A stretch of 50,749 nucleotides of DNA from Minisyncoccota bacterium. GTDB taxonomy: Bacteria > Patescibacteriota > Minisyncoccia > Phycocordibacterales > UBA6065. The stretch spans positions 71,202 through 121,950 of the forward strand of contig DASZXC010000008.1 in the NCBI GenBank assembly GCA_035546035.1, in the 5' to 3' direction. This document shows, piece by piece, positions 1 through 50,749 of the stretch (the first letter of the stretch is position 1; every line of letters begins with the position of its first letter). A program made the translations under genes and the position numbers. A model generated the notes under the pieces. The model had not been told where the DNA came from. It saw only the letters and a list, made by a program, of their open reading frames with translations, and ran no database searches.

Positions 1-1593
1 CTTCGACGCCATACGGCCCGTCGCGCTTCCCGTCTGGATGAACGTCGAATGGAGCCTCGACGAATCGTCTATGAGCGTCGGTATGGTGTCCAGGTACGTG
101 CCGATCAATTTCGACAGCTCGCGGTATTTCAATATCTCGTCTATGATCGGATGCTCGTCGCGCAGTTTTTCGAGCTCGGACTCCTTGGTCGAAAGCGCGC
201 CGCCGGCCGTCTTCTTTTTCGATTTAAGGCCGAGCTTCACGAAAAGCACTTCGCCTAATTGCTTCGGCGAGCTGATATTGAATTCGGCTTCGGCCATGCG
301 CCAGACGCTCTTTTCTATAGCGCCGAGGTCTTTGCGGTATTGGTTGCCGAGGCTCACCAGGTATTCCTTGTCTATCTTTACGCCCCGCTGCTTCATCTTG
401 TCGAGAACGGGCATGAGCGGTCTTTCGATCTCGTCCCAGACCCTGGTTAGGCCGCGCTTTTCGATCTCGGCTTTGAGCGTTCGATATGCCTCGTCGAAAG
501 ATTTCGCGCCCGTGAATCCCATGATGTCGTCGGGCGTCGGGTCGGTCAGGTTCGAATTGACGAGCCACATCATGACCGCCGCTTCGCGGAAGCGGGCACC
601 TTCGAGAGAAGCGCCTATGGCGTGCGTCGATTTCGTCGCGACTTCGGCCTGGACGGCTCCGCCGCTCGCGTCCTGCCCCAACGCATTCTTCAATCTGATC
701 GCCATCGTCCTGAATTCGAGCTTGGAGAACAATCTTGTCGCCGCATCGATGTCCACCGCCTCGCGCCACGCCTTTTCCGGCAGCTTCCAGTCTATCGGCG
801 CGTCGCGGCGTATGGTCGTGAGCACTTTCGAGAACTCAGCATCCTCCTGCCCCGTTTCGAGGAGCTCGACGATGCGCGGCGTCAGGCCCGCCTCAGTGAA
901 TCTATCTTTATTTTTTCTGAGCGCCTTATATATGTCCTCGATCGCGCCGAACTGCGTGATAAGCGTCGTCGCGGTCTTCTCGCCTATACCTTTGATGCCG
1001 ATGATATTGTCCGACGGATCGCCCCGGAGGCCTTTATAGTCGGGCAAGAGCTCCGGGCCGAATCCGAATCGCTCGCGAACGCCCGCTTCGTCATATATGA
1101 TCGTGTCTTTGATTCCCTTTTTCAGGGTATAGACTCGGACTGCTTCGCCGGAGACGAGCTGGAGCGTATCCATGTCGCCCGATGCGATGACGACCTCGAT
1201 CTTCTGCCCTCCCTTTTTGGACCATTCTTTTTTCGTCTTCTCGACGATGGTGCCCAGGATGTCGTCGGCTTCGAAGCCTTCCTTGTCATATATAGGAATG
1301 GAGAGGGCGTCGAACACCTCGCGGCTCCGTATGATCTGCTGGACCAGGGCTTCGTCGGTTTTGACGCGGCCGGCTTTGTAGTCTTTGTACGCTTCATGGC
1401 GGTGGGTCGGCTTCGGCAGGTCGTATGCCGCGACGATATAGTCTGGCTTCAATTTTTCGACCGCGCTCAAAAGCATGGTGCAAAGGCCGTACAGAGCGCC
1501 CGTAGGCTCCCCTGCGGCCGTCGAAAAATCGGGCAACGCATGGTATGCCCTATGGAGTATGGCGTGAGAATCGAGGAGTACGAGGCGTTTCAC
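1..1593 (-). CDS. polA: DNA polymerase I, first 531 codons (5'-3' exonuclease domain plus start of the polymerase domain); the 3' end runs off the window
   Basis: My own minus-strand translation. A GTG start at 1593 (in-frame TAG immediately upstream) gives VKRLVLLDSHAILHRAYHALP..GEPTGALYG. The frame stays open to nt 1 and ends ..RLHSTFIQTGSATGRMASK, the Pol A family region before motif A. It is absent from the ORF track because there is no stop in the window. The + ORFs 38..1039 and 622..2181 are antisense shadows. Confidence 0.85.
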   Translation of the reverse strand, partial: MKRLVLLDSHAILHRAYHALPDFSTAAGEPTGALYGLCTMLLSAVEKLKPDYIVAAYDLPKPTHRHEAYKDYKAGRVKTDEALVQQIIRSREVFDALSIPIYDKEGFEADDILGTIVEKTKKEWSKKGGQKIEVVIASGDMDTLQLVSGEAVRVYTLKKGIKDTIIYDEAGVRERFGFGPELLPDYKGLRGDPSDNIIGIKGIGEKTATTLITQFGAIEDIYKALRKNKDRFTEAGLTPRIVELLETGQEDAEFSKVLTTIRRDAPIDWKLPEKAWREAVDIDAATRLFSKLEFRTMAIRLKNALGQDASGGAVQAEVATKSTHAIGASLEGARFREAAVMMWLVNSNLTDPTPDDIMGFTGAKSFDEAYRTLKAEIEKRGLTRVWDEIERPLMPVLDKMKQRGVKIDKEYLVSLGNQYRKDLGAIEKSVWRMAEAEFNISSPKQLGEVLFVKLGLKSKKKTAGGALSTKESELEKLRDEHPIIDEILKYRELSKLIGTYLDTIPTLIDDSSRLHSTFIQTGSATGRMASK

Positions 1594-1596
1594 CCC

Positions 1597-2049
1597 CTAA
1601 TTAAACACTATTTCCCTCGTCTTCTCATCTATAAATTTGAACGATATCGTGACGGCGTCTTTGGGCAGGGCCGCGCCTATCTTTTCCGGCCATTCGATGA
1701 GAACGAGGTTGGCCGGGTCCGCGATCGTCTCTTTCCAACCGAGCTTTTCGATTTCAGCCGTTCTTTCCAGGCGATACGCATCTATATGTATGAATCGGCG
1801 GAAATGAGCGTGACCGCTCATGTCGAAGCGTTTTTCTATGACGAATGTCGGACTCGTCACGTCTTCTTCGCGCAGGCCGAGCGCCGCGGCGAAGGCTTTA
1901 GTAAATGTAGTCTTGCCCGAACCGAGGTCGCCCGAAAGTGCGATTACGGTCGCGCCATTGCCTGCAGGCGTCAGCCCCGCCAAAAATTCTTGGGCCATTT
2001 TTCCTGTCCCTTCGACGCTTCGCGAGATCATAGGCGCATCATACGCCAT
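1597..2049 (-). CDS. tsaE: tRNA t6A37 threonylcarbamoyl-transfer ATPase TsaE
   Basis: ORF 1597..2166 contains the P-loop LSGDLGSGKTTFTK, then SPTF and IHIDAYRL. I moved the start to Met40 (2049; Met46 at 2031 is also possible) because the longest ORF would overlap the upstream lipoprotein gene. The stop lies 1 nt from the polA start. Confidence 0.8.
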   Translation of the reverse strand: MAYDAPMISRSVEGTGKMAQEFLAGLTPAGNGATVIALSGDLGSGKTTFTKAFAAALGLREEDVTSPTFVIEKRFDMSGHAHFRRFIHIDAYRLERTAEIEKLGWKETIADPANLVLIEWPEKIGAALPKDAVTISFKFIDEKTREIVFN

Positions 2050-2113
2050 CGCGGGCGTTCGCGCCAAAAACAAAGGCCCGTCTTGCGACGGACCGATGGG
2101 AATAGCCGTAAGG

Positions 2114-2590
2114 CTAGTACGAATACATGTTCTGCGAATAAGCGTATGCGCCGTTCTTGCCGACATTCCAGGCTACGGTGATAGGACCGTAGGACTGGTT
2201 GATGTAGATGGTCTGGCTGTACGGCTTGAGGTTCACCTTGTTGCCGTCCTTGTCCAGACTGTACGCGACCGATCGGAACACGACCGGATGGTTCCGAAAC
2301 GCGCTCGCGGGCGAGAACTCGCGGATCCCTCCGGAGGGAATGCCCTGCCAGACGAGCCGGGATTGTTCGTAGAAGTCCACGAACGTGCCCGGCTCGTTCT
2401 CGTTCGCGATCACGATGGTATCGAGGGATACCGTGAACGAGCCCTTGCCGCCCAAAGGCGACCGGACGACGCCTTCGAAGGCCTTGGCGCCGGAACGGAC
2501 GATGGGAGAGCTTCCCGGCCGGGCCGCGACGCAGCCTGACAGGAATGCCGATGACAGGACGCTGACAAAGAACAGGATGTTGGTTTTCAT
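2114..2590 (-). CDS. hypothetical lipoprotein
   Basis: N-terminus MKTNILFFVSVLSSAFLSGC: signal peptide with a lipobox (LSGC). No recognisable domain. Confidence 0.65.
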   Translation of the reverse strand: MKTNILFFVSVLSSAFLSGCVAARPGSSPIVRSGAKAFEGVVRSPLGGKGSFTVSLDTIVIANENEPGTFVDFYEQSRLVWQGIPSGGIREFSPASAFRNHPVVFRSVAYSLDKDGNKVNLKPYSQTIYINQSYGPITVAWNVGKNGAYAYSQNMYSY

Positions 2591-2705
2591 GGGTACGAAA
2601 AATACGGAATCGAGGTTGTGCTGGCGTTTTCTCTTTCAATTATACCTCTATTTATCGTCATTGTCAATGTATTATACCTGCCCACCCCGCCCTGGCGACC
2701 TGCCG

Positions 2706-2714
2706 TGCTAAAAT
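2706..2714 (+). promoter_or_regulatory. extended -10 element TGCTAAAAT, 7 nt upstream of the pilB ATG (leaderless-type arrangement)
   Basis: TGC TAAAAT at 2706-2714, then ATTCCAC, then ATG at 2722. No Shine-Dalgarno sequence. Confidence 0.35.
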
Positions 2715-2721
2715 ATTCCAC

Positions 2722-4410
<1,689 letters not shown>

Positions 4411-4411
4411 T

Positions 4412-4729
4412 ATGATCAACAACGAATTCAATGTATCGGCGAAAGTGCAGGAATTGGAGCGCGCTCTGGACAAGCTCGCCCTTGATTTTCAGGAAAAAGA
4501 GCGTAAGGTCCAGGAGATAAAGGAAAAGATCGCCGCGGACAAGGCGACGATCAAGGATAAAGAGCAGGAAGAGCGCCGTTTGGAGGGCGAATTGCGCCGC
4601 GCCGAGATAGAACTGATGAACGCCAAGCGCGAGCACGACAGGCATCATGCGGAATTCGAGCGCTTCCAGGAGGATTTCCGCCGCCAGCAGCAGGGAGCGA
4701 AAGGCGCTATAAGGAAGCGGGCGGCGTAG
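4412..4729 (+). CDS. hypothetical coiled-coil protein, translationally coupled to pilB
   Basis: The ATG lies 1 nt after the pilB stop. The protein is 105 aa, rich in K/E/R heptad-like sequence, and is followed directly by a strong terminator. Confidence 0.55.
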   Translation: MINNEFNVSAKVQELERALDKLALDFQEKERKVQEIKEKIAADKATIKDKEQEERRLEGELRRAEIELMNAKREHDRHHAEFERFQEDFRRQQQGAKGAIRKRAA

Positions 4730-4760
4730 GCCGCGGGCGTTCCGCCCGCGGCCTTATTTG
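4729..4760 (+). terminator. intrinsic terminator
   Basis: GGCCGCGGGCG-TTCC-GCCCGCGGCC followed by TTATTTG. Confidence 0.7.
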
Positions 4761-4852
4761 CCTCATTCCCTATCGTGTGCTCCTTTGAAAAAAGAGCATT
4801 GCGCTCCCGAAAGCGAGGAGTACTATGAGCACCAGATCTCCGGAAACGAAGA

Positions 4853-5018
4853 ATTCCAGAACATAAATCTCTAAGCGATGCTTGTGATGTGCATCAAAAG
4901 TTAAGGTGAGGTCGCAGGATGGCCCCAGTAGGAAGACCGGAGTCTAACCAGAACGTCCTCCGATTGACACCTAGTAAACCGTAAAGGTTTAATCGCTTAG
5001 AGATTTATACTCTGGAAT
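4853..5018. ncRNA. candidate structured RNA (6S-like architecture) or miniature inverted-repeat element
   Basis: Arms 4853-4879 and 4992-5018 are reverse complements (25 of 27 bp: 17 contiguous plus 8). They enclose 112 nt containing local hairpins TGATG-TG-CATCA and AAACC-GUAAA-GGUUU, and an internal stem AGGTG/CACCT plus GAGG/CCTC. There is no ORF. Confidence 0.4.
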
Positions 5019-5063
5019 CGATGTTCAGTCTGTCGCCAGGTATCTTAGCATAAAGATTTTCAT

Positions 5064-6104
5064 ATGTCAAGTAGCTCCCCTGCAGCCCACGGAGACGCCA
5101 AAGATAAGGCCTCGAACAAGGCTTCTGACGAGCTTTTTCTCGATACGACCCTTCGTCCCTCTTCCTGGGACGAATATGTAGGCCAAAAGGCCATCAAAGA
5201 CAACCTCAAGGTGCTTTTGCGCGCCGCTTCCGAGCGCAACCACCCCCCGGAGCACATCCTTTTCTACGGCCCGCCCGGCCTAGGCAAGACGACGCTCGCG
5301 CATCTCATCGCCAAAGAGACCGCGTCGCAATTGAAAGCCACGTCCGGCCCGGCCATAGAAAAAGTCGGCGACCTCGCGTCTATACTGACCAATCTCGCCT
5401 CGGGCGACATGCTTTTCATAGACGAGATCCACCGCCTGAACAAAGCGATCGAAGAGGTGCTCTACCCCGCCATGGAATCGGGCTCTTTGGACATCATCAT
5501 CGGCAAAGGCCCTTCGGCGCGAACGATACAGCTCGAATTGCCGCCATTCACTCTAATCGCCGCGACTACGCGGGTGGCTATGCTGTCGTCGCCGCTCCGA
5601 TCGCGCTTTTCAGGCGGCACATTCAGGCTCGAATTCTATACCGACAAAGAGATCCAGCAGATAATCCACCGCTCGGCCAAGCTTCTGGGCATAGACATAG
5701 ACCCCGCATCGTCCGAAAAGATCGCGAAGCGCAGCCGATTCACGCCGCGAACGGCCAATTTCCTCTTGAAGCGCGTCCGCGACTTGGCCCAAGTCGAAAA
5801 AGTGCCTGTTTCGGTCGAAATCGTGGATCGATCGCTCGCCATGTTGGGCATAGACGAACTCGGATTGACGCAAAGCGACCGCGATCTGCTGAAGACTCTG
5901 GTAGACAAGTTCAACGGCGGCCCGGTCGGACTGAATACGTTAGCCGCTTCCCTTTCCGAAGAAGAAGCGACCATCGAAGAGGTGCACGAGCCGTATCTGT
6001 TGCAGCTCGGCCTCATCGAACGAACGCCGCGCGGCCGCAAAGTGACGGAGAAAGGCTACGATCATATGAAAATAGCGCCCGAAAAGAGAGGAAAGCTTTT
6101 GTAA
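5064..6104 (+). CDS. ruvB: Holliday junction branch migration helicase RuvB
   Basis: FYGPPGLGKTTLA Walker A, LFIDEIHRL Walker B, and a typical RuvB C-terminal winged helix. Confidence 0.95.
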   Translation: MSSSSPAAHGDAKDKASNKASDELFLDTTLRPSSWDEYVGQKAIKDNLKVLLRAASERNHPPEHILFYGPPGLGKTTLAHLIAKETASQLKATSGPAIEKVGDLASILTNLASGDMLFIDEIHRLNKAIEEVLYPAMESGSLDIIIGKGPSARTIQLELPPFTLIAATTRVAMLSSPLRSRFSGGTFRLEFYTDKEIQQIIHRSAKLLGIDIDPASSEKIAKRSRFTPRTANFLLKRVRDLAQVEKVPVSVEIVDRSLAMLGIDELGLTQSDRDLLKTLVDKFNGGPVGLNTLAASLSEEEATIEEVHEPYLLQLGLIERTPRGRKVTEKGYDHMKIAPEKRGKLL

Positions 6105-6127
6105 GATAAGATTAATCGAGCAAGCGC

Positions 6128-6655
6128 ATGGCAGGACACAATAAATGGAAGCAGATAAAAGACCGCAAGGCCAAGACCGACGGAGCGAAGTCGAAGCTCT
6201 ATTCGAAATATTCGAAGCTGATCTCGGCAGAGGCGCAGAAAGTTAAGGGCGACAAGAACGCGCCCTCGCTCCGCGCATTGATCGAGCGGGCCAAGACCGA
6301 GAACGTGACGAGCGACGTCATCGAGCGCGCGGTCAAGAAAGCGAACGAACCGGGAGCGGCTCTGGAAGCCATCACTTATGAAGCGTACGGCCCGGGCGGA
6401 TGCGCGCTCATGATCGAAACGCTCACGTCGAACAAGAACAAAGCGGCGCAGGAGGTGAAGCACATCTTGTCGGACAACGGCTTTGCCCTCGCGACCCCCG
6501 GCAGCGCGTCATGGGCATTCAAGCGCGAAGGCGCGAACTGGATCGCGACGACTGCGACGCAATTGGAAGACGCGGATATCGCCGTTCTCGAAAAATTGGT
6601 CGGTGATCTCGAAGGCAACGACGAGGTGCAGGAAGTCTTCACGAACGTCGAATAA
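6128..6655 (+). CDS. yebC: YebC/PmpR-family protein, short form (175 aa)
   Basis: MAGHNKWKQIKDRKA.. N-terminus and YEAYGPGG motif. It is about 60 aa shorter than the usual ~240 aa. Confidence 0.85.
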   Translation: MAGHNKWKQIKDRKAKTDGAKSKLYSKYSKLISAEAQKVKGDKNAPSLRALIERAKTENVTSDVIERAVKKANEPGAALEAITYEAYGPGGCALMIETLTSNKNKAAQEVKHILSDNGFALATPGSASWAFKREGANWIATTATQLEDADIAVLEKLVGDLEGNDEVQEVFTNVE

Positions 6656-6660
6656 CGGAT

Positions 6661-7146
6661 ATGAGGATCCTCGCCATCGATCCCGGATACGAACGCCTCG
6701 GCATCGCCGTCATAGAAAAGAATCCTCGCCAGAAAGAGACGCTCGTCTATTCCGATTGCTTTAAAACGGATAAAAAGCTGCCTCACAATGAGCGCCTCGG
6801 TCTTATCGGCGCCGAAATAGGCCGCATCATCGCAGACTTCGAACCGAAAGCGCTTGCCATAGAGACGCTCTTCTTCAGCACCAACGCCAAAACGGCGATA
6901 GCCGTCGCCGAAGCGCGCGGCGTCATTTTATATGAAGCAGCGAAGCGCGGCCTTGCGGTATACGAATACGGACCGGGACAGATAAAAGCTGCGGTAACAG
7001 GCCACGGCCAGAGCGATAAAGAGCAGATCATCGCCATGATCCCCCGCCTCATCAGGGTCGAAAAGACCATAAGGCATGACGACGAGTACGACGCGATCGC
7101 TGTCGGGCTCACTTGCTTCGCTTGCGAAAGGTTTTCCACAGCCTGA
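6661..7146 (+). CDS. ruvC: crossover junction endodeoxyribonuclease RuvC
   Basis: MRILAIDPGYERLG.. and the C-terminal DDEYDAIAV acidic catalytic residues. Confidence 0.9.
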   Translation: MRILAIDPGYERLGIAVIEKNPRQKETLVYSDCFKTDKKLPHNERLGLIGAEIGRIIADFEPKALAIETLFFSTNAKTAIAVAEARGVILYEAAKRGLAVYEYGPGQIKAAVTGHGQSDKEQIIAMIPRLIRVEKTIRHDDEYDAIAVGLTCFACERFSTA

Positions 7147-7200
7147 CAACTTTTCAAACCAAAACTCATTTGCTACAAATGAGGGGCACTCAAGAAAAAC

Positions 7201-7434
7201 ATGCCAAGAAAGAAGATCCAAAAGGAAGAACCTATCAAAGACGAAGAGGAAAAGGACGAGGTCAAGCTTAAGGACGACGAGAGCGAAGACGATCCAAGCC
7301 CGAAGAAGGTTTCGAGCGATGACGATGAAGAATCCGGGGACGACGTCGAAGATGTCGATGACGGCAGCGAAGACGGAGAGGACGAGGATGATCCGCTCGA
7401 CGACTTCAGAAACGAAGAGGAGGAGAGCTGGTAG
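7201..7434 (+). CDS. hypothetical highly acidic 77-aa protein
   Basis: More than 50 percent D/E (..DDDEESGDDVEDVDDGSEDGEDEDDP..). It ends at a strong terminator. Coding status rests only on ORF length and position. Confidence 0.5.
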   Translation: MPRKKIQKEEPIKDEEEKDEVKLKDDESEDDPSPKKVSSDDDEESGDDVEDVDDGSEDGEDEDDPLDDFRNEEEESW

Positions 7435-7496
7435 ACACCATGAATATAAAAACGCGTCCCGCCAAGCCCCGGGACGCGTTTTTATATTCATGGTGT
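7435..7496. terminator. 27-bp-stem palindromic bidirectional terminator (copy A of the conserved-core hairpin family)
   Basis: ACACCATGAATATAAAAACGCGTCCCG / loop / CGGGACGCGTTTTTATATTCATGGTGT, between the convergent acidic ORF and tyrS. Apical core CCCGCCAAGCCCCGGG. Confidence 0.75.
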
Positions 7497-7499
7497 CTG

Positions 7500-8897
7500 C
7501 TATCTCACCCGTATCTTCAAAAATCTATGCTTTCCGACCTTCAGGTCCATATCGCTTTCTACCTTCTGGTCGAGCGCGACGACAGCCCCCGTCTTCATAT
7601 CCTTAATCGCGGCTTCGGAAATGAGGCGGCGGAAGTCTGATCTCGAAGAGACGATCTTGGCTTCAATAAGCACGTCGCTGATCTTTGCTTCTTTAGCCGC
7701 CCTTACTTCCGGAGCGGCTTCGGGCATGCCTTTCTTTTCAGAGAAAGTCTTGAGGAAAGAATCTCGGGCCTCACGAGCAGCGTCCTTACCATGATAAAGG
7801 TAGACGATCTCCTCTCCCAATCGCAGTTTTAGATCTCTTGGATTGACGTTCTTGTCCGAGAGCTCTTTCTTTACCTCTTCAACCGAAGAAAAGGTGCAGA
7901 GCTCGAAGTAGTCAGAGATGACCGAATCAGGTATGGACATGATCTTCCCGAATATCTCGGAAGGCGCCTCGGAAATGCCGATGTAGTTATTAAGGCTCTT
8001 GCTCATCTTCTCCTTGCCATCTGTGCCCGGAAGGATCTTACAGGTCATGACGGCCTGGGGGGGCTGCCCGTTCGCCTTCATTACGTCTCGGCCCATCATC
8101 ATGTTAAACGTCTGGTCGGTGCCTCCGATCTCAAGGTCGCAGGAATTATATATTCTGTGGATCAAATAAGAATCTATGCCCTGAAATACAGGATAGAGCA
8201 TTTCGTGCATATAAAGCTCTTGATTCTTCTTTATCCGTTCTTGGAACATATCCCTGCTCACAAGTTTGGAGAAAGTTATATGCTTCAAAGTCCACATGAG
8301 GCCGTTTACGGTGAGGATATCGATCGCGCCGCCGGGTCGTTTGAGAGCGGTCTTTTGCATTCTGGTATCTATCAATGCCTTAGTCAGGACGGCGATATCC
8401 GTTACGCGCTCTTCTTCACCAGCACTATTTTTTCGAGTAAGAAATACGTCACTCGCATTGTAAAACCAATCGGAATTCCTGATCCAGGAATATACCTTTG
8501 GATCTAGATTGAGGATTTTACCTACCTGCTGATTATAAGTATCGACATTTTTTTGAATCTCAAGCTGGTCGAGCTCCGGTCGAGTCTGACTCTTACCCGT
8601 CGGATCGCCGATCCTTGCGGTAAAGTCACCTACCACGAATACGACCTTACAACCAAGATCTTGGAATTTCCTTAGTTTTTGAAATACGACGGCATGTCCA
8701 AGATGGATATCCGGTTTTGTCGGATCAATTCCAAACTTGATGATTATCTCTTCTTTATCATCATTCTTTATCTTTTTTGTGAGCTTTTGCCTGAATTTGC
8801 CTTCGGGATCCACAAATTCTCCGACTCCCTTAGTGAAAAGATTGTCTAATTCCTTTAGTTTATCCGTAGTATTCATGTATGGACGTAAAATTATCAT
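7500..8897 (-). CDS. tyrS: tyrosine--tRNA ligase
   Basis: HIGH motif as HLGH, GGTDQ, KMSKS present, and a C-terminal S4-like domain. AGGGA lies 4 nt upstream of the ATG at 8897. Confidence 0.9.
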   Translation of the reverse strand: MIILRPYMNTTDKLKELDNLFTKGVGEFVDPEGKFRQKLTKKIKNDDKEEIIIKFGIDPTKPDIHLGHAVVFQKLRKFQDLGCKVVFVVGDFTARIGDPTGKSQTRPELDQLEIQKNVDTYNQQVGKILNLDPKVYSWIRNSDWFYNASDVFLTRKNSAGEEERVTDIAVLTKALIDTRMQKTALKRPGGAIDILTVNGLMWTLKHITFSKLVSRDMFQERIKKNQELYMHEMLYPVFQGIDSYLIHRIYNSCDLEIGGTDQTFNMMMGRDVMKANGQPPQAVMTCKILPGTDGKEKMSKSLNNYIGISEAPSEIFGKIMSIPDSVISDYFELCTFSSVEEVKKELSDKNVNPRDLKLRLGEEIVYLYHGKDAAREARDSFLKTFSEKKGMPEAAPEVRAAKEAKISDVLIEAKIVSSRSDFRRLISEAAIKDMKTGAVVALDQKVESDMDLKVGKHRFLKIRVR

Positions 8898-8953
8898 AAT
8901 TCCCTAGATTTGTCTTGTAGAGCCATTTTTTTGATGTTATCGTACTACTACCA

Positions 8954-11533
8954 ATGAGAAAGAACGCCGTCACCCGTTATTTCCACCGCTTCCGCCGTCA
9001 CATCAAAGCCCATACCAAACGAGATATCCTGATACTCGTCGCTTCCGCCGCCTGCCTCTCTGTATCCGGCATCGTTCTCTGGATATCGTCGTTCCAGCTC
9101 CCCGACCTTTCTTCGTTCGAAAGCCGCAAGGTCACCGAGTCCACCAAAATATACGACCGCACGGGCAGGGTGCTGCTCTATGACCTCAACCAGGGCGTGA
9201 AAAGAACGGTGCTCCCTTCGTCCGACATATCTCCGTTCATCAAGAACGCGACGGTCGCGATCGAGGATGAAGATTTCTATCATCACGGCGGCATCAAGAT
9301 CACGTCGATCATCCGCGCCGTGCTCGCGAACATCGTTTCGGGCAGCTATAGCCAGGGCGGATCGACGATTACCCAGCAGGTAGTGAAGAACACGCTCCTT
9401 ACGGTCAATAAGAGCATTTCGCGCAAGCTCAAGGAATGGGTGCTCGCCATCAAGCTCGACAAGACACTATCGAAAGACGCCATTCTTTCTATATATCTGA
9501 ACGAAAACCCGTATGGCGGCAGTATCTATGGCGTCGAAGAGGCGTCGCGCCAGTTTTTCGCGAAAGATGCCAAGGACGTGACGCTCGCCGAAGCGGCATA
9601 TCTCGCGGCCATTCCGCAGGCGACGACGTATTATTCGCCGTACGGCAAGAACACGGCAGCTCTTGAAGACCGCAAGAACCTCGTGCTGAAAAAGATGCTC
9701 GAGCTCCATTTCATAGACCAGAAATCATATGACGCGGCCCGCGCGGAGAAGGTCCAGTTCCAGCCGCAAGACCAGTACGGCATCAAGGCCCCTCATTTCG
9801 TATTCTTCGTAAAGCAGTACCTCGAGAGCATCCTGGGCGCGGGAAGCCTCGAGAACGGCGGATACAAAGTCATCACGACGCTCGACGCCGAGCTTCAGGC
9901 AAAGGCAGAGGATCTCGTCAAAACGACGGCGCTTTCGAACACGAAGAACTTCGACGCGACGAATGCGGCGCTCGTCGCCATGGACCCTCATACCGGCGAC
10001 ATCGTCTCGATGGTCGGCTCGCGCGACTATTTCGACAAAGAAATCGATGGGCAGTTCAATGCCGCCATCTCTCCGAACCGCCAGCCGGGCTCTACCATGA
10101 AACCGATCATATATTCGGAGGCTTTCATCAAGGGCTATACGCCTGAAACCGTGCTCTTTGACCTTCCGACCGAATTCAGCACGCAGTGCATGCCTTCGCT
10201 CACCGATATGTACGCGTCCTCGACGCCGATATCGGGCGACGTAGATCCGAAGTCGTGCTACAGCCCTGGAAACTATGACGGCAAGTTCCGCGGCCCCATA
10301 ACGCTTCGCGAGGCATTGGCCCAGTCCATCAACGTACCTTCGGTAAAGACGCTCTATCTCGCAGGGATCAAAGACTCTCTCGCTCTCGCGAAAGACATGG
10401 GCATTACGAGCCTCACCAATCCTGACCAGTATGGACTGACGCTCGTGCTCGGCGGCGGCGAGATATCGCTCCTCGAGATGACGAATGCATACGGCGTATT
10501 CGCCAATGACGGCGTGCGCGTGCCGTACCGAAGCGTTTTGAGCGTCCAGGACGCCGAAGGTCGCGAAGTCCGCCTCCCTTCCCAGCGCCAGGCCCGCGTA
10601 TTGCCCGCGAACATCGCCGAGACGATATCGAGCATCCTTTCGGACAACGTCGCGCGAACGCCTGCATACGGCCCTAACTCCGTCCTCTATTTCCCTACCC
10701 GCGACGTAGCGGTGAAGACCGGTACGACGAACGACTCGCGCGACGCGTGGACGGTCGGATATACGCCGAACCTCGTCATCGGCGTCTGGGCGGGCAACAA
10801 CGACAACAGCCCGATGGTCAAAAAAGTCGCCGGGCAGATCGTCGCGCCGATGTGGAGCTCGTTCATGAAGAGCGCCCTGCCGACGCTCGCCGACGAGCGA
10901 TTCATCCCGCCGACGCCGGCCGATCCCGCGACCCTTAAACCCGTCATGAAGGGCATCTGGCAAGGCGGACAGACGTATACGATAGACACCGTGACCGGAA
11001 AGCTCGCGACGGCCCTTACCCCGCCTGAAACGCGCAAAGAAGTCGCCGTCCAGTCCATCCACGACATCCTCTATTGGGTAGACAAGAATAATCCCCTGGG
11101 CCCTGCGCCGATAGATCCGAGCAAGGACCCTCAATTCATCCGTTGGGAGACGCCTGTACGCATCTGGGCGCAACAGAACGGCTATTCCGACCAGAATTCA
11201 TCGGTCATACCGACCCAGAGCGATGACGTTCATACGCAAGCGAATACGTTCTCTGTGCGGCTCTCTAACGTCGATCCGGGGAAGACATACGACGTGAACG
11301 ATTCGGTGTCCCTCTACGTCGACCCGTCAGGCCTGTACCCTATTTCCAAGGCGACGCTCTATATAAACGACTCGTTCGTCCAGACCATAGACCAAGGGCC
11401 GTTCATATTCAGGTTCTCGCCAAAGGACGTACCTAATATCCAAGAGATGAACACCATACGCGTCGTCGCGCAGGACTCTGTATATGACCGGAACGACGCT
11501 TCGATGCAGTTCAAAGTGGCCCTCGACCAATAA
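8954..11533 (+). CDS. class A penicillin-binding protein (glycosyltransferase plus transpeptidase)
   Basis: N-terminal TM anchor. GT51 motifs EDEDFYHHGG, GGSTITQQ and RKLKE. Transpeptidase motifs STMKP, SIN and KTGTT. Confidence 0.92.
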   Translation: MRKNAVTRYFHRFRRHIKAHTKRDILILVASAACLSVSGIVLWISSFQLPDLSSFESRKVTESTKIYDRTGRVLLYDLNQGVKRTVLPSSDISPFIKNATVAIEDEDFYHHGGIKITSIIRAVLANIVSGSYSQGGSTITQQVVKNTLLTVNKSISRKLKEWVLAIKLDKTLSKDAILSIYLNENPYGGSIYGVEEASRQFFAKDAKDVTLAEAAYLAAIPQATTYYSPYGKNTAALEDRKNLVLKKMLELHFIDQKSYDAARAEKVQFQPQDQYGIKAPHFVFFVKQYLESILGAGSLENGGYKVITTLDAELQAKAEDLVKTTALSNTKNFDATNAALVAMDPHTGDIVSMVGSRDYFDKEIDGQFNAAISPNRQPGSTMKPIIYSEAFIKGYTPETVLFDLPTEFSTQCMPSLTDMYASSTPISGDVDPKSCYSPGNYDGKFRGPITLREALAQSINVPSVKTLYLAGIKDSLALAKDMGITSLTNPDQYGLTLVLGGGEISLLEMTNAYGVFANDGVRVPYRSVLSVQDAEGREVRLPSQRQARVLPANIAETISSILSDNVARTPAYGPNSVLYFPTRDVAVKTGTTNDSRDAWTVGYTPNLVIGVWAGNNDNSPMVKKVAGQIVAPMWSSFMKSALPTLADERFIPPTPADPATLKPVMKGIWQGGQTYTIDTVTGKLATALTPPETRKEVAVQSIHDILYWVDKNNPLGPAPIDPSKDPQFIRWETPVRIWAQQNGYSDQNSSVIPTQSDDVHTQANTFSVRLSNVDPGKTYDVNDSVSLYVDPSGLYPISKATLYINDSFVQTIDQGPFIFRFSPKDVPNIQEMNTIRVVAQDSVYDRNDASMQFKVALDQ

Positions 11534-11544
11534 TTTCGAGGTAT

Positions 11545-11793
11545 CTATCGGACATCGGTCAGGCGAAGGTTCGGGTGTTTCTCGCGAAGCGATCGAATGA
11601 TCGCTTCTTTCTTTGTAAATGCCACGGATTTGGCCGCAGGAGAGCCTTTGACTATGATCACGCCCTTCTTCACGTCGAACGGGATATCGGCGCCGCACGC
11701 GCCGTATATCGCCGCACGGACAGCGTCCCTCTGCGACAGAGAATCGCTCTCGATGCGGGAGAATTTCTTGAAATAATCAGCGATATTGAACAC
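11545..11793 (-). CDS. DUF721/DciA-like small protein
   Basis: The GTG start shares 1 nt with the dnaN stop (TAGTG). The pattern ..KKGVIIVKGSPAAKSVAFTKKEAIIRSLREK resembles the DUF721 core. Its position after dnaN is typical. Confidence 0.5.
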   Translation of the reverse strand: MFNIADYFKKFSRIESDSLSQRDAVRAAIYGACGADIPFDVKKGVIIVKGSPAAKSVAFTKKEAIIRSLREKHPNLRLTDVR

Positions 11794-12893
11794 TATCGGT
11801 TCATCGGCATCACGAGATACGTGAAGCTCTTATCGGATACGCCCTTCATGACCAAGGGCTTGTTAGCGCCGCTGATCGAAATAGCGACGCTGTCGGAATC
11901 AATAGACTGGAAGCAGTCGGAAAGGTATTTGTGGTTGAAATTGATGTCTAAGTCCTGGCCGGTGACCGAAGAATCGATGGCGTTCACGTACTCGCCCACG
12001 TCGCTGTTCTTGGTCGAAATAGTGAACGTCTTCTTCGAAGGAAGCGCCTTGATGTTGACCTGGTTGAATTTATCGGAAAAGACATGGGAAGTCTTGAGCG
12101 AATCCATGAGATCCTGCTTCAGAACGACGACTTCGGTGACGAAGACCTTCGGAATGATCTGCTTATAGTCAGGGAACGTGGCGTCCACGACGCGAGACAT
12201 CAGATATATATCCTTGCCCTCGAATGCGATCTGGTTCTTGTCGAAAAGCACTTTTATATCGTCGGTAACGGTCTCAAGCGTGCGGACGACGTCGTTCACG
12301 TTCTTGCCCGGGATAATGACCGGAGGGAAATCGAGAGTTTCTTTGACCTTTACGCGCTTTTCAGCGAGGCGGAACGAGTCAGTGGACACGAAAACGAGCT
12401 CGGATCCGTCTTTATATACGTAGACGCTCGCGAGTTCAGGCTTTACCGTCGAAGTCGAAGCGCTGTATACGACCGATTTGAAGCCTTTGACGAGAACTTT
12501 CGGACTTATTTCAATGGTTCGTTGGGTGTCGAGGCGCGGAATGGTAGGGAAATCGTCCGGAGAGAAGGTTTTTATGAGCGTCGTGTTAGCAGAGGTCGAA
12601 ACGAGCGCATTTCCGTCCTTTGATTGGAGAACGATGTTCTTTTCCTTCGGAAGACCGGCAAGTAGAGAGCTCAAAACACCTCCCTGAAGCGCTATTTCGC
12701 CCTCGTCTTCGACTTTGGCAGGGATTTTGATCTCTATGCCGCAGTCGAGATTCGTAGCGCGTATAACGATGTTATTCTTCGCCGTCTTAATGTCTATACA
12801 AGAAAGTATGGGCAATGAGAGATTCTTCCCTGTCAGCCGGTCTGCCTTTGCGATCGCTTCCATCAGCTTGTCTTTGATGCACTCTATTTTCAT
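11793..12893 (-). CDS. dnaN: DNA polymerase III beta sliding clamp
   Basis: 366 aa with three-domain clamp pattern and a ..LVMPMNR C-terminus. Located downstream of dnaA. Confidence 0.93.
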   Translation of the reverse strand: MKIECIKDKLMEAIAKADRLTGKNLSLPILSCIDIKTAKNNIVIRATNLDCGIEIKIPAKVEDEGEIALQGGVLSSLLAGLPKEKNIVLQSKDGNALVSTSANTTLIKTFSPDDFPTIPRLDTQRTIEISPKVLVKGFKSVVYSASTSTVKPELASVYVYKDGSELVFVSTDSFRLAEKRVKVKETLDFPPVIIPGKNVNDVVRTLETVTDDIKVLFDKNQIAFEGKDIYLMSRVVDATFPDYKQIIPKVFVTEVVVLKQDLMDSLKTSHVFSDKFNQVNIKALPSKKTFTISTKNSDVGEYVNAIDSSVTGQDLDINFNHKYLSDCFQSIDSDSVAISISGANKPLVMKGVSDKSFTYLVMPMNR

Positions 12894-13170
12894 ATCGGTA
12901 TTGGTTGTTCCCAGTATATCTCTTATATTTCCTTTAAGAAAAATGTTGCTGCTGTTGGTATTGGGGATATGGGGATATCTCGGAATATAGCCCAGACATT
13001 AGCTCTTTTCGGAAAATTTTTCCACTATCCTGTTCATATCCACGGAAAGCTTTTAACAACTTCCGCGCTTTTTGAAAGATCGCCCGACTTATCCGAAACT
13101 CTCCACATATGTCTCCCGCGCATATCCCCAGCTCTACCCCAAAGGTTTCCCTGGCCTATCCACAGCCTCT
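12894..13170. promoter_or_regulatory. candidate oriC: DnaA-box cluster in the dnaA-dnaN spacer
   Basis: Matches to TTATCCACA: TGGGGATAT twice in overlapping tandem (12962-12970, 12970-12978), ATATCCACG (13036-13044), TTATCCGAA (13089-13097), ATATCCCCA (13122-13130), CTATCCACA (13156-13164, 8/9). An AT-rich stretch lies at 12918-12946. Confidence 0.55.
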
Positions 13171-14514
13171 CTACATGATGAGAGATCGTATGTGATTGAG
13201 CTCCTGCAAAAGAACCTGATTGGATTTGATGTCTTCCTTTATCTTTTCGCACGAGTGGATGACCGTGGTGTGGTCGCGGCCGCCTAATTTCTCGCCGATA
13301 GACGGATACGATATGTTCATGTCCTCGCGGAGGAGATACATGATGACCTGGCGCGGCTTTACAACTTCTTTTTTGCGGGTCTTTTCGTATATGTTGTTCT
13401 CCTCGATGTTATAGAAATCAGAGACGATCTTCACCACATCCTTAACAGAGACGGATTTCTTCGGTTTCGCATTGTTCTTGAGGATGTTCTTTACCTCGAG
13501 GATATTGAGCTCCCTGCCCTTTACCTGGCTCTGCATGGCTAAAGAATTGGCGATGCCTTCGAGCTCGCGGATGTTGCTTTCGATCGAGCTCGCGATGAAA
13601 TCGATCAATTCAGGCGCGAGGATGACGCTCTGCTTCGCGAGCTTGTTCTTAAGGATGACCAGGCGCGATTCGTAGTCAGGCGACGCGACGTCTACAACCA
13701 TTCCGGCGTTAAAGCGCGATTTTACGCGGTCCTCGAGCTCGATATGGTTCGGATGGCGGTCGGAAGAACAGATGAGCTGCTTGTTGTTTTCCTTGAATGC
13801 GTTGAAAAGATGGAAGAACTCTTCCTGATACTTCTCTTTTCCTGCGAAAAACTGCACGTCGTCCATGATAATGACGTCGTATTTCCTGTATTTCTCCTTG
13901 AATTGAGGCTGTTTGCCGAGCTGGATCGAACTCATGAGGTCTACGGAGAACTTTTCGGCGGTTATGTAATAGATCTTCTTCGAAGGAGCGGCCGATTTGA
14001 TCGAATTTCCTACCGCCTGCATCAAATGCGTCTTGCCGCGACCGGTATCGCCATAGATAAAGAGCGGATTATAGGCGATTCCCGGACTTTTAATGACTGC
14101 CTGGGCCGCCGCATGCGCCAATTCGTTGAAAGGACCGACGACGAACGTCTCGAATGTATATTTCGGGTTGAGATTGTCCTCTTTGTTGACGTAATGGTCC
14201 TGGAGGGGCAGTTCGAATACCGGAAGAACGCGCTCCATGCCCGATTCCATCGATTCTTTGCGCTCCGGGACTTTGGCTATGACGTATTCGAGCGATCGGA
14301 TGTCGCCGCCGTGGTCGCGAAGGCATTTCAGAATGACCTTATGGAGCTTGTCGGAGAGCCAGTCTTTGGCGAAAGCGCTCGGAACGGCGAGGTAGACGAT
14401 GCCCTCGTCTATCTTATGGATGTAGGTGTCGCGGAACCAGGTGCTGAAGGTCGCCTTCGACACGGAAAGCTCTATTGTTCCCAGTACGTTCTCCCAGATT
14501 TTTTTATTATCCAT
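13171..14514 (-). CDS. dnaA: chromosomal replication initiator DnaA
   Basis: True start MDNKKIWENVLGTIE.. at 14514. Walker A GDTGRGKTHLM. C-terminal DNA-binding helix ..GGRDHTTVIHS. The 643-aa track ORF is an upstream extension antisense to rpmH/rnpA. Confidence 0.95.
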   Translation of the reverse strand: MDNKKIWENVLGTIELSVSKATFSTWFRDTYIHKIDEGIVYLAVPSAFAKDWLSDKLHKVILKCLRDHGGDIRSLEYVIAKVPERKESMESGMERVLPVFELPLQDHYVNKEDNLNPKYTFETFVVGPFNELAHAAAQAVIKSPGIAYNPLFIYGDTGRGKTHLMQAVGNSIKSAAPSKKIYYITAEKFSVDLMSSIQLGKQPQFKEKYRKYDVIIMDDVQFFAGKEKYQEEFFHLFNAFKENNKQLICSSDRHPNHIELEDRVKSRFNAGMVVDVASPDYESRLVILKNKLAKQSVILAPELIDFIASSIESNIRELEGIANSLAMQSQVKGRELNILEVKNILKNNAKPKKSVSVKDVVKIVSDFYNIEENNIYEKTRKKEVVKPRQVIMYLLREDMNISYPSIGEKLGGRDHTTVIHSCEKIKEDIKSNQVLLQELNHIRSLIM

Positions 14515-14644
14515 TGGTCGCGCTGATGAAGTGAAGCAAGTATAAATCGCTTCAGAGAATTGTAGTACTTGTGGTCGCGAAGTAAATGTGTTAATAATAT
14601 GTGAACAAGTTGTTAACAGAGTCAGTTGCTTACTACCACGCCTT

Positions 14645-14782
14645 ATGGCAATCGTATACAAGACCAGGAATCGAAAACGAGCTCGCGCGCACGGCTTCCT
14701 CGCCCGCAAGAACTCTCCTACCGGCAAGAAAGTGCTCGCGCGAAGGCGCCACAAGGGCCGCAAGAGGATCGTGAAGGCATAA
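14645..14782 (+). CDS. rpmH: 50S ribosomal protein L34
   Basis: MAIVYKTRNRKRARAHGFLARKNSPTGKKVLARRRHKGRKRIVKA. The start was trimmed from the track ORF. Confidence 0.9.
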   Translation: MAIVYKTRNRKRARAHGFLARKNSPTGKKVLARRRHKGRKRIVKA

Positions 14783-14794
14783 ATCTCGCGCGCA

Positions 14795-15124
14795 ATGCTC
14801 AAAAAGAGAGATCGCCTCACGGCGAAGGACATAGAAAGCCTCTCTCTCGGAAAAAGCGTCTTCGGGACGCTTATTTCTTTGAGGCACATTCCCTCTAAGA
14901 AGGCGGGCTTTTCGGTGAGCGCTTCCAAAAAGGCGTTTCCCACCGCCGTCTCTCGCGGCCGCGCGCGGAGACGCGTATATGCGGCCATCGAGAAATCGCT
15001 CGGGTCGGTGAAAGCCACGGCATTCGTCATGATCATCCCGAAGAAAGAAGCTCTCGCGGCGCCGTTCGGCGATCTTGCTGCGGAGATCGGGTCTCTTTTC
15101 AAGAAGGCGGGGCTTCTGGATTAG
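14795..15124 (+). CDS. rnpA: RNase P protein component
   Basis: 109 aa basic protein directly after rpmH, with the RL..KDIE..L N-terminus typical of RnpA. Confidence 0.85.
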   Translation: MLKKRDRLTAKDIESLSLGKSVFGTLISLRHIPSKKAGFSVSASKKAFPTAVSRGRARRRVYAAIEKSLGSVKATAFVMIIPKKEALAAPFGDLAAEIGSLFKKAGLLD

Positions 15125-15170
15125 GATTTTCGGCCGGGAATTGATACCTTATACATACCTAACAAATAAT

Positions 15171-15899
15171 ATGCACGCGCTTTACACCACGTTGGTCTAC
15201 AATCCGCTCTATAATGGCTTCATACTCCTCATAGACGCAGTCCGATTCATTCCGTGGCTTGATGTCGGAATGGTCGTGATCCTCTTTACCGTCATCGTCC
15301 GTCTCATTCTCTTCCCTCTTTCGCGCAAAGCGGCCCGCACCCAGGTCGTCATGAGGCAGGCAGAGCCTGAATTGGCCGCTATAAAGGAGAAATACAAGAA
15401 TGACAGACAGGCTCTCGCCGTCCAGACTATGGCTTTCTATAAAGAGAAGAAGATCAATCCGTTCTCCATGTTCTTCCTTCTCATCATACAGCTCCCTATC
15501 CTCATCGCCCTCTATCATATCTTCTACACGTCGGGTCTTTCGACCATACACACTGATATCCTCTATTCGTTCGTAAGCATTCCGCCGGCTATCGGCACCC
15601 ATTTTCTCGGACTCTTCGACCTCACCCAGAAAAGCTTCTTCCTCGCCCTCCTCGCGGCGGGATCGCAGTATTTCCAGATTCATATTTCCACGCCGAAAGC
15701 TCGCCGGGACGGAGAAGGAAGGCTGACCCAGGAGAGCATGATGCATATGATGATGAAATTCATCATGCCTATCATGATCTTTCTTATTTCATCTTCGATC
15801 GCGTCGGCTCTCGCCATATATTGGACGACGAGCAACCTCTTCATGATCGGGCAAGAGCTCTACGTGAGGCGGCAGATTTCTAAAGAAAAACTCTCATAA
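15171..15899 (+). CDS. yidC: membrane protein insertase YidC (short form)
   Basis: Start trimmed to MHALYTTLVYNPLYNG. YidC/Oxa1 core ..KEKYKNDRQALAVQTMAFYKEKKINPF... It follows rnpA. Confidence 0.88.
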   Translation: MHALYTTLVYNPLYNGFILLIDAVRFIPWLDVGMVVILFTVIVRLILFPLSRKAARTQVVMRQAEPELAAIKEKYKNDRQALAVQTMAFYKEKKINPFSMFFLLIIQLPILIALYHIFYTSGLSTIHTDILYSFVSIPPAIGTHFLGLFDLTQKSFFLALLAAGSQYFQIHISTPKARRDGEGRLTQESMMHMMMKFIMPIMIFLISSSIASALAIYWTTSNLFMIGQELYVRRQISKEKLS

Positions 15900-15950
15900 T
15901 ATAAAAGGACGTCCCAGGGCTTGGCGGGACGTCCTTTTATATTATGAGAG
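15891..15950. terminator. 25-bp-stem palindromic bidirectional terminator (copy B of the conserved-core hairpin family)
   Basis: CTCTCATAATATAAAAGGACGTCCC / AGGGCTTGGC / GGGACGTCCTTTTATATTATGAGAG. It overlaps the yidC stop and sits between convergent genes. Confidence 0.7.
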
Positions 15951-15951
15951 T

Positions 15952-17181
15952 CTACTTTAGATTTAACCTCCAGACGGTCAGATCGTTTTTGTCAGTGAAT
16001 ACGATGACATTCTCTCCCTGATCGAGAGACGGGTTGACGATGTCCATGGAAATACCCGCTTCGAGTTCCGGGTCGAGGATGTCGGTCGTCTCCCCCGTGA
16101 CGGCGTCTATCTTCCAGAGGCTGTCGGCGAACGCGACCTTGCCCTTATACCAGTCGTCAGGATAGCTTGCTGCCGCCGGAGACTTTGGAATGGCGCAATA
16201 GACTACCGTCTTCTCTTTCTTGCTCCAGACACACTTGTCTATGATGGTTCCGATGTCGAGGTCGCGCTTCACCGCCTTTTTAACGTCATATACTGCTGTT
16301 CCCATGCTATTTCCGTTCGCGCCCGTATAGAGCATAAAAGCCTCGTCGGAGCTCAAGAGTCCCTGAAGGCCTGGTATGCGGTCTATCGTAGGGACCATCG
16401 CTCCCGTGGACATATCGAGGATATATGCCGATCCCTGCATGCCGGCGCTCGGTCGCGCGAACAAAAGAACGCTGTTCGATGCCCAGGTCGCTTTCCAGTC
16501 CCCGAATGAAGAATTGAAGACGCCGGTCTTCCCTGTACCGTCTATGTTAGCCCTGTATCCCTGGGCGCCGCTCATGCTTTCATCCAAATAGAAGATCCTT
16601 GAACCTAAGACGGCTATATTTTCGATATCGTCCGCGAGGAATGTACCCTCGATGGTTTTCGTAGTGGTCGATATCCTGCCGAGGAACGTTCGGATTGTCC
16701 CCTCGTTATCTTTGAGGTAGCGAAGGACGACGTTCTGGCCATTCGTCGCCCACAATGCCTCCCGGATCTTCGGTATGGTTATGTTCGATATCTGGTCCGA
16801 AGAGCTCGAATCACTTCCTGTTTCGATGACATGGCCCGTCGCGCGCTCGACATAGCGGATGATCGTCGAGCTGCCGACATCGAACGCCACCGCGCCTGCG
16901 GTCGGGACGGTGGAGATGCGCCTCAATCGGGCGGGGCCGGTCTGATTGCCGCTCAAATCGATCGTTCCCCCGCTGCTCGCGTCTCCCGTCTGGTCCCCGC
17001 TACCGGTATTCGCATTTCCGTTCGATGCAGGACCCTGACCGAAAGGAAACGGATTCGACGAATCAACGTCGGTGTTCCCGGAATTCGTCCCGCTCTTGTC
17101 TCCTGAAATGAAATACCAGCCGATCGCTCCGAAGAAGGCGAGGATGACTGCTATTATCACAATGAATGCTTTTCTCGACAT
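15952..17181 (-). CDS. hypothetical membrane-anchored protein (last gene of the T4SS-like operon)
   Basis: N-terminal TM (FIVIIAVILAFFGAIGWYFI), a G/S/N-rich linker, then ~300 aa of beta-rich sequence (beta-propeller-like impression only). Confidence 0.6.
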   Translation of the reverse strand: MSRKAFIVIIAVILAFFGAIGWYFISGDKSGTNSGNTDVDSSNPFPFGQGPASNGNANTGSGDQTGDASSGGTIDLSGNQTGPARLRRISTVPTAGAVAFDVGSSTIIRYVERATGHVIETGSDSSSSDQISNITIPKIREALWATNGQNVVLRYLKDNEGTIRTFLGRISTTTKTIEGTFLADDIENIAVLGSRIFYLDESMSGAQGYRANIDGTGKTGVFNSSFGDWKATWASNSVLLFARPSAGMQGSAYILDMSTGAMVPTIDRIPGLQGLLSSDEAFMLYTGANGNSMGTAVYDVKKAVKRDLDIGTIIDKCVWSKKEKTVVYCAIPKSPAAASYPDDWYKGKVAFADSLWKIDAVTGETTDILDPELEAGISMDIVNPSLDQGENVIVFTDKNDLTVWRLNLK

Positions 17182-17182
17182 A

Positions 17183-18310
17183 TTATTGTGCGGCTTTTAT
17201 CTGTCCGTATGTTCCCTGCATGGCAGTCCGGTATTCGTCTATCTTCTTTAACTGGGCTATGACCGTTACGCGATACCGATCGGCTCCCGTTGGATCGCTC
17301 TGCTTGAGCTGCGCGTATACATGCGATGTTTCTGATAAGAATGACGCTCTCGCCGTCTGGAATTTCTCTTGGCCTGAAGCGAGGGCTGTGGGATAAGCGC
17401 CCGTATTCATGCCGTTGATTATGCTTCCTGCAGCTATGATCACTCGCTGACTTTCCGTATTGATTCGGATATTGGCTTGGGCTTGAGCCTGTGCCGCCGG
17501 ATCGGTTATCTTCGAAGCAGCCTCAGTTTCTATTTTAAGCGCGTCAGCCGCTATCTCGAGCGCTTTGTCCGCGTCGCCCCCGTTCACCGCTTGCGTTATC
17601 TGGAGAGTGCTCTGCTGGGCGGCTGAATCGATCCTTTTGAGGCCCGCATCGATCGTCTTGGCGGTCGCGATATTCTGAGCCTCTTCTAACGCGGCTTGCG
17701 CCTTTGCGATAGATTCAGTATCTCCGCTCGCTTGAGCCGAAATCAAGATAGCCTGGGCGGCAGTGACCGCTCGCTGAGCCTCGGTCTTATCCGCTTCCGC
17801 TTTTTGGTATGCTGTGACCGCGGCATTGGAGTTATTAAGGAGCTCCTGTAGAACGGTTTGGGGCACAGAGCTTCCGCACGGCACGCCATTAGATCCGCAC
17901 GTCGTTGTGAGTGTGTTCAGATTGATATTTACGAGGCTAACGTTTATCGTTCTCAATATGATGTAGGCGCTCAAAAGTATCAGAAGGCCGATAAGGGCAT
18001 GCTGCCAGCGCGCCTTGGCGTCGGTCTTCTGTCCTATCGCTTCGCTTGTAGTATAGAGCACGCCGGCGTATATGATGACGCAGACCGCAAGGATCGCCGC
18101 GATTCCGATCGATATGCCGTAGATATTTTTTACGAGGCTGACTGGATCCGTCGGCTGGTTCTCGGTGAATGCGTTCGGGATTGTCGTGAGCGGCTTGTAT
18201 GTTTCCTGCGCCAACGCTATCTTTGCCGGAGCGAAAATGACGAGAGCGATGAAAACAAGGCCCGTTGCCGCGACCGCTAATTGTAAGGATTTTTTAAAAG
18301 CAGTTTTCAT
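17183..18310 (-). CDS. VirB2/TrbC-like pilin domain fused to a long Ala/Gln-rich C-terminal extension
   Basis: Signal peptide ..AKIALA|QE, then two hydrophobic helices separated by a short basic loop (GISIGIAAILAVCVIIYAGVLY - TTSEAIGQKTDAKARWQH - ALIGLLILLSAYIIL). This is followed by a CGSNGVPC pair and ~230 aa of coiled-coil-like sequence. Confidence 0.55.
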   Translation of the reverse strand: MKTAFKKSLQLAVAATGLVFIALVIFAPAKIALAQETYKPLTTIPNAFTENQPTDPVSLVKNIYGISIGIAAILAVCVIIYAGVLYTTSEAIGQKTDAKARWQHALIGLLILLSAYIILRTINVSLVNINLNTLTTTCGSNGVPCGSSVPQTVLQELLNNSNAAVTAYQKAEADKTEAQRAVTAAQAILISAQASGDTESIAKAQAALEEAQNIATAKTIDAGLKRIDSAAQQSTLQITQAVNGGDADKALEIAADALKIETEAASKITDPAAQAQAQANIRINTESQRVIIAAGSIINGMNTGAYPTALASGQEKFQTARASFLSETSHVYAQLKQSDPTGADRYRVTVIAQLKKIDEYRTAMQGTYGQIKAAQ

Positions 18311-19299
18311 TATTGGAATATGACGAGACTCGCCTGGCCGCCCTGGAGGAGCTTCGTCTTATGTTGGATCAGTATGCCGATATTCGACTGCCCGCCGGCA
18401 GCCCCCGTCGTTCGGAGCGTTATCTCGTTCCTATCTTTGAAATCAGATACCGTCGTATCGTTAAGTGTCCAGTCGATCGAGAGATCGTTCAAAAGCATTT
18501 TAGAAGCCGAAATGTTGAAGGGTTCGGCGCGAAGTGTTATCTCTTCCCCGGCGAGGGTCATCGATCCGGCGAGCGCGCGCTCGTAGACGATGCCGTAAAG
18601 CGGGCTGTTCTCGTAGAAAAGCACTTCCGGAGCAGCCGGGGTTATCGTTATCGTCCTCGTAGCTCCTGCGTCGTGCGATACGGTCGAGACTTCAACGCTG
18701 ATATCGTCGCCTCCGCGCACGTAGCTCGACTGCGTTCCTGTATATGAGTCCTTTCCATATCCCGACTGTGCGCCGTCTGCCATCCCGTTCTTTTTCCAGC
18801 TGTATACAAGGGTCTTCGGGTCTGCCCTTTTGCCGTTCGATCCGACGAGATTCGATATAGCCGTCACCTTGAAAGACGATCCATAGGTTTCAAGCGCCTT
18901 CCCTTTATAGAACGGAGGCGCGTATCCGTCAGATTGCCAGAGAAGGTCAACGCTTCCCGGTCGTATGGTCGCTTTATTCGATACGGTGCCGATATCTATC
19001 GTCGCCACGTTCACAGAGACGCTTATCGCGGCAGTTGCCACCGGGACGCTGATGCTCGTTATGCCCACGCCCTTTTTGAATACCTTACCTTCGACGTACC
19101 AGGTGAAGGTAGCGCGGTCGAGGTCTGTGCTGAAGCTCTGCGCCGAAACCGTCACCGACGTATTCGGACGCGGGAATTCAGGCGAGATCTGAAAGGTCAC
19201 CGGTTCCGCGATGCCGGGAATGCTCTGGGCAGCGGCCGTCGAGACGGAAAAGAGGGCGAGAAAGAGAGCTAAAAGAGTGCTTTTTAACAAGCCAGGCAT
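18310..19299 (-). CDS. hypothetical secreted beta-rich protein
   Basis: Signal peptide MPGLLKSTLLALFLALFSVSTAAA|Q. Its stop shares 1 nt with the next start (TAATG). Confidence 0.6.
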   Translation of the reverse strand: MPGLLKSTLLALFLALFSVSTAAAQSIPGIAEPVTFQISPEFPRPNTSVTVSAQSFSTDLDRATFTWYVEGKVFKKGVGITSISVPVATAAISVSVNVATIDIGTVSNKATIRPGSVDLLWQSDGYAPPFYKGKALETYGSSFKVTAISNLVGSNGKRADPKTLVYSWKKNGMADGAQSGYGKDSYTGTQSSYVRGGDDISVEVSTVSHDAGATRTITITPAAPEVLFYENSPLYGIVYERALAGSMTLAGEEITLRAEPFNISASKMLLNDLSIDWTLNDTTVSDFKDRNEITLRTTGAAGGQSNIGILIQHKTKLLQGGQASLVIFQ

Positions 19300-19332
19300 G
19301 GAAATATTGTATCACAGCGAAAGCAATGAAAA

Positions 19333-19360
19333 AGAGAGCGCGGATGTATTTTTGCTCTCT
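19333..19360 (-). terminator. hairpin with flanking T-runs inside the T4SS-like gene string
   Basis: AGAGAGC-14 nt-GCTCTCT. The minus strand reads hairpin then CTTTTTCATT. It lies between the virB4-like stop (19368) and the next start (19299). Confidence 0.4.
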
Positions 19361-19367
19361 CTTTTTT

Positions 19368-21170
19368 CTACTCTATGGTCTTTTTCGTCTCCTTCATCGC
19401 CAATATCTGCGATGGGTCCGACGTGATTATCTGGTCTTCGGTGTACGAAGCGATGGTCTTTATGGCCACGTGCTTCAGACCGACGAAGAATATGCCCTCG
19501 CCCACGTCGGATTCGAGGAGGAGGTATTTTTCCTCGTCGGTGAGGTTGAATACCTGCTGGAGCCTGTCTATGGACGACGGAGACTGCTTCAAAAGCACCT
19601 GAATGGACGAGTTGGTGATGATCGGAAGGCCATACGGGGATTTAAGGAAGTCGTCCACGTCCTGGGTTATAGTCGCAAGGCCCAGGTAGTATTTGCGTCC
19701 GCGCTTGGCGAGGCCAAGCAAGAACGACGCGGTATCTTCGGATTTCATCATCCACCACGCCTCGTCTATGACGAGGAGGCGCTTCTTGAGGTTCTTCCTG
19801 ACCGCGTTCCATATATAGTGCGTGACGATATACATAGCGACGGGCTTGAGCTCTTCTTCCATGTCGCGAAGCGAGAATACGATGAATTTAGCGCCGATGT
19901 CTACGTTCGTCGGCTTATTGATGAAGCCTGACCACGTTCCCTTCGTATATTTGGTCAGTCGCTGAACGAGAGACTCGCCTCCTTCCATGCCGGCGAGCAC
20001 GAGTTCGAAGTCGGAAAGAAGAGGCGGCTCGGTGTGGGAGAAATCCGAATCAGGCGTAATGTCTTTGAGCGCATACGTTTCGGTGATCGCCTTGTCTATG
20101 ATCGCGTCTTCTTCCGGGGTGAGCCCGCCCATCATGATCCTGAAGAGGCCGACGAGGTTGATGATATTGGAGCGAAGCACGTCCGCGGGCGATTCGTCTT
20201 CGCGCGGCGCCGGAAGGTCGAACGGGTTGATGTGGTGCTCGGAATTGAGCGAGATGTTGAAATATTTGCCGCCTGTAGATTCGGCGAGGAATTCATATTC
20301 TCTTTCAGGGTCTATGACGATGACGTCGGTGTCGAACATGAGCGTTCGAAGGATCTCGAGCTTCGTCGCATATGATTTGCCGGCGCCCGATTTCGCGAAC
20401 GTGATCGAGTTGTAATTTTCCAGGGAGAATCGATCGAAAAGCACGAGCGACGAATTGTGCCTATTGATGCCGTAGAGGATGCCTTTGTCCGACGTCAGGT
20501 CGAACGATATGAACGGGAAAAGACTCGAAAGAGGGCTTGAATTAAGCTTGGAATGGACGAGAAGTTCGTCGGACGCCGTAGGGAGGTTGGATTTATATCC
20601 CTGCTCTTGCTGGAAAAGCGCCGGCTTTACATAGACGAGCTTTGATTCGAGGATCGATTTGATTTCGGATTCGGTTTTGTCGAGCTCCTGCTCCGATTCG
20701 CCGTATATGGAGATGTAGACGCCCACGTCGAAGAGCTTTTCCTGCGCCTGCTGGAGCTGGTCGCGAAGCTGTTCGAGATCCTGGTACGCGGTGTCGAGCA
20801 TCGGATCGCGGACGAGGCCTTTCTGCTCGCGGATGCTGATCTGGCTCTGCACCTCGGCCACTTTTTTCTGGAACGTGCGGAGCACTTTCTCGGTCTCGAC
20901 CGGATGGACGAAGATAGAGATGTTAAAGACCTTGTCGAGGTTAATGATCGGAGCGAACCACGATTCCGAGAGGAAGCGCGGATACGATATAACGAAGAAC
21001 GAGCGCACGATCTTGTCGCCCAAAGAGAGTTCGCGCGGCGAGACCTTTAAAGCCGAAGGCGCGATGACGTCTTTTAATTCCAAAACACCCGCCTCGTATA
21101 TCTCCGAAGGCAAAATCGGCGCTATGGACGCCTGACTCTCCTTTTTTTTAAGAAAATCGAATATTCCCAT
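19368..21170 (-). CDS. virB4: VirB4/TrsE-like T4SS ATPase
   Basis: Walker A FAKSGAGKSYATK, Walker B KKRLLVIDEAWWMM, N-terminal ..IAPSALKVSPRELSLGDKIVRSFFVISYPRFL typical of VirB4-family proteins. 600 aa. Confidence 0.88.
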   Translation of the reverse strand: MGIFDFLKKKESQASIAPILPSEIYEAGVLELKDVIAPSALKVSPRELSLGDKIVRSFFVISYPRFLSESWFAPIINLDKVFNISIFVHPVETEKVLRTFQKKVAEVQSQISIREQKGLVRDPMLDTAYQDLEQLRDQLQQAQEKLFDVGVYISIYGESEQELDKTESEIKSILESKLVYVKPALFQQEQGYKSNLPTASDELLVHSKLNSSPLSSLFPFISFDLTSDKGILYGINRHNSSLVLFDRFSLENYNSITFAKSGAGKSYATKLEILRTLMFDTDVIVIDPEREYEFLAESTGGKYFNISLNSEHHINPFDLPAPREDESPADVLRSNIINLVGLFRIMMGGLTPEEDAIIDKAITETYALKDITPDSDFSHTEPPLLSDFELVLAGMEGGESLVQRLTKYTKGTWSGFINKPTNVDIGAKFIVFSLRDMEEELKPVAMYIVTHYIWNAVRKNLKKRLLVIDEAWWMMKSEDTASFLLGLAKRGRKYYLGLATITQDVDDFLKSPYGLPIITNSSIQVLLKQSPSSIDRLQQVFNLTDEEKYLLLESDVGEGIFFVGLKHVAIKTIASYTEDQIITSDPSQILAMKETKKTIE

Positions 21171-21171
21171 A

Positions 21172-21810
21172 TTAGTTCAAAGGTATAGGCTTCTCGGTAT
21201 CGCCCGGGTTGAAGATCTTGTAGAAGAGTTCGACGATCTCTTCCGTGCCGAGCTCTATCGTGCGGATGCCGCAGCGGACGAGGCCTTGCGTCACCACCCC
21301 TACTCTTTGCTCGAGCTGGCTACGATGCTCTTCGAATTGGGCGAGCTTCTGCTCCGCGGTCTCTTCCGACGTCTTCTTTTTGCCGATGATGCCGGAAACC
21401 GTTCCCGTGCTGATAGCTGCGGGCGAATACGGCACGACGACGAAGAACGTCTTGGTCATGATGTTCGAATTCTCCGTGAAATTCTTGATGAATTGTATGT
21501 ATTCGCGCGTCTGGATCTTGAGGAGATCTCCGACCTGTTCGCGGAGTCGGTTCTCGAGAAGCGCTATATAGGGCCTGATATCGAGCTTCCTCGACTGGAT
21601 GAATATCTGGACCGAAAAATCGAGCGAGTTCAGGAAATTCTGGAACTGCATGATGATAGACTGCTGTTCGTCAGCCGATTTGAGGGCGAAGTTGAGCGAC
21701 GATGCCATGACGATAGCGCGAAGAGATTCGTCTTTCAGTATGACGATGCCCTGACGGATCTCCTTGATAGGTACGAAATCTTGCGTTGTCTTGGCGTTGG
21801 TGGCTGCCAT
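21172..21810 (-). CDS. T4SS-associated protein, possibly a detached VirB4 N-terminal-like domain
   Basis: The stop lies 1 nt before the virB4-like ATG. The sequence TQDFVPIKEIRQGIVILKDESLRAIVMASSLNFALKSADEQQSII..FLNSL.. resembles the very N-terminus of Gram-positive VirB4-type proteins. 212 + 600 aa is roughly normal VirB4 length. Confidence 0.55.
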   Translation of the reverse strand: MAATNAKTTQDFVPIKEIRQGIVILKDESLRAIVMASSLNFALKSADEQQSIIMQFQNFLNSLDFSVQIFIQSRKLDIRPYIALLENRLREQVGDLLKIQTREYIQFIKNFTENSNIMTKTFFVVVPYSPAAISTGTVSGIIGKKKTSEETAEQKLAQFEEHRSQLEQRVGVVTQGLVRCGIRTIELGTEEIVELFYKIFNPGDTEKPIPLN

Positions 21811-21825
21811 TTATTCAGTATATCA

Positions 21826-22272
21826 CTAGATATTGCTCTTCCCTCCCTGGCTTTGGGCCGGATTCTGGCTCTGCTTGATGTCGAGCGACCAGGTCAGGTC
21901 TTTCAGCTTGGAATCCGAAAGCTTCGGCACATAGAAATCGAGATTTCCCGACGTTGCGGGCGCCACGGCCTTCTTGGCGACGATAGGCTTGTCTATTTTT
22001 TTCCAGATATAGAGCTTGTTGCCGACGTAATACGTGAATGCTGCCTCGACGACGTTGATGAACGGTTTGTTATTGATCTTGTAGAACGCCAGAGCAAGGA
22101 CGAAACCGAGGATCGGCACGATCAAGATGGCGTCTATGACGATATTCTTGATAAACGTATATATAAGGAATGAAAGACCGGCCCCTCCGAGGAGATAGAG
22201 GAATTGTTTGAGCGTCAGGGGGCCGAATATCTTGTCTTCGACCTCTATGAATTGAGGGACTTGAAAGCGCAT
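21826..22272 (-). CDS. PrgI-family (VirB3-like) two-TM T4SS protein
   Basis: MRFQVPQFIEVEDKIFGPLTLKQFLYLLGGAGLSFLIY.. matches the PrgI-family N-terminal signature (EDKI.G.LT.RQ) followed by two TM helices. It lies upstream of virB4 as in Gram-positive systems. Confidence 0.7.
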   Translation of the reverse strand: MRFQVPQFIEVEDKIFGPLTLKQFLYLLGGAGLSFLIYTFIKNIVIDAILIVPILGFVLALAFYKINNKPFINVVEAAFTYYVGNKLYIWKKIDKPIVAKKAVAPATSGNLDFYVPKLSDSKLKDLTWSLDIKQSQNPAQSQGGKSNI

Positions 22273-22310
22273 ATGGTTACGCGCTTATTATAGCGCATTT
22301 AACAGGCTGA

Positions 22311-22886
22311 TTACGCGAGAGGCTCGCGGTACGGGTCAGACGCGTATTTCGTAGGCATATTTACGGGAGCCTTCATCTTTTCGGCGATGAAATCTTTAGA
22401 AACCGCGTCTTTCGATGGCTCCGGGACGATTTCGCGCGGCTTTGCTGGGCCTGGGATCGTCTGATCTGCTGCCGATATAGGATGCACGGCCGGCGCGGGG
22501 TTCTCGATTTCGGAGAGGATCTGGTCGCGGTCGTTCGAAGGAGCCTCTTCTTTCGGCATTTGAGATTCCGCTGAATCGGCCTCCTGCATCTTTTCGCGGA
22601 TCTTGAGGAAAATAGTGCGGTTAACCTGCTCGCCTATTCTGATAGCGGCTTCATGGGCTATAGCAAGGCGTTTTTCTATGCTCGGAACGAAATCAGCTGA
22701 TTGCTTGAGGCCATAAAGAACCATGAATACCTCGTCTTCGAGGAGGCCGAGCTTGTCGAGAAGGAGAGAGTTGTCCTTTCCTGTCGCGCTCAAGTCGCGC
22801 GTGAAATCGTCCGAGAGCATGAAATTGCGGAGAATCGGAGGGAGTTTTTTGAACGCTTCTTTTTTCTGTTCAGGCGTGAATTCCAT
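22311..22886 (-). CDS. hypothetical soluble protein in the T4SS-like operon
   Basis: 191 aa with no TM segment or signal peptide. Tightly packed (5 nt after the upstream stop). Confidence 0.55.
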   Translation of the reverse strand: MEFTPEQKKEAFKKLPPILRNFMLSDDFTRDLSATGKDNSLLLDKLGLLEDEVFMVLYGLKQSADFVPSIEKRLAIAHEAAIRIGEQVNRTIFLKIREKMQEADSAESQMPKEEAPSNDRDQILSEIENPAPAVHPISAADQTIPGPAKPREIVPEPSKDAVSKDFIAEKMKAPVNMPTKYASDPYREPLA

Positions 22887-22891
22887 ATGCT

Positions 22892-25255
22892 TTAGAATAT
22901 CGATCCTTTACCCGCGTTGTTAAGCCAGTCGTTAAGCTTGTCGAATCCGGCGACGCCGTTGTTCGCCATGTTCTCTATATATTCGCGCATAACCTTGCGA
23001 GTCGTGTCGTCGACGTCGTTCTGGACCATCTTGTCGAGGATGTCGGTATTGCCCCTTCGCGCGAGCACGGCCATCACCTCTTGGTTGACCGCAGGCCTTC
23101 CTCCCTGGTCATTCCTGAAGAATTTGTCTCCAAGCTTCGATATTTCGCCTGCCTGCATCTTTGCTATCGCTCTTTCGATCTCATCGGCCGGTCTGGTCTG
23201 GGCAATAGCGTAAAGATCTTCATAGCGGGCATCCCTCATGCGGATCCTTGTTTCGTTCGTCAGCCTGTTGCTGCCGACAAGTTTGCTGAACTTGTCATAA
23301 TCCATCGATTCGGGCTTGACCACGGCAGGCTTCCTGAGGGTTTCCGGAGGAAGATTGCTAAGCTCTTTATCCGAATGATTCCTGAGAGCGGCTCGCACCA
23401 CGTCAGGCGAAGGGTTCGGAGCATTGACCGCTTTTTCGACGTCAGAGAGTCGGGCTTTCCATATCTTTGCCTTACCCTCGTCAGTTTCAGCCTTATCGGC
23501 AAGGTATTCGGCTTGGCTTTCCGTGATGGTCCGCATGAATTCCTCGCTTCCGAGGGCTTTTTTACTGATCTTTTCGAGCTCGCGATTGCCGAGCTTCTGC
23601 GTGCGGTCAGAGACGGTGAGCTTCGCATTCTTGAATGCGGCTTGTGCGGCATTATACGTTGCGTCGCCTGGACCAGCTCCCGCTCGTTCGAGGCGTTCGA
23701 TCTCGAGCCTCTGCTCTTCGACCGCGGCGAGCTGCTTGAGGATCTCCTGATTCGTAAGCTCGATCTTCTTCTCCTCGTTCCATTCCCCGATCTGCGTCTT
23801 GACCGCCTTCGCGTCGGCGCCCTTTATGTCGATCTTCGAGCCCGTGTTGCTCGAAACCGTGCTAGAAAGCAATTCCCCGACGCTGCCGCTGCCCGTAGGA
23901 AGGTTTCGGACGTCCCATGTTCCCGACTTCATCTTATCCACCGACGCCTGTCCGATATCCTTGAGTCCCTGTCCAGGAGCCTTCACGTACTTCAGTATCT
24001 TGCTGTCGCCTGTGAGGATCGGGGGAAGATTCGTGCTGACGGTCTTCGAATATGCGGCGTACCTGTCTTTCAAGCCGCCTTCCGTAGAGATCGCGGCGCC
24101 GAGGCCGCGACCTGCCGCGCGCAGGCCCGTCGTGAGCCCGCCCGTCGCGTATGTGCCGATCGCGTTCACCGCAAGCTTGCCGAGACCGTCAGCGACGCCG
24201 CCGAGAGTCTTGCCCATCTGACCGCTCCATTTTTTCGATATGCTCAAGGTGCTCTGAAGGAGGAATATGATGATGAAGTAGTTGAAATACTGCGCGACCT
24301 TGAACGAGGTTCCCGGAACATCGGTCGCTCCGTTTACGCCGGATGCGCTCGTGAACGCGGTCCCAAGAGCGTCGATCGAGTTTATGAACTGAAGCGATAT
24401 ATAGAGCATGATCAGGAATACGAGCGGGAACATCGCGGCGTTCGTGAGTTCGTTCCACCATTCTTCCGAGTACGGAGCGACTTGGGGCAATACTTTGCCC
24501 ATGAATCCGACCGGCGAGAATACGAGAAGGAATAGAAGCGTGATGCTTCGCGCCATGAAAAGCACCGCCGCATAGAGGAATATATAGATGGCTATGAGCG
24601 TGATGGCGAGACGGAGCATCCTGCCGATGAAGTTCTGCGACGGATCCGTCACCGGCTTCGCCTGGGCTTTCCAGAGATCGACGAGGCCCATTCGGTCGGT
24701 TATGAGGCTGCTCAAGCTTGGATTCGTGGCATTCGAAGCCGCGAGCGACTTGTTCACGCCCGTGTAGAGCCAGTTTCCGAAGACGTTGCTCACGTCGATC
24801 GCCGCCTTGGTTATGAAAAGGCTGAAGTTTATGAGTATAGCCGCGATTACGACGTTTTTAAGCGCGGTTCCCGTATTGTATCCTGCGCCGCTTATGATCG
24901 TCTTCAGGCTTATGAATATAAGAATGAATATGAAGAAGAGGTTCGCTATGTCGCGGATGATGGACCAGCCCAGGTTGATCGCCGGCGAAAGGCTGAAGAT
25001 GTATGCGGTGTGAAGACCGAACTGGATCGCCGCGTCGAGGATGACGCCGGAGAGGTAGAGGACGCCTGCCGCGAGCGGAAGGATTAGGATCTCGAACGTA
25101 TAGCTGACGATCCCTCCTACGAAGTCTGCTGCGTTGAACACGCTTCCGATCACATCGGCGACGCCAAGCGCGTGCGCGAAATGCGGCATCGCGAAGAACG
25201 CCGCCGCGAGCGGAAGGACGAGAGCCGTTATTTTTCTGTTAAGGAATCGCTTCAT
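22892..25255 (-). CDS. VirB6/TrbL-like polytopic membrane protein with a long hydrophilic C-terminal domain
   Basis: Signal/TM N-terminus, then at least 6 hydrophobic segments in the first ~400 aa. This is followed by ~390 aa of charged, partly coiled-coil sequence. Position and topology fit VirB6. Confidence 0.65.
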   Translation of the reverse strand: MKRFLNRKITALVLPLAAAFFAMPHFAHALGVADVIGSVFNAADFVGGIVSYTFEILILPLAAGVLYLSGVILDAAIQFGLHTAYIFSLSPAINLGWSIIRDIANLFFIFILIFISLKTIISGAGYNTGTALKNVVIAAILINFSLFITKAAIDVSNVFGNWLYTGVNKSLAASNATNPSLSSLITDRMGLVDLWKAQAKPVTDPSQNFIGRMLRLAITLIAIYIFLYAAVLFMARSITLLFLLVFSPVGFMGKVLPQVAPYSEEWWNELTNAAMFPLVFLIMLYISLQFINSIDALGTAFTSASGVNGATDVPGTSFKVAQYFNYFIIIFLLQSTLSISKKWSGQMGKTLGGVADGLGKLAVNAIGTYATGGLTTGLRAAGRGLGAAISTEGGLKDRYAAYSKTVSTNLPPILTGDSKILKYVKAPGQGLKDIGQASVDKMKSGTWDVRNLPTGSGSVGELLSSTVSSNTGSKIDIKGADAKAVKTQIGEWNEEKKIELTNQEILKQLAAVEEQRLEIERLERAGAGPGDATYNAAQAAFKNAKLTVSDRTQKLGNRELEKISKKALGSEEFMRTITESQAEYLADKAETDEGKAKIWKARLSDVEKAVNAPNPSPDVVRAALRNHSDKELSNLPPETLRKPAVVKPESMDYDKFSKLVGSNRLTNETRIRMRDARYEDLYAIAQTRPADEIERAIAKMQAGEISKLGDKFFRNDQGGRPAVNQEVMAVLARRGNTDILDKMVQNDVDDTTRKVMREYIENMANNGVAGFDKLNDWLNNAGKGSIF

Positions 25256-25257
25256 AG

Positions 25258-26880
25258 CTATTGGACGGTGAATTCAGTCGAGAAGTTCTTCGCGCCTCCC
25301 TCTCCGTCGCTGACGGACGTGTCGATCACATATGTGCCCGGCATGGATGCGAAGGACGACCTGCTTGCTGTCCTGACCGTTCCGCTGAACTTCAGGATGT
25401 ACGGAGAGTTCTCGTCAGCAGAGACGTTCGACCAGGTTTCGCTCCACTCTCCGTTCGTCGGATATGTGCTGATGCTCGTCCCATCTGACCTGCCTGTCGC
25501 GATGCGGAAATCGGAGAACGGGCCGCTGAACGGAACGAATGCGTTGTTCGCTTTCGAACGGAGGGTCGACGTGACTCTCATGTTCGTCGCGTGCTTGTTG
25601 ACCGCGATGCGAAGGACGAAGAGGAACGGAGTCGTCACGCTCGTCACGCTCGTCTTGTCGTCGATCGAGAGGGTGATCGAAAGGGGCTGGGCGGAATCAT
25701 CTGTCACGTCAGGCGTGCCTGTTCCCGAAAGCAAGGGAAGATAATTCGCGCCGTTAGAATCCAGGAACGCGCCGTCGATGTCGCTCTCGTCGGTGAGCTG
25801 ACTTACGCCGCTGTCATATGCGCTCATAAGCGCGGGGTCGATAGAGCCGCCGCCCAAAGCGCCCCCATATGTAGCGCTATTTCCGGAACCGTTGGATTTT
25901 TTGCCTGCGCCGAGGAGGCCCTTCGCCCCGTTTACCACCTGCAGCATCATCTGGTTCGTAAGGGCGCCGACGATGGCGTCTATGTCATCGGCGACCTCAA
26001 GCTGGCGGACCCCGGAGCCGAGTGTGACCTCAAGCTGGCTTTCGACGACGGTGCCCGGCGTGCGCGTTTCCGCGCCGGCGCAATTTTCACTAGCCGGATC
26101 GAGATTGCTCGGATCGCTGCCGTCGTACGTCTCCGTACAGACGCTCCAGGATCGGAATCCTTTGCCCCAGTCGAGCTCCCTGTTCTGGACTTCGAGCCTC
26201 TGCGCGATCTGTCGCGACAATTCGTTCTGCGCGAGGACGGTCGCGCCGTAAACGTTGTTCTGCGGAGCGACGGTCGTCTGGAGCCAGGTGTCCCAGCCGC
26301 CCCTGTTATTGCCGTTCGCGAAGCCCGTGACGTTGTCTTCGATCTGGGACAGCGTACATGAGTATCGCTGATGGTACGGCAGATACGTTTGGGCGACTGC
26401 TATGCGCACTTGGAGCGAGAACGGGCTACACAGGAATCCTGCCCTGAGATCGCGGTCTATGAATTCGCCGATCGCCATATCGGTAGTGTCCTGGATAAGG
26501 CCATGAAGATCCTGTACGAACGACGGGCTGCCGTGGAAGCCGCTGTTGATCCACGCGATGATGCTTCCCGTGACGTTTTGGAGCATCGCTTTCGCCAGCC
26601 TGACGGCGATCGGCTTCAATACGCAGTCTTGGAAGAAGCTTCCGTAACTCGCTCCCGCGCCGACGATGCCCGCAGCGTCTCCGCCCGGAGCAGAGACTGT
26701 GACGCCGATGACTTTTGCCGTCGCGGAGAGGCCGACTGCGGCCGCGACGGCCCCGGCGACTACGGATGCGCAGGTCGAGGCGGCCTCAGTCTTTGCCGGG
26801 TACGAAAGAAATGCGCTCGGTATGAGAAGCGAGCCCATAAGGACCAGGACGACCGCTTTTGTGCTGAAACGAGAGAGCAT
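25258..26880 (-). CDS. hypothetical large secreted protein
   Basis: Signal peptide ..PAKTEA|AS. A Cys-containing conserved-looking N-terminal half (..IIAWINSGFHGSPSFVQDL..) and a beta-rich C-terminal half. Confidence 0.6.
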   Translation of the reverse strand: MLSRFSTKAVVLVLMGSLLIPSAFLSYPAKTEAASTCASVVAGAVAAAVGLSATAKVIGVTVSAPGGDAAGIVGAGASYGSFFQDCVLKPIAVRLAKAMLQNVTGSIIAWINSGFHGSPSFVQDLHGLIQDTTDMAIGEFIDRDLRAGFLCSPFSLQVRIAVAQTYLPYHQRYSCTLSQIEDNVTGFANGNNRGGWDTWLQTTVAPQNNVYGATVLAQNELSRQIAQRLEVQNRELDWGKGFRSWSVCTETYDGSDPSNLDPASENCAGAETRTPGTVVESQLEVTLGSGVRQLEVADDIDAIVGALTNQMMLQVVNGAKGLLGAGKKSNGSGNSATYGGALGGGSIDPALMSAYDSGVSQLTDESDIDGAFLDSNGANYLPLLSGTGTPDVTDDSAQPLSITLSIDDKTSVTSVTTPFLFVLRIAVNKHATNMRVTSTLRSKANNAFVPFSGPFSDFRIATGRSDGTSISTYPTNGEWSETWSNVSADENSPYILKFSGTVRTASRSSFASMPGTYVIDTSVSDGEGGAKNFSTEFTVQ

Positions 26881-26920
26881 TTATCTCGATAAGATATAGG
26901 TATCGAGATAAATTATACCA

Positions 26921-27889
26921 TTACTGCATAAGGATATATCCACTTTCCGATGAGGAAAACGATATGCTCTGCTTTTTGAAGTACGATTTGATGTATGCGA
27001 GCGGCAACGTGACCGATTCGATGCCGTCGTTGTAGCGGGAAATCATTTTCGTCGCTCCGACAGGGTCGGAGTCCATGTACGTCATTCCGCGGACGCCTTC
27101 GAGGATCGCTGAAATCGAATTAAGGAGGGCGATATGGGCCGCTTTCAGCGGATTCGGCACCGAAAGAGCCAGTATCTTATTTCGTAGAGACGTATAATGA
27201 GCTATATTTTGAGCCAATTTCGGCAATTCCGATACATCTTCAGTGTCGTTGTAACGGGCGATGATGTAAAGTTCCTGTTCATAGCCTTTAGGCAAAGGTT
27301 CTTCGAGGATAGCGCCTAATTTATTGCCGTATTGCTTCAAAGATTGGGAAGAAATGCTGCTCGATATCGCAATATCAGATTCTGTATAGGTTTTTTCCTC
27401 CGTCGGGGAGCCATAATCTCGTTCCAAGAGCCTATTCACGAGGTCTGTTCCCGTATTTTCATCTATTTGAGCCCCCGAATTCTTCAAATTCACGTATTCT
27501 TGGAAGAATGCGCGGGCGAATCTGTCCGTTGCCGTCAATTTTTCAGGGGTTTCGGTCGCCGCTCTTGTTTCAAGGACCGCGATCTTGTCTTCTATGGTCG
27601 AAGTGCCGAGGATTATATCCAGATTCGAAGGCTCGCCGTTGGCTATTCCTTGCTTTACGCTCGCATCGGCGATGAGGCCAACCTTTTCCTGGATCGTCGA
27701 GGCTTTCGCAGAGCTTTTTGTCTTTATAACTACAGCTCCGACGATCAAAAGCGCTGCGACGAGCGTCGCGACGCCTATTTTGGTCCTCAAAAATTTGAAA
27801 ATCACGACGTCAGTATACCATCGTGTGATATCATGAAGCCATGAAGTTGAAGATCGTTGTTTTTTTGCTTCTCCTGGCGTTCGCGGCAC
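26921..27889 (-). CDS. hypothetical N-terminally anchored membrane protein (first gene of the T4SS-like operon)
   Basis: TM GVATLVAALLIVGAVVI. The longest ORF starts at 27889 and overlaps the divergent ORF at 27841. An in-frame GTG at 27805, preceded by TATACT 6 nt upstream, is an alternative start. Confidence 0.55.
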   Translation of the reverse strand: MPRTPGEAKKQRSSTSWLHDITRWYTDVVIFKFLRTKIGVATLVAALLIVGAVVIKTKSSAKASTIQEKVGLIADASVKQGIANGEPSNLDIILGTSTIEDKIAVLETRAATETPEKLTATDRFARAFFQEYVNLKNSGAQIDENTGTDLVNRLLERDYGSPTEEKTYTESDIAISSSISSQSLKQYGNKLGAILEEPLPKGYEQELYIIARYNDTEDVSELPKLAQNIAHYTSLRNKILALSVPNPLKAAHIALLNSISAILEGVRGMTYMDSDPVGATKMISRYNDGIESVTLPLAYIKSYFKKQSISFSSSESGYILMQ

Positions 27890-28185
27890 CTTTTTCTTTC
27901 CCGGATGCGGCCTTTGCGGCTCCTGGGCTCTCTATCGGGGGCACGGTTCTCTTCCAATATGTCTGTAACACCGGGCTTCTGCTCTATATAAAATCGGCGA
28001 CGCCGCCGTACGCGGTGATGCCCCTTATGTGGCTTTGGGGGGAGCTTCCGTTTTCGAAATATATCCCGCCGCATCCGGGCCAGCAGATCCTCGGCGTCGC
28101 CGCTCCGACGGTAGTTCCGTGCGTTCTCGGCTATGTGCCGATCGGCGTTGGCTTTCCGATCTTGTTCCACGGATCGAGCATATAG
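27841..28185 (+). CDS. hypothetical small secreted protein
   Basis: Clean signal peptide MKLKIVVFLLLLAFAAPFSFPDAAFA|AP. 114 aa, Pro/Gly/aromatic-rich, 3 Cys. The overlapping minus ORF is Arg-rich junk. Confidence 0.45.
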   Translation: MKLKIVVFLLLLAFAAPFSFPDAAFAAPGLSIGGTVLFQYVCNTGLLLYIKSATPPYAVMPLMWLWGELPFSKYIPPHPGQQILGVAAPTVVPCVLGYVPIGVGFPILFHGSSI

Positions 28186-28206
28186 CTCTCATGTGTAGGC
28201 GCGGTT

Positions 28207-28980
28207 CTATCGCGCGAGCTCGATCCATGCGTCGAGGGGCACATCCTCCGCGCGTATATTTTCATCAAGTCTCAGCTCGGCGAATTTTCGAGCAACTTCT
28301 TCTTTCGATAGAACGGCATCGAGGTTCTTCGCGAGCCTCTTCCGTTTCTGCCCGAAGCCCGCTTTGACGACGTCGAAGAATCTTTCTTCCGCCGCACGAT
28401 CGCCGAAAGGATCTCGGATATCGGAAAGCTTTATCACTGCTGAATCCACGTTCGGTATCGGAAAGAAATTTCCCCGCGAGACGCTCATCGATATCTCCGG
28501 GCGCGCGTATGCCTTCACCGACAATGAAAGGACGCTCTCTTTCCCGTCTCGCGCGACGATCCTCGCTGCGACTTCTTTTTGCACCATGAGGACCATGAGC
28601 GACGGCTTGTTCTGCGCGGAAAGAAAATCCCTGATGATACCGCCGGTGACGTAGTAAGGAATGTTAGCGATCACTTTGTACGCGCTGTTCGTGACTTCGT
28701 TCAAATCCATTTCCATAATATCGTCATGAACGAGTTCGAGCGCACCCTTCGCGATGTCTTCCTTGAACGTTTCGGCGAGGACGGGAATGAGGCGGTCGTC
28801 TTTTTCGATCGCCTTCACGTGCGCGCCTGCTTCGAGGAGCGCCTTGGTAAGGACGCCCTTGCCCGGGCCGATCTCGATCACCCGCTCTCCGGGGACGACG
28901 TTGCCCGCATTGACGATAGCTCCGACGATGCGCGGCGATATGAGGAAATTCTGGCCGAGAGACTTTTTCGCAAAAAGCAT
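28207..28980 (-). CDS. rsmA: 16S rRNA (adenine1518/1519-N6)-dimethyltransferase
   Basis: KSLGQNFL, the SAM motif VIEIGPGKGVLT, and NIPYY. Confidence 0.92.
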   Translation of the reverse strand: MLFAKKSLGQNFLISPRIVGAIVNAGNVVPGERVIEIGPGKGVLTKALLEAGAHVKAIEKDDRLIPVLAETFKEDIAKGALELVHDDIMEMDLNEVTNSAYKVIANIPYYVTGGIIRDFLSAQNKPSLMVLMVQKEVAARIVARDGKESVLSLSVKAYARPEISMSVSRGNFFPIPNVDSAVIKLSDIRDPFGDRAAEERFFDVVKAGFGQKRKRLAKNLDAVLSKEEVARKFAELRLDENIRAEDVPLDAWIELAR

Positions 28981-29014
28981 GTGTAGCGAGCGATGGTTAC
29001 GTGGAGCCGGTTCT

Positions 29015-30952
29015 CTATATATCGAAATATATCACCTTTCCCCCCGACGTCGCCCGCTCCTCCTGTTCCAGATATTTTTCAGGGATGTCGAATATGAATT
29101 CCGACGGCACGGTGACCTGGCGCGACCCGTATATGGTACGCATGGACGCATGCGACATATAGAGCTTCTTCTTAGCCCTCGTTACGGCCACATAGAAGAG
29201 GCGGCGCTCTTCCTCGTCGTCGCGCTTGTCGCGCTTCGATTCCATGGCCCGGTGCGGGAAAAGATCCTGCTCGAGGCCGGTAATGAACACGTATTCGAAT
29301 TCGAGGCCCTTCGATGCGTGTATGGTCATGAGGCGCACCGCGGGCTTGTTCTCTTCCATCTCATCCTGGTCGGTCGCGAGCGACGCGTCTTCGAGGAGCT
29401 TGGCGATACCTTCGCCTGGGACCATGAAATCGTATTTGGTCGCGAGGGTCGCGAGCTCGCGCATGTTCTCGAGGCGCTCGAGGTCTTCGTCCGGGCCGTC
29501 CTTGAGCGAGTCTCCGAGCCCGCTCCTTCTTATGACGAATTTCACCAGTTCAGAGGCTTTCTCGCCCATGGATTTTTTTGCGATGTCGTCCAGTATCGAA
29601 TTAAAGCTTGCCCATTTCTCGGAATGCGATGCCGAAAGCCTATCGAGCATGCCCGAAAATATTTTAGCTATCGTCACTTTGCCTATGCCGCGCGCCGGGA
29701 CGTTGATGACCCGCTGAAGGTCCGAAAGCGAGTCGCGATTGAGAGCAGCGCGAATATATGACAGAACGTCTTTGACCTCTTTTCGTCCGAAGAATTTCAC
29801 GCCGAGCACCTGATAGTCCACGCCGCGATTAAGCATCGCCTCTTCGAGCGCGCGCGACTGGAAGTTGGCGCGGTAGAGGATTGCGATCTCGCTCGGGTCC
29901 GTTCCGCGCGAAATGAGGTCCGCGGCGCGCTCTGATATGAACCGGGCCTCGTCGTTCTCGTCGAATGCCTGGTAGAGCGTGATCGAGTCACCCGTTCCCT
30001 GCTTGGTGAAGAGATTCTTTTCGAAGCGGTTCTTGTTCTTCTTGATGATATGATTCGCGACTTCGAGGATCGTCTGGGTCGAACGGTAGTTCTCCTCGAG
30101 CGTCACCATTTGAGCGCCCGGATAGTCGCGCTCGAACGACAGGATGTTTTTGATGTCGGCGCCTCGCCATGAATATATGTTCTGATCCACGTCGCCCACG
30201 ACGCAAATATTCTTTTTCTCTCCTGCGAGGAGCTTGGCGATCTTATATTGGACTTTGTTGGTGTCTTGGTACTCGTCTATATGTATGTAATGCCAGACCT
30301 TCTCGTAATGAGCGCGGATCTCAGGATTTTTTTCGAGGAGCTCTGCGGTTTTGAGAAGAAGATCGTCGAAATCGAGGGCTTTTTCCTTGCGGAGCGCCGC
30401 ATCGTATTTCTGCCAGACGTTGTGGACGATCTCGCGCATGTAATCGTTGCCGACGGTTTCATAGAATTGCGAGCTGTTCACGGCATTGCCCTTCTCTTTC
30501 GATATTATCGACAGGATCACGTTCGGCTCGTATTGCTTTGGATCGAGACCGAGCTCGACGAGGGCGTCTTTGACCGCGCGGCGGGAATCGGATCGGTCGA
30601 ATATGCTGAAGTAGCGGGTCAGGCCGAGCCTCTGGGCGTTTTCCTTGATTATATGGACGCCAAGGGAGTGGAACGTCGAAACGAACGGCCGTTCGTCGAA
30701 TGAAACAGGCAGATTGAGGTCGCTTTCCTCGATCAGCTTGAAGACGCGCTCCCTCATTTCCTTGGCCGCCTTGTTGGTGAAGGTGATCGCCAGTACATTC
30801 GCCGGTTTCACTCCCGATTTTATGAGATGAAGGATACGATGAGTGATAGTCTTAGTCTTTCCCGCTCCCGCTCCAGCTAAAATAAGCACAGGACCCTCGG
30901 TTTTGAGCACGGCTTCCCTCTGCCTGTCGTTAAGACCCTGGAGATGATTCAC
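29015..30952 (-). CDS. pcrA: UvrD/PcrA-family ATP-dependent DNA helicase
   Basis: LNDRQREAV, AGAGAGKTKT, DEYQDTN, VGDVDQNIYSWRGA, and the C-terminal ..RRLFYVAVTRAKK. Confidence 0.93.
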   Translation of the reverse strand: MNHLQGLNDRQREAVLKTEGPVLILAGAGAGKTKTITHRILHLIKSGVKPANVLAITFTNKAAKEMRERVFKLIEESDLNLPVSFDERPFVSTFHSLGVHIIKENAQRLGLTRYFSIFDRSDSRRAVKDALVELGLDPKQYEPNVILSIISKEKGNAVNSSQFYETVGNDYMREIVHNVWQKYDAALRKEKALDFDDLLLKTAELLEKNPEIRAHYEKVWHYIHIDEYQDTNKVQYKIAKLLAGEKKNICVVGDVDQNIYSWRGADIKNILSFERDYPGAQMVTLEENYRSTQTILEVANHIIKKNKNRFEKNLFTKQGTGDSITLYQAFDENDEARFISERAADLISRGTDPSEIAILYRANFQSRALEEAMLNRGVDYQVLGVKFFGRKEVKDVLSYIRAALNRDSLSDLQRVINVPARGIGKVTIAKIFSGMLDRLSASHSEKWASFNSILDDIAKKSMGEKASELVKFVIRRSGLGDSLKDGPDEDLERLENMRELATLATKYDFMVPGEGIAKLLEDASLATDQDEMEENKPAVRLMTIHASKGLEFEYVFITGLEQDLFPHRAMESKRDKRDDEEERRLFYVAVTRAKKKLYMSHASMRTIYGSRQVTVPSEFIFDIPEKYLEQEERATSGGKVIYFDI

Positions 30953-31052
30953 AGATCAATTCTAGCATAGCGTAATAGGTACATTATACGGCTTTGTTAA
31001 GCCTTTTAGGTTCTATCGGGATAAAACGTGGATTTCCCGTGGACAACGTTCG

Positions 31053-31080
31053 TTGACTAAACCGGAGCGGCAGGTATAGT
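31053..31080 (+). promoter_or_regulatory. sigma70-like promoter TTGACT-16-TATAGT
   Basis: TTGACT at 31053-31058 and TATAGT at 31075-31080, upstream of the LysM-M23 peptidase gene. Confidence 0.4.
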
Positions 31081-31258
31081 TAGAGGGCACTGAGCATCAG
31101 ATTCCCTGAAATATGGCTTAATAGAGCCATAAATTACAGAAATGCTGTGGTTCCCGGATAAAGCAAGCACTATTTCTACGTCTCCTATAACGCCTTCGCC
31201 TCGTTTTGTCGGTTTTGGCGGTCAAAAAGGTAACATATGGCTTAAAATCGGGCTTTAC

Positions 31259-32263
31259 ATGGTAAAGTTCGCTTTCGTTTTTGGAGCTATCGTGACGCCG
31301 TTCACTACGTATGCCGGCGTTTTTTCAATGATCGCCGACCTTTTGGGCAATAAACAGGCCGATGCGGGGGTAACAGCGCGTTCGTCTGAAGTCTTTGGAG
31401 TTCTCCAAGCCAACGTGGGTCCGGCTGGCGTGTCGAATGCGGCGGCCGCCGAGATCGCCATGGTGGATGACAGCGCTTTGATCCAGGAGACGGGCATGTA
31501 CGGTACCCAGGCAGACATTCCGGAGCAGAAATCCACCCAGATCAGCCTCTATGTCGTCCGAGCCGGCGATTCCCTTTCCCAGATCGCCAAGATGTATGGC
31601 GTTTCGGTCAATACCATCGTATGGGCGAACAATATCAAAGGCTCTATCCACGAGGGCGACGAGTTCGTCATTCTCCCTATCAGCGGCATAAGCCACAAAG
31701 TGATCAAAGGCGACACGGTAAAGTCGATCGCGGCTAAATACCACGCTGATATCGACGATATCATGAGCTATAACGACCTTTCGGCCGGCTCGACGCTCGC
31801 TATCGGCTCGACGATCATCGTCCCTGACGGCGAAGCGGCTGTCACTGCGAGCGTGTCTATCTCGGGCGCCGCCGCTAACCCGACTGAAGCTCTCCGCGGC
31901 GTCGGCGGCCCGTACTATAAGGATTACTATAAGCGCCCGATCGACGGCGGCAGGAAGTCGCAGGGCCTTCACGGCTATAACGCCGTCGACCTCGCCGCGC
32001 CTCTCGGCACTCCTATCCATGCCGCGGCTGACGGCGTCGTCATCGTCGCCCGATCGGGCGGGTACAACGGCGGTTACGGGTCGTATGTCGTAATCTCGCA
32101 TCCGAACGGTACGCAGACTCTATATGGCCACATGAGCAAGGTCATCGCCGTGCAGGGTCAGACCGTAGAGCAGGGCGATACCATCGGCCTTATCGGATCG
32201 ACCGGCAAATCCACGGGCCCCCACGTTCACTTTGAAGTTCGCGGCGCCGTGAATCCTTTCTAG
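31259..32263 (+). CDS. secreted LysM-domain M23 family metallopeptidase
   Basis: Start trimmed to MVKFAFVFGAIVTPFTTYAG (signal-like). Two LysM repeats (YVVRAGDSLSQIAKMYGVS.., HKVIKGDTVKSIAAKYHAD..). M23 motifs HGYNAVD, HMSKV and GPHVHFEV. The track ORF starts at 31142. Confidence 0.85.
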   Translation: MVKFAFVFGAIVTPFTTYAGVFSMIADLLGNKQADAGVTARSSEVFGVLQANVGPAGVSNAAAAEIAMVDDSALIQETGMYGTQADIPEQKSTQISLYVVRAGDSLSQIAKMYGVSVNTIVWANNIKGSIHEGDEFVILPISGISHKVIKGDTVKSIAAKYHADIDDIMSYNDLSAGSTLAIGSTIIVPDGEAAVTASVSISGAAANPTEALRGVGGPYYKDYYKRPIDGGRKSQGLHGYNAVDLAAPLGTPIHAAADGVVIVARSGGYNGGYGSYVVISHPNGTQTLYGHMSKVIAVQGQTVEQGDTIGLIGSTGKSTGPHVHFEVRGAVNPF

Positions 32264-33798
32264 CCATCGGCCGTCTTTCTCTGCCGGTATTGAAGCGCTT
32301 CCAGGATATGGGGCGCTTCTATTTTTTCTGTACCGCTTATGTCAGCTATAGTCCGCGCCAGCCTCACCGTACGGTGGTATCCGCGGCCGGAGAGCCCGTA
32401 TGTTTGCGAGGCCTTCTCGATGATGCCCATCGCTTCTTTCGAAAGCGATGCGAACCGAGACAGGTCGCGCGCGGGGATGTTCGCATTCGCACGCGCGATG
32501 CCCCGATTTCCGAACCGTCTCGACTGCGCGGCTCGGGCGCGATCGACGAGTTCGCGGGCTTTTCTCGTCTCATTTGCGTCCGTTCGCGAGCGCATGAGAT
32601 TCCGATGCTCTGTTTTAGACACCTCGATCCACATATCTATCCTGTCTACGATCGGCCCTGATATCTTCTTCTCATAATTCCTGACGAGCGCGGGCGAACA
32701 GAGGCATTCCCTTCCCTGGATGCCTCTGTTCCCACAGGGGCAGGGATTCTGCGCGGCGACCAGGATAAAATCGGCAGGAAATCTGGCAGCCCCTCTCGTT
32801 CGCGATATCGATATCGTCTTATCTTCAAGAGGCTGGCGCAATGCTTCTATCGCTCTTTTGTCGAATTCAGGGAATTCGTCCAGAAAGAGGATGCCGCGGT
32901 GAGCCAGCGTCGCTTCTCCCGGCTTCGGCATCGGTCCTCCGCCGATGAGAGCGCTATAAGAGGCGGTATGGTGGGGCGCGCGGACGGGCGGATGAGCGAC
33001 GATCCCCGCGTCGAGGATGCCCGCTATCGAATGGATTTCGGTCGCTTCGAGCATCTCTTCGAATGAGAGCGCGGGCATGAGAGCCGAAAGAGCCCTTGCG
33101 AGCATGGTCTTTCCGGTTCCCGGCGGCCCAAAAAGGCCTATGTTGTGGCGCCCGGCGGCGGCTATGACAAGGCCGCGCTTCGCTATCGCATGCCCGGCGA
33201 TATCGTCGAGGTCGATCGAGGTGTCTCTCTTTTCTGCGAGCTTCTTGTAATCCACGGTCGGGCAGGGCTCGAGCTTCTTCTTTCCGGAGAGGTGATCCAC
33301 AAGCTCGGAAAGCATTTCGACCCCGAATACGTCTATGCCTTCGAGGAGGGCCGCTTCCTTTTCGTTTTCTTTTGGGACATATATCTCCTTGAAGCCTCTC
33401 TCTTTCGCCATACGAGCATACGAGAGCGTTCCTCCGACGGGCCTCGCAAAGCCGTCCAAAGAAAGCTCGCCGACGAACAATCTGTCGGCCGGGTCGAACT
33501 CCGCTTCCCCTGCGGCAAGGAGATATCCGAGCGCGATGGGCAGATCGAATGCCGAGCCTTCTTTTCTCAAGTCCGATGGCGCGAGCGATACGATGATTTT
33601 GGCATTCGTCTCTTTGGGCGACTTGAAACCGGAATTCTTTATGGCCGCGCCGACCCGGTCGCGGGCCTCTTCGACTGCTTTGGTCGGGAGCCCTACGATT
33701 GAAAACGAATGCAATCCGCGCGAGATGTCGGTCTCGATGGATATCACATGAGCGCGGAGGAGATGGTTCTGCGCAGAATATATCTTTGAAAATCTCAT
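32260..33798 (-). CDS. comM: YifB/ComM-family Mg-chelatase-like AAA ATPase
   Basis: N-terminal Lon-protease-like domain (..SIVGLPTKAVEEARDRV..), GPPGTGKTM, LFLDEFPEF, and a C-terminal Mg-chelatase subunit ChlI-like region. Confidence 0.9.
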   Translation of the reverse strand: MRFSKIYSAQNHLLRAHVISIETDISRGLHSFSIVGLPTKAVEEARDRVGAAIKNSGFKSPKETNAKIIVSLAPSDLRKEGSAFDLPIALGYLLAAGEAEFDPADRLFVGELSLDGFARPVGGTLSYARMAKERGFKEIYVPKENEKEAALLEGIDVFGVEMLSELVDHLSGKKKLEPCPTVDYKKLAEKRDTSIDLDDIAGHAIAKRGLVIAAAGRHNIGLFGPPGTGKTMLARALSALMPALSFEEMLEATEIHSIAGILDAGIVAHPPVRAPHHTASYSALIGGGPMPKPGEATLAHRGILFLDEFPEFDKRAIEALRQPLEDKTISISRTRGAARFPADFILVAAQNPCPCGNRGIQGRECLCSPALVRNYEKKISGPIVDRIDMWIEVSKTEHRNLMRSRTDANETRKARELVDRARAAQSRRFGNRGIARANANIPARDLSRFASLSKEAMGIIEKASQTYGLSGRGYHRTVRLARTIADISGTEKIEAPHILEALQYRQRKTADG

Positions 33799-33871
33799 GC
33801 CTCCACCCTATCGGTCCGACATGAAATAAACATGAAGAAAAAACCGCCCGATGACAGGCAGTTTTTCTCTT

Positions 33872-34249
33872 TTATTCAGCCTTATGATGTCTCAAGCATG
33901 TCCGCGACGAGGGATTCGCTTCGAGCCTCTCCCTTTCTATAGGCTTCCCGTCGGTCTCGCAGAGGCCGTACGTTCCTTTGCTTATCTTATCGAGAGCGAG
34001 CTTCACGTCGTTGTACTGGATCTCGAGGGGCTTCAGGATGGCGGTGTTGAGCTCGTAGTTCTCGATATTATCAGCGGTATCGGCGAGGTCCGATACCTCG
34101 ATATCGACGTCTTTCGCGCCGGGCTCCCAGTCCTTCGGATTGTCCGGATTCTTCCTGCCGACGCTCTTGAGCTCTGCTTCCAGGGTCGAGAGCTCTTTTT
34201 CCAGTTTCTTCTTGAAATGCGCCGTATCGGGCGAAGTTTGTTTGTTCAT
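33872..34249 (-). CDS. DksA/TraR-family protein with a degenerate zinc finger
   Basis: A coiled-coil N-terminus and a C-terminal ..GTYGLCETDGKPIERERLEANPSSRTCLRHH. The usual CxxC..CxxC is reduced to C..D / C..H. Confidence 0.6.
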   Translation of the reverse strand: MNKQTSPDTAHFKKKLEKELSTLEAELKSVGRKNPDNPKDWEPGAKDVDIEVSDLADTADNIENYELNTAILKPLEIQYNDVKLALDKISKGTYGLCETDGKPIERERLEANPSSRTCLRHHKAE

Positions 34250-34287
34250 ATCTATTATACGTTTTTCACATCATATACTATCCACTG

Positions 34288-35484
34288 CTACTGTATAGTG
34301 CGCACCTGGAGAATGCGGTCGAGCAAGAATTTAAGGCCGTTTTCAGAGGTCGTGACGATAATCGTGTCTTTGTCGGCGAATGCATATGCGAGCACGAGGC
34401 GTCCCGTCGTGTCTTTGAGCGTCCTCACGTCCGTATTCGATATGACGACGTCGTCGAAATTATCGGCGAGCGAATTCGAATTTATTTCCGGATACGTGAT
34501 TCGGATGAGAGGCATCATGTCCTGGCCGAGATCCCTTTCCCAGTCGAGCATGCCGGAAAAGGCGTTCTGGAAGAACGTGTTCTTAAGGATGATGAACGGC
34601 ACCTGCTTGTCGTATGAATAGAGGCCGACCATATACTGGTCTCCGAGCGATCGGAGGAGCCTGCTCGGTATATGCGTCGAATCGAATACGTCCGCGACCG
34701 GTTCCTGCGATGCCGCCGTGGCTGACGTGACCGGGATGAGAGCGAACACGTTCCCGACGCCGGGATTTGCCGCGTTCAGCCTTGCTCCCATAAGCTCGAG
34801 CGGATCATTGTCGCGATCGTTAGGGTCGAGGACAATGATCGAAGCCTGTGAATACGGGACGATCGGGGCATATGAGACGGTCGGTGCGGGTGCGGCAGAT
34901 TTAGCCTTTCCTCCTGTCGAAGAGAACCAGATATACCAGCCGCCCGCTATGAACAATATGAGTATGATGACGATGCCGATGAAGAGCCCTGTCTTCGGGC
35001 GCTTCTCCTGTTCGTATCGTATGGGCTGCGCATCGCGCTTGTTCTGTTCGGCAACGGCTATGCCTATTTTCGACATGCCGCCGTATTTTACCGCCTCTTC
35101 GGCATCGGTCCGGTATGTCCGGATCGGCTTTATAGAAGGATCATTCTGGCCCGGTGCTATCGGCGCGGGGCCTGTGGGCGCGAAAGGGTTTTTTTGAGGA
35201 GCGGTCTCGAAAGAGGATCGATATGCTTCTGCCTTCGGAATCGAAGGCGCCGGAGCGACGGGTGCCTGTGCCGGTTTCGGAGGTTCCTCGTCGATTTGTA
35301 CCGTTCGGCTGACGGGAGCCGGTTCTGTTTCCTCGTCGAGAGCCGGTTCGGCTACAGGGATCTCTTTCGGTATCTCGGGCTTGTCGAATTCGTTGTCGAG
35401 GGCGCGGCTCGTGCCCACGATGTCTATCCCTTCCGCCTGGAGGTCTTCGTTCTTTGATGGGGTATTCGTGTTTTCTGGGTCCAT
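34288..35484 (-). CDS. hypothetical single-pass membrane protein
   Basis: The start MDPENTNTPSK at 35484 has TATAAT 6 nt upstream. Pro-rich cytoplasmic region, TM GLFIGIVIILILFIAGGWYIWF, and a ~190 aa outside domain. The frame stays open upstream to 35853 (see findings). Confidence 0.6.
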   Translation of the reverse strand: MDPENTNTPSKNEDLQAEGIDIVGTSRALDNEFDKPEIPKEIPVAEPALDEETEPAPVSRTVQIDEEPPKPAQAPVAPAPSIPKAEAYRSSFETAPQKNPFAPTGPAPIAPGQNDPSIKPIRTYRTDAEEAVKYGGMSKIGIAVAEQNKRDAQPIRYEQEKRPKTGLFIGIVIILILFIAGGWYIWFSSTGGKAKSAAPAPTVSYAPIVPYSQASIIVLDPNDRDNDPLELMGARLNAANPGVGNVFALIPVTSATAASQEPVADVFDSTHIPSRLLRSLGDQYMVGLYSYDKQVPFIILKNTFFQNAFSGMLDWERDLGQDMMPLIRITYPEINSNSLADNFDDVVISNTDVRTLKDTTGRLVLAYAFADKDTIIVTTSENGLKFLLDRILQVRTIQ

Positions 35485-35867
35485 ATAGATATTATACGTC
35501 AGAAAGGTGTTACCATTATAGGGAATCCGCACTTCAACTCCCAAATTCTCGTTGCCGTGAAATCGTTGAAACCTTCTCCTGTTCTTTCGAACATATCGCT
35601 CGGTCTCTTCGAAGGGGTCCTCGTCGCAGTGCTCCTCTTCTTTGCCAAGACGTCCGTGACGGGTCTCCATGACTGGTTTATTGCCGTCGACGCGGCAGTC
35701 ATCTTTCTTATCGTGGTCATATCTAATAACGTCCACAAGCTCGTCATCTGCGATAGCCCCGTTCCCTCGCGGAACCGCTTCCTCGAGTCGCTCTTCGGGA
35801 TCGCCGCATGCATGGGCTCGACGATCGTCATCCTCACGTTCTTCGATCGCCATATCTGACCATATGC

Positions 35868-35896
35868 AAAACAGCCTGGAATTCCCAGGCTGTTTT
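35868..35896 (-). terminator. intrinsic terminator after the NYN-domain gene
   Basis: AAAACAGCCTGG-AATTC-CCAGGCTGTTTT. The hairpin has A/T runs on both sides. Confidence 0.6.
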
Positions 35897-35909
35897 TCTT
35901 CTACCTCCC

Positions 35910-36515
35910 TTATTGCTGGATCTTTCGGATCACTTTTCGCATGCCGCTCTGCTCTTTGCGACTGCCGTCGCGGCCTGAATCCTTGTGGCCTCCCCCGCGA
36001 CGCGCGCCATATGAGCCGAGGACATATCGTCCCGGATCCTCGTCGAGGTCGATAAAATCGTCGGCTGCTTCCTTAAGCTTGCCCGACGCGGACTTGCCGA
36101 AGGTGACGACTTCAACTTGGCAGCCGTTCATCTTGAGGTATTCGACGAGCGGGACGAAGTCGCCGTCGCCCGAAGCGAGCACGACCACGTCGAGCTTCGC
36201 CGAAAGCTTCACTGCGTCGATAGCGAGACCGACGTCCCAGTCTGCTTTTTTAGAGCCCGACGAGAAGATCTGGAGATCTTTCGTCTTGGTTTCGATACCG
36301 ATCTTATTAAGCGCGTCGAAGAAGCCGCTTTCCTCGCCCGATTCTGTCGTGATGACGTATGCGATGGCGCGGACGAGCTGGCGTTCGCCGACGGCGTCTT
36401 TGAGGACGTTGTCGAAGTTAACGCGGCCATGATGGAGGTTCTTGGCGCTGTGATAGAGGTTCTGCGCGTCGATAAAAACGCCGACGCGCTGTTCTTTGTG
36501 TTTGATGATTGCCAT
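35910..36515 (-). CDS. NYN-domain (LabA-like) protein
   Basis: Start trimmed to MAIIKHKEQRVGVFIDAQNLYHSA.. Also contains ..VVLASGDGDFVPLVEYLK..G..V. Confidence 0.85.
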   Translation of the reverse strand: MAIIKHKEQRVGVFIDAQNLYHSAKNLHHGRVNFDNVLKDAVGERQLVRAIAYVITTESGEESGFFDALNKIGIETKTKDLQIFSSGSKKADWDVGLAIDAVKLSAKLDVVVLASGDGDFVPLVEYLKMNGCQVEVVTFGKSASGKLKEAADDFIDLDEDPGRYVLGSYGARRGGGHKDSGRDGSRKEQSGMRKVIRKIQQ

Positions 36516-36569
36516 AAAAATTGTGGCTAATATATAAAAAACCGAATAAATACCATGCCCCAAACGACG

Positions 36570-36590
36570 CTTCCGCCAAGAAGGCGGAAG
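36570..36590 (-). terminator. hairpin downstream of rpsO
   Basis: CTTCCGCC-AAGAA-GGCGGAAG. Confidence 0.45.
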
Positions 36591-36599
36591 TGAGGATTC

Positions 36600-36866
36600 T
36601 TATTTCTTGAGCTCGAGCTTCTTCGAGATCGCCGCATACCTCTTTGGATGCTTCTTCTGGAGGTATTTGATGTGGGTCTGGCGATCCGCGACCATGGAGA
36701 GGAGTCCCCTGCGGGAATGCCTGTCCTTGTCGTGCTTCTTGAGATGGCGCGCCAATTCCTCGATTTTCGAGGTGAGGAGCGCGATCTGAACTTCAGGAGA
36801 ACCCGTGTCCTTGTCGTGGACGGCCGAGTTTTTGATCACTTTTGTCTTCTTGGTCGTTGAAAGCAT
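36600..36866 (-). CDS. rpsO: 30S ribosomal protein S15
   Basis: Start trimmed to MLSTTKKTKV... Contains ..GSPEVQIALLTSKIEELARHLKKHDKDRHSRRGLL... Confidence 0.92.
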   Translation of the reverse strand: MLSTTKKTKVIKNSAVHDKDTGSPEVQIALLTSKIEELARHLKKHDKDRHSRRGLLSMVADRQTHIKYLQKKHPKRYAAISKKLELKK

Positions 36867-36912
36867 GGTTCTGAAAGGATAGCACATATATATTGAAAAT
36901 GCAAGCTTTTTA

Positions 36913-36942
36913 TTGGCTTTTATCGCCGCGCGGGCCTATAAT
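36913..36942 (+). promoter_or_regulatory. sigma70-like promoter TTGGCT-18-TATAAT in front of the 16S-like element
   Basis: TTGGCT at 36913-36918 and TATAAT at 36937-36942. Confidence 0.45.
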
Positions 36943-36948
36943 GGCCCT

Positions 36949-37299
36949 GGATCTGTTCGATAACACAGGCTGTTTCCATAGACGGGGAGATAAGTCCGAA
37001 AAACACGTAGGTACCCATGAACCCCGGCTGTTCATGGGGCCTGCGGCGTATCAGGTAGTTGGCGCGGGTAACGGCCCACCAAGCCTATGACGCGTAGCTC
37101 GTCTGAGACGACGATGAGCCACTTCCCTAATAAGGCTGGACCCACCTCTTCCATAGGGAAGGCGTGACGGTAGAAATGACCCAGCTGGCTCTACACGGTT
37201 TCGTGGGGCTTAAGGAAACTTCCTCTCGGCGTTCGAATCCGGGAGACTAGACACCTCCCATTTGTAACGATTTGTTTGCCGGTTCGTACGGAACCAAGG
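36949..37299 (+). ncRNA. condensed 16S rRNA 5'-domain-like element (expressed ncRNA or rRNA relic)
   Basis: 37039-37122 reads GCCTGCGGCGTATCAGGTAGTTGGCGCGGGTAACGGCCCACCAAGCCTATGACGCGTAGCTCGTCTGAGACGACGATGAGCCAC, a close match to conserved SSU helices 11-12. Weaker colinear blocks follow. Invariant SSU stretches are missing. There is no credible ORF. Confidence 0.5.
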
Positions 37300-37336
37300 C
37301 CCTGCCATGCGAAAGCGCGGCAGGGTTCTTATTTTT
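37300..37336 (+). terminator. strong intrinsic terminator
   Basis: CCCTGCC-AT-GCG-AAAG-CGC-GGCAGGG followed by TTCTTATTTTT. It is + oriented, and there is no + strand CDS for ~5 kb upstream. Confidence 0.8.
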
Positions 37337-37354
37337 GCTATAATATTGTGCGAC

Positions 37355-38347
37355 ATGGCATCTCTCAAAGAATTAAAGACGCAGTTTCTCGAATACACTG
37401 AAATAGAAAAAGGCCGCAGCCTGCTTACGGTCCGAAATTATGATCGGTATATCAGCAGGTTCCTTATCTTCTTGAAGAAAGACTCCCCTTCCGACATCAC
37501 CGATGCGTCCGTGCGCGAATTCCGTCTGTGGCTCAATCGCCAGTCTACGGGAAACAACAAAAGGACGGGCGATACTTTGAAAAAAAAGACGCAGAACTAT
37601 TATCTGATCGCTCTGCGCGCGTTCCTGAAATATCTGGCGCGGCAGGGCGTGAAATCGCTCGCGCCCGAACGCATCGAATTGGCGAAAGTCAGCGAACGCC
37701 ATATCGAGTTCATGACGAATGAAGAGCTGCATCGCCTGCTCGAGGCGCCGCTGATGACGGGCGAAACAGGGAATAACCTCCGCGCTCAAAAGAATGAGAA
37801 GGCAAAAAAAGCCAATGATATAAAGGTTTTACGAGACAGCGCCATGCTGCAGCTCCTGTTCTCGACCGGTTTGCGCGTGTCCGAGCTCTGTTCCCTCTCG
37901 CGCGATGTAGATCTGTCCGCCGATGAGATATCGATTCGAGGAAAAGGCGATAAGGTCCGCGTCGTCTTTCTTTCCGACAAAGCCAAATCGACGCTCAAAG
38001 CATATTTGGACAAGCGCGACGACATGGATGACGCTCTCTTCGTGAAAGCGGGCGCTGAAAAGCGATCCAAAGGCCGCGGCGATAATGAATCGACCGCGCT
38101 CACGACCCGTTCCGTCGAGCGTATCGTCAAACAATATGCGTCGAAGGCCGGCATCATGACGAAACGCGTGACGCCTCACGTTATCCGCCATTCGTTTGCG
38201 ACCGATCTGTTGTCGAATGGCGCGGATCTGCGATCGGTGCAGGAGTTGCTGGGTCACTCGAATATCGCTACAACTCAAATCTATACGCATGTGACCGACA
38301 AACATCTGCGAAATATCCATAAACAGTTTCACAACAAGAAGAGATGA
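37355..38347 (+). CDS. xerC: Xer-type tyrosine recombinase
   Basis: Start trimmed to MASLKELKTQFLEY (TATAAT at 37339-37344, 10 nt upstream). Catalytic signature GLRVSEL, HVIRHSFAT and LLGHSNIATTQIYTHV. Confidence 0.88.
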   Translation: MASLKELKTQFLEYTEIEKGRSLLTVRNYDRYISRFLIFLKKDSPSDITDASVREFRLWLNRQSTGNNKRTGDTLKKKTQNYYLIALRAFLKYLARQGVKSLAPERIELAKVSERHIEFMTNEELHRLLEAPLMTGETGNNLRAQKNEKAKKANDIKVLRDSAMLQLLFSTGLRVSELCSLSRDVDLSADEISIRGKGDKVRVVFLSDKAKSTLKAYLDKRDDMDDALFVKAGAEKRSKGRGDNESTALTTRSVERIVKQYASKAGIMTKRVTPHVIRHSFATDLLSNGADLRSVQELLGHSNIATTQIYTHVTDKHLRNIHKQFHNKKR

Positions 38348-38392
38348 TGACCCGATCTGAATAATAAAACAGCCCCAGATCGCTCCGGGGCG

Positions 38393-38415
38393 CCCTCGAA
38401 TTGGCCATTCGAGGG
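38393..38415 (+). terminator. hairpin after xer
   Basis: CCCTCGAA-TTGGCCA-TTCGAGGG then ATTTC. A second hairpin GGATGTGT..ACACATCC lies at 38421-38452. Confidence 0.45.
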
Positions 38416-38514
38416 ATTTCGGATGTGTCCCAGTTAAGATGAACACACATCCGTCCATGGTAATACGACCGGTCACTTCAAAAAGTTTCTATATTGAATG
38501 ATATAGTTGAGAGC

Positions 38515-39315
38515 ATGAAAATCATCTCTTGGAACGTGAACGGTATCCGCGCCAATATCAAAAAAGGCGGCTTCGACTGGATGCTCGCGCAGAATGCCGA
38601 TATCTTTTGCTTTCAGGAGACCAAGGCGCATCCGGAACAGCTTCCGCCTGAAGTCGTTATGCCTCACGGCTATGTCTCCTATTTCGACCATTCGAAAGCG
38701 CGCAAGGGCTATAGTGGCGTCGCTGTATATGTAAAGTCGACGATCAAAGTCGAGAAAGCCGAATATGGTTTCGGTATCCCTGAATTGGATCAGGAAGGAC
38801 GTCAGATAACCTTGTTTTTCAAGCCTGATTCGGCAAAAGGCGCCCAGAAATGGGCTTTTATAAACATATATTTCCCTAACGGAGGCGGCGGCCCGGAGCG
38901 ATTAGCCTACAAACTGCGATATTATGGCGCTTTTTTGACGTATATCGAGAAAATCCGTAAAAGCGGCTACTCGATCGTGTTTACTGGAGATGTGAATACG
39001 GCCCACACAGAAATCGATCTGGCGCGGCCGAAAGAGAATGCCGAGAATACCGGCTTTCTCCCTATCGAGCGCGCATGGATAGATAAAGTGATCGCCGCGA
39101 AATACGTCGATACCTTCCGTCACCTGAATCCGGGAAAGACGGGAGCCTATACCTATTGGGATATGAAGACGTTCGCGCGCGAAAGGAATGTCGGATGGCG
39201 CATCGATTATTTTTTCGTGAGCGAAGACATTGTCCCGAAGGTAAAAAAATCGGAGATGCTTTCCGACATCCTCGGATCGGACCACTGCCCTCTCTTTCTT
39301 AATGTGGCTTTGTAA
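38515..39315 (+). CDS. xth: exodeoxyribonuclease III
   Basis: Start trimmed to MKIISWNVNGIRA (TATAGT 7 nt upstream). Contains ..FCFQETK.., ..GDVNTAHTEIDL.. and ..SDHCP. Confidence 0.92.
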   Translation: MKIISWNVNGIRANIKKGGFDWMLAQNADIFCFQETKAHPEQLPPEVVMPHGYVSYFDHSKARKGYSGVAVYVKSTIKVEKAEYGFGIPELDQEGRQITLFFKPDSAKGAQKWAFINIYFPNGGGGPERLAYKLRYYGAFLTYIEKIRKSGYSIVFTGDVNTAHTEIDLARPKENAENTGFLPIERAWIDKVIAAKYVDTFRHLNPGKTGAYTYWDMKTFARERNVGWRIDYFFVSEDIVPKVKKSEMLSDILGSDHCPLFLNVAL

Positions 39316-39402
39316 GGCGCTATGGCTGAGTGTCCTTTATAAGAGACACAAGTGATTTGCGTTATCCCCAACCCTTGTCCTTTACATGTCCTTGATGACT
39401 GC

Positions 39403-39676
39403 TAAAATTATCTCAGGACAGATCTTTCAAATAGTTGGTTGATCGTTAAGGTTTTGGTTTCGAGATCGCAAGGTCTCTTACTCTTTGAGCGTCGAGCATC
39501 ATTTGCTCCGCTCGCTATCTAAAAAGATCTCTCAGACGAGCACAGATGACGCCCCATTCAAAAGGCGACATCATACAATATTTTGCGCGCCTACCTTGTG
39601 GGTTTGCGCATTTGTGTTCATCAAGCGATCCTTTTAGGAACCGCTTGGGCAACACAACTGCGCAAGCGGTTTTTTG
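39403..39676 (+). ncRNA. candidate structured sRNA in the xth-cca spacer
   Basis: TGCTAAAAT extended -10 (39400-39408). Long-range pairing AGATCTTT (39420-39427) / AAAGATCT (39523-39530). Nested hairpins GAGATC-GCAA-GGTCTC and GAGCG-UC-GAGCA-loop-UGCUC-CGCUC. It ends at the terminator 39640-39676. No convincing ORF. Confidence 0.3.
39640..39676 (+). terminator. intrinsic terminator
   Basis: ACCGCTTG-15 nt-CAAGCGGT followed by TTTTTTG. Confidence 0.65.
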
Positions 39677-39705
39677 TTCGGGGAATAAGACCGATAGGCA
39701 CAAAA

Positions 39706-39725
39706 AATGGCCATGTAAGGCCATT
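39706..39725 (-). terminator. terminator hairpin for cca
   Basis: AATGGCC-ATGTAA-GGCCATT. The minus strand reads hairpin then TTTTTTG. It overlaps the cca stop. Confidence 0.55.
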
Positions 39726-41229
39726 ATTTTACTCCGTGTTTGCCGCGTATTTTAGCTATCTCTTCTTCTTCGGCGCGGGCTTTCTTATCCTTTCCTATCG
39801 CCGCGAGCTTAGCCAGTTCGGTTTCAGGAAGCTTAGCGAGTTCGACGGCTTTCTTTTCGAGGAATTCTTTCGTATTCAATTTCGCTTCGTCGAGGACTTC
39901 TTCGAGAAGCGCGTTCAAGATGAGCCCGATCTTCGGGCCCGGTTCGATTCCTGTTATCTCCATCAATCGCTTGCCGTCTATTTTGAGCATGCCGACCGAT
40001 ATCGGATCCCGAAGGGCTTCCTCGATCATGGCTTTATATTTGCGGAGCCTATACGGATTTTCCTTTGGACGACCTGAGCCGATACGATCGCATGTACGGA
40101 CATCCATAAGATCCCAAATATGGTCTTTGCCCACGTTCACGATCATACGCCGAACCGCCGAAAGGCTTATCTGCTCGGTATCCGAGAAAAACATATGCCA
40201 GCGGACGAGTTTCACGACATCGTCTATCATTTTCTTCGAGAAATTGAGGTTTCGGAGGATTTTCTCGGTCATTCGGGCACCCACTACCTCGTGGCCGTAG
40301 AACGTATATTGATTTGTTTCATGTGAAAACCTGCGGGTTGCTGGTTTGCCGATATCATGAAAAAGCGCCGCAAGCCTTATTTCAAGGCTCGATTTCTTAT
40401 CGGCGGCATGCTGTATCGTGTAGAGCAGATGATTCCAGACGTCATAAATATGGATTCCCTTCTGCTCTATGCCGAAGCTCTCTTCAAATTCCTTGGCTAT
40501 GAATGAAAGGATTCCAAGGTCTTTGCAGAGTTCAAGGGCCTTTTTAGGGGCATTCGACATGACGATCCGAACGAATTCATCGCGAATACGCTCTTTAGCT
40601 ATATGGCTTAACAGATTCGAGTGGGTTTTAAGGGCTTCCAGAGTCTCTTTTTCGATTTCGAAATCCAATTCCGCAGCTATCCTGACGGCTCTCATGATAC
40701 GAAGGGCGTCTTCCCTAAAGCGCTCTCCCGGGTTCCCTACGGTCCGTATAAGTCGATTTTTAAGGTCTCTTTGACCATCAAAGAGATCAGTAATGTTTCC
40801 CGTGAAACTCTCCCCCTTCCCCTTTTTGCTGATCTTTAGAGCAAGCGCGTTTATAGTGAAATCCCGCCGCTGAAGATCGTCCTCGAGTTTGTCGCTAAAA
40901 GACACGGCATCGGGACGGCGCTTGTCCGAATATCCGAATTCGAGCCTGAACGGCGTCACTTCGACGACCTCGAGCCGTTTGTCTCTGGTTTCGTCGTTCA
41001 CGACGCCGACGGTGCCGAAATCGTTTTCATAGAATGTATGGGAAAACGCGGAGGTTATCTTTTCCGGAATGGCGTCAGTCGTCACGTCCCAGTCTTTCGG
41101 TTCGCGACCGAGGATAAGATCGCGCACGCAGCCGCCGACCAGAAAGGCCTGAAAGCCCTGTTTTTCAAGGGTTTCTGCGACATGAGAAACTTCGTCCGGT
41201 ATAGTGTAAGTAGCCCCCTTCTCTTTCAT
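39724..41229 (-). CDS. cca: CCA-adding tRNA nucleotidyltransferase with HD domain
   Basis: GGCVRDLILGREPKDWDVTT and the HD motif LAALFHDIGKP. I prefer the start at MKEKGATYTIPDEV (41229), because the longer start (41271) would overlap the tRNA promoter. Confidence 0.88.
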   Translation of the reverse strand: MKEKGATYTIPDEVSHVAETLEKQGFQAFLVGGCVRDLILGREPKDWDVTTDAIPEKITSAFSHTFYENDFGTVGVVNDETRDKRLEVVEVTPFRLEFGYSDKRRPDAVSFSDKLEDDLQRRDFTINALALKISKKGKGESFTGNITDLFDGQRDLKNRLIRTVGNPGERFREDALRIMRAVRIAAELDFEIEKETLEALKTHSNLLSHIAKERIRDEFVRIVMSNAPKKALELCKDLGILSFIAKEFEESFGIEQKGIHIYDVWNHLLYTIQHAADKKSSLEIRLAALFHDIGKPATRRFSHETNQYTFYGHEVVGARMTEKILRNLNFSKKMIDDVVKLVRWHMFFSDTEQISLSAVRRMIVNVGKDHIWDLMDVRTCDRIGSGRPKENPYRLRKYKAMIEEALRDPISVGMLKIDGKRLMEITGIEPGPKIGLILNALLEEVLDEAKLNTKEFLEKKAVELAKLPETELAKLAAIGKDKKARAEEEEIAKIRGKHGVK

Positions 41230-41255
41230 GTTAATGCCCAGTTTACTATATTTTT

Positions 41256-41283
41256 TTGATTTCCGCGCCATTTCACGTATGAT
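41256..41283 (+). promoter_or_regulatory. promoter TTGATT-16-TATGAT for the tRNA-Arg/tRNA-Gly pair
   Basis: The -10 element ends 10 nt before the tRNA-Arg 5' end. Confidence 0.45.
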
Positions 41284-41293
41284 GAACGCATTG

Positions 41294-41365
41294 CTCCCGT
41301 GGTGAAATGGATATCATACCGGTCTTCGGAACCGTTGTTGGGGGTTCGAATCCCTCCGGGAGCAC
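41294..41365 (+). tRNA. tRNA-Arg (anticodon UCG)
   Basis: Hand-folded cloverleaf: acceptor GCTCCCG/CGGGAGC, anticodon loop CTTCGGA, T arm GGGGG-TTCGAAT-CCCTC, discriminator A. CCA is not encoded. Confidence 0.9.
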
Positions 41366-41409
41366 AGGTAGTTTGAAATAGAGAGGTTATAGTGTATATT
41401 GATTCCACT

Positions 41410-41480
41410 GCGGGTATCGTTTAGTGGTAGGACACGTCCTTGCCAAGGATGAGGTGAGAGTTCGATTCTCTCTACCCGCA
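41410..41480 (+). tRNA. tRNA-Gly (anticodon GCC)
   Basis: Acceptor GCGGGTA/TACCCGC, anticodon loop TTGCCAA, T arm GAGAG-TTCGATT-CTCTC. Confidence 0.92.
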
Positions 41481-41487
41481 CCTAGTT

Positions 41488-41522
41488 AACAAAGAGCGCC
41501 TTGTAAGGCGCTCTTTGTTTTG
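41488..41522 (+). terminator. intrinsic terminator after the tRNA pair
   Basis: AACAAAGAGCGCC-TTGTAA-GGCGCTCTTTGTT then TTG. Confidence 0.75.
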
Positions 41523-41824
41523 TCCTTTATACAATTTGAAACAAATCTCTTTCCCGTCTCGTATCAGTGACTTCCCTTAAAGCTCTCAACAAAGGCGTTT
41601 TGTGGAAAAGTGGGGATAACCCTGGGGATTATGTTTAAAAGACACACCTGAAATAGGCCTATAAATCGTTGTCCTTTGTCCTTATAAACGCTCAACAGAG
41701 CCATAAAAGAGAAAATTACCTGATCAGTGCAAAAGCTCATGTTTATGTTTCATAAGAAACATAGTAACTGATGTTTCATGTGAAAATTCATCAAAAATTC
41801 ATGCTCTTTCAGCATGATATTTCC

Positions 41825-42199
41825 ATGAAAGTATTCACATCTGATGCTCAAAAGAAAGGAAAGATCGGCGAAGACGCAGTTTGTACGTATTTAACCAATC
41901 AGGGTTTCTTGATCGTGGAAAAGAATTTCACCCGAGCATGGGGAGAAATAGATATAGTTGCTCGAAAGGGAGGAGTAACGCATTTTATCGAGGTCAAAGC
42001 TGTTACACATGAAAACACAGGCCTTAGACCCGAAGATCAAATGCATAGCCTTAAACAAAAAAAGCTCCGTCGAATGATCGAAACCTATATTACGGGGCGC
42101 AGGATAGGGGACTGGCAGTTCGACGTAGCCTGCGTGTACCTCGATATGCAAGAGAGAAGAGCCAGAATAAAGATGCTTTCGGACATTATTCTGGCCTGA
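41825..42199 (+). CDS. yraN: YraN-family (UPF0102) endonuclease-like protein
   Basis: Start trimmed to MKVFTSDAQKKGKIGEDAV... Contains ..GEIDIVARKGGVTHFIEVKA. The segment is AT-rich. Confidence 0.8.
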   Translation: MKVFTSDAQKKGKIGEDAVCTYLTNQGFLIVEKNFTRAWGEIDIVARKGGVTHFIEVKAVTHENTGLRPEDQMHSLKQKKLRRMIETYITGRRIGDWQFDVACVYLDMQERRARIKMLSDIILA

Positions 42200-42259
42200 T
42201 TTGGGCAAAACCTTAGCCTTTTTTAACGTTTATGCTAGTATGTCTTGGTCTAAAGATAA

Positions 42260-42332
42260 CGGGGCGTGGTGTAACGGCTAACATGCTTGACTTGGGATCA
42301 AGTGACTCTGGGTTCGAATCCCAGCGCCCCGA
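42260..42332 (+). tRNA. tRNA-Pro (anticodon UGG)
   Basis: Acceptor CGGGGCG/CGCCCCG, anticodon stem CTTGA/TCAAG with loop CTTGGGA, T arm CTGGG-TTCGAAT-CCCAG. Confidence 0.9.
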
Positions 42333-42347
42333 CACGAAATAGCTCAC

Positions 42348-42665
42348 GTGGCCAGTTCAAAGCGATTTACGAGGACGATAGAGGACTTTACGTGCGAACA
42401 TTGCGGCGCCGCAGTGATAGGAAACGGCTATACCAATCATTGTCCGAAATGCCTGTGGTCAAAGCACGTAGACAGGAATCCGGGCGATAGGCTTGCTGCA
42501 TGCGGCGGCATGATGGAGTCTGTCCTGGCTGAAAAAGAGAGAAGCGATTACGTGATCACGCATAGATGCGCTGTCTGTGGTTTCGAGCGCAGGAACAAGC
42601 TCCAGAAAGGAGACGATTTCGACGCATTCGTCGCGATCTCTAAAAAGTCTTCGGAAAGAAAGTAG
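42348..42665 (+). CDS. RNHCP-domain zinc-ribbon protein
   Basis: GTG start. Contains FTCEHCG.., ..YTNHCPKCLWSKHVD.. and ..HRCAVCGF. Confidence 0.75.
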   Translation: MASSKRFTRTIEDFTCEHCGAAVIGNGYTNHCPKCLWSKHVDRNPGDRLAACGGMMESVLAEKERSDYVITHRCAVCGFERRNKLQKGDDFDAFVAISKKSSERK

Positions 42666-42967
42666 TCAAGCGGTGTTTCGGTCGGCGAAAATCGTCTGGT
42701 TTGACTTAATTTTTAAAAATGACCGAATATTTTTTGTGGTGAAAGAAAATTTGCCCAGGTTCGAACGTCGGCGGGCCTTTCCCGGCAGGCTTTGAGATAA
42801 AGAAACAAAGATTGATTAATGTCAATCGTCTGGGTGTGCTTTGACAGGGCAGGGGGAAGCGTGACTCTTTTGAAAAAAACGGCAGGGAAGGGCGTATAAA
42901 TATATGTGAAAGGAGGGGACGCCCTTCTTTCGAAAAGGTCTGGTTTTAACAAATACAATTCAAGACT

Positions 42968-43042
42968 ATGATCCGACTCAACGAAGGAGGCAATCCAAAC
43001 AACCCTAACGACAAGAAGAAGCCTCCAATGCCTCAGCAGTAA
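42968..43042 (+). CDS. questionable 24-codon ORF (MIRLNEGGNPNNPNDKKKPPMPQQ) inside a probable sRNA unit
   Basis: No SD upstream. The internal GGAGGC..GCCTCC pairing suggests RNA structure rather than coding. Confidence 0.15.
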   Translation: MIRLNEGGNPNNPNDKKKPPMPQQ

Positions 43043-43053
43043 GGTCTTAAGAG

Positions 43054-43080
43054 CAGCGCCTGCGGGCGCTGTTTTTGTTT
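43054..43080 (+). terminator. intrinsic terminator
   Basis: CAGCGCC-TGCG-GGCGCTG followed by TTTTTGTTT. Confidence 0.7.
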
Positions 43081-43137
43081 GTCACAAAAGCAAATAAATA
43101 GAAAAGCCTGCCGAACTATGCTAGATTGAGTCTCATT

Positions 43138-43208
43138 GCGGGCGTAATTTAGTGGTAGAATGACTGCCTTCCAAGCAGTAAGTCCGGGTTCGATTCCCGG
43201 CGCCCGCA
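43138..43208 (+). tRNA. tRNA-Gly (anticodon UCC)
   Basis: Acceptor GCGGGCG/CGCCCGC, anticodon stem ACTGC/GCAGT with loop CTTCCAA, T arm CCGGG-TTCGATT-CCCGG. Confidence 0.92.
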
Positions 43209-43220
43209 CAACTAAGGCCG

Positions 43221-43234
43221 ATGCGGAGGCCTCA
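43221..43234 (+). repeat. direct repeat ATGCGGAGGCCTCA (left copy)
   Basis: Identical 14-mer at 45177-45190. It contains the palindrome GAGGCCTC. Confidence 0.5.
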
Positions 43235-43256
43235 TAATTCTCCGTAAGATGATGGA

Positions 43257-43285
43257 TTGAAAAACGTCTCAAAAATTGATAGTAT
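43257..43285 (+). promoter_or_regulatory. near-consensus promoter TTGAAA-17-TAGTAT, 6 nt from the ATG (leaderless)
   Basis: TTGAAA at 43257-43262, TAGTAT at 43280-43285, ATG at 43292. Confidence 0.55.
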
Positions 43286-43291
43286 ACAAAC

Positions 43292-43897
43292 ATGATTGCT
43301 TTGCCTGAAACAAGCTATAAAAAAGCGACCCAGGCCCTGAACTTCCTCGCCCGAAAGAAAGACGGAAAGATCAATAAGATGAAGGCTATTAAGCTGATCT
43401 ATCTTGCTGATCGTCTGCACATCCGTAAATATGGCCGTCCGATCATTGGGGATATGTATTGGGCGATGAAAATGGGCCCGGTCGGCTCTCAAGTTAAGAG
43501 AGCAGCAGAACTTTCGAATATGTCGGAAGGTGCTTTATCGTATGCAAAAAAATACATACAGCCTGCAGATGAAAAGAAACACTATGTCACTTCGGTTAAG
43601 CCTGTTGATCTTGATGTTTTCTCAAAGACCGATCTTGAATGTTTGGAAGCTGTATATGGACAATTTTCCGACAAGGATCAATTTGAACTCCGAGATATAA
43701 CTCATCAATATCCTGAATGGTCAAAACATGAGCGTTATCTCAAATCTGGTAAGAAACGAGTGCAAATGGATTATGAGGACTTTTTCTCAAGCACGGAGAA
43801 GGATGACCCTTTGTTTGCGGAAAATAAATCAGATCTCGCGCTTGCAAAGGAAACTTTTGATGAAATGAAGGAAGTTTCGAAATTCTTTGCCCGCTAA
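43292..43897 (+). CDS. Panacea/SocA (DUF4065)-domain antitoxin-like protein
   Basis: ..INKMKAIKLIYLADRLHIRKYGRPIIGDMYWAMKMGPVGS.. matches the DUF4065 core pattern (KL.KL.Y.A....L...G.P......A...GPV). Confidence 0.7.
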   Translation: MIALPETSYKKATQALNFLARKKDGKINKMKAIKLIYLADRLHIRKYGRPIIGDMYWAMKMGPVGSQVKRAAELSNMSEGALSYAKKYIQPADEKKHYVTSVKPVDLDVFSKTDLECLEAVYGQFSDKDQFELRDITHQYPEWSKHERYLKSGKKRVQMDYEDFFSSTEKDDPLFAENKSDLALAKETFDEMKEVSKFFAR

Positions 43898-43910
43898 CTA
43901 CTGAAATGCG

Positions 43911-44354
43911 ATGGATATTCCGATCAAGGTGCGAGTGTCGCTATGCATAGAACAAGGATCGGTATTCAATTTCTTCATAGACCACAACGATTCAAAGCGC
44001 CAATCGAAAAATCGCTATTTCGTAGTGATGAACAAAAATCCGAAGACCGATACGCTTCTCATTCTTGTTACATCCACCACGCAAGCCGTCAAGAAGCGAG
44101 AATTTGTGAAGAGGGCTGGTATTAGTGAGAAGACTATCGTGTCGGTTACACCGCAGGAGTATGGTGTATTTTCTGCCGAAAGTGTTTTTAATTGTAACGA
44201 AGTATTCGAAATATCTATGAATGATCTCATCAGAAAAATCGAAGACACCGGATCAATGAATTATCCGAAAATGGACGATGGTGCTATTACAAAAATTATT
44301 GCGGGGATAAAAGAAAGCCCGAGCGTATCAGAGATAAATAAGAAACTTTTATAG
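43911..44354 (+). CDS. putative cognate toxin, family unassigned (weak PemK/MazF-like pattern)
   Basis: Located 13 nt after the Panacea gene. 147 aa. The pattern QGSVFNFFI..SKNRYFVVMN..DTLLILVTSTTQ..SVFNCNEVFEISMNDL is reminiscent of the MazF SH3-like fold motifs (G.I..v.f....RP.vVls...d.vivvP.Tt). Confidence 0.45.
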   Translation: MDIPIKVRVSLCIEQGSVFNFFIDHNDSKRQSKNRYFVVMNKNPKTDTLLILVTSTTQAVKKREFVKRAGISEKTIVSVTPQEYGVFSAESVFNCNEVFEISMNDLIRKIEDTGSMNYPKMDDGAITKIIAGIKESPSVSEINKKLL

Positions 44355-44441
44355 CTATATTGAGGTCCAACTTACAGCACGGAGATGCTATAAATATTCA
44401 GTCTTCATAAAACCATTATTTTATGGTATATTTCGGCTAAC

Positions 44442-45170
44442 GTGATTACTAAAGAGAAAGTCTTAGAGGAAATAAAAAGAACCGCAAAAGAGAATGGCGG
44501 AGTGCCTTTAGGTACGAGCAGATTCGAAAAAGAGACTGGTATAAAACCACACGAATGGGGTAAATATTGGGCAAGAATTGGAGACGCTCAAAAAGAAGCC
44601 GGCCTTTCTCCTAACCAGCGACAAGGAGCGTACGAGGATGCTTTTATATTTGATCAAATAATAAAGCTCATCCGAAAGCTGGGAAAGTTCCCAACGGTTA
44701 GGGAGTTCATCCTAGAGAAAAACAACAATCCGGAATTTCCCTCTGCTGGAGGAGCCTTGAAACGTCTTGGTGGGCAAGAACAGATAGCGTCTAAAATAAT
44801 CGAGTATTGCAAAGACAAAGAGGGTCATGAAGACATTGTAGAATTATGTACAGCAATCGTTGGAGATTCCAAGAATAGCGAGAGTGAGGAGACGGATGGT
44901 GAACAGGTTATCATCGGCTCTGTTTACCTTTTCAAACACGGCAAATATTACAAAATTGGTAAGTCGAACGACACCGTTCGGCGGGGCAACGAGTTAAGAA
45001 TTCAGCTTCCAGAAAATCTTGATCTGATACACGAGATAAAAACAGACGATCCAAGCGGCATTGAAGCCTATTGGCACAAACGTTTTGGGTTGAAGAGAAT
45101 GAACGGTGAATGGTTCGATTTGAATTCGTCTGATGTTAAAGCTTTCAAACGGTGGAAACGGATATGTTGA
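44442..45170 (+). CDS. T5orf172/GIY-YIG-like domain protein with two N-terminal homing-endonuclease-associated repeats
   Basis: GTG start. Repeats KEKVLEEIKRTAKENGGVPLGTSRFEKETGIKPHEWGKYWARIGDAQKEAGL and ..IIKLIRKLGKFPTVREF... C-terminal GSVYLFKHGKYYKIGKSNDTVRRGNELRIQLPE..EAYWHKRF..KRMNGEWFDL. Confidence 0.7.
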   Translation: MITKEKVLEEIKRTAKENGGVPLGTSRFEKETGIKPHEWGKYWARIGDAQKEAGLSPNQRQGAYEDAFIFDQIIKLIRKLGKFPTVREFILEKNNNPEFPSAGGALKRLGGQEQIASKIIEYCKDKEGHEDIVELCTAIVGDSKNSESEETDGEQVIIGSVYLFKHGKYYKIGKSNDTVRRGNELRIQLPENLDLIHEIKTDDPSGIEAYWHKRFGLKRMNGEWFDLNSSDVKAFKRWKRIC

Positions 45171-45176
45171 TGCCCT

Positions 45177-45190
45177 ATGCGGAGGCCTCA
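45177..45190 (+). repeat. direct repeat ATGCGGAGGCCTCA (right copy)
   Basis: Lies 6 nt after the T5orf172 stop and is identical to 43221-43234. Confidence 0.5.
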
Positions 45191-45243
45191 AGAATAATAG
45201 GCTGATATTCCCAACAAAGCCTTACAAGGCTTGATTAGAAAAA

Positions 45244-45267
45244 GTTCGATTCCCATTTGGGGCACCA
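45244..45267 (+). pseudogene. tRNA 3'-end fragment (T loop, 3' acceptor strand and CCA)
   Basis: GTTCGATTCCC-ATTTGGGGCA-CCA. It shares GTTCGATTCCC with tRNA-Gly(UCC). There is no 5' half. Resident tRNAs in this window do not encode CCA. Confidence 0.35.
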
Positions 45268-45271
45268 AAGC

Positions 45272-45298
45272 AAAAAACCGCCCGGGGGCGGTTTTTTT
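45272..45298. terminator. bidirectional terminator
   Basis: AAAAAA-CCGCC-CGGG-GGCGG-TTTTTTT, between the islet and hup. Confidence 0.75.
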
Positions 45299-45317
45299 GT
45301 GAAGTAGCAGTAAGGTC

Positions 45318-45590
45318 TTATTTGACTGCGTCCTTGAGAGCCTTTGCGGCGCGGAACTTCGGAACCTTCATCGCAGGGACCGAGATCGTCTCGCCGGTGC
45401 GAGGATTTCGAGCCTGGCGAGCCTTGCGGGTCTTTACAGAGAAGATGCCGAGGCCTGCGATCGATACTTCCTCGCCTTTCTTGAGGCCGGAAACGATCGA
45501 ATCGAAAACCTTGTCTACAACCTGTTCTGCCTGGACCTTCGTGGTGTTGAGCACTCCGTGGACTGCTTCAACGATTGCTGCTTTGTTCAT
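45318..45590 (-). CDS. hup: HU-family DNA-binding protein
   Basis: MNKAAIVEAV.., ..GLGIFSVKTRKARQARNPRTGETISVPA. Confidence 0.92.
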   Translation of the reverse strand: MNKAAIVEAVHGVLNTTKVQAEQVVDKVFDSIVSGLKKGEEVSIAGLGIFSVKTRKARQARNPRTGETISVPAMKVPKFRAAKALKDAVK

Positions 45591-45739
45591 CTGTTATAAA
45601 TAACGCTGCTAATTGACCGCTCCAGTATATATAAAGCCATTTTTTGGGGCAAGCAACGAAAATACGGCTCTGTCGGGAACCTGTTGATAGGAAATAGCCT
45701 TAATAATGAGAATGCCGAGAAACGGCCTTGTGAGGCCGT

Positions 45740-47269
45740 TTAACGTGCGAATTCCACGACACGCGATTCGCGTATGACCGTGACTTTGATCTCTCCCGGA
45801 TATTTGAGATCTTTTTCGATCTTATCCGCGATGCCGCGGCCCATATTTTTGGCTTCGATGTCGGAAACCTCTTCGGGCTTCACGAAAACGCGTATCTCGC
45901 GGCCCGCTTGGAGCGCATATGCTTTCTCGACGCCCTTGAACCCGGCGGCGATCGCCTCCAAATCCTGCAATCGCTTGAGATAATTTTCGACGGAATCGCG
46001 GCGCGCGCCCGGTCGAGAACCGGAAATAGCATCGGCTGTCTGGACGATGACAGATTCGATGGTTTCATATGGGTATTCTTCATGATGGGCCTGCATAGCC
46101 TTGATTATGGCCTCGTCAGCGCCGAATTTCTGCAGGATTCGACGGCCTATTTCCACATGCGTGCCTTGGACTTCATGGTCCAAAGCCTTGCCGATGTCAT
46201 GAACGAGGGCTCCGGCCTTGGCTATCTGGACATTCGCGCCCAATTCTTCGGCTATCATGCCAGCGATGTGCGCCATTTCAACCGAATGGGCGAGGACGTT
46301 CTGCCCGTACGACGTTCGGAAATGAAGGCGGCCCAAAATCGATATGATGCGGGGGTCGAGGTTCATGACGCCGACTTCGAATGCGGCGTGCTCGCCTTTT
46401 TCCTTTATGACCTTATTTATGTCTTCCTTGGCCTTTTCGACGAGCTTTTCGATCTTTGCAGGCTGGATGCGCCCGTCGGCGATGAGCGATTCAAGCGCCA
46501 TTTTAGCGACCTGGCGCCGAACAGGATCGAAAGAGGAGAGGGTAATAGTGCCCGGAGTGTCGTCGACGATCACTTCGACGCCCGTTACGCGCTCGAAGCT
46601 CTTGATATTCCGGCCTTCCTTGCCGATGATCTTGCCTTTGATCTCTTCCGAAGGAATGGTGATGGAAGTCGAGAACACGTCGGCCGCGACGGAGTTTCCG
46701 AGGCGCTGGATCGCGGTCGAGAGGATGTCTTTCGCGCGCATCTCGAGCTTTTCCTGGTTCGCGGTCTCCATTTTATTCATCCGAATGAGAAGATCATCGG
46801 AATATTTCTCTTCTATGTCTTTGACCAGGTCTTCGCGCGCCTGCGCTTCAGAGAGTCCGGCAACGCGTTCGAGGGCGGCGCTTCGCTCGCCCAAAAGGGT
46901 ATCGGCCTTGTCTTTGATCGTCTTGATTTCAGCTATTTTCGATTTAAGGCTCTCGACTTCGTTGTCTATGTCTTTCTGTCGTTTATCCAAGGCATCCTCG
47001 CGCTTCAAAAGGCGCTCTTCGGACGCTTTCATCTTTTCTTCCTTTTCTTTTGTTTCCTCGCGAAGCGTCTTCAAGGTCTCGGCCGCTTCCTGTTCGGCTT
47101 TGAGTACGACTTTCTTGGCCGCCTCTTCGGCGTCCATTTCCATCTTTTTTATTTCCAGCTCCATCGAGCCCTTCTTTCCGAGGGAAATGATGAGGCGCAG
47201 GTAATAGCCCAAAGCGATTCCTACGAGGCCTGCCGCGCTCGCGAGGAATATGACTATCGTAAGTGACAT
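45740..47269 (-). CDS. rny: ribonuclease Y
   Basis: N-terminal TM, a coiled coil, KH motif GKIIGKEGRNIKSFE, and HD domain ..HSVEMAHIAG..HDIGKA. Confidence 0.93.
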   Translation of the reverse strand: MSLTIVIFLASAAGLVGIALGYYLRLIISLGKKGSMELEIKKMEMDAEEAAKKVVLKAEQEAAETLKTLREETKEKEEKMKASEERLLKREDALDKRQKDIDNEVESLKSKIAEIKTIKDKADTLLGERSAALERVAGLSEAQAREDLVKDIEEKYSDDLLIRMNKMETANQEKLEMRAKDILSTAIQRLGNSVAADVFSTSITIPSEEIKGKIIGKEGRNIKSFERVTGVEVIVDDTPGTITLSSFDPVRRQVAKMALESLIADGRIQPAKIEKLVEKAKEDINKVIKEKGEHAAFEVGVMNLDPRIISILGRLHFRTSYGQNVLAHSVEMAHIAGMIAEELGANVQIAKAGALVHDIGKALDHEVQGTHVEIGRRILQKFGADEAIIKAMQAHHEEYPYETIESVIVQTADAISGSRPGARRDSVENYLKRLQDLEAIAAGFKGVEKAYALQAGREIRVFVKPEEVSDIEAKNMGRGIADKIEKDLKYPGEIKVTVIRESRVVEFAR

Positions 47270-47450
47270 TATGTTAAGCGGCGGCCGTCTTTCGAGATCT
47301 GGATGAAGTGCTGATGACTAGGATTTTCAGAGGGTGAGAGCGGCGGGACAAAGGCGATTCGGGAGGGAATTCAAGAAGAGCGGGAAAGCAGCAACCGGAA
47401 TTTAAAGTGGTAACAACGTCATAGTACATATAAGAGCGCGTTTAGGCAAA

Positions 47451-47499
47451 TAAAAAGACTCCGGAACAATCCCGCCAAGCCCTGGGATATTTCGGAGCC
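47451..47499 (-). terminator. two-tier terminator hairpin after clpP (copy C of the conserved core)
   Basis: CTCCG..ATCCCGCCAAGCCCTGGGAT..CGGAG. The minus strand then reads TTTTTATTT. Confidence 0.55.
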
Positions 47500-47510
47500 T
47501 TCTTACTTGT

Positions 47511-48089
47511 CTAGGAAAGTATCTTGTCTATGATGCCGTACTTTTTCGCTTCGTCCGCGTCCATGAAGAAATCGCGCTCGACGTCCTTTTCGATCTGGGC
47601 GAGAGGTCGGCCTGTATATGACGAGAGCATTTTGTTGAGGTTCTCGCGCGTCTTGAGGATGTGCTTCGCGGTGATGGCGATATCCGATGCCTGGCCTTCG
47701 ACTCCGCCGAGCGGCTGATGGATCATAACTTCGGCATTCGGGAGCATGAAGCGCTTTCCCTTCTTGCCTGCGGCGAGAACGACTGCCGCGCCCGATGCGG
47801 CGATGCCGACGCAATACGTCGCGACATCGTTTTTGATGAGATTCATCGTGTCCACCATAGCGAGAGTTGCCGTGACCGAACCGCCCGGAGAGTTCACATA
47901 GAGGTGGATGTCTTTTTTAGGATCCTCCGACTGGAGGAAGAGGAGCTGGGCGATGACCGTGTTCGCGACATGGTCATCGATCGGTCCGGAGAGGAATATG
48001 ATGTTCTCCTTGAGGAGGCGCGAATAGATGTCGTACGCGCGCTCGCCAAGGTTCGTTTTTTCTATGACGGTAGGGATGAGAATGGACAT
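47511..48089 (-). CDS. clpP: ATP-dependent Clp protease proteolytic subunit
   Basis: ..[18 protein letters not shown].., the catalytic Ser context [10 protein letters not shown], and the His context MIHQP. Confidence 0.95.
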
Positions 48090-48185
48090 GGTTTTTTGAT
48101 TACTGATATCGGAACAATATACAAAAACAGAAATGAGCGCAACACAAGTTCCCAGCGCGAGCGGAAGGAGTACACTCTAATCATT

Positions 48186-48884
48186 GTGAGGTTGCATCGT
48201 TTTTACGTTCGTTATGCAATCTTTGCGGAGAAAGATAATACCCTCTCCGATCCAGAGCTCGCTCACCAGCTGAGGCGCGTTTTCAGGTTACAGGCTGGGG
48301 ATAAGGCTGTTTTCTTTGATGGATCGGACGTAGAACACGTTTCAGAGATCGTTTCTCTTTCAAAGGACATGGTGCTGTTTCGCGTGATTGAAACGCGGCC
48401 CGTGCAACATGTTCCACAGCGGAACGTTGCTCTGGCTTTGTCGTTGATAAAAAAGGACAATTTCGAATTGGTCGCCCAAAAATGTACGGAAATCGGCGTG
48501 TCAGAGTTCATTCCTCTCGTCTCGGAGCGAAGCGAGAAGAAGGCTCTTAATATGAAGCGGCTCAAAAAGATCGTCATCGAAGCTTGCGAGCAATCAGGAA
48601 GGGGAGCGATCCCTCTCGTTCGCGAGCCTGTCGCTCTCGAAGATTTTTTGAACGCTGAGCCGAGGAACGTCGTCGCGTTCCACACTGACGGCGAGAAGGC
48701 CAAGACCGATGTCTTTGAAATAGACAATGTCGTCCTCTGCATCGGACCGGAAGGCGGATGGAGCGATACCGAGACGGAGCTTTTCAGATCGCGCAAAGCG
48801 GCGCTCGCAAAACTCGATCTTCCGATTCTTCGTGCCGAGACCGCTGCGATCGTCGTCGCAACACTCTTTCTCTATCGATCGTAG
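48186..48884 (+). CDS. rsmE: 16S rRNA (uracil1498-N3)-methyltransferase
   Basis: GTG start giving (M)RLHRFYV... Contains ..IGPEGGWSDTE.. and ..LDLPILRAETAAI. The track ORF 47661.. is an antisense-of-clpP extension. Confidence 0.85.
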   Translation: MRLHRFYVRYAIFAEKDNTLSDPELAHQLRRVFRLQAGDKAVFFDGSDVEHVSEIVSLSKDMVLFRVIETRPVQHVPQRNVALALSLIKKDNFELVAQKCTEIGVSEFIPLVSERSEKKALNMKRLKKIVIEACEQSGRGAIPLVREPVALEDFLNAEPRNVVAFHTDGEKAKTDVFEIDNVVLCIGPEGGWSDTETELFRSRKAALAKLDLPILRAETAAIVVATLFLYRS

Positions 48885-48929
48885 TATCAGAGCGGCAGTG
48901 CCGCTTACTTTAATCAATCGATCGAATAT

Positions 48930-49088
48930 ATGGCTGATCCAGACAAAATAGCCGATGCGGAGAAAGCATCGAAGGAAGCCGACAAAGATGCGGCTGATGC
49001 GAAGGCGGATCTCGCCAAAGCGAAGTCTGACGACGCAAAAGAAAAAGCAGACCAGGCCCGCGACGAAGCCGACGCGAAGAAAGAATAA
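48930..49088 (+). CDS. possible 52-aa Ala/Asp/Lys-rich protein
   Basis: MADPDKIADAEKASKEADKDAADAKADLAKAKSDDAKEKADQARDEADAKKE, ending at a terminator. It is below the track length cutoff. The alternative frame 48955..49137 runs through the terminator and is Arg/Lys junk. Confidence 0.35.
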   Translation: MADPDKIADAEKASKEADKDAADAKADLAKAKSDDAKEKADQARDEADAKKE

Positions 49089-49120
49089 AAAACAGCGCCC
49101 AGATAAAGGCGCTGTTTTCC
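49087..49120. terminator. bidirectional terminator
   Basis: AAAA-AACAGCGCC-CAGATAAA-GGCGCTGTT-TT. Confidence 0.7.
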
Positions 49121-50124
49121 TACTTCTGCTTCTCTAAGAATTCGAACACCGCCTGATTGAGGAATATGTGCTCGAAGTACGATCGCGCTCGGTTCGGATC
49201 TACGTCCTTGTGGTGTTCCGACGCATGTTTCGCTTCGGCTTCGACTTTCGCTTTGTCCGCAGAGATCTTTTCCTCTTTGGCTACATGCGAAAGGATGAGG
49301 TCGAGCTTGACTCTCTTCGACGCGTCAGCGCGCCATTCCTTTCGGAGGTCATCAGCCGTCTTGTTGAGGTGCTTGAGGTAGTCTTCGAATTTGAGCCCCA
49401 TGCGCTCGATATCGTGCCTCATCTGTTCGGTCATGCGGCCGAGCTCCGATTCGATAAGGATGTCGGGAATAGCGACGTCCAGGTCTTTGGTGAGGGCGTC
49501 TACGAGCTCGATGCGCTTCTTCTCCATGGCGCGGTGCTCCTTCTCGAGCTTGATGTTCTCGCGGAGCTTTTCCTTGAAATCGGCGACGTCTTTGAACTCG
49601 CCCCATTTCTTGACCGACTCGTCGGTGACTTCGGCCGTGCCGGTCCGTTTCTTTATATCCTCGATCGCTTTCTCTACGTCGGCGTCCGCAACGGTTACGG
49701 GCTCGGCTTTCTTCGCATTCTCTTTCGCGGAGATCTTTTTGTAATCGAATGCCGTTATTTCAGGGACGGTCGCGCTCACGATCGTGAATTCGAGAGGATT
49801 GCCTTCCGCGATCTTGGTGATCGAGACTTTAGGATAGCCGACGACGTCGAGCTTTTCTGCTTCGATGATGTGGCCGTACGCGTGAGAGATGGCATGTTCC
49901 GCCGCTTCTTTCAAGAGCGCCGCTTCGCCGATCTTCTCCCGAACTAATTTTTCCGGAGCCGTTCCTTTGCGGAAGCCGGGAAGCTCCATGTCTTTCTTTA
50001 TATGAGAAAGGGTGTCTTTGACCGCTTCTGCGAATTCAGCCGCGGAGATCTGGCTCTGTATCTCGACTTCGCTCGTTTTCGGGAGCTTTTTGACCGATGC
50101 TTTGTACGAATGATGGTGTGCCAT
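49120..50124 (-). CDS. tig: trigger factor, short form lacking an obvious PPIase domain
   Basis: Start trimmed to MAHHHSYKASV... Ribosome-binding signature PGFRKGTAPEKLV. C-terminal arm-domain-like sequence. 334 aa versus the usual ~430. Confidence 0.85.
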   Translation of the reverse strand: MAHHHSYKASVKKLPKTSEVEIQSQISAAEFAEAVKDTLSHIKKDMELPGFRKGTAPEKLVREKIGEAALLKEAAEHAISHAYGHIIEAEKLDVVGYPKVSITKIAEGNPLEFTIVSATVPEITAFDYKKISAKENAKKAEPVTVADADVEKAIEDIKKRTGTAEVTDESVKKWGEFKDVADFKEKLRENIKLEKEHRAMEKKRIELVDALTKDLDVAIPDILIESELGRMTEQMRHDIERMGLKFEDYLKHLNKTADDLRKEWRADASKRVKLDLILSHVAKEEKISADKAKVEAEAKHASEHHKDVDPNRARSYFEHIFLNQAVFEFLEKQK

Positions 50125-50173
50125 ATGTTGTGTGTTTCCGAAGTCTATCCGCAAAGGCAGTTTTTGTCTATGA

Positions 50174-50210
50174 AAAGCCCTGCTCCTCTTATTAAGAGGA
50201 GCAGGGCTTT
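50174..50210. terminator. 17-bp-stem terminator
   Basis: AAAGCCCTGCTCCTCTT-ATTA-AGAGGAGCAGGGCTTT. Confidence 0.7.
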
Positions 50211-50219
50211 CTTTAAATC

Positions 50220-50438
50220 CTAGATTCCCGATACGTCCGGAGCGGAATTCGGCGCGCGAAGGTCGCTTTCGAGAGAATCGAGATCATCCGAAGACGATAC
50301 GGGAGCTATCGTAGCGGCCGCGTTCTCGGTCGGCTTCATGGCGATCTTGCCGCCCCAGAAATACAGACCGGTCGTGATAACGATGACGACTATGACGATG
50401 AGGCTTATCATCGGAGCGACTGATCGTTTCTTTTCCAT
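50220..50438 (-). CDS. hypothetical small membrane protein
   Basis: 72 aa with one TM (MISLIVIVVIVITTGLYFWG) and an acidic/Ser-rich tail. Confidence 0.5.
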   Translation of the reverse strand: MEKKRSVAPMISLIVIVVIVITTGLYFWGGKIAMKPTENAAATIAPVSSSDDLDSLESDLRAPNSAPDVSGI

Positions 50439-50461
50439 GGATATTCTCTAATGTGGATAAT

Positions 50462-50749
50462 CTAGCTCTTCTTCACCGATATCTCGGCGGTCCTCATATC
50501 CGTAACGACTTGGAGGAGCGCTTTCTGCGCCGCATCTATCGCGGCCTGGGCGTCTTTGACCGCGGCCTTTATCTCCGTCGAGGCGTCGGCAGACGACGCG
50601 TCTATGGATGCAAGGGCAGAGATCTTTGCATCGGCGCCATTCATGGCCGTGATCGCGAGGTCGAGGCTCGCCTGCGCCTTCGAGACGTCCGCGCCTGCCT
50701 CGGAGAGCTTGTCCATGCGGCTGTCTATCTTTTCCTTGATCTCGTCGAG
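50462..50749 (-). CDS. hypothetical Ala-rich coiled-coil protein, 5' end possibly outside the window
   Basis: The frame remains open to the window edge (..LDEIKEKIDSRMDKLSEAGADVSKAQASLDL..). Confidence 0.5.
   Translation of the reverse strand, partial: LDEIKEKIDSRMDKLSEAGADVSKAQASLDLAITAMNGADAKISALASIDASSADASTEIKAAVKDAQAAIDAAQKALLQVVTDMRTAEISVKKS

Follow-up and report, generated by a model that had tools for sequence, protein, structure and literature searches.

A probable Patescibacteria-clade type IV secretion system next to the predicted replication origin of a Paceibacteria (Parcubacteria) genome

[quoted passage not shown] 2025 (Microb Genom, PMC12102498) describe exactly the system that we present here. 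Its gene set consists of TrsD, VirB3, VirB6 and VirB2 with no relaxase, and its location near dnaA, dnaN and ksgA is typical of Paceibacteria and Microgenomatia, while the T4SS genes of class ABY1 are found together with comF, recG and radA (PMC12102498). According to the same paper, relaxases were detected in just 103 of 3,035 genomes, VirD4-like coupling protein (T4CP) homologues were present in 2,918 genomes and mostly distant from virB4, VirB4 transfer between classes was rare, and the main Patescibacteria VirB4 clade grouped apart from archaeal DNA importers. Functional data come from Southlakia epibionticum, in which Tn-seq by Wang et al. 2023 (Cell, PMC10633639) revealed the T4SS genes SEML1_0006-0019, including the pilins, to be essential for epibiotic growth. 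Essentiality is known from this one Saccharibacterium only, whose accessory genes are unlike those of our locus (PMC10633639). In the same organism the T4CP homologue is dispensable whereas the T4SS genes are essential (PMC12102498), and natural transformation, which depends on ComEC and type IV pili (T4P), is likewise dispensable (PMC12857230). Type IV pili have moreover already been implicated in host adhesion in Saccharibacteria (PMC10633639, PMC12857230).

The system itself, the absence of a relaxase and the site near dnaA therefore all appeared in print between 2023 and 2025, and the novelty implied in a preliminary description of this DNA does not hold: the same conclusions appear in PMC12102498 (2025), and a system of the same type, relaxase-less and with pilins, had been found essential in Saccharibacteria in 2023 (PMC10633639). 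What we add are fold-level notes on five accessory genes, a protein ending in a DPYRE motif, hypervariable exposed domains including a 250-aa pilin tail, conserved internal –10 elements, and a quantified comparison with the conservation of DnaA and DnaN.

The window, i.e. the whole stretch of 50,749 nucleotides that was analysed, carries ten tightly packed, intact minus-strand genes at 15952–27889, with yidC (15075–15899, plus strand) on one side and rsmA (= ksgA; 28207–28980, minus strand) on the other. The list of open reading frames (ORFs) bore out the coordinates given for these co-oriented genes in the preliminary description, together with their junctions, which leave gaps of 1 nt (17181/17183 and 21170/21172), 5 nt (22886/22892) and 2 nt (25255/25258) or share a base (18310). 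Its placement of the cluster near the replication origin was supported as well, with dnaA and dnaN just past yidC and a cluster of DnaA boxes in the dnaN–dnaA spacer, 2.8 kb from the T4SS cluster, from which oriC probably lies at about that distance. No relaxase, T4CP or VirB11 matched Pfam among the roughly 45 ORFs scanned over the whole 50-kb window. The reported absence of these components stands within the window; for the coupling protein and the relaxase it can be asserted for those 50 kb and not for the whole genome. In most genomes of Patescibacteria, VirD4-like homologues are located well away from virB4 (PMC12102498). Housekeeping genes lie between the cluster and a PilB-type T2SSE ATPase (2722–4410); UvrD and RuvB are also encoded in the neighbourhood, as is the competence protein ComM (32260–33798).

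It is very likely that the locus is the Patescibacteria-clade T4SS of a Paceibacteria (Parcubacteria) genome and, taken jointly with this, that the cluster, fixed in the chromosome and inherited vertically, derives from monoderm (MPF_FATA) conjugation machinery and has been uncoupled from its relaxase; this high confidence concerns the identity of the system and not its substrate. Judging from profile matches and topology, the core comprises a split VirB4 (TrsD plus a P-loop part), PrgI/VirB3, a VirB6-like protein and a VirB2-like pilin, with the caveat that the VirB6-like protein and pilin of the window score under the Pfam gathering scores and TrsD far under its curated cutoff. The signature motor, the C-terminal P-loop part of VirB4 (19368–21170, minus strand; 600 aa), contains the previously noted Walker A (KSGAGKSY) and Walker B (LLVIDEAWWM) motifs and exceeded the cutoff of NCBIfam conju_CD1110 (E 3e-111, 373 bits against 325), while also matching Pfam P-loop_TraG (2e-25), AAA_10 and DUF87. 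These matches type it as a CD1110/MPF_FATA VirB4, and from identity levels of 79–98% in the 80 top-ranking species-level genomes, drawn from at least 539 related loci, we infer its membership of the Patescibacteria clade; its closest plasmid relatives, from Firmicutes and Actinobacteria, share 28–36% identity.

Of the six products that had gone unnamed in the preliminary description, five are the accessory proteins treated below, and the product of 21172–21810 (minus strand) is a TrsD-like protein, a separate N-terminal domain of VirB4. It aligned with positions 99–233 of NCBIfam VirB4_plasma (E 3.3e-12), with TrsD/TraD (NF041427, 2.4e-6) and with the N-terminus of CD1110 VirB4 (4.8e-6), all of these matches lying under the full-length curated cutoffs. 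The split is kept, as a separate TrsD ORF of 206–233 aa (median identity 66%) was found in 77 loci. The adjacent small membrane protein (21826–22272, minus strand) was correctly assigned to the PrgI/VirB3 family, given a PF12666 match (E 2.9e-10) of 41 bits against a gathering score of 27, and has a median identity of 57% across the 77 loci.

The VirB6/TrbL assignment of the polytopic membrane protein encoded at 22892–25255 (minus strand) was borne out in part. Hydropathy revealed a signal peptide and at least six transmembrane (TM) segments (residues 48–296), followed by a tail of about 390 aa that is hydrophilic, coiled-coil-like and hypervariable, as in an 'extended' VirB6. The match to Pfam TrbL, however, was sub-threshold (E 3e-4, 21.1 bits, gathering score 25.9) and recurred in only 5 of 38 orthologues (best 5.4e-5), and no VirB6 chain emerged when PDB sequences were searched with a profile. 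Identity among orthologues is 23–49% in the TM core and 11–17% in the tail. The position of the gene, upstream of PrgI, TrsD and VirB4, matches that of SEML1_0011/0013 in S. epibionticum.

The VirB2/TrbC-like pilin (17183–18310, minus strand) has a signal peptide, TM helices at residues 66–84 and 106–124, and an unusual, hypervariable C-terminal tail of 250 aa rich in Ala, Thr and Gln. The window protein scored just under the gathering score of T4SS_pilin PF18895 (E 4e-5, 24 bits against 26.6), and the family was matched by 42 of 45 orthologues (best 7.4e-11), two of which also matched TrbC/VirB2, so that the pilin call was upheld. Orthologues range from 112 to 555 aa, with 35–41% identity in the core and about 10% in the tail. 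The window locus carries this single pilin gene and no pilin array.

Compared with the system of PMC12102498, the locus shows no difference in kind: both combine an MPF_FATA-related VirB4 and adjacent TrsD with a PrgI-type VirB3, VirB6 and a PF18895 pilin, with no relaxase nearby, at a chromosomal site near dnaA, dnaN and ksgA (rsmA). With S. epibionticum ML1 (PMC10633639) it shares the core order VirB6-like, PrgI, TrsD-like, VirB4, the presence of PF18895 pilins, the lack of a recognisable relaxase or coupling protein in the cluster, and a chromosomal location, which in ML1 is at the start of the genome numbering. S. epibionticum, in contrast, encodes six divergent pilins on the opposite strand and a pair of large VirB6-like proteins; it also has an NTF2-like (VirB8-like) protein, with peptidase and lysozyme genes following virB4. 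The window has one long-tailed pilin, no NTF2-like protein, and beta-propeller, Ig-like and helical-bundle proteins (predicted folds) in place of those accessories. The monoderm MPF_FATA systems (pGO1 TrsD/TrsE, pCF10 Prg, and the CD1110 family of Clostridioides difficile CTn2) likewise have a CD1110-family VirB4 and a PrgI-type VirB3 and lack an outer-membrane core (VirB7, VirB9, VirB10), and pGO1 has the same TrsD-type split of the VirB4 N-terminal domain. Unlike them, the window cluster is without a relaxase, T4CP, PrgK/TraG-type hydrolase, VirB8-like proteins or LPXTG adhesin, does not lie on a mobile element, has a VirB4 only 28–36% identical to theirs, and includes a VirB2-like pilin that MPF_FATA systems lack. 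The archaeal Ced system (CedA/CedA1/CedA2/CedB), reportedly described by Beltran et al. in 2023 as combining a VirB2-like pilus with a VirB4-like ATPase and a polytopic membrane protein, relaxase and T4CP being absent in cis, resembles the locus in component logic and chromosomal encoding, but at the sequence level CedB is matched only marginally, over about 70 residues (E 8e-9).

The best 80 of the at least 539 related loci all came from Patescibacteria metagenome-assembled genomes, in line with the earlier guess that the DNA belongs to a Patescibacteria episymbiont. The block pbp1-dnaN-dnaA-yidC-[ten genes]-rsmA-uvrD was colinear in 75 of the 77 genomes of related species, all of them Patescibacteria, and GC content showed no step at the cluster, in keeping with a core chromosomal apparatus rather than a conjugative element. 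Over the same genomes, median identity was 82% for VirB4 against 57% for DnaA, 49% for DnaN and 56% for UvrD, indicating tighter constraint on the ATPase than on DnaA. At the same time, sequence comparison indicates that the exposed tails or domains of the VirB6-like protein, the pilin and g9 (see below; numbering runs from g10, the first gene, to g1, the last) are hypervariable or swapped between homologues.

The five accessory proteins are lineage-specific, four being envelope or exported proteins and one lacking a TM helix. The first, g10 (26921–27805, minus strand), is a bitopic membrane protein: a single TM helix at the N-terminus (residues 9–27, hydropathy) is followed by a disordered linker and an ectodomain that is modelled as an all-helical bundle (AF2, pLDDT 77.9; helices over residues 90–294 above 90). 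It belongs to no known family, with no Pfam or NCBIfam match, and its best Foldseek match against the PDB was no better than E 0.09; an NTF2/VirB8-like fold was rejected given the helical model and the lack of Foldseek support in the PDB. The cluster yielded no VirB8-like or VirB1-like component.

Exported g9 (25258–26880, minus strand) consists of a signal peptide, a conserved helical domain that contains Cys (approximately residues 80–350) and a variable C-terminal Ig-like beta-sandwich, which is the best-modelled part (residues 400–540 above 90; overall pLDDT 68) and matched adhesin and pilin Ig-like domains such as those of SdrD, ACE and BcpA in Foldseek. Some homologues bear F5/8-type-C, PKD or beta-helix domains, identity being 32–41% in the core and 11–14% at the C-terminus, and 6 of 68 homologues gave a weak, below-cutoff DUF4141 match at the N-terminus only. 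It is a candidate surface or tip adhesin.

The small protein g7 (22311–22886, minus strand) is presumably cytoplasmic, since no TM helix was predicted, and had no significant Pfam, NCBIfam or PDB match. Its conserved N-terminal domain, helical and about 100 aa long, is joined via a Pro-rich disordered linker to a C-terminal DPYRE motif with invariant D184, Y186 and E188. In 46 of 55 loci an ORF with a DPYRE ending separates VirB6 from PrgI, and g7 is possibly an adaptor or substrate.

The folds of g3 and g1 rest on E-values of 1e-3 to 1e-2. Exported g3 (18310–19299, minus strand), with a hydrophobic, signal-peptide-like N-terminus, is present in 78 of 80 loci and always immediately 3′ of VirB4. 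A PDB profile search retrieved the Ig-like protein Hoc (E 0.0015), and 45 orthologues yielded matches to BiPBP_C (9), Ig_3 (3), PKD_3 (2), TIG (1) and MG4 (1), so that g3 is probably built of Ig-like beta-sandwich repeats, at low-to-moderate confidence. In g1 (15952–17181, minus strand), a bitopic membrane protein, one N-terminal TM helix (residues 7–25) precedes a Gly/Ser/Asn-rich linker and an ectodomain with invariant cysteines C317 and C329; similarity to the TolB beta-propeller in the PDB profile search (E 0.004–0.03 over about 120 residues) and weak PD40, DPPIV_N and DUF5050 matches in orthologues suggest a probable TolB/PD40-like beta-propeller, at low confidence.

Taken as a machine, VirB4 hexamers might bind PrgI and VirB6 at the single membrane and drive pilin extraction and polymerisation into a wall-crossing pilus or conduit, of which the exported beta-propeller, Ig-like and helical proteins would form or decorate the extracellular part, with the variable C-terminal domain of g9 and the pilin tail contacting the host cell. 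The function is probably not conjugation. The most likely role, tentatively put, is that of a contact-dependent conduit, or an attachment organelle, which the cell needs to live on its host and which exports proteins to that host; DNA or nutrient import and pure adhesion are live alternatives.

A Ced-like importer, pulling DNA or other macromolecules from the host into an epibiont unable to make nucleotides, seems rather unlikely. By analogy it would use the same components, with relaxase and T4CP absent in cis, and competence and recombination genes (for ComM, UvrD, RuvB and the PilB-type ATPase) lie nearby, as comF, recG and radA do in ABY1 (PMC12102498). Yet the partial NCBIfam CedB match (E 7.9e-9) spans no more than some 70 residues at Walker B and is far outweighed by the CD1110 match, and the main Patescibacteria VirB4 clade stands apart from the archaeal importers (PMC12102498). 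The dispensability of ComEC/T4P transformation beside an essential T4SS in S. epibionticum also argues against it, leaving ComEC-independent import neither proved nor excluded. Equally improbable is an organelle for adhesion only, in which VirB4 does no more than build a VirB2-type pilus, variable in its tails and tipped with an adhesin, and nothing is translocated. The conserved pilin, its hypervariable tail, the swapped adhesin-like domains of g9, the lack of a substrate-recruiting coupling protein in cis and the essential pilin array of S. epibionticum (PMC10633639) would all suit it, but type IV pili are already implicated in the adhesion of Saccharibacteria to their hosts, and the high conservation of VirB4 and the retained VirB6 channel protein would fit translocation too.

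Functional conjugation or chromosomal DNA transfer, served by a relaxase, coupling protein and oriT that are encoded at other sites of the genome or have diverged beyond recognition, is very unlikely. The VirB4 is of a conjugative type, our view of the genome spans 50 kb, and the 2,918 genomes with T4CP homologues and possible very divergent relaxases (PMC12102498) would leave room for it; the rarity of detected relaxases, the non-essential T4CP homologue of S. epibionticum, the strict vertical synteny beside oriC and the scarcity of inter-class VirB4 transfer speak against it. An ordinary or decayed integrative and conjugative element (ICE), to which the conjugative ancestry and an XerC/D-like tyrosine recombinase (37307–38347) adjoining a low-GC, tRNA-rich stretch might point, is already effectively refuted by the identical insertion context in 75 of 77 genomes, the unchanged GC content, ten intact genes with an ATPase more conserved than DnaA, a repeat scan that, as previously stated, found no flanking or att-like repeats, and the position of the recombinase, 9.4 kb off past seven other genes (rsmA, uvrD, an M23 peptidase gene, comM, a dksA-like gene, an NYN-domain gene and rpsO), so that the earlier 'no integrase' holds beside the operon and not further out.

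At its 3′ end, between the convergent yidC and g1, the cluster is bounded by a perfect hairpin (15890–15951) with 26-nt arms (inverted repeat I1, 100% complementary) and a predicted RNA fold of –37.2 kcal/mol (z = –12.4), which reads as a bidirectional intrinsic terminator. At the other end, the ORF of g10 is open back to 27889, the start adopted in the preliminary description; public gene calls and 26 homologues of 292–305 aa favour 27805, and translation probably begins at the GTG there (294 aa) and not at the GTG at 27889. Direct sequence reading and a terminator scan placed a putative minus-strand promoter region at 27806–27995, containing an extended –10 element, TGGTATACT, at 27820–27812, and because its hexamer ends only 6 nt 5′ of GTG 27805, a leaderless start of g10 is suggested. 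A –10-like hexamer 4–16 nt ahead of the g10 start occurs in 59% of orthologues against a background of 2.9%, and such conserved elements suggest internal leaderless promoters in the cluster. The terminator scan also returned a terminator-like hairpin for rsmA at 28008–27995.

The ten minus-strand ORFs of the preliminary description were recovered with exactly the same coordinates, and with correct junctions, by ORF listing and translation. A perfect hairpin with 26-nt arms (15890-15951; –37.2 kcal/mol, z = –12.4) lies between the convergent yidC gene and g1, the last gene, and marks the 3′ end of the cluster. The GTG at 27889, earlier taken as the start of the first gene (g10), is probably wrong, as both public gene calls and homologues favour the GTG at 27805. 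The latter start yields a protein of 294 aa, within the 292–305 aa spanned by 26 homologues, and an extended –10 element (TGGTATACT, 27820-27812) ends 6 nt ahead of it. A further minus-strand ORF (orf122; 27802-28170) was rejected as an eleventh gene, being kept only in the closest relative (49%) and lacking a family match, while public gene calls put a different ORF on the opposite strand. We treated this region as a non-coding spacer with the promoter region.

[quoted passage not shown] Its best NCBIfam models were CD1110 (conju_CD1110; 3e-111, 373 bits over a curated cutoff of 325) and Mycoplasma VirB4, and in Pfam it matched P-loop_TraG (2e-25) as well as AAA_10 and DUF87. The neighbouring product (21172-21810, minus strand), previously left as an unknown, matched the N-terminal region of the VirB4 model (3.3e-12) and TrsD/TraD (2.4e-6) in NCBIfam; it is therefore TrsD, and VirB4 is split. 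TrsD sits 1 nt upstream of virB4, and this split is kept in 77 related loci.

Of the two membrane translocon partners, VirB3 is encoded beside VirB4, and VirB6 has a candidate there. The VirB3-type protein PrgI (21826-22272, minus strand) scored 41 bits against PF12666, above the Pfam gathering score of 27, whereas the VirB6-like protein (22892-25255, minus strand) remained below the TrbL/VirB6 cutoff (E 3e-4; 21.1 versus 25.9 bits), with only 5 of 38 orthologues matching TrbL. A profile search of the PDB found no VirB6 chain, returning only coiled-coil noise from the tail. Hydropathy indicated six or more TM segments behind a signal peptide, and in S. epibionticum the VirB6-like genes have the same position; we assign the product as VirB6-like with moderate confidence. 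The VirB2-like pilin (17183-18310, minus strand) matched T4SS_pilin (PF18895) at E 4e-5, just below the gathering score; this family was matched by 42 of 45 pilin orthologues (best 7e-11) and TrbC/VirB2 (PF04956) by two. By hydropathy, the pilin starts with a signal peptide, crosses the membrane with two TM helices and ends in an Ala/Thr/Gln-rich tail of 250 aa.

Neither VirB9 nor VirB10 was matched by any cluster protein in Pfam or NCBIfam, and the system appears to be of the MPF_FATA (monoderm) class, which lacks the outer-membrane core VirB7/9/10 and has a VirB4 nearest to the Firmicutes, Actinobacteria, Tenericutes or Archaea types. The nearest plasmid VirB4s (28–36% identical) are CD1110-family proteins from Bacillota and Actinomycetota. 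The conjugation module associated with the MPF_FATA class (relaxase, VirD4/TcpA coupling protein, VirB1-like hydrolase) is not seen in the window: in the ~45 ORFs scanned across these 50 kb, Pfam matched no relaxase, coupling protein or VirB11, which the preliminary description had already missed in and beside the operon, and no VirB1-like hydrolase. The only wall hydrolase near the cluster is a LysM-M23 peptidase (31142-32263, plus strand). This peptidase might fill the role of the VirB1-like hydrolase that the cluster lacks, but tblastn detects it in the ±10-kb flanks of only ~9 related loci.

Patescibacteria, which live attached to other microbes, account for much of bacterial diversity. 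A survey of 3,035 Patescibacteria genomes found VirB4 in 2,417, almost always within a single clade inside MPF_FATA; its commonest partner was TrsD, with VirB3/PrgI, VirB6 and VirB2-like pilins next in abundance. Relaxases occurred in only 103 genomes, and in Paceibacteria and Microgenomatia the locus lies near dnaA, dnaN, ksgA, rnpA and rpmH (PMC12102498). With identity levels taken as a proxy for phylogeny, the VirB4 described here would belong to that clade. The window shares with the clade's systems a TrsD adjoining virB4 and a VirB2-like pilin (PF18895 or PF04956) near virB4, and it shows the Paceibacteria pattern of proximity to dnaA, dnaN and ksgA with no relaxase nearby (PMC12102498). 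In S. epibionticum, Tn-seq revealed the T4SS, including its pilins, to be essential for epibiotic growth, and the relaxase and coupling protein were noted as missing (PMC10633639). A 2025 review regards such systems as an established new branch of the superfamily, of unknown function (PMC12857230), and the Patescibacteria T4SS is the first that has proved essential to the growth of the cell that carries it (PMC10633639, PMC12857230). Because these published accounts match the cluster, the preliminary interpretation of a relaxase-less, Gram-positive-type T4SS-like operon holds and had already been published (PMC12102498, PMC10633639). The cluster itself is genuine, with its genes intact and strongly conserved, and is already known.

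Relatives of the VirB4 were scanned at one genome per species, yielding at least 539 loci. The best 80 were all from Patescibacteria MAGs with VirB4 79–98% identical, and fell in Paceibacterota/Parcubacteria (including Taylor-, Zambryski-, Nomura- and Campbellbacteria), some records being labelled Saccharibacteria at source. Using tblastn with 19 window proteins, the order pbp1-dnaN-dnaA-yidC-(ten genes)-rsmA-uvrD was found to be colinear in 75 of 77 loci. Median identity was 82% for VirB4 (somewhat inflated, as loci were ranked by VirB4 similarity, with the within-genome comparison still clear), 66% for TrsD, 57% for both PrgI and DnaA, 56% for UvrD, 49% for DnaN and 27–36% for the accessory proteins. 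The window confirms a VirB4 motor much more conserved than DnaA and a locus fixed rigidly beside the origin. Block-wise conservation, computed for three proteins with mafft at faster settings, revealed conserved membrane cores and near-random exposed parts: core and tail identities were 35–41% and ~10% in the pilin and 23–49% and 11–17% in VirB6, and in g9 the core reached 32–41% and the C-terminus 11–14%.

Five genes (g1, g3, g7, g9 and g10, all on the minus strand) encode accessory proteins that are conserved and lineage-specific. The g1 product (15952-17181) carries an N-terminal TM helix, a linker and an ectodomain that is probably a TolB/PD40-like beta-propeller, as suggested by a PDB profile match (E 0.004) and weak PD40, DPPIV_N and DUF5050 matches in orthologues. 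The exported g3 product (18310-19299) shows Ig-like signals: its PDB profile matched Hoc (E 0.0015), and among orthologues BiPBP_C was matched by 9 of 45, with some Ig_3, PKD_3 and TIG matches. The small, presumably cytosolic g7 product (22311-22886), which has no predicted TM helix, begins with a conserved domain of ~100 aa, continues in a Pro-rich linker and closes with an invariant C-terminal DPYRE(P) peptide, the remaining sequence diverging fast. In 46 of 55 related loci, the ORF that lies between VirB6 and PrgI terminates in DPYRE; no known family matched g7, and a PDB profile search returned nothing significant.

In the g9 product (25258-26880), a signal peptide precedes a conserved helical domain that contains Cys, and the C-terminus was modelled with confidence as a beta-sandwich resembling the Ig-like domains of adhesins and pilins (Foldseek); some homologues carry F5/8-type-C, PKD or beta-helix domains. 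Against the PDB, a profile search of g9 was empty, and Foldseek picked up only this C-terminal Ig-like domain. Genes of the DUF4141 family occur in the tra operons of Bacteroides, close to traG and traJ. A VirB5/TraI-linked identity of g9 was rejected, DUF4141 being matched by 6 of 68 homologues below the cutoff and over residues 20–60 only, a region that adjoins the signal peptide; we judged this match too weak for use. The g10 product (26921-27805), a TM helix with a confidently modelled helical bundle, was taken as a VirB8 candidate because of its N-terminal TM helix and ~300 aa, like pIP501 TraM. This VirB8/NTF2-like candidacy was dropped: the AF2 model is all-helical, and Foldseek found no structural neighbour better than E 0.09.

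SD-like sequences preceded only 2 of 38 window genes, and a –10-like (TATAAT-like) hexamer ended 4–16 nt before the start codon of 8 of the 38 (background 2.9%). Half of these eight are cluster genes, with elements at 27812-27820 (g10), 22287-22292 (PrgI), 21817-21822 (TrsD) and 19306-19311 (g3). Such hexamers recurred upstream of 59% of g10, 73% of PrgI, 48% of TrsD and 59% of g3 orthologues, and upstream of 17–30% of the orthologues of the other cluster genes. This pattern suggests that leaderless mRNAs may be widespread in the genome, including at four conserved starts inside the cluster, which is thus probably read as the leaderless units g10-g9-VirB6-g7, PrgI, TrsD-VirB4 and g3-pilin-g1.

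Parts list, topology, conservation pattern and context of the cluster are direct observations, around which a working scheme can be drawn. VirB4 with TrsD would dock on PrgI and VirB6 in the single membrane, where it would drive the extraction of pilin and its polymerisation. The wall-spanning and extracellular part would be built or decorated by the exported proteins (propeller, Ig-like and helical), and the variable g9 domain and pilin tail would face the host. We are fairly confident that the function is not conjugation. A contact-dependent conduit exporting proteins is the reading we favour over its rivals, tentatively and at somewhat below an even chance. Import by a Ced-like system, which would comprise a CedB-family ATPase with CedA, CedA1 and CedA2, is rather unlikely: the NCBIfam CedB model matched residues 438–508 at 34.7 bits, far below its cutoff of 700. 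A role in adhesion only seems to us improbable to the same degree. Conjugation in trans is very improbable. A more specific and doubtful proposal, to be taken as a whole, is that a monoderm T4SS with a pilus might here carry an extracellular module specific to Paceibacteria, made up of the five accessory proteins and the pilin tail, with the swappable domain of g9 (Ig-like, discoidin or PKD) and the pilin tail acting as host-range determinants and the g7 DPYRE peptide as a docking or secretion signal replacing the missing coupling protein.

An ordinary integrative conjugative element is effectively excluded. Searches for att-like direct repeats around the cluster gave only short, imperfect chance matches, GC content within it (0.51–0.58) shows no break towards the flanks, 75 of 77 genomes share the same context, and the nearest recombinase (37307-38347) is 9.4 kb away behind housekeeping genes. 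The flanks themselves are housekeeping, with PBP1, dnaN, dnaA and yidC on one side and rsmA/ksgA, uvrD/pcrA, the LysM-M23 peptidase and comM on the other, as is the rest of the window, which includes four tRNAs.

To our knowledge, no representative of the Paceibacteria has been cultivated or genetically manipulated. The window provides a clean, complete Paceibacteria example, with modest practical value as a well-annotated reference rather than as a discovery. Its annotation value lies in the accessory proteins, variable exposed domains, probable leaderless sub-operons and DPYRE protein. A few details are new: the latter protein, the hypervariable and long tail of the pilin, domain swapping in g9, the g10 without a VirB8-like fold and, probably, the leaderless sub-operons.

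The strict E. coli DnaA box (TTATCCACA, at most one mismatch) was neither significantly enriched nor clustered in the window. The variant TATCC[AC]CA occurs nine times (1.09 expected, whole window), and four of these matches cluster in the 277-nt dnaN-dnaA spacer (12894-13170), which also holds several near-matches, such as TATCCACG and TTTTCCACT. This spacer, 2.8 kb from the cluster, is therefore probably the oriC and would use a variant form of the DnaA box. The longest dnaA ORF (13171-15102, minus strand, 643 aa) and the divergent yidC ORF (15075-15899, plus strand) overlap at the 5′ end of the latter. In the dnaA ORF, the DnaA_N domain begins only at residue 201 and orthologues cover ~77%, so that the true dnaA start probably lies ~150–200 codons downstream; the yidC start is uncertain.

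Within 15 kb of the cluster, the window encodes, besides the LysM-M23 peptidase, a type IV pilus motor (a PilB/GspE-type ATPase that carries an MshEN domain; 2722-4410, plus strand) and ComM, a competence-associated Mg-chelatase-like ATPase (32260-33798, minus strand). Three ORFs had no Pfam match at E ≤ 0.001 (34288-35853, minus strand, 521 aa; 1820-2539, plus strand, 239 aa; 6928-7491, minus strand, 187 aa). The XerC/D-like tyrosine recombinase gene (Phage_integrase and SAM_1; 37307-38347, plus strand) is followed by an exo/endo-phosphatase and a CCA-adding enzyme. A low-GC stretch (0.42–0.46) within 41000-45200 holds the four tRNAs, a SocA/Panacea antitoxin-like gene (43292-43897), a 147-aa ORF and a GIY-YIG/T5orf172 gene (44442-45170); recombinase and stretch may represent a small integrated island unrelated to the T4SS cluster. 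Finally, 123 nt at 36998-37120 (plus strand), between rpsO (36600-36887, minus strand) and the recombinase gene, matched positions 108–309 of the bacterial SSU rRNA model above the gathering score (63 bits, E 1e-16). No other 16S sequence was found near this match, which may represent either a piece of 16S or a mimic of rRNA.

Follow-up and report, generated by a model that had tools for sequence, protein, structure and literature searches.

The window, meaning the whole stretch of 50,749 nt analysed here from contig DASZXC010000008.1 of a Minisyncoccota bacterium, contains an intergenic gap of 488 nt between its genes for ribosomal protein S15 (rpsO) and a tyrosine recombinase (xer) (Table 1). 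Both flanking genes, named as such in a preliminary description of this DNA, are borne out by Pfam, the recombinase product combining a Phage_integrase domain with a SAM-like N-terminal domain. Its closest named homologues are labelled Paceibacterota or Taylorbacteria, in keeping with a Patescibacteria genome of that type. The gap is free of credible open reading frames, as that description had stated: no ORF is common to the window and the sister copies of the element discussed below, and a small protein gene was rejected because none is kept between both copies. The element that occupies the gap lies on the strand opposite to rpsO and ends at a terminator of its own, with the rpsO promoter placed between the element and rpsO. 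By our reading of the sequence, this promoter would be TTGCAT-17-TGnTATCCT at about 36876-36904 on the minus strand; the block that holds it is kept in relatives without the element, and the 21 nt preceding the xer start codon are likewise identical in relatives with or without it. No other rRNA-like fragments were found elsewhere in the window, to which ARAGORN assigns four tRNAs. Two Logan contigs stop within or at the edge of the element.

Table 1. Genes and features in and around the rpsO-xer spacer, in window coordinates
Feature	Position	Strand	Remarks
rpsO (ribosomal protein S15), left neighbour	36600-36866	-	Pfam Ribosomal_S15, E 1.5e-28; points away from the element
Promoter-like site TTGGCT-18-TATAAT	36913-36942	+	Motif scan
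-35-like box TTGGCT	36913-36918	+	
-10-like box TATAAT	36937-36942	+	
Leader motif GATAACACAGG	36959-36969	+	Shared with the sister copy, unlike the rest of the 5' leader
16S-derived core	36998-37122	+	RF00177 match; helices h7, h11 and h12
h7 of the core	37006-37045	+	16-bp hairpin
h11 of the core	37047-37094	+	
h12 of the core	37097-37119	+	
3' region of the predicted transcript	37123-37298 (176 nt)	+	No detectable homology or constraint
Intrinsic terminator	37299-37336	+	Hairpin 37299-37326, then a T-rich run
xer promoter, extended -10 TGCTATAAT	37336-37344	+	
xer (tyrosine recombinase), right neighbour	37336-38347 including promoter; ATG at 37355	+	Pfam

At the centre of the element, an Rfam cmscan identifies SSU_rRNA_bacteria (RF00177) at 36998-37120 (+), with 63.1 bits and an E value of 1.3e-15 over model positions 108-309. 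The gathering score of this model is 50 bits, and both the window copy and its sister copy score above it; what had been described from the letters as a 16S look-alike is thus a significant partial match to the SSU model, and the core sequence quoted for 37039-37122 is present there. In both copies the match is local, covering only model positions 106/108 to 309/311, or about 200 of 1533. Within the window core, h8-h10 (81 model positions) are swapped for a 7-nt loop, CCCGGCU, closing a perfect stem. The h7 hairpin folds with -24.2 kcal/mol (z -4.6), and the minimum-energy structure of h11-h12 folded alone recovers the 16S helices.

Judged from these matches and folds, the element is a true 16S homologue by descent, which retains the h7/h11/h12 structure of bacterial SSU rRNA and up to 90% identity to it over h11-h12. 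It differs from SSU rRNA in lying outside any rRNA operon and in being without h6, without h8-h10 in the window, and without the decoding centre, the 530 loop and the anti-Shine-Dalgarno sequence. The earlier statement that it cannot be a working SSU rRNA holds, the element being only a partial 16S homologue: its unit of about 385 nt does not comprise the 530 loop, 790 loop, decoding site and 3' end of a full-length molecule, and its change of about 30% between sister species departs from the slow evolution of SSU rRNA.

Other RNA classes find no place in the element. The RNase P and tmRNA models, which had also been put forward, give no match at E<10 in 36850-37400, and ARAGORN reports no tmRNA; nor does any other Rfam family match this interval even at E<10. 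Several motifs (AAGUCCG, GGGGCUUAAGG and GAAAUGA) recall the P4 helix and conserved regions of RNase P RNA, a candidate that was rejected given the lack of a covariance-model match at E<10, and the motifs are missing from the sister copy. A tmRNA- or tRNA-like 3' end (GUUCGAAUCC) was likewise discarded, ARAGORN being negative.

The distribution of the element was traced with xer as the handle, through 80 loci from species-representative genomes and five from other assemblies. In about 70 of these 85 related Paceibacterota loci rpsO and xer are divergent neighbours, separated in most relatives by a spacer of 50-135 nt; six relatives whose Xer is 80-82% identical are among these. By nhmmer, blastn and Rfam, a 16S-like insert is found, apart from the window, at only one of the 85 syntenic loci: a sister locus (L004, DASZXL010000026), whose recombinase and S15 are 86% and 93% identical, respectively, to those of the window. 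There the insert has the same place and orientation, scores 84.1 bits over model positions 106-311, keeps h8-h10 and measures 520 nt versus 420 nt in the window. Both carriers are tiny Patescibacteria; as sister species they are closest to one another, and their identity to element-less genomes is 79-84%. Because only these two closest relatives carry the insert, with site and orientation unchanged, the parsimonious account is that their common ancestor gained it once. A change from GAGAGG to GAGACG is common to both copies and missing from all 79 natural 16S sequences used for comparison; a pattern scan for this shared derived h12 sequence found no match in metagenome or viral collections.

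Five independent assemblies contain the sister copy in identical form, so the element is not an assembly chimera; the same five assemblies give no signal of polymorphism across it. Since all other relatives are without the element, any function of it must be dispensable or lineage-specific. Larger rpsO-xer spacers in other relatives hold unrelated inserts, often ORFs, which marks the spacer as an insertion hot spot. Both this hot spot and the presence of the insert in just two species among some 85 related loci favour the view that the element is a decaying relic, a 16S fragment that was inserted once, has no function and is eroding, its signals being leftovers or a shield of xer from stray transcription. 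Taken over all the evidence, a relic of this kind is possible, though rather unlikely.

Outside the core, the two copies have little in common, and here the preliminary description went too far. It had proposed that about 560 nt of 16S are preserved collinearly in about 310 nt; all tests show the core alone. Neither the window nor the sister copy yields a second SSU match even at E<10, shuffled sequence does as well as 37123-37300 in a spliced alignment with E. coli 16S, and among 80 natural 16S loci blastn finds similarity to the core only. Among the outlying blocks cited for the longer collinearity, the second (GGGGAGATAAGTCCGAAA) was misassigned to h8, because it lies upstream of model position 108 and h8 is deleted; its likeness is rather to GACGGGUGAGUAA carrying an insertion of 9 nt. 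The third and fourth find no support and are not kept in the sister copy. The first (TAACACAGGC) is indeed kept in both copies, as GATAACA(C/A)AGG, while its assignment to 16S is weak, 2 of 60 shuffles reaching the score.

The conserved leader motif reads GATAACAAAGG in the sister copy, with 10 of 11 bases identical, and may be a remnant of 16S UAACACAUGC at about nt 45-58; collinear likeness to the 5' end of E. coli 16S is only weak, again reached by 2 of 60 shuffles. For the leader and the 3' half, alignment of the window with the sister copy is no better than chance. The 3' region shows neither significant similarity to its counterpart (z 1.4) nor an excess of structure over shuffles (z -1.1), constrained folds of the 3' half give only a loosely similar enclosing helix between the copies, and this part may be decayed sequence or spacer. 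An exact GATTAGATACC in the sister copy, corresponding to 16S 786-796, was set aside: its chance expectation is about 0.06 and it has no counterpart in the window. About half of the predicted transcript, namely the leader and the 3' region, is therefore without conservation or excess structure. Flanks that have diverged to randomness without unusual structure again suit a relic, as do the large indels between the copies (h8-h10 in one copy only; lengths of 420 and 520 nt) and bit scores that are low for a real rRNA segment.

Signals for expression frame the element in both genomes. The promoter-like site named in the preliminary description was found by scan, with a predicted transcript start near 36949, and the equivalent site of the sister copy is CTGGCT-18-TAGAAT with a TG-extended -10. 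The 18 nt between the boxes are unrelated in the two copies, and the position of the -10 is unchanged. Because the -35 box lies in the ancestral spacer, 8 nt behind the rpsO -35, only the -10 counts as independent evidence; the -35 box may be conserved for rpsO instead of for the element. At the other end, the strong plus-oriented terminator was confirmed, and no plus-strand gene upstream accounts for it, as had been claimed. Its hairpin has a folding energy of -21.2 kcal/mol (z -4.2), and the sister copy carries a different 13-bp hairpin with a T-run in the same place (-27.4 kcal/mol, z -6.9). The two terminators are unlike in sequence, with one compensated G-C to U-A change, and in both species the xer promoter follows immediately; in the window, 20 nt separate the terminator from the ATG of xer. 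At its outer edges the spacer is near-identical in the two genomes and shared with relatives: the rpsO promoter block lies on one side, the extended -10 of xer and a short leader on the other. Promoter-like and terminator signals thus appear to be maintained in both copies, from which transcription is predicted; the maintenance of two different strong terminators is not what a functionless relic would lead one to expect.

The order of promoter, rRNA-like domain, terminator and gene is also the layout of protein-dependent transcription attenuators, and the terminator abuts xer in both species. The element might on these grounds be a cis-acting attenuator of xer, in which the upstream promoter would drive a long leader and the 16S-like domain of that leader would bind a ribosomal protein or another factor and so control read-through of the terminator. 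Against this, xer has its own extended -10 downstream of the hairpin, identical in element-less relatives; the 180-200 nt between core and terminator are not conserved; no alternative antiterminator pairing was noticed in a non-systematic inspection; and no evident logic ties a recombinase to a ligand of the 16S 5' domain. Attenuation of xer is, on balance, quite doubtful.

The most informative comparison is that of the two cores, with pairs taken from the covariance-model alignments and with two sequences as the whole sample (n=2). The background against which they diverged is high: at the 4-fold degenerate sites of six flanking genes, the window and the sister locus are only 55% identical, and the insert has been retained in both lineages while synonymous sites have come near saturation. 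The cores differ at 33 of 80 paired positions. Nevertheless, 36 of 40 pairs are canonical in the window copy and 34 of 40 in the sister copy: 13 pairs have changed on both sides and are still paired, four have changed on one side by way of G-U, and the only new breaks are two pairs of the h12 inner stem in the sister copy. Under a null of random substitution the mean number of canonical pairs is 18.7, and none of 100,000 trials reaches what is observed (P<1e-5). The result stands without the doubtfully aligned inner stem of h7, with 33 pairs and eight double changes. Since the G-U pairs are valid only on the plus strand, plus is the functional strand. Pairing in the core is maintained while its sequence drifts, with 72% identity between the copies over h11-h12, and the stems diverge almost as fast as synonymous sites, an unusual pace for an RNA under selection.

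Comparison of the spacers of relatives, which the preliminary description had proposed as the means of telling the alternatives apart, accordingly reveals structure-preserving change in place of random decay. Neutral erosion of a relic predicts about 19 of 40 canonical pairs, not 36 and 34 (P<1e-5), and it does not readily explain why 400-500 nt have been kept in both streamlined genomes with synonymous sites nearly saturated. Substitutions blind to pairing are not the overall pattern; they are seen in part, in the h12 inner stem of the sister copy and in the flanks. Template-switch mutation can make compensated hairpins without selection (PMC8794818). This route leaves the isolated single-pair flips unexplained, nor does it fit the outer stem of h7, where about 130 nt lie between the two strands in the sister copy.

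How far each core has moved away from 16S was assessed against 79 natural 16S sequences obtained by pattern scan, with none of the 80 natural loci coming from a relative. Over h11-h12, the nearest natural 16S is 89.9% identical to the window copy and 84.8% identical to the sister copy. In the window, the unnatural changes of h11-h12 comprise only two exact G-C to C-G pair flips, each seen in at most one of the 79 natural sequences, together with the G-to-C change shared by both copies; unpaired sites show no unnatural change, which again speaks against a relic. The sister copy is more worn, with a U-to-C change in the universal GGUAA loop of h11 (GGCAA), a change in the AUCAG internal loop, several mismatches in h8 and three broken pairs in the h12 inner stem; its broken h12 pairs and mutated universal loop count in favour of a relic. 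By hand estimate, the two copies differ at about 50% of 16S-variable and about 17% of 16S-invariant positions, and this three-fold lower change at invariant positions is the pattern expected if 16S-like constraints still act, as the sequences suggest.

For each core there is thus a natural 16S that resembles it more closely (89.9% and 84.8%) than the other core does (72%), and many of the differences between them coincide with natural 16S polymorphisms, e.g., the CAGG..AAGCC pair state, which is present in 6 of the 79 natural sequences. Such a pattern could also arise if the covariation had been imported, i.e. if one or both cores had been overwritten by gene conversion from a resident or foreign 16S, or had been captured independently, so that compensation took place in real rRNA. 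The two copies, however, share site, orientation, truncation points and the missing h6, as well as a G-to-C change that is unnatural for 16S, and the two pair flips of the window are all but private to it. Moreover, with S15 93% identical the resident 16S of the two species should be near-identical, and conversion from it would have made the cores alike, not different. Import of the covariation is distinctly improbable.

The 16S-like constraints, the expression signals and the retention in both species would also fit a ribosomal role, in which the 16S of this clade is fragmented and its h7-h12 piece is encoded at this locus. A ribosomal core segment, however, should evolve far more slowly than the divergence of about 28% between the sister species implies; only one of the copies has h8-h10; the sister copy carries a mutation in the universal GGUAA loop; and all relatives lack the element. 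A split rRNA is highly improbable.

The explanation that best accommodates these observations is a young RNA gene born from an rRNA fragment, which is more likely than plain junk. More specifically, there is about an even chance that the insert is an expressed, structure-constrained RNA derived from 16S, possibly a decoy of the uS17 site. Its history would begin in the ancestor shared by both species, when a piece of 16S rDNA, extending from about nt 45 to nt 315 and with h6 already gone, landed in the short spacer that separates the divergent promoters of rpsO and xer. Transcription of the plus strand would proceed from the element's own -10/-35, with a start near 36949, and stop at its own terminator, so that the transcript would measure about 385 nt in the window and about 485 nt in its sister. 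The part under selection would be the self-contained h7/h11/h12 sub-domain, its helices kept by compensatory changes as the rest drifted, and the window copy would have undergone a clean loss of h8-h10 after the gain.

As 16S-invariant positions change about three times less often, binding of the natural partner of the sub-domain in trans would be the most likely mechanism. In the ribosome, S17 binds h11 and S20 binds h6 and h8-h10 (PMC4604426). The window copy kept the S17 site and lost the S20 site, which makes uS17, with its primary site in h11, the prime candidate partner, and decoy or buffer activity towards the free protein, or towards an assembly factor, the most concrete mechanism that we infer. 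A fuller version, in which a duplicated fragment of the organism's own 16S has become a trans-acting h7/h11/h12 mini-domain under selection, titrating or chaperoning a 5'-domain ligand such as uS17 and linking ribosome assembly to the divergent partner of rpsO, is unlikely. That the element mimics the 16S of a host organism is barely probable.

The nearest functional parallels are r-protein leaders (S15, S6:S18, L1, L10, L20), rRNA-like structured RNAs that are thought to titrate free r-protein. Each of these leaders belongs to the 5' UTR of the operon that it controls, imitates the rRNA site bound by the protein encoded there, and is a product of convergence. The element resembles them in being a rRNA-like structured RNA that adjoins an r-protein gene, and differs in being a separate unit, transcribed, by its signals, away from rpsO, and a true 16S paralogue. 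S15 binds the h20-h22 junction, whereas the element carries h7/h11/h12, i.e. the S17/S20 area, and its downstream gene is a recombinase. The element therefore falls outside the r-protein leader class: it lies outside any 5' UTR, the site it resembles is not that of S15, and its origin is descent from 16S. With the CsrB/RsmZ family and 6S RNA it shares the proposed mode of action, a trans RNA that imitates a protein's ligand and buffers the free pool; it has no sequence or structural relation to them, its binding is putative and it is restricted to two species. Like rRNA fragments and pseudogenes, it is a partial rRNA copy outside an operon, with flanks and, in the sister copy, an h12 that look degraded. 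It is set apart from them by pairing that has been kept through many double substitutions, by promoter and terminator signals that seem to have been kept as well, and by its persistence across a species split in streamlined genomes. The element may best be regarded as a paralogue of SSU rRNA whose activity, if it has any, would be that of a ribosomal-protein ligand mimicking rRNA.

In the literature, no described class of stand-alone rRNA-fragment or rRNA sub-domain RNA genes was found, and the ribosomes of CPR/Patescibacteria are already known as unusual. On the practical side, such elements can break assemblies or be mis-annotated as partial 16S genes in metagenome-assembled genomes. If it is expressed and functional, the element would be one of the rare documented instances in which a fragment of rRNA has given rise to a new bacterial RNA gene, observed at an early stage, with two species carrying it and one copy already trimmed; it would be an rRNA mimic working in trans that has arisen by descent, not by convergence; and it would offer a simple natural system for asking how much of the 16S 5' domain its protein partners need for recognition.

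The spacer between the divergently transcribed rpsO and xer genes is a hot spot for insertions. The gene pair itself is conserved across the Paceibacterota, in the window and in most of the related loci that were retrieved through the xer recombinase (L001-L085), with an intervening spacer that ranges from 51 to ~3700 nt in length and shares only its promoter-proximal edges. The inserts differ from locus to locus and bear no relation to one another, and several of them contain ORFs of 100-390 aa.

At the xer edge, the extended -10 sequence TGCTATAAT lies only 10 nt upstream of the ATG. Most close relatives carry an identical sequence here, suggesting that the xer mRNA is leaderless or nearly so; rpsO, too, appears to begin a few nucleotides past its own -10. 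Additionally, two Logan assemblies of the sister species begin in this region, one contig (L210) starting within the 16S-like element, 308 nt upstream of xer, and the other (L209) at the rpsO-proximal spacer edge, ~32 nt upstream of the element and 618 nt upstream of xer. Assembly software may split contigs at this rRNA-like sequence or close to it.

Features of the rpsO-xer region and its surroundings (window positions)
Feature	Position	Strand	Remarks
ORF, 521 aa	34288-35853	-	no match in Pfam search
rpsO-xer spacer	36867-37354		compared with spacers of L001-L085
xer extended -10	37336-37357 region	+	TGCTATAAT
Promoter-like site, TTGAGA-17-TATTAT	37340-37368	-	sister-species locus (L004) counterpart 3986-4014 (-)
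Exo_endo_phos gene	38494-39315	+	after xer
CCA-adding enzyme gene	39724-41271	-
tRNA cluster (n=4)	41293-43209	+	Arg-TCG, Gly-GCC, Pro-TGG, Gly-TCC; downstream of CCA-adding enzyme gene

The 521-aa ORF evolves fast, sharing 60% identity with its sister-species counterpart, compared with 84-93% for neighbouring genes. Among close relatives, the Exo_endo_phos gene comes in two deeply divergent forms (window, L003, L008, L081 and L084 compared), with >80% identity within a form and ~41-45% between forms, suggesting that a paralogue or xenologue has taken its place in some lineages.

Within the first xer codons, both the window and the sister-species locus carry the promoter-like minus-strand site, and the terminator hairpin at the 3' end of the element has no T-run on that strand. 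If active, this site would drive antisense transcription across the element, toward rpsO.
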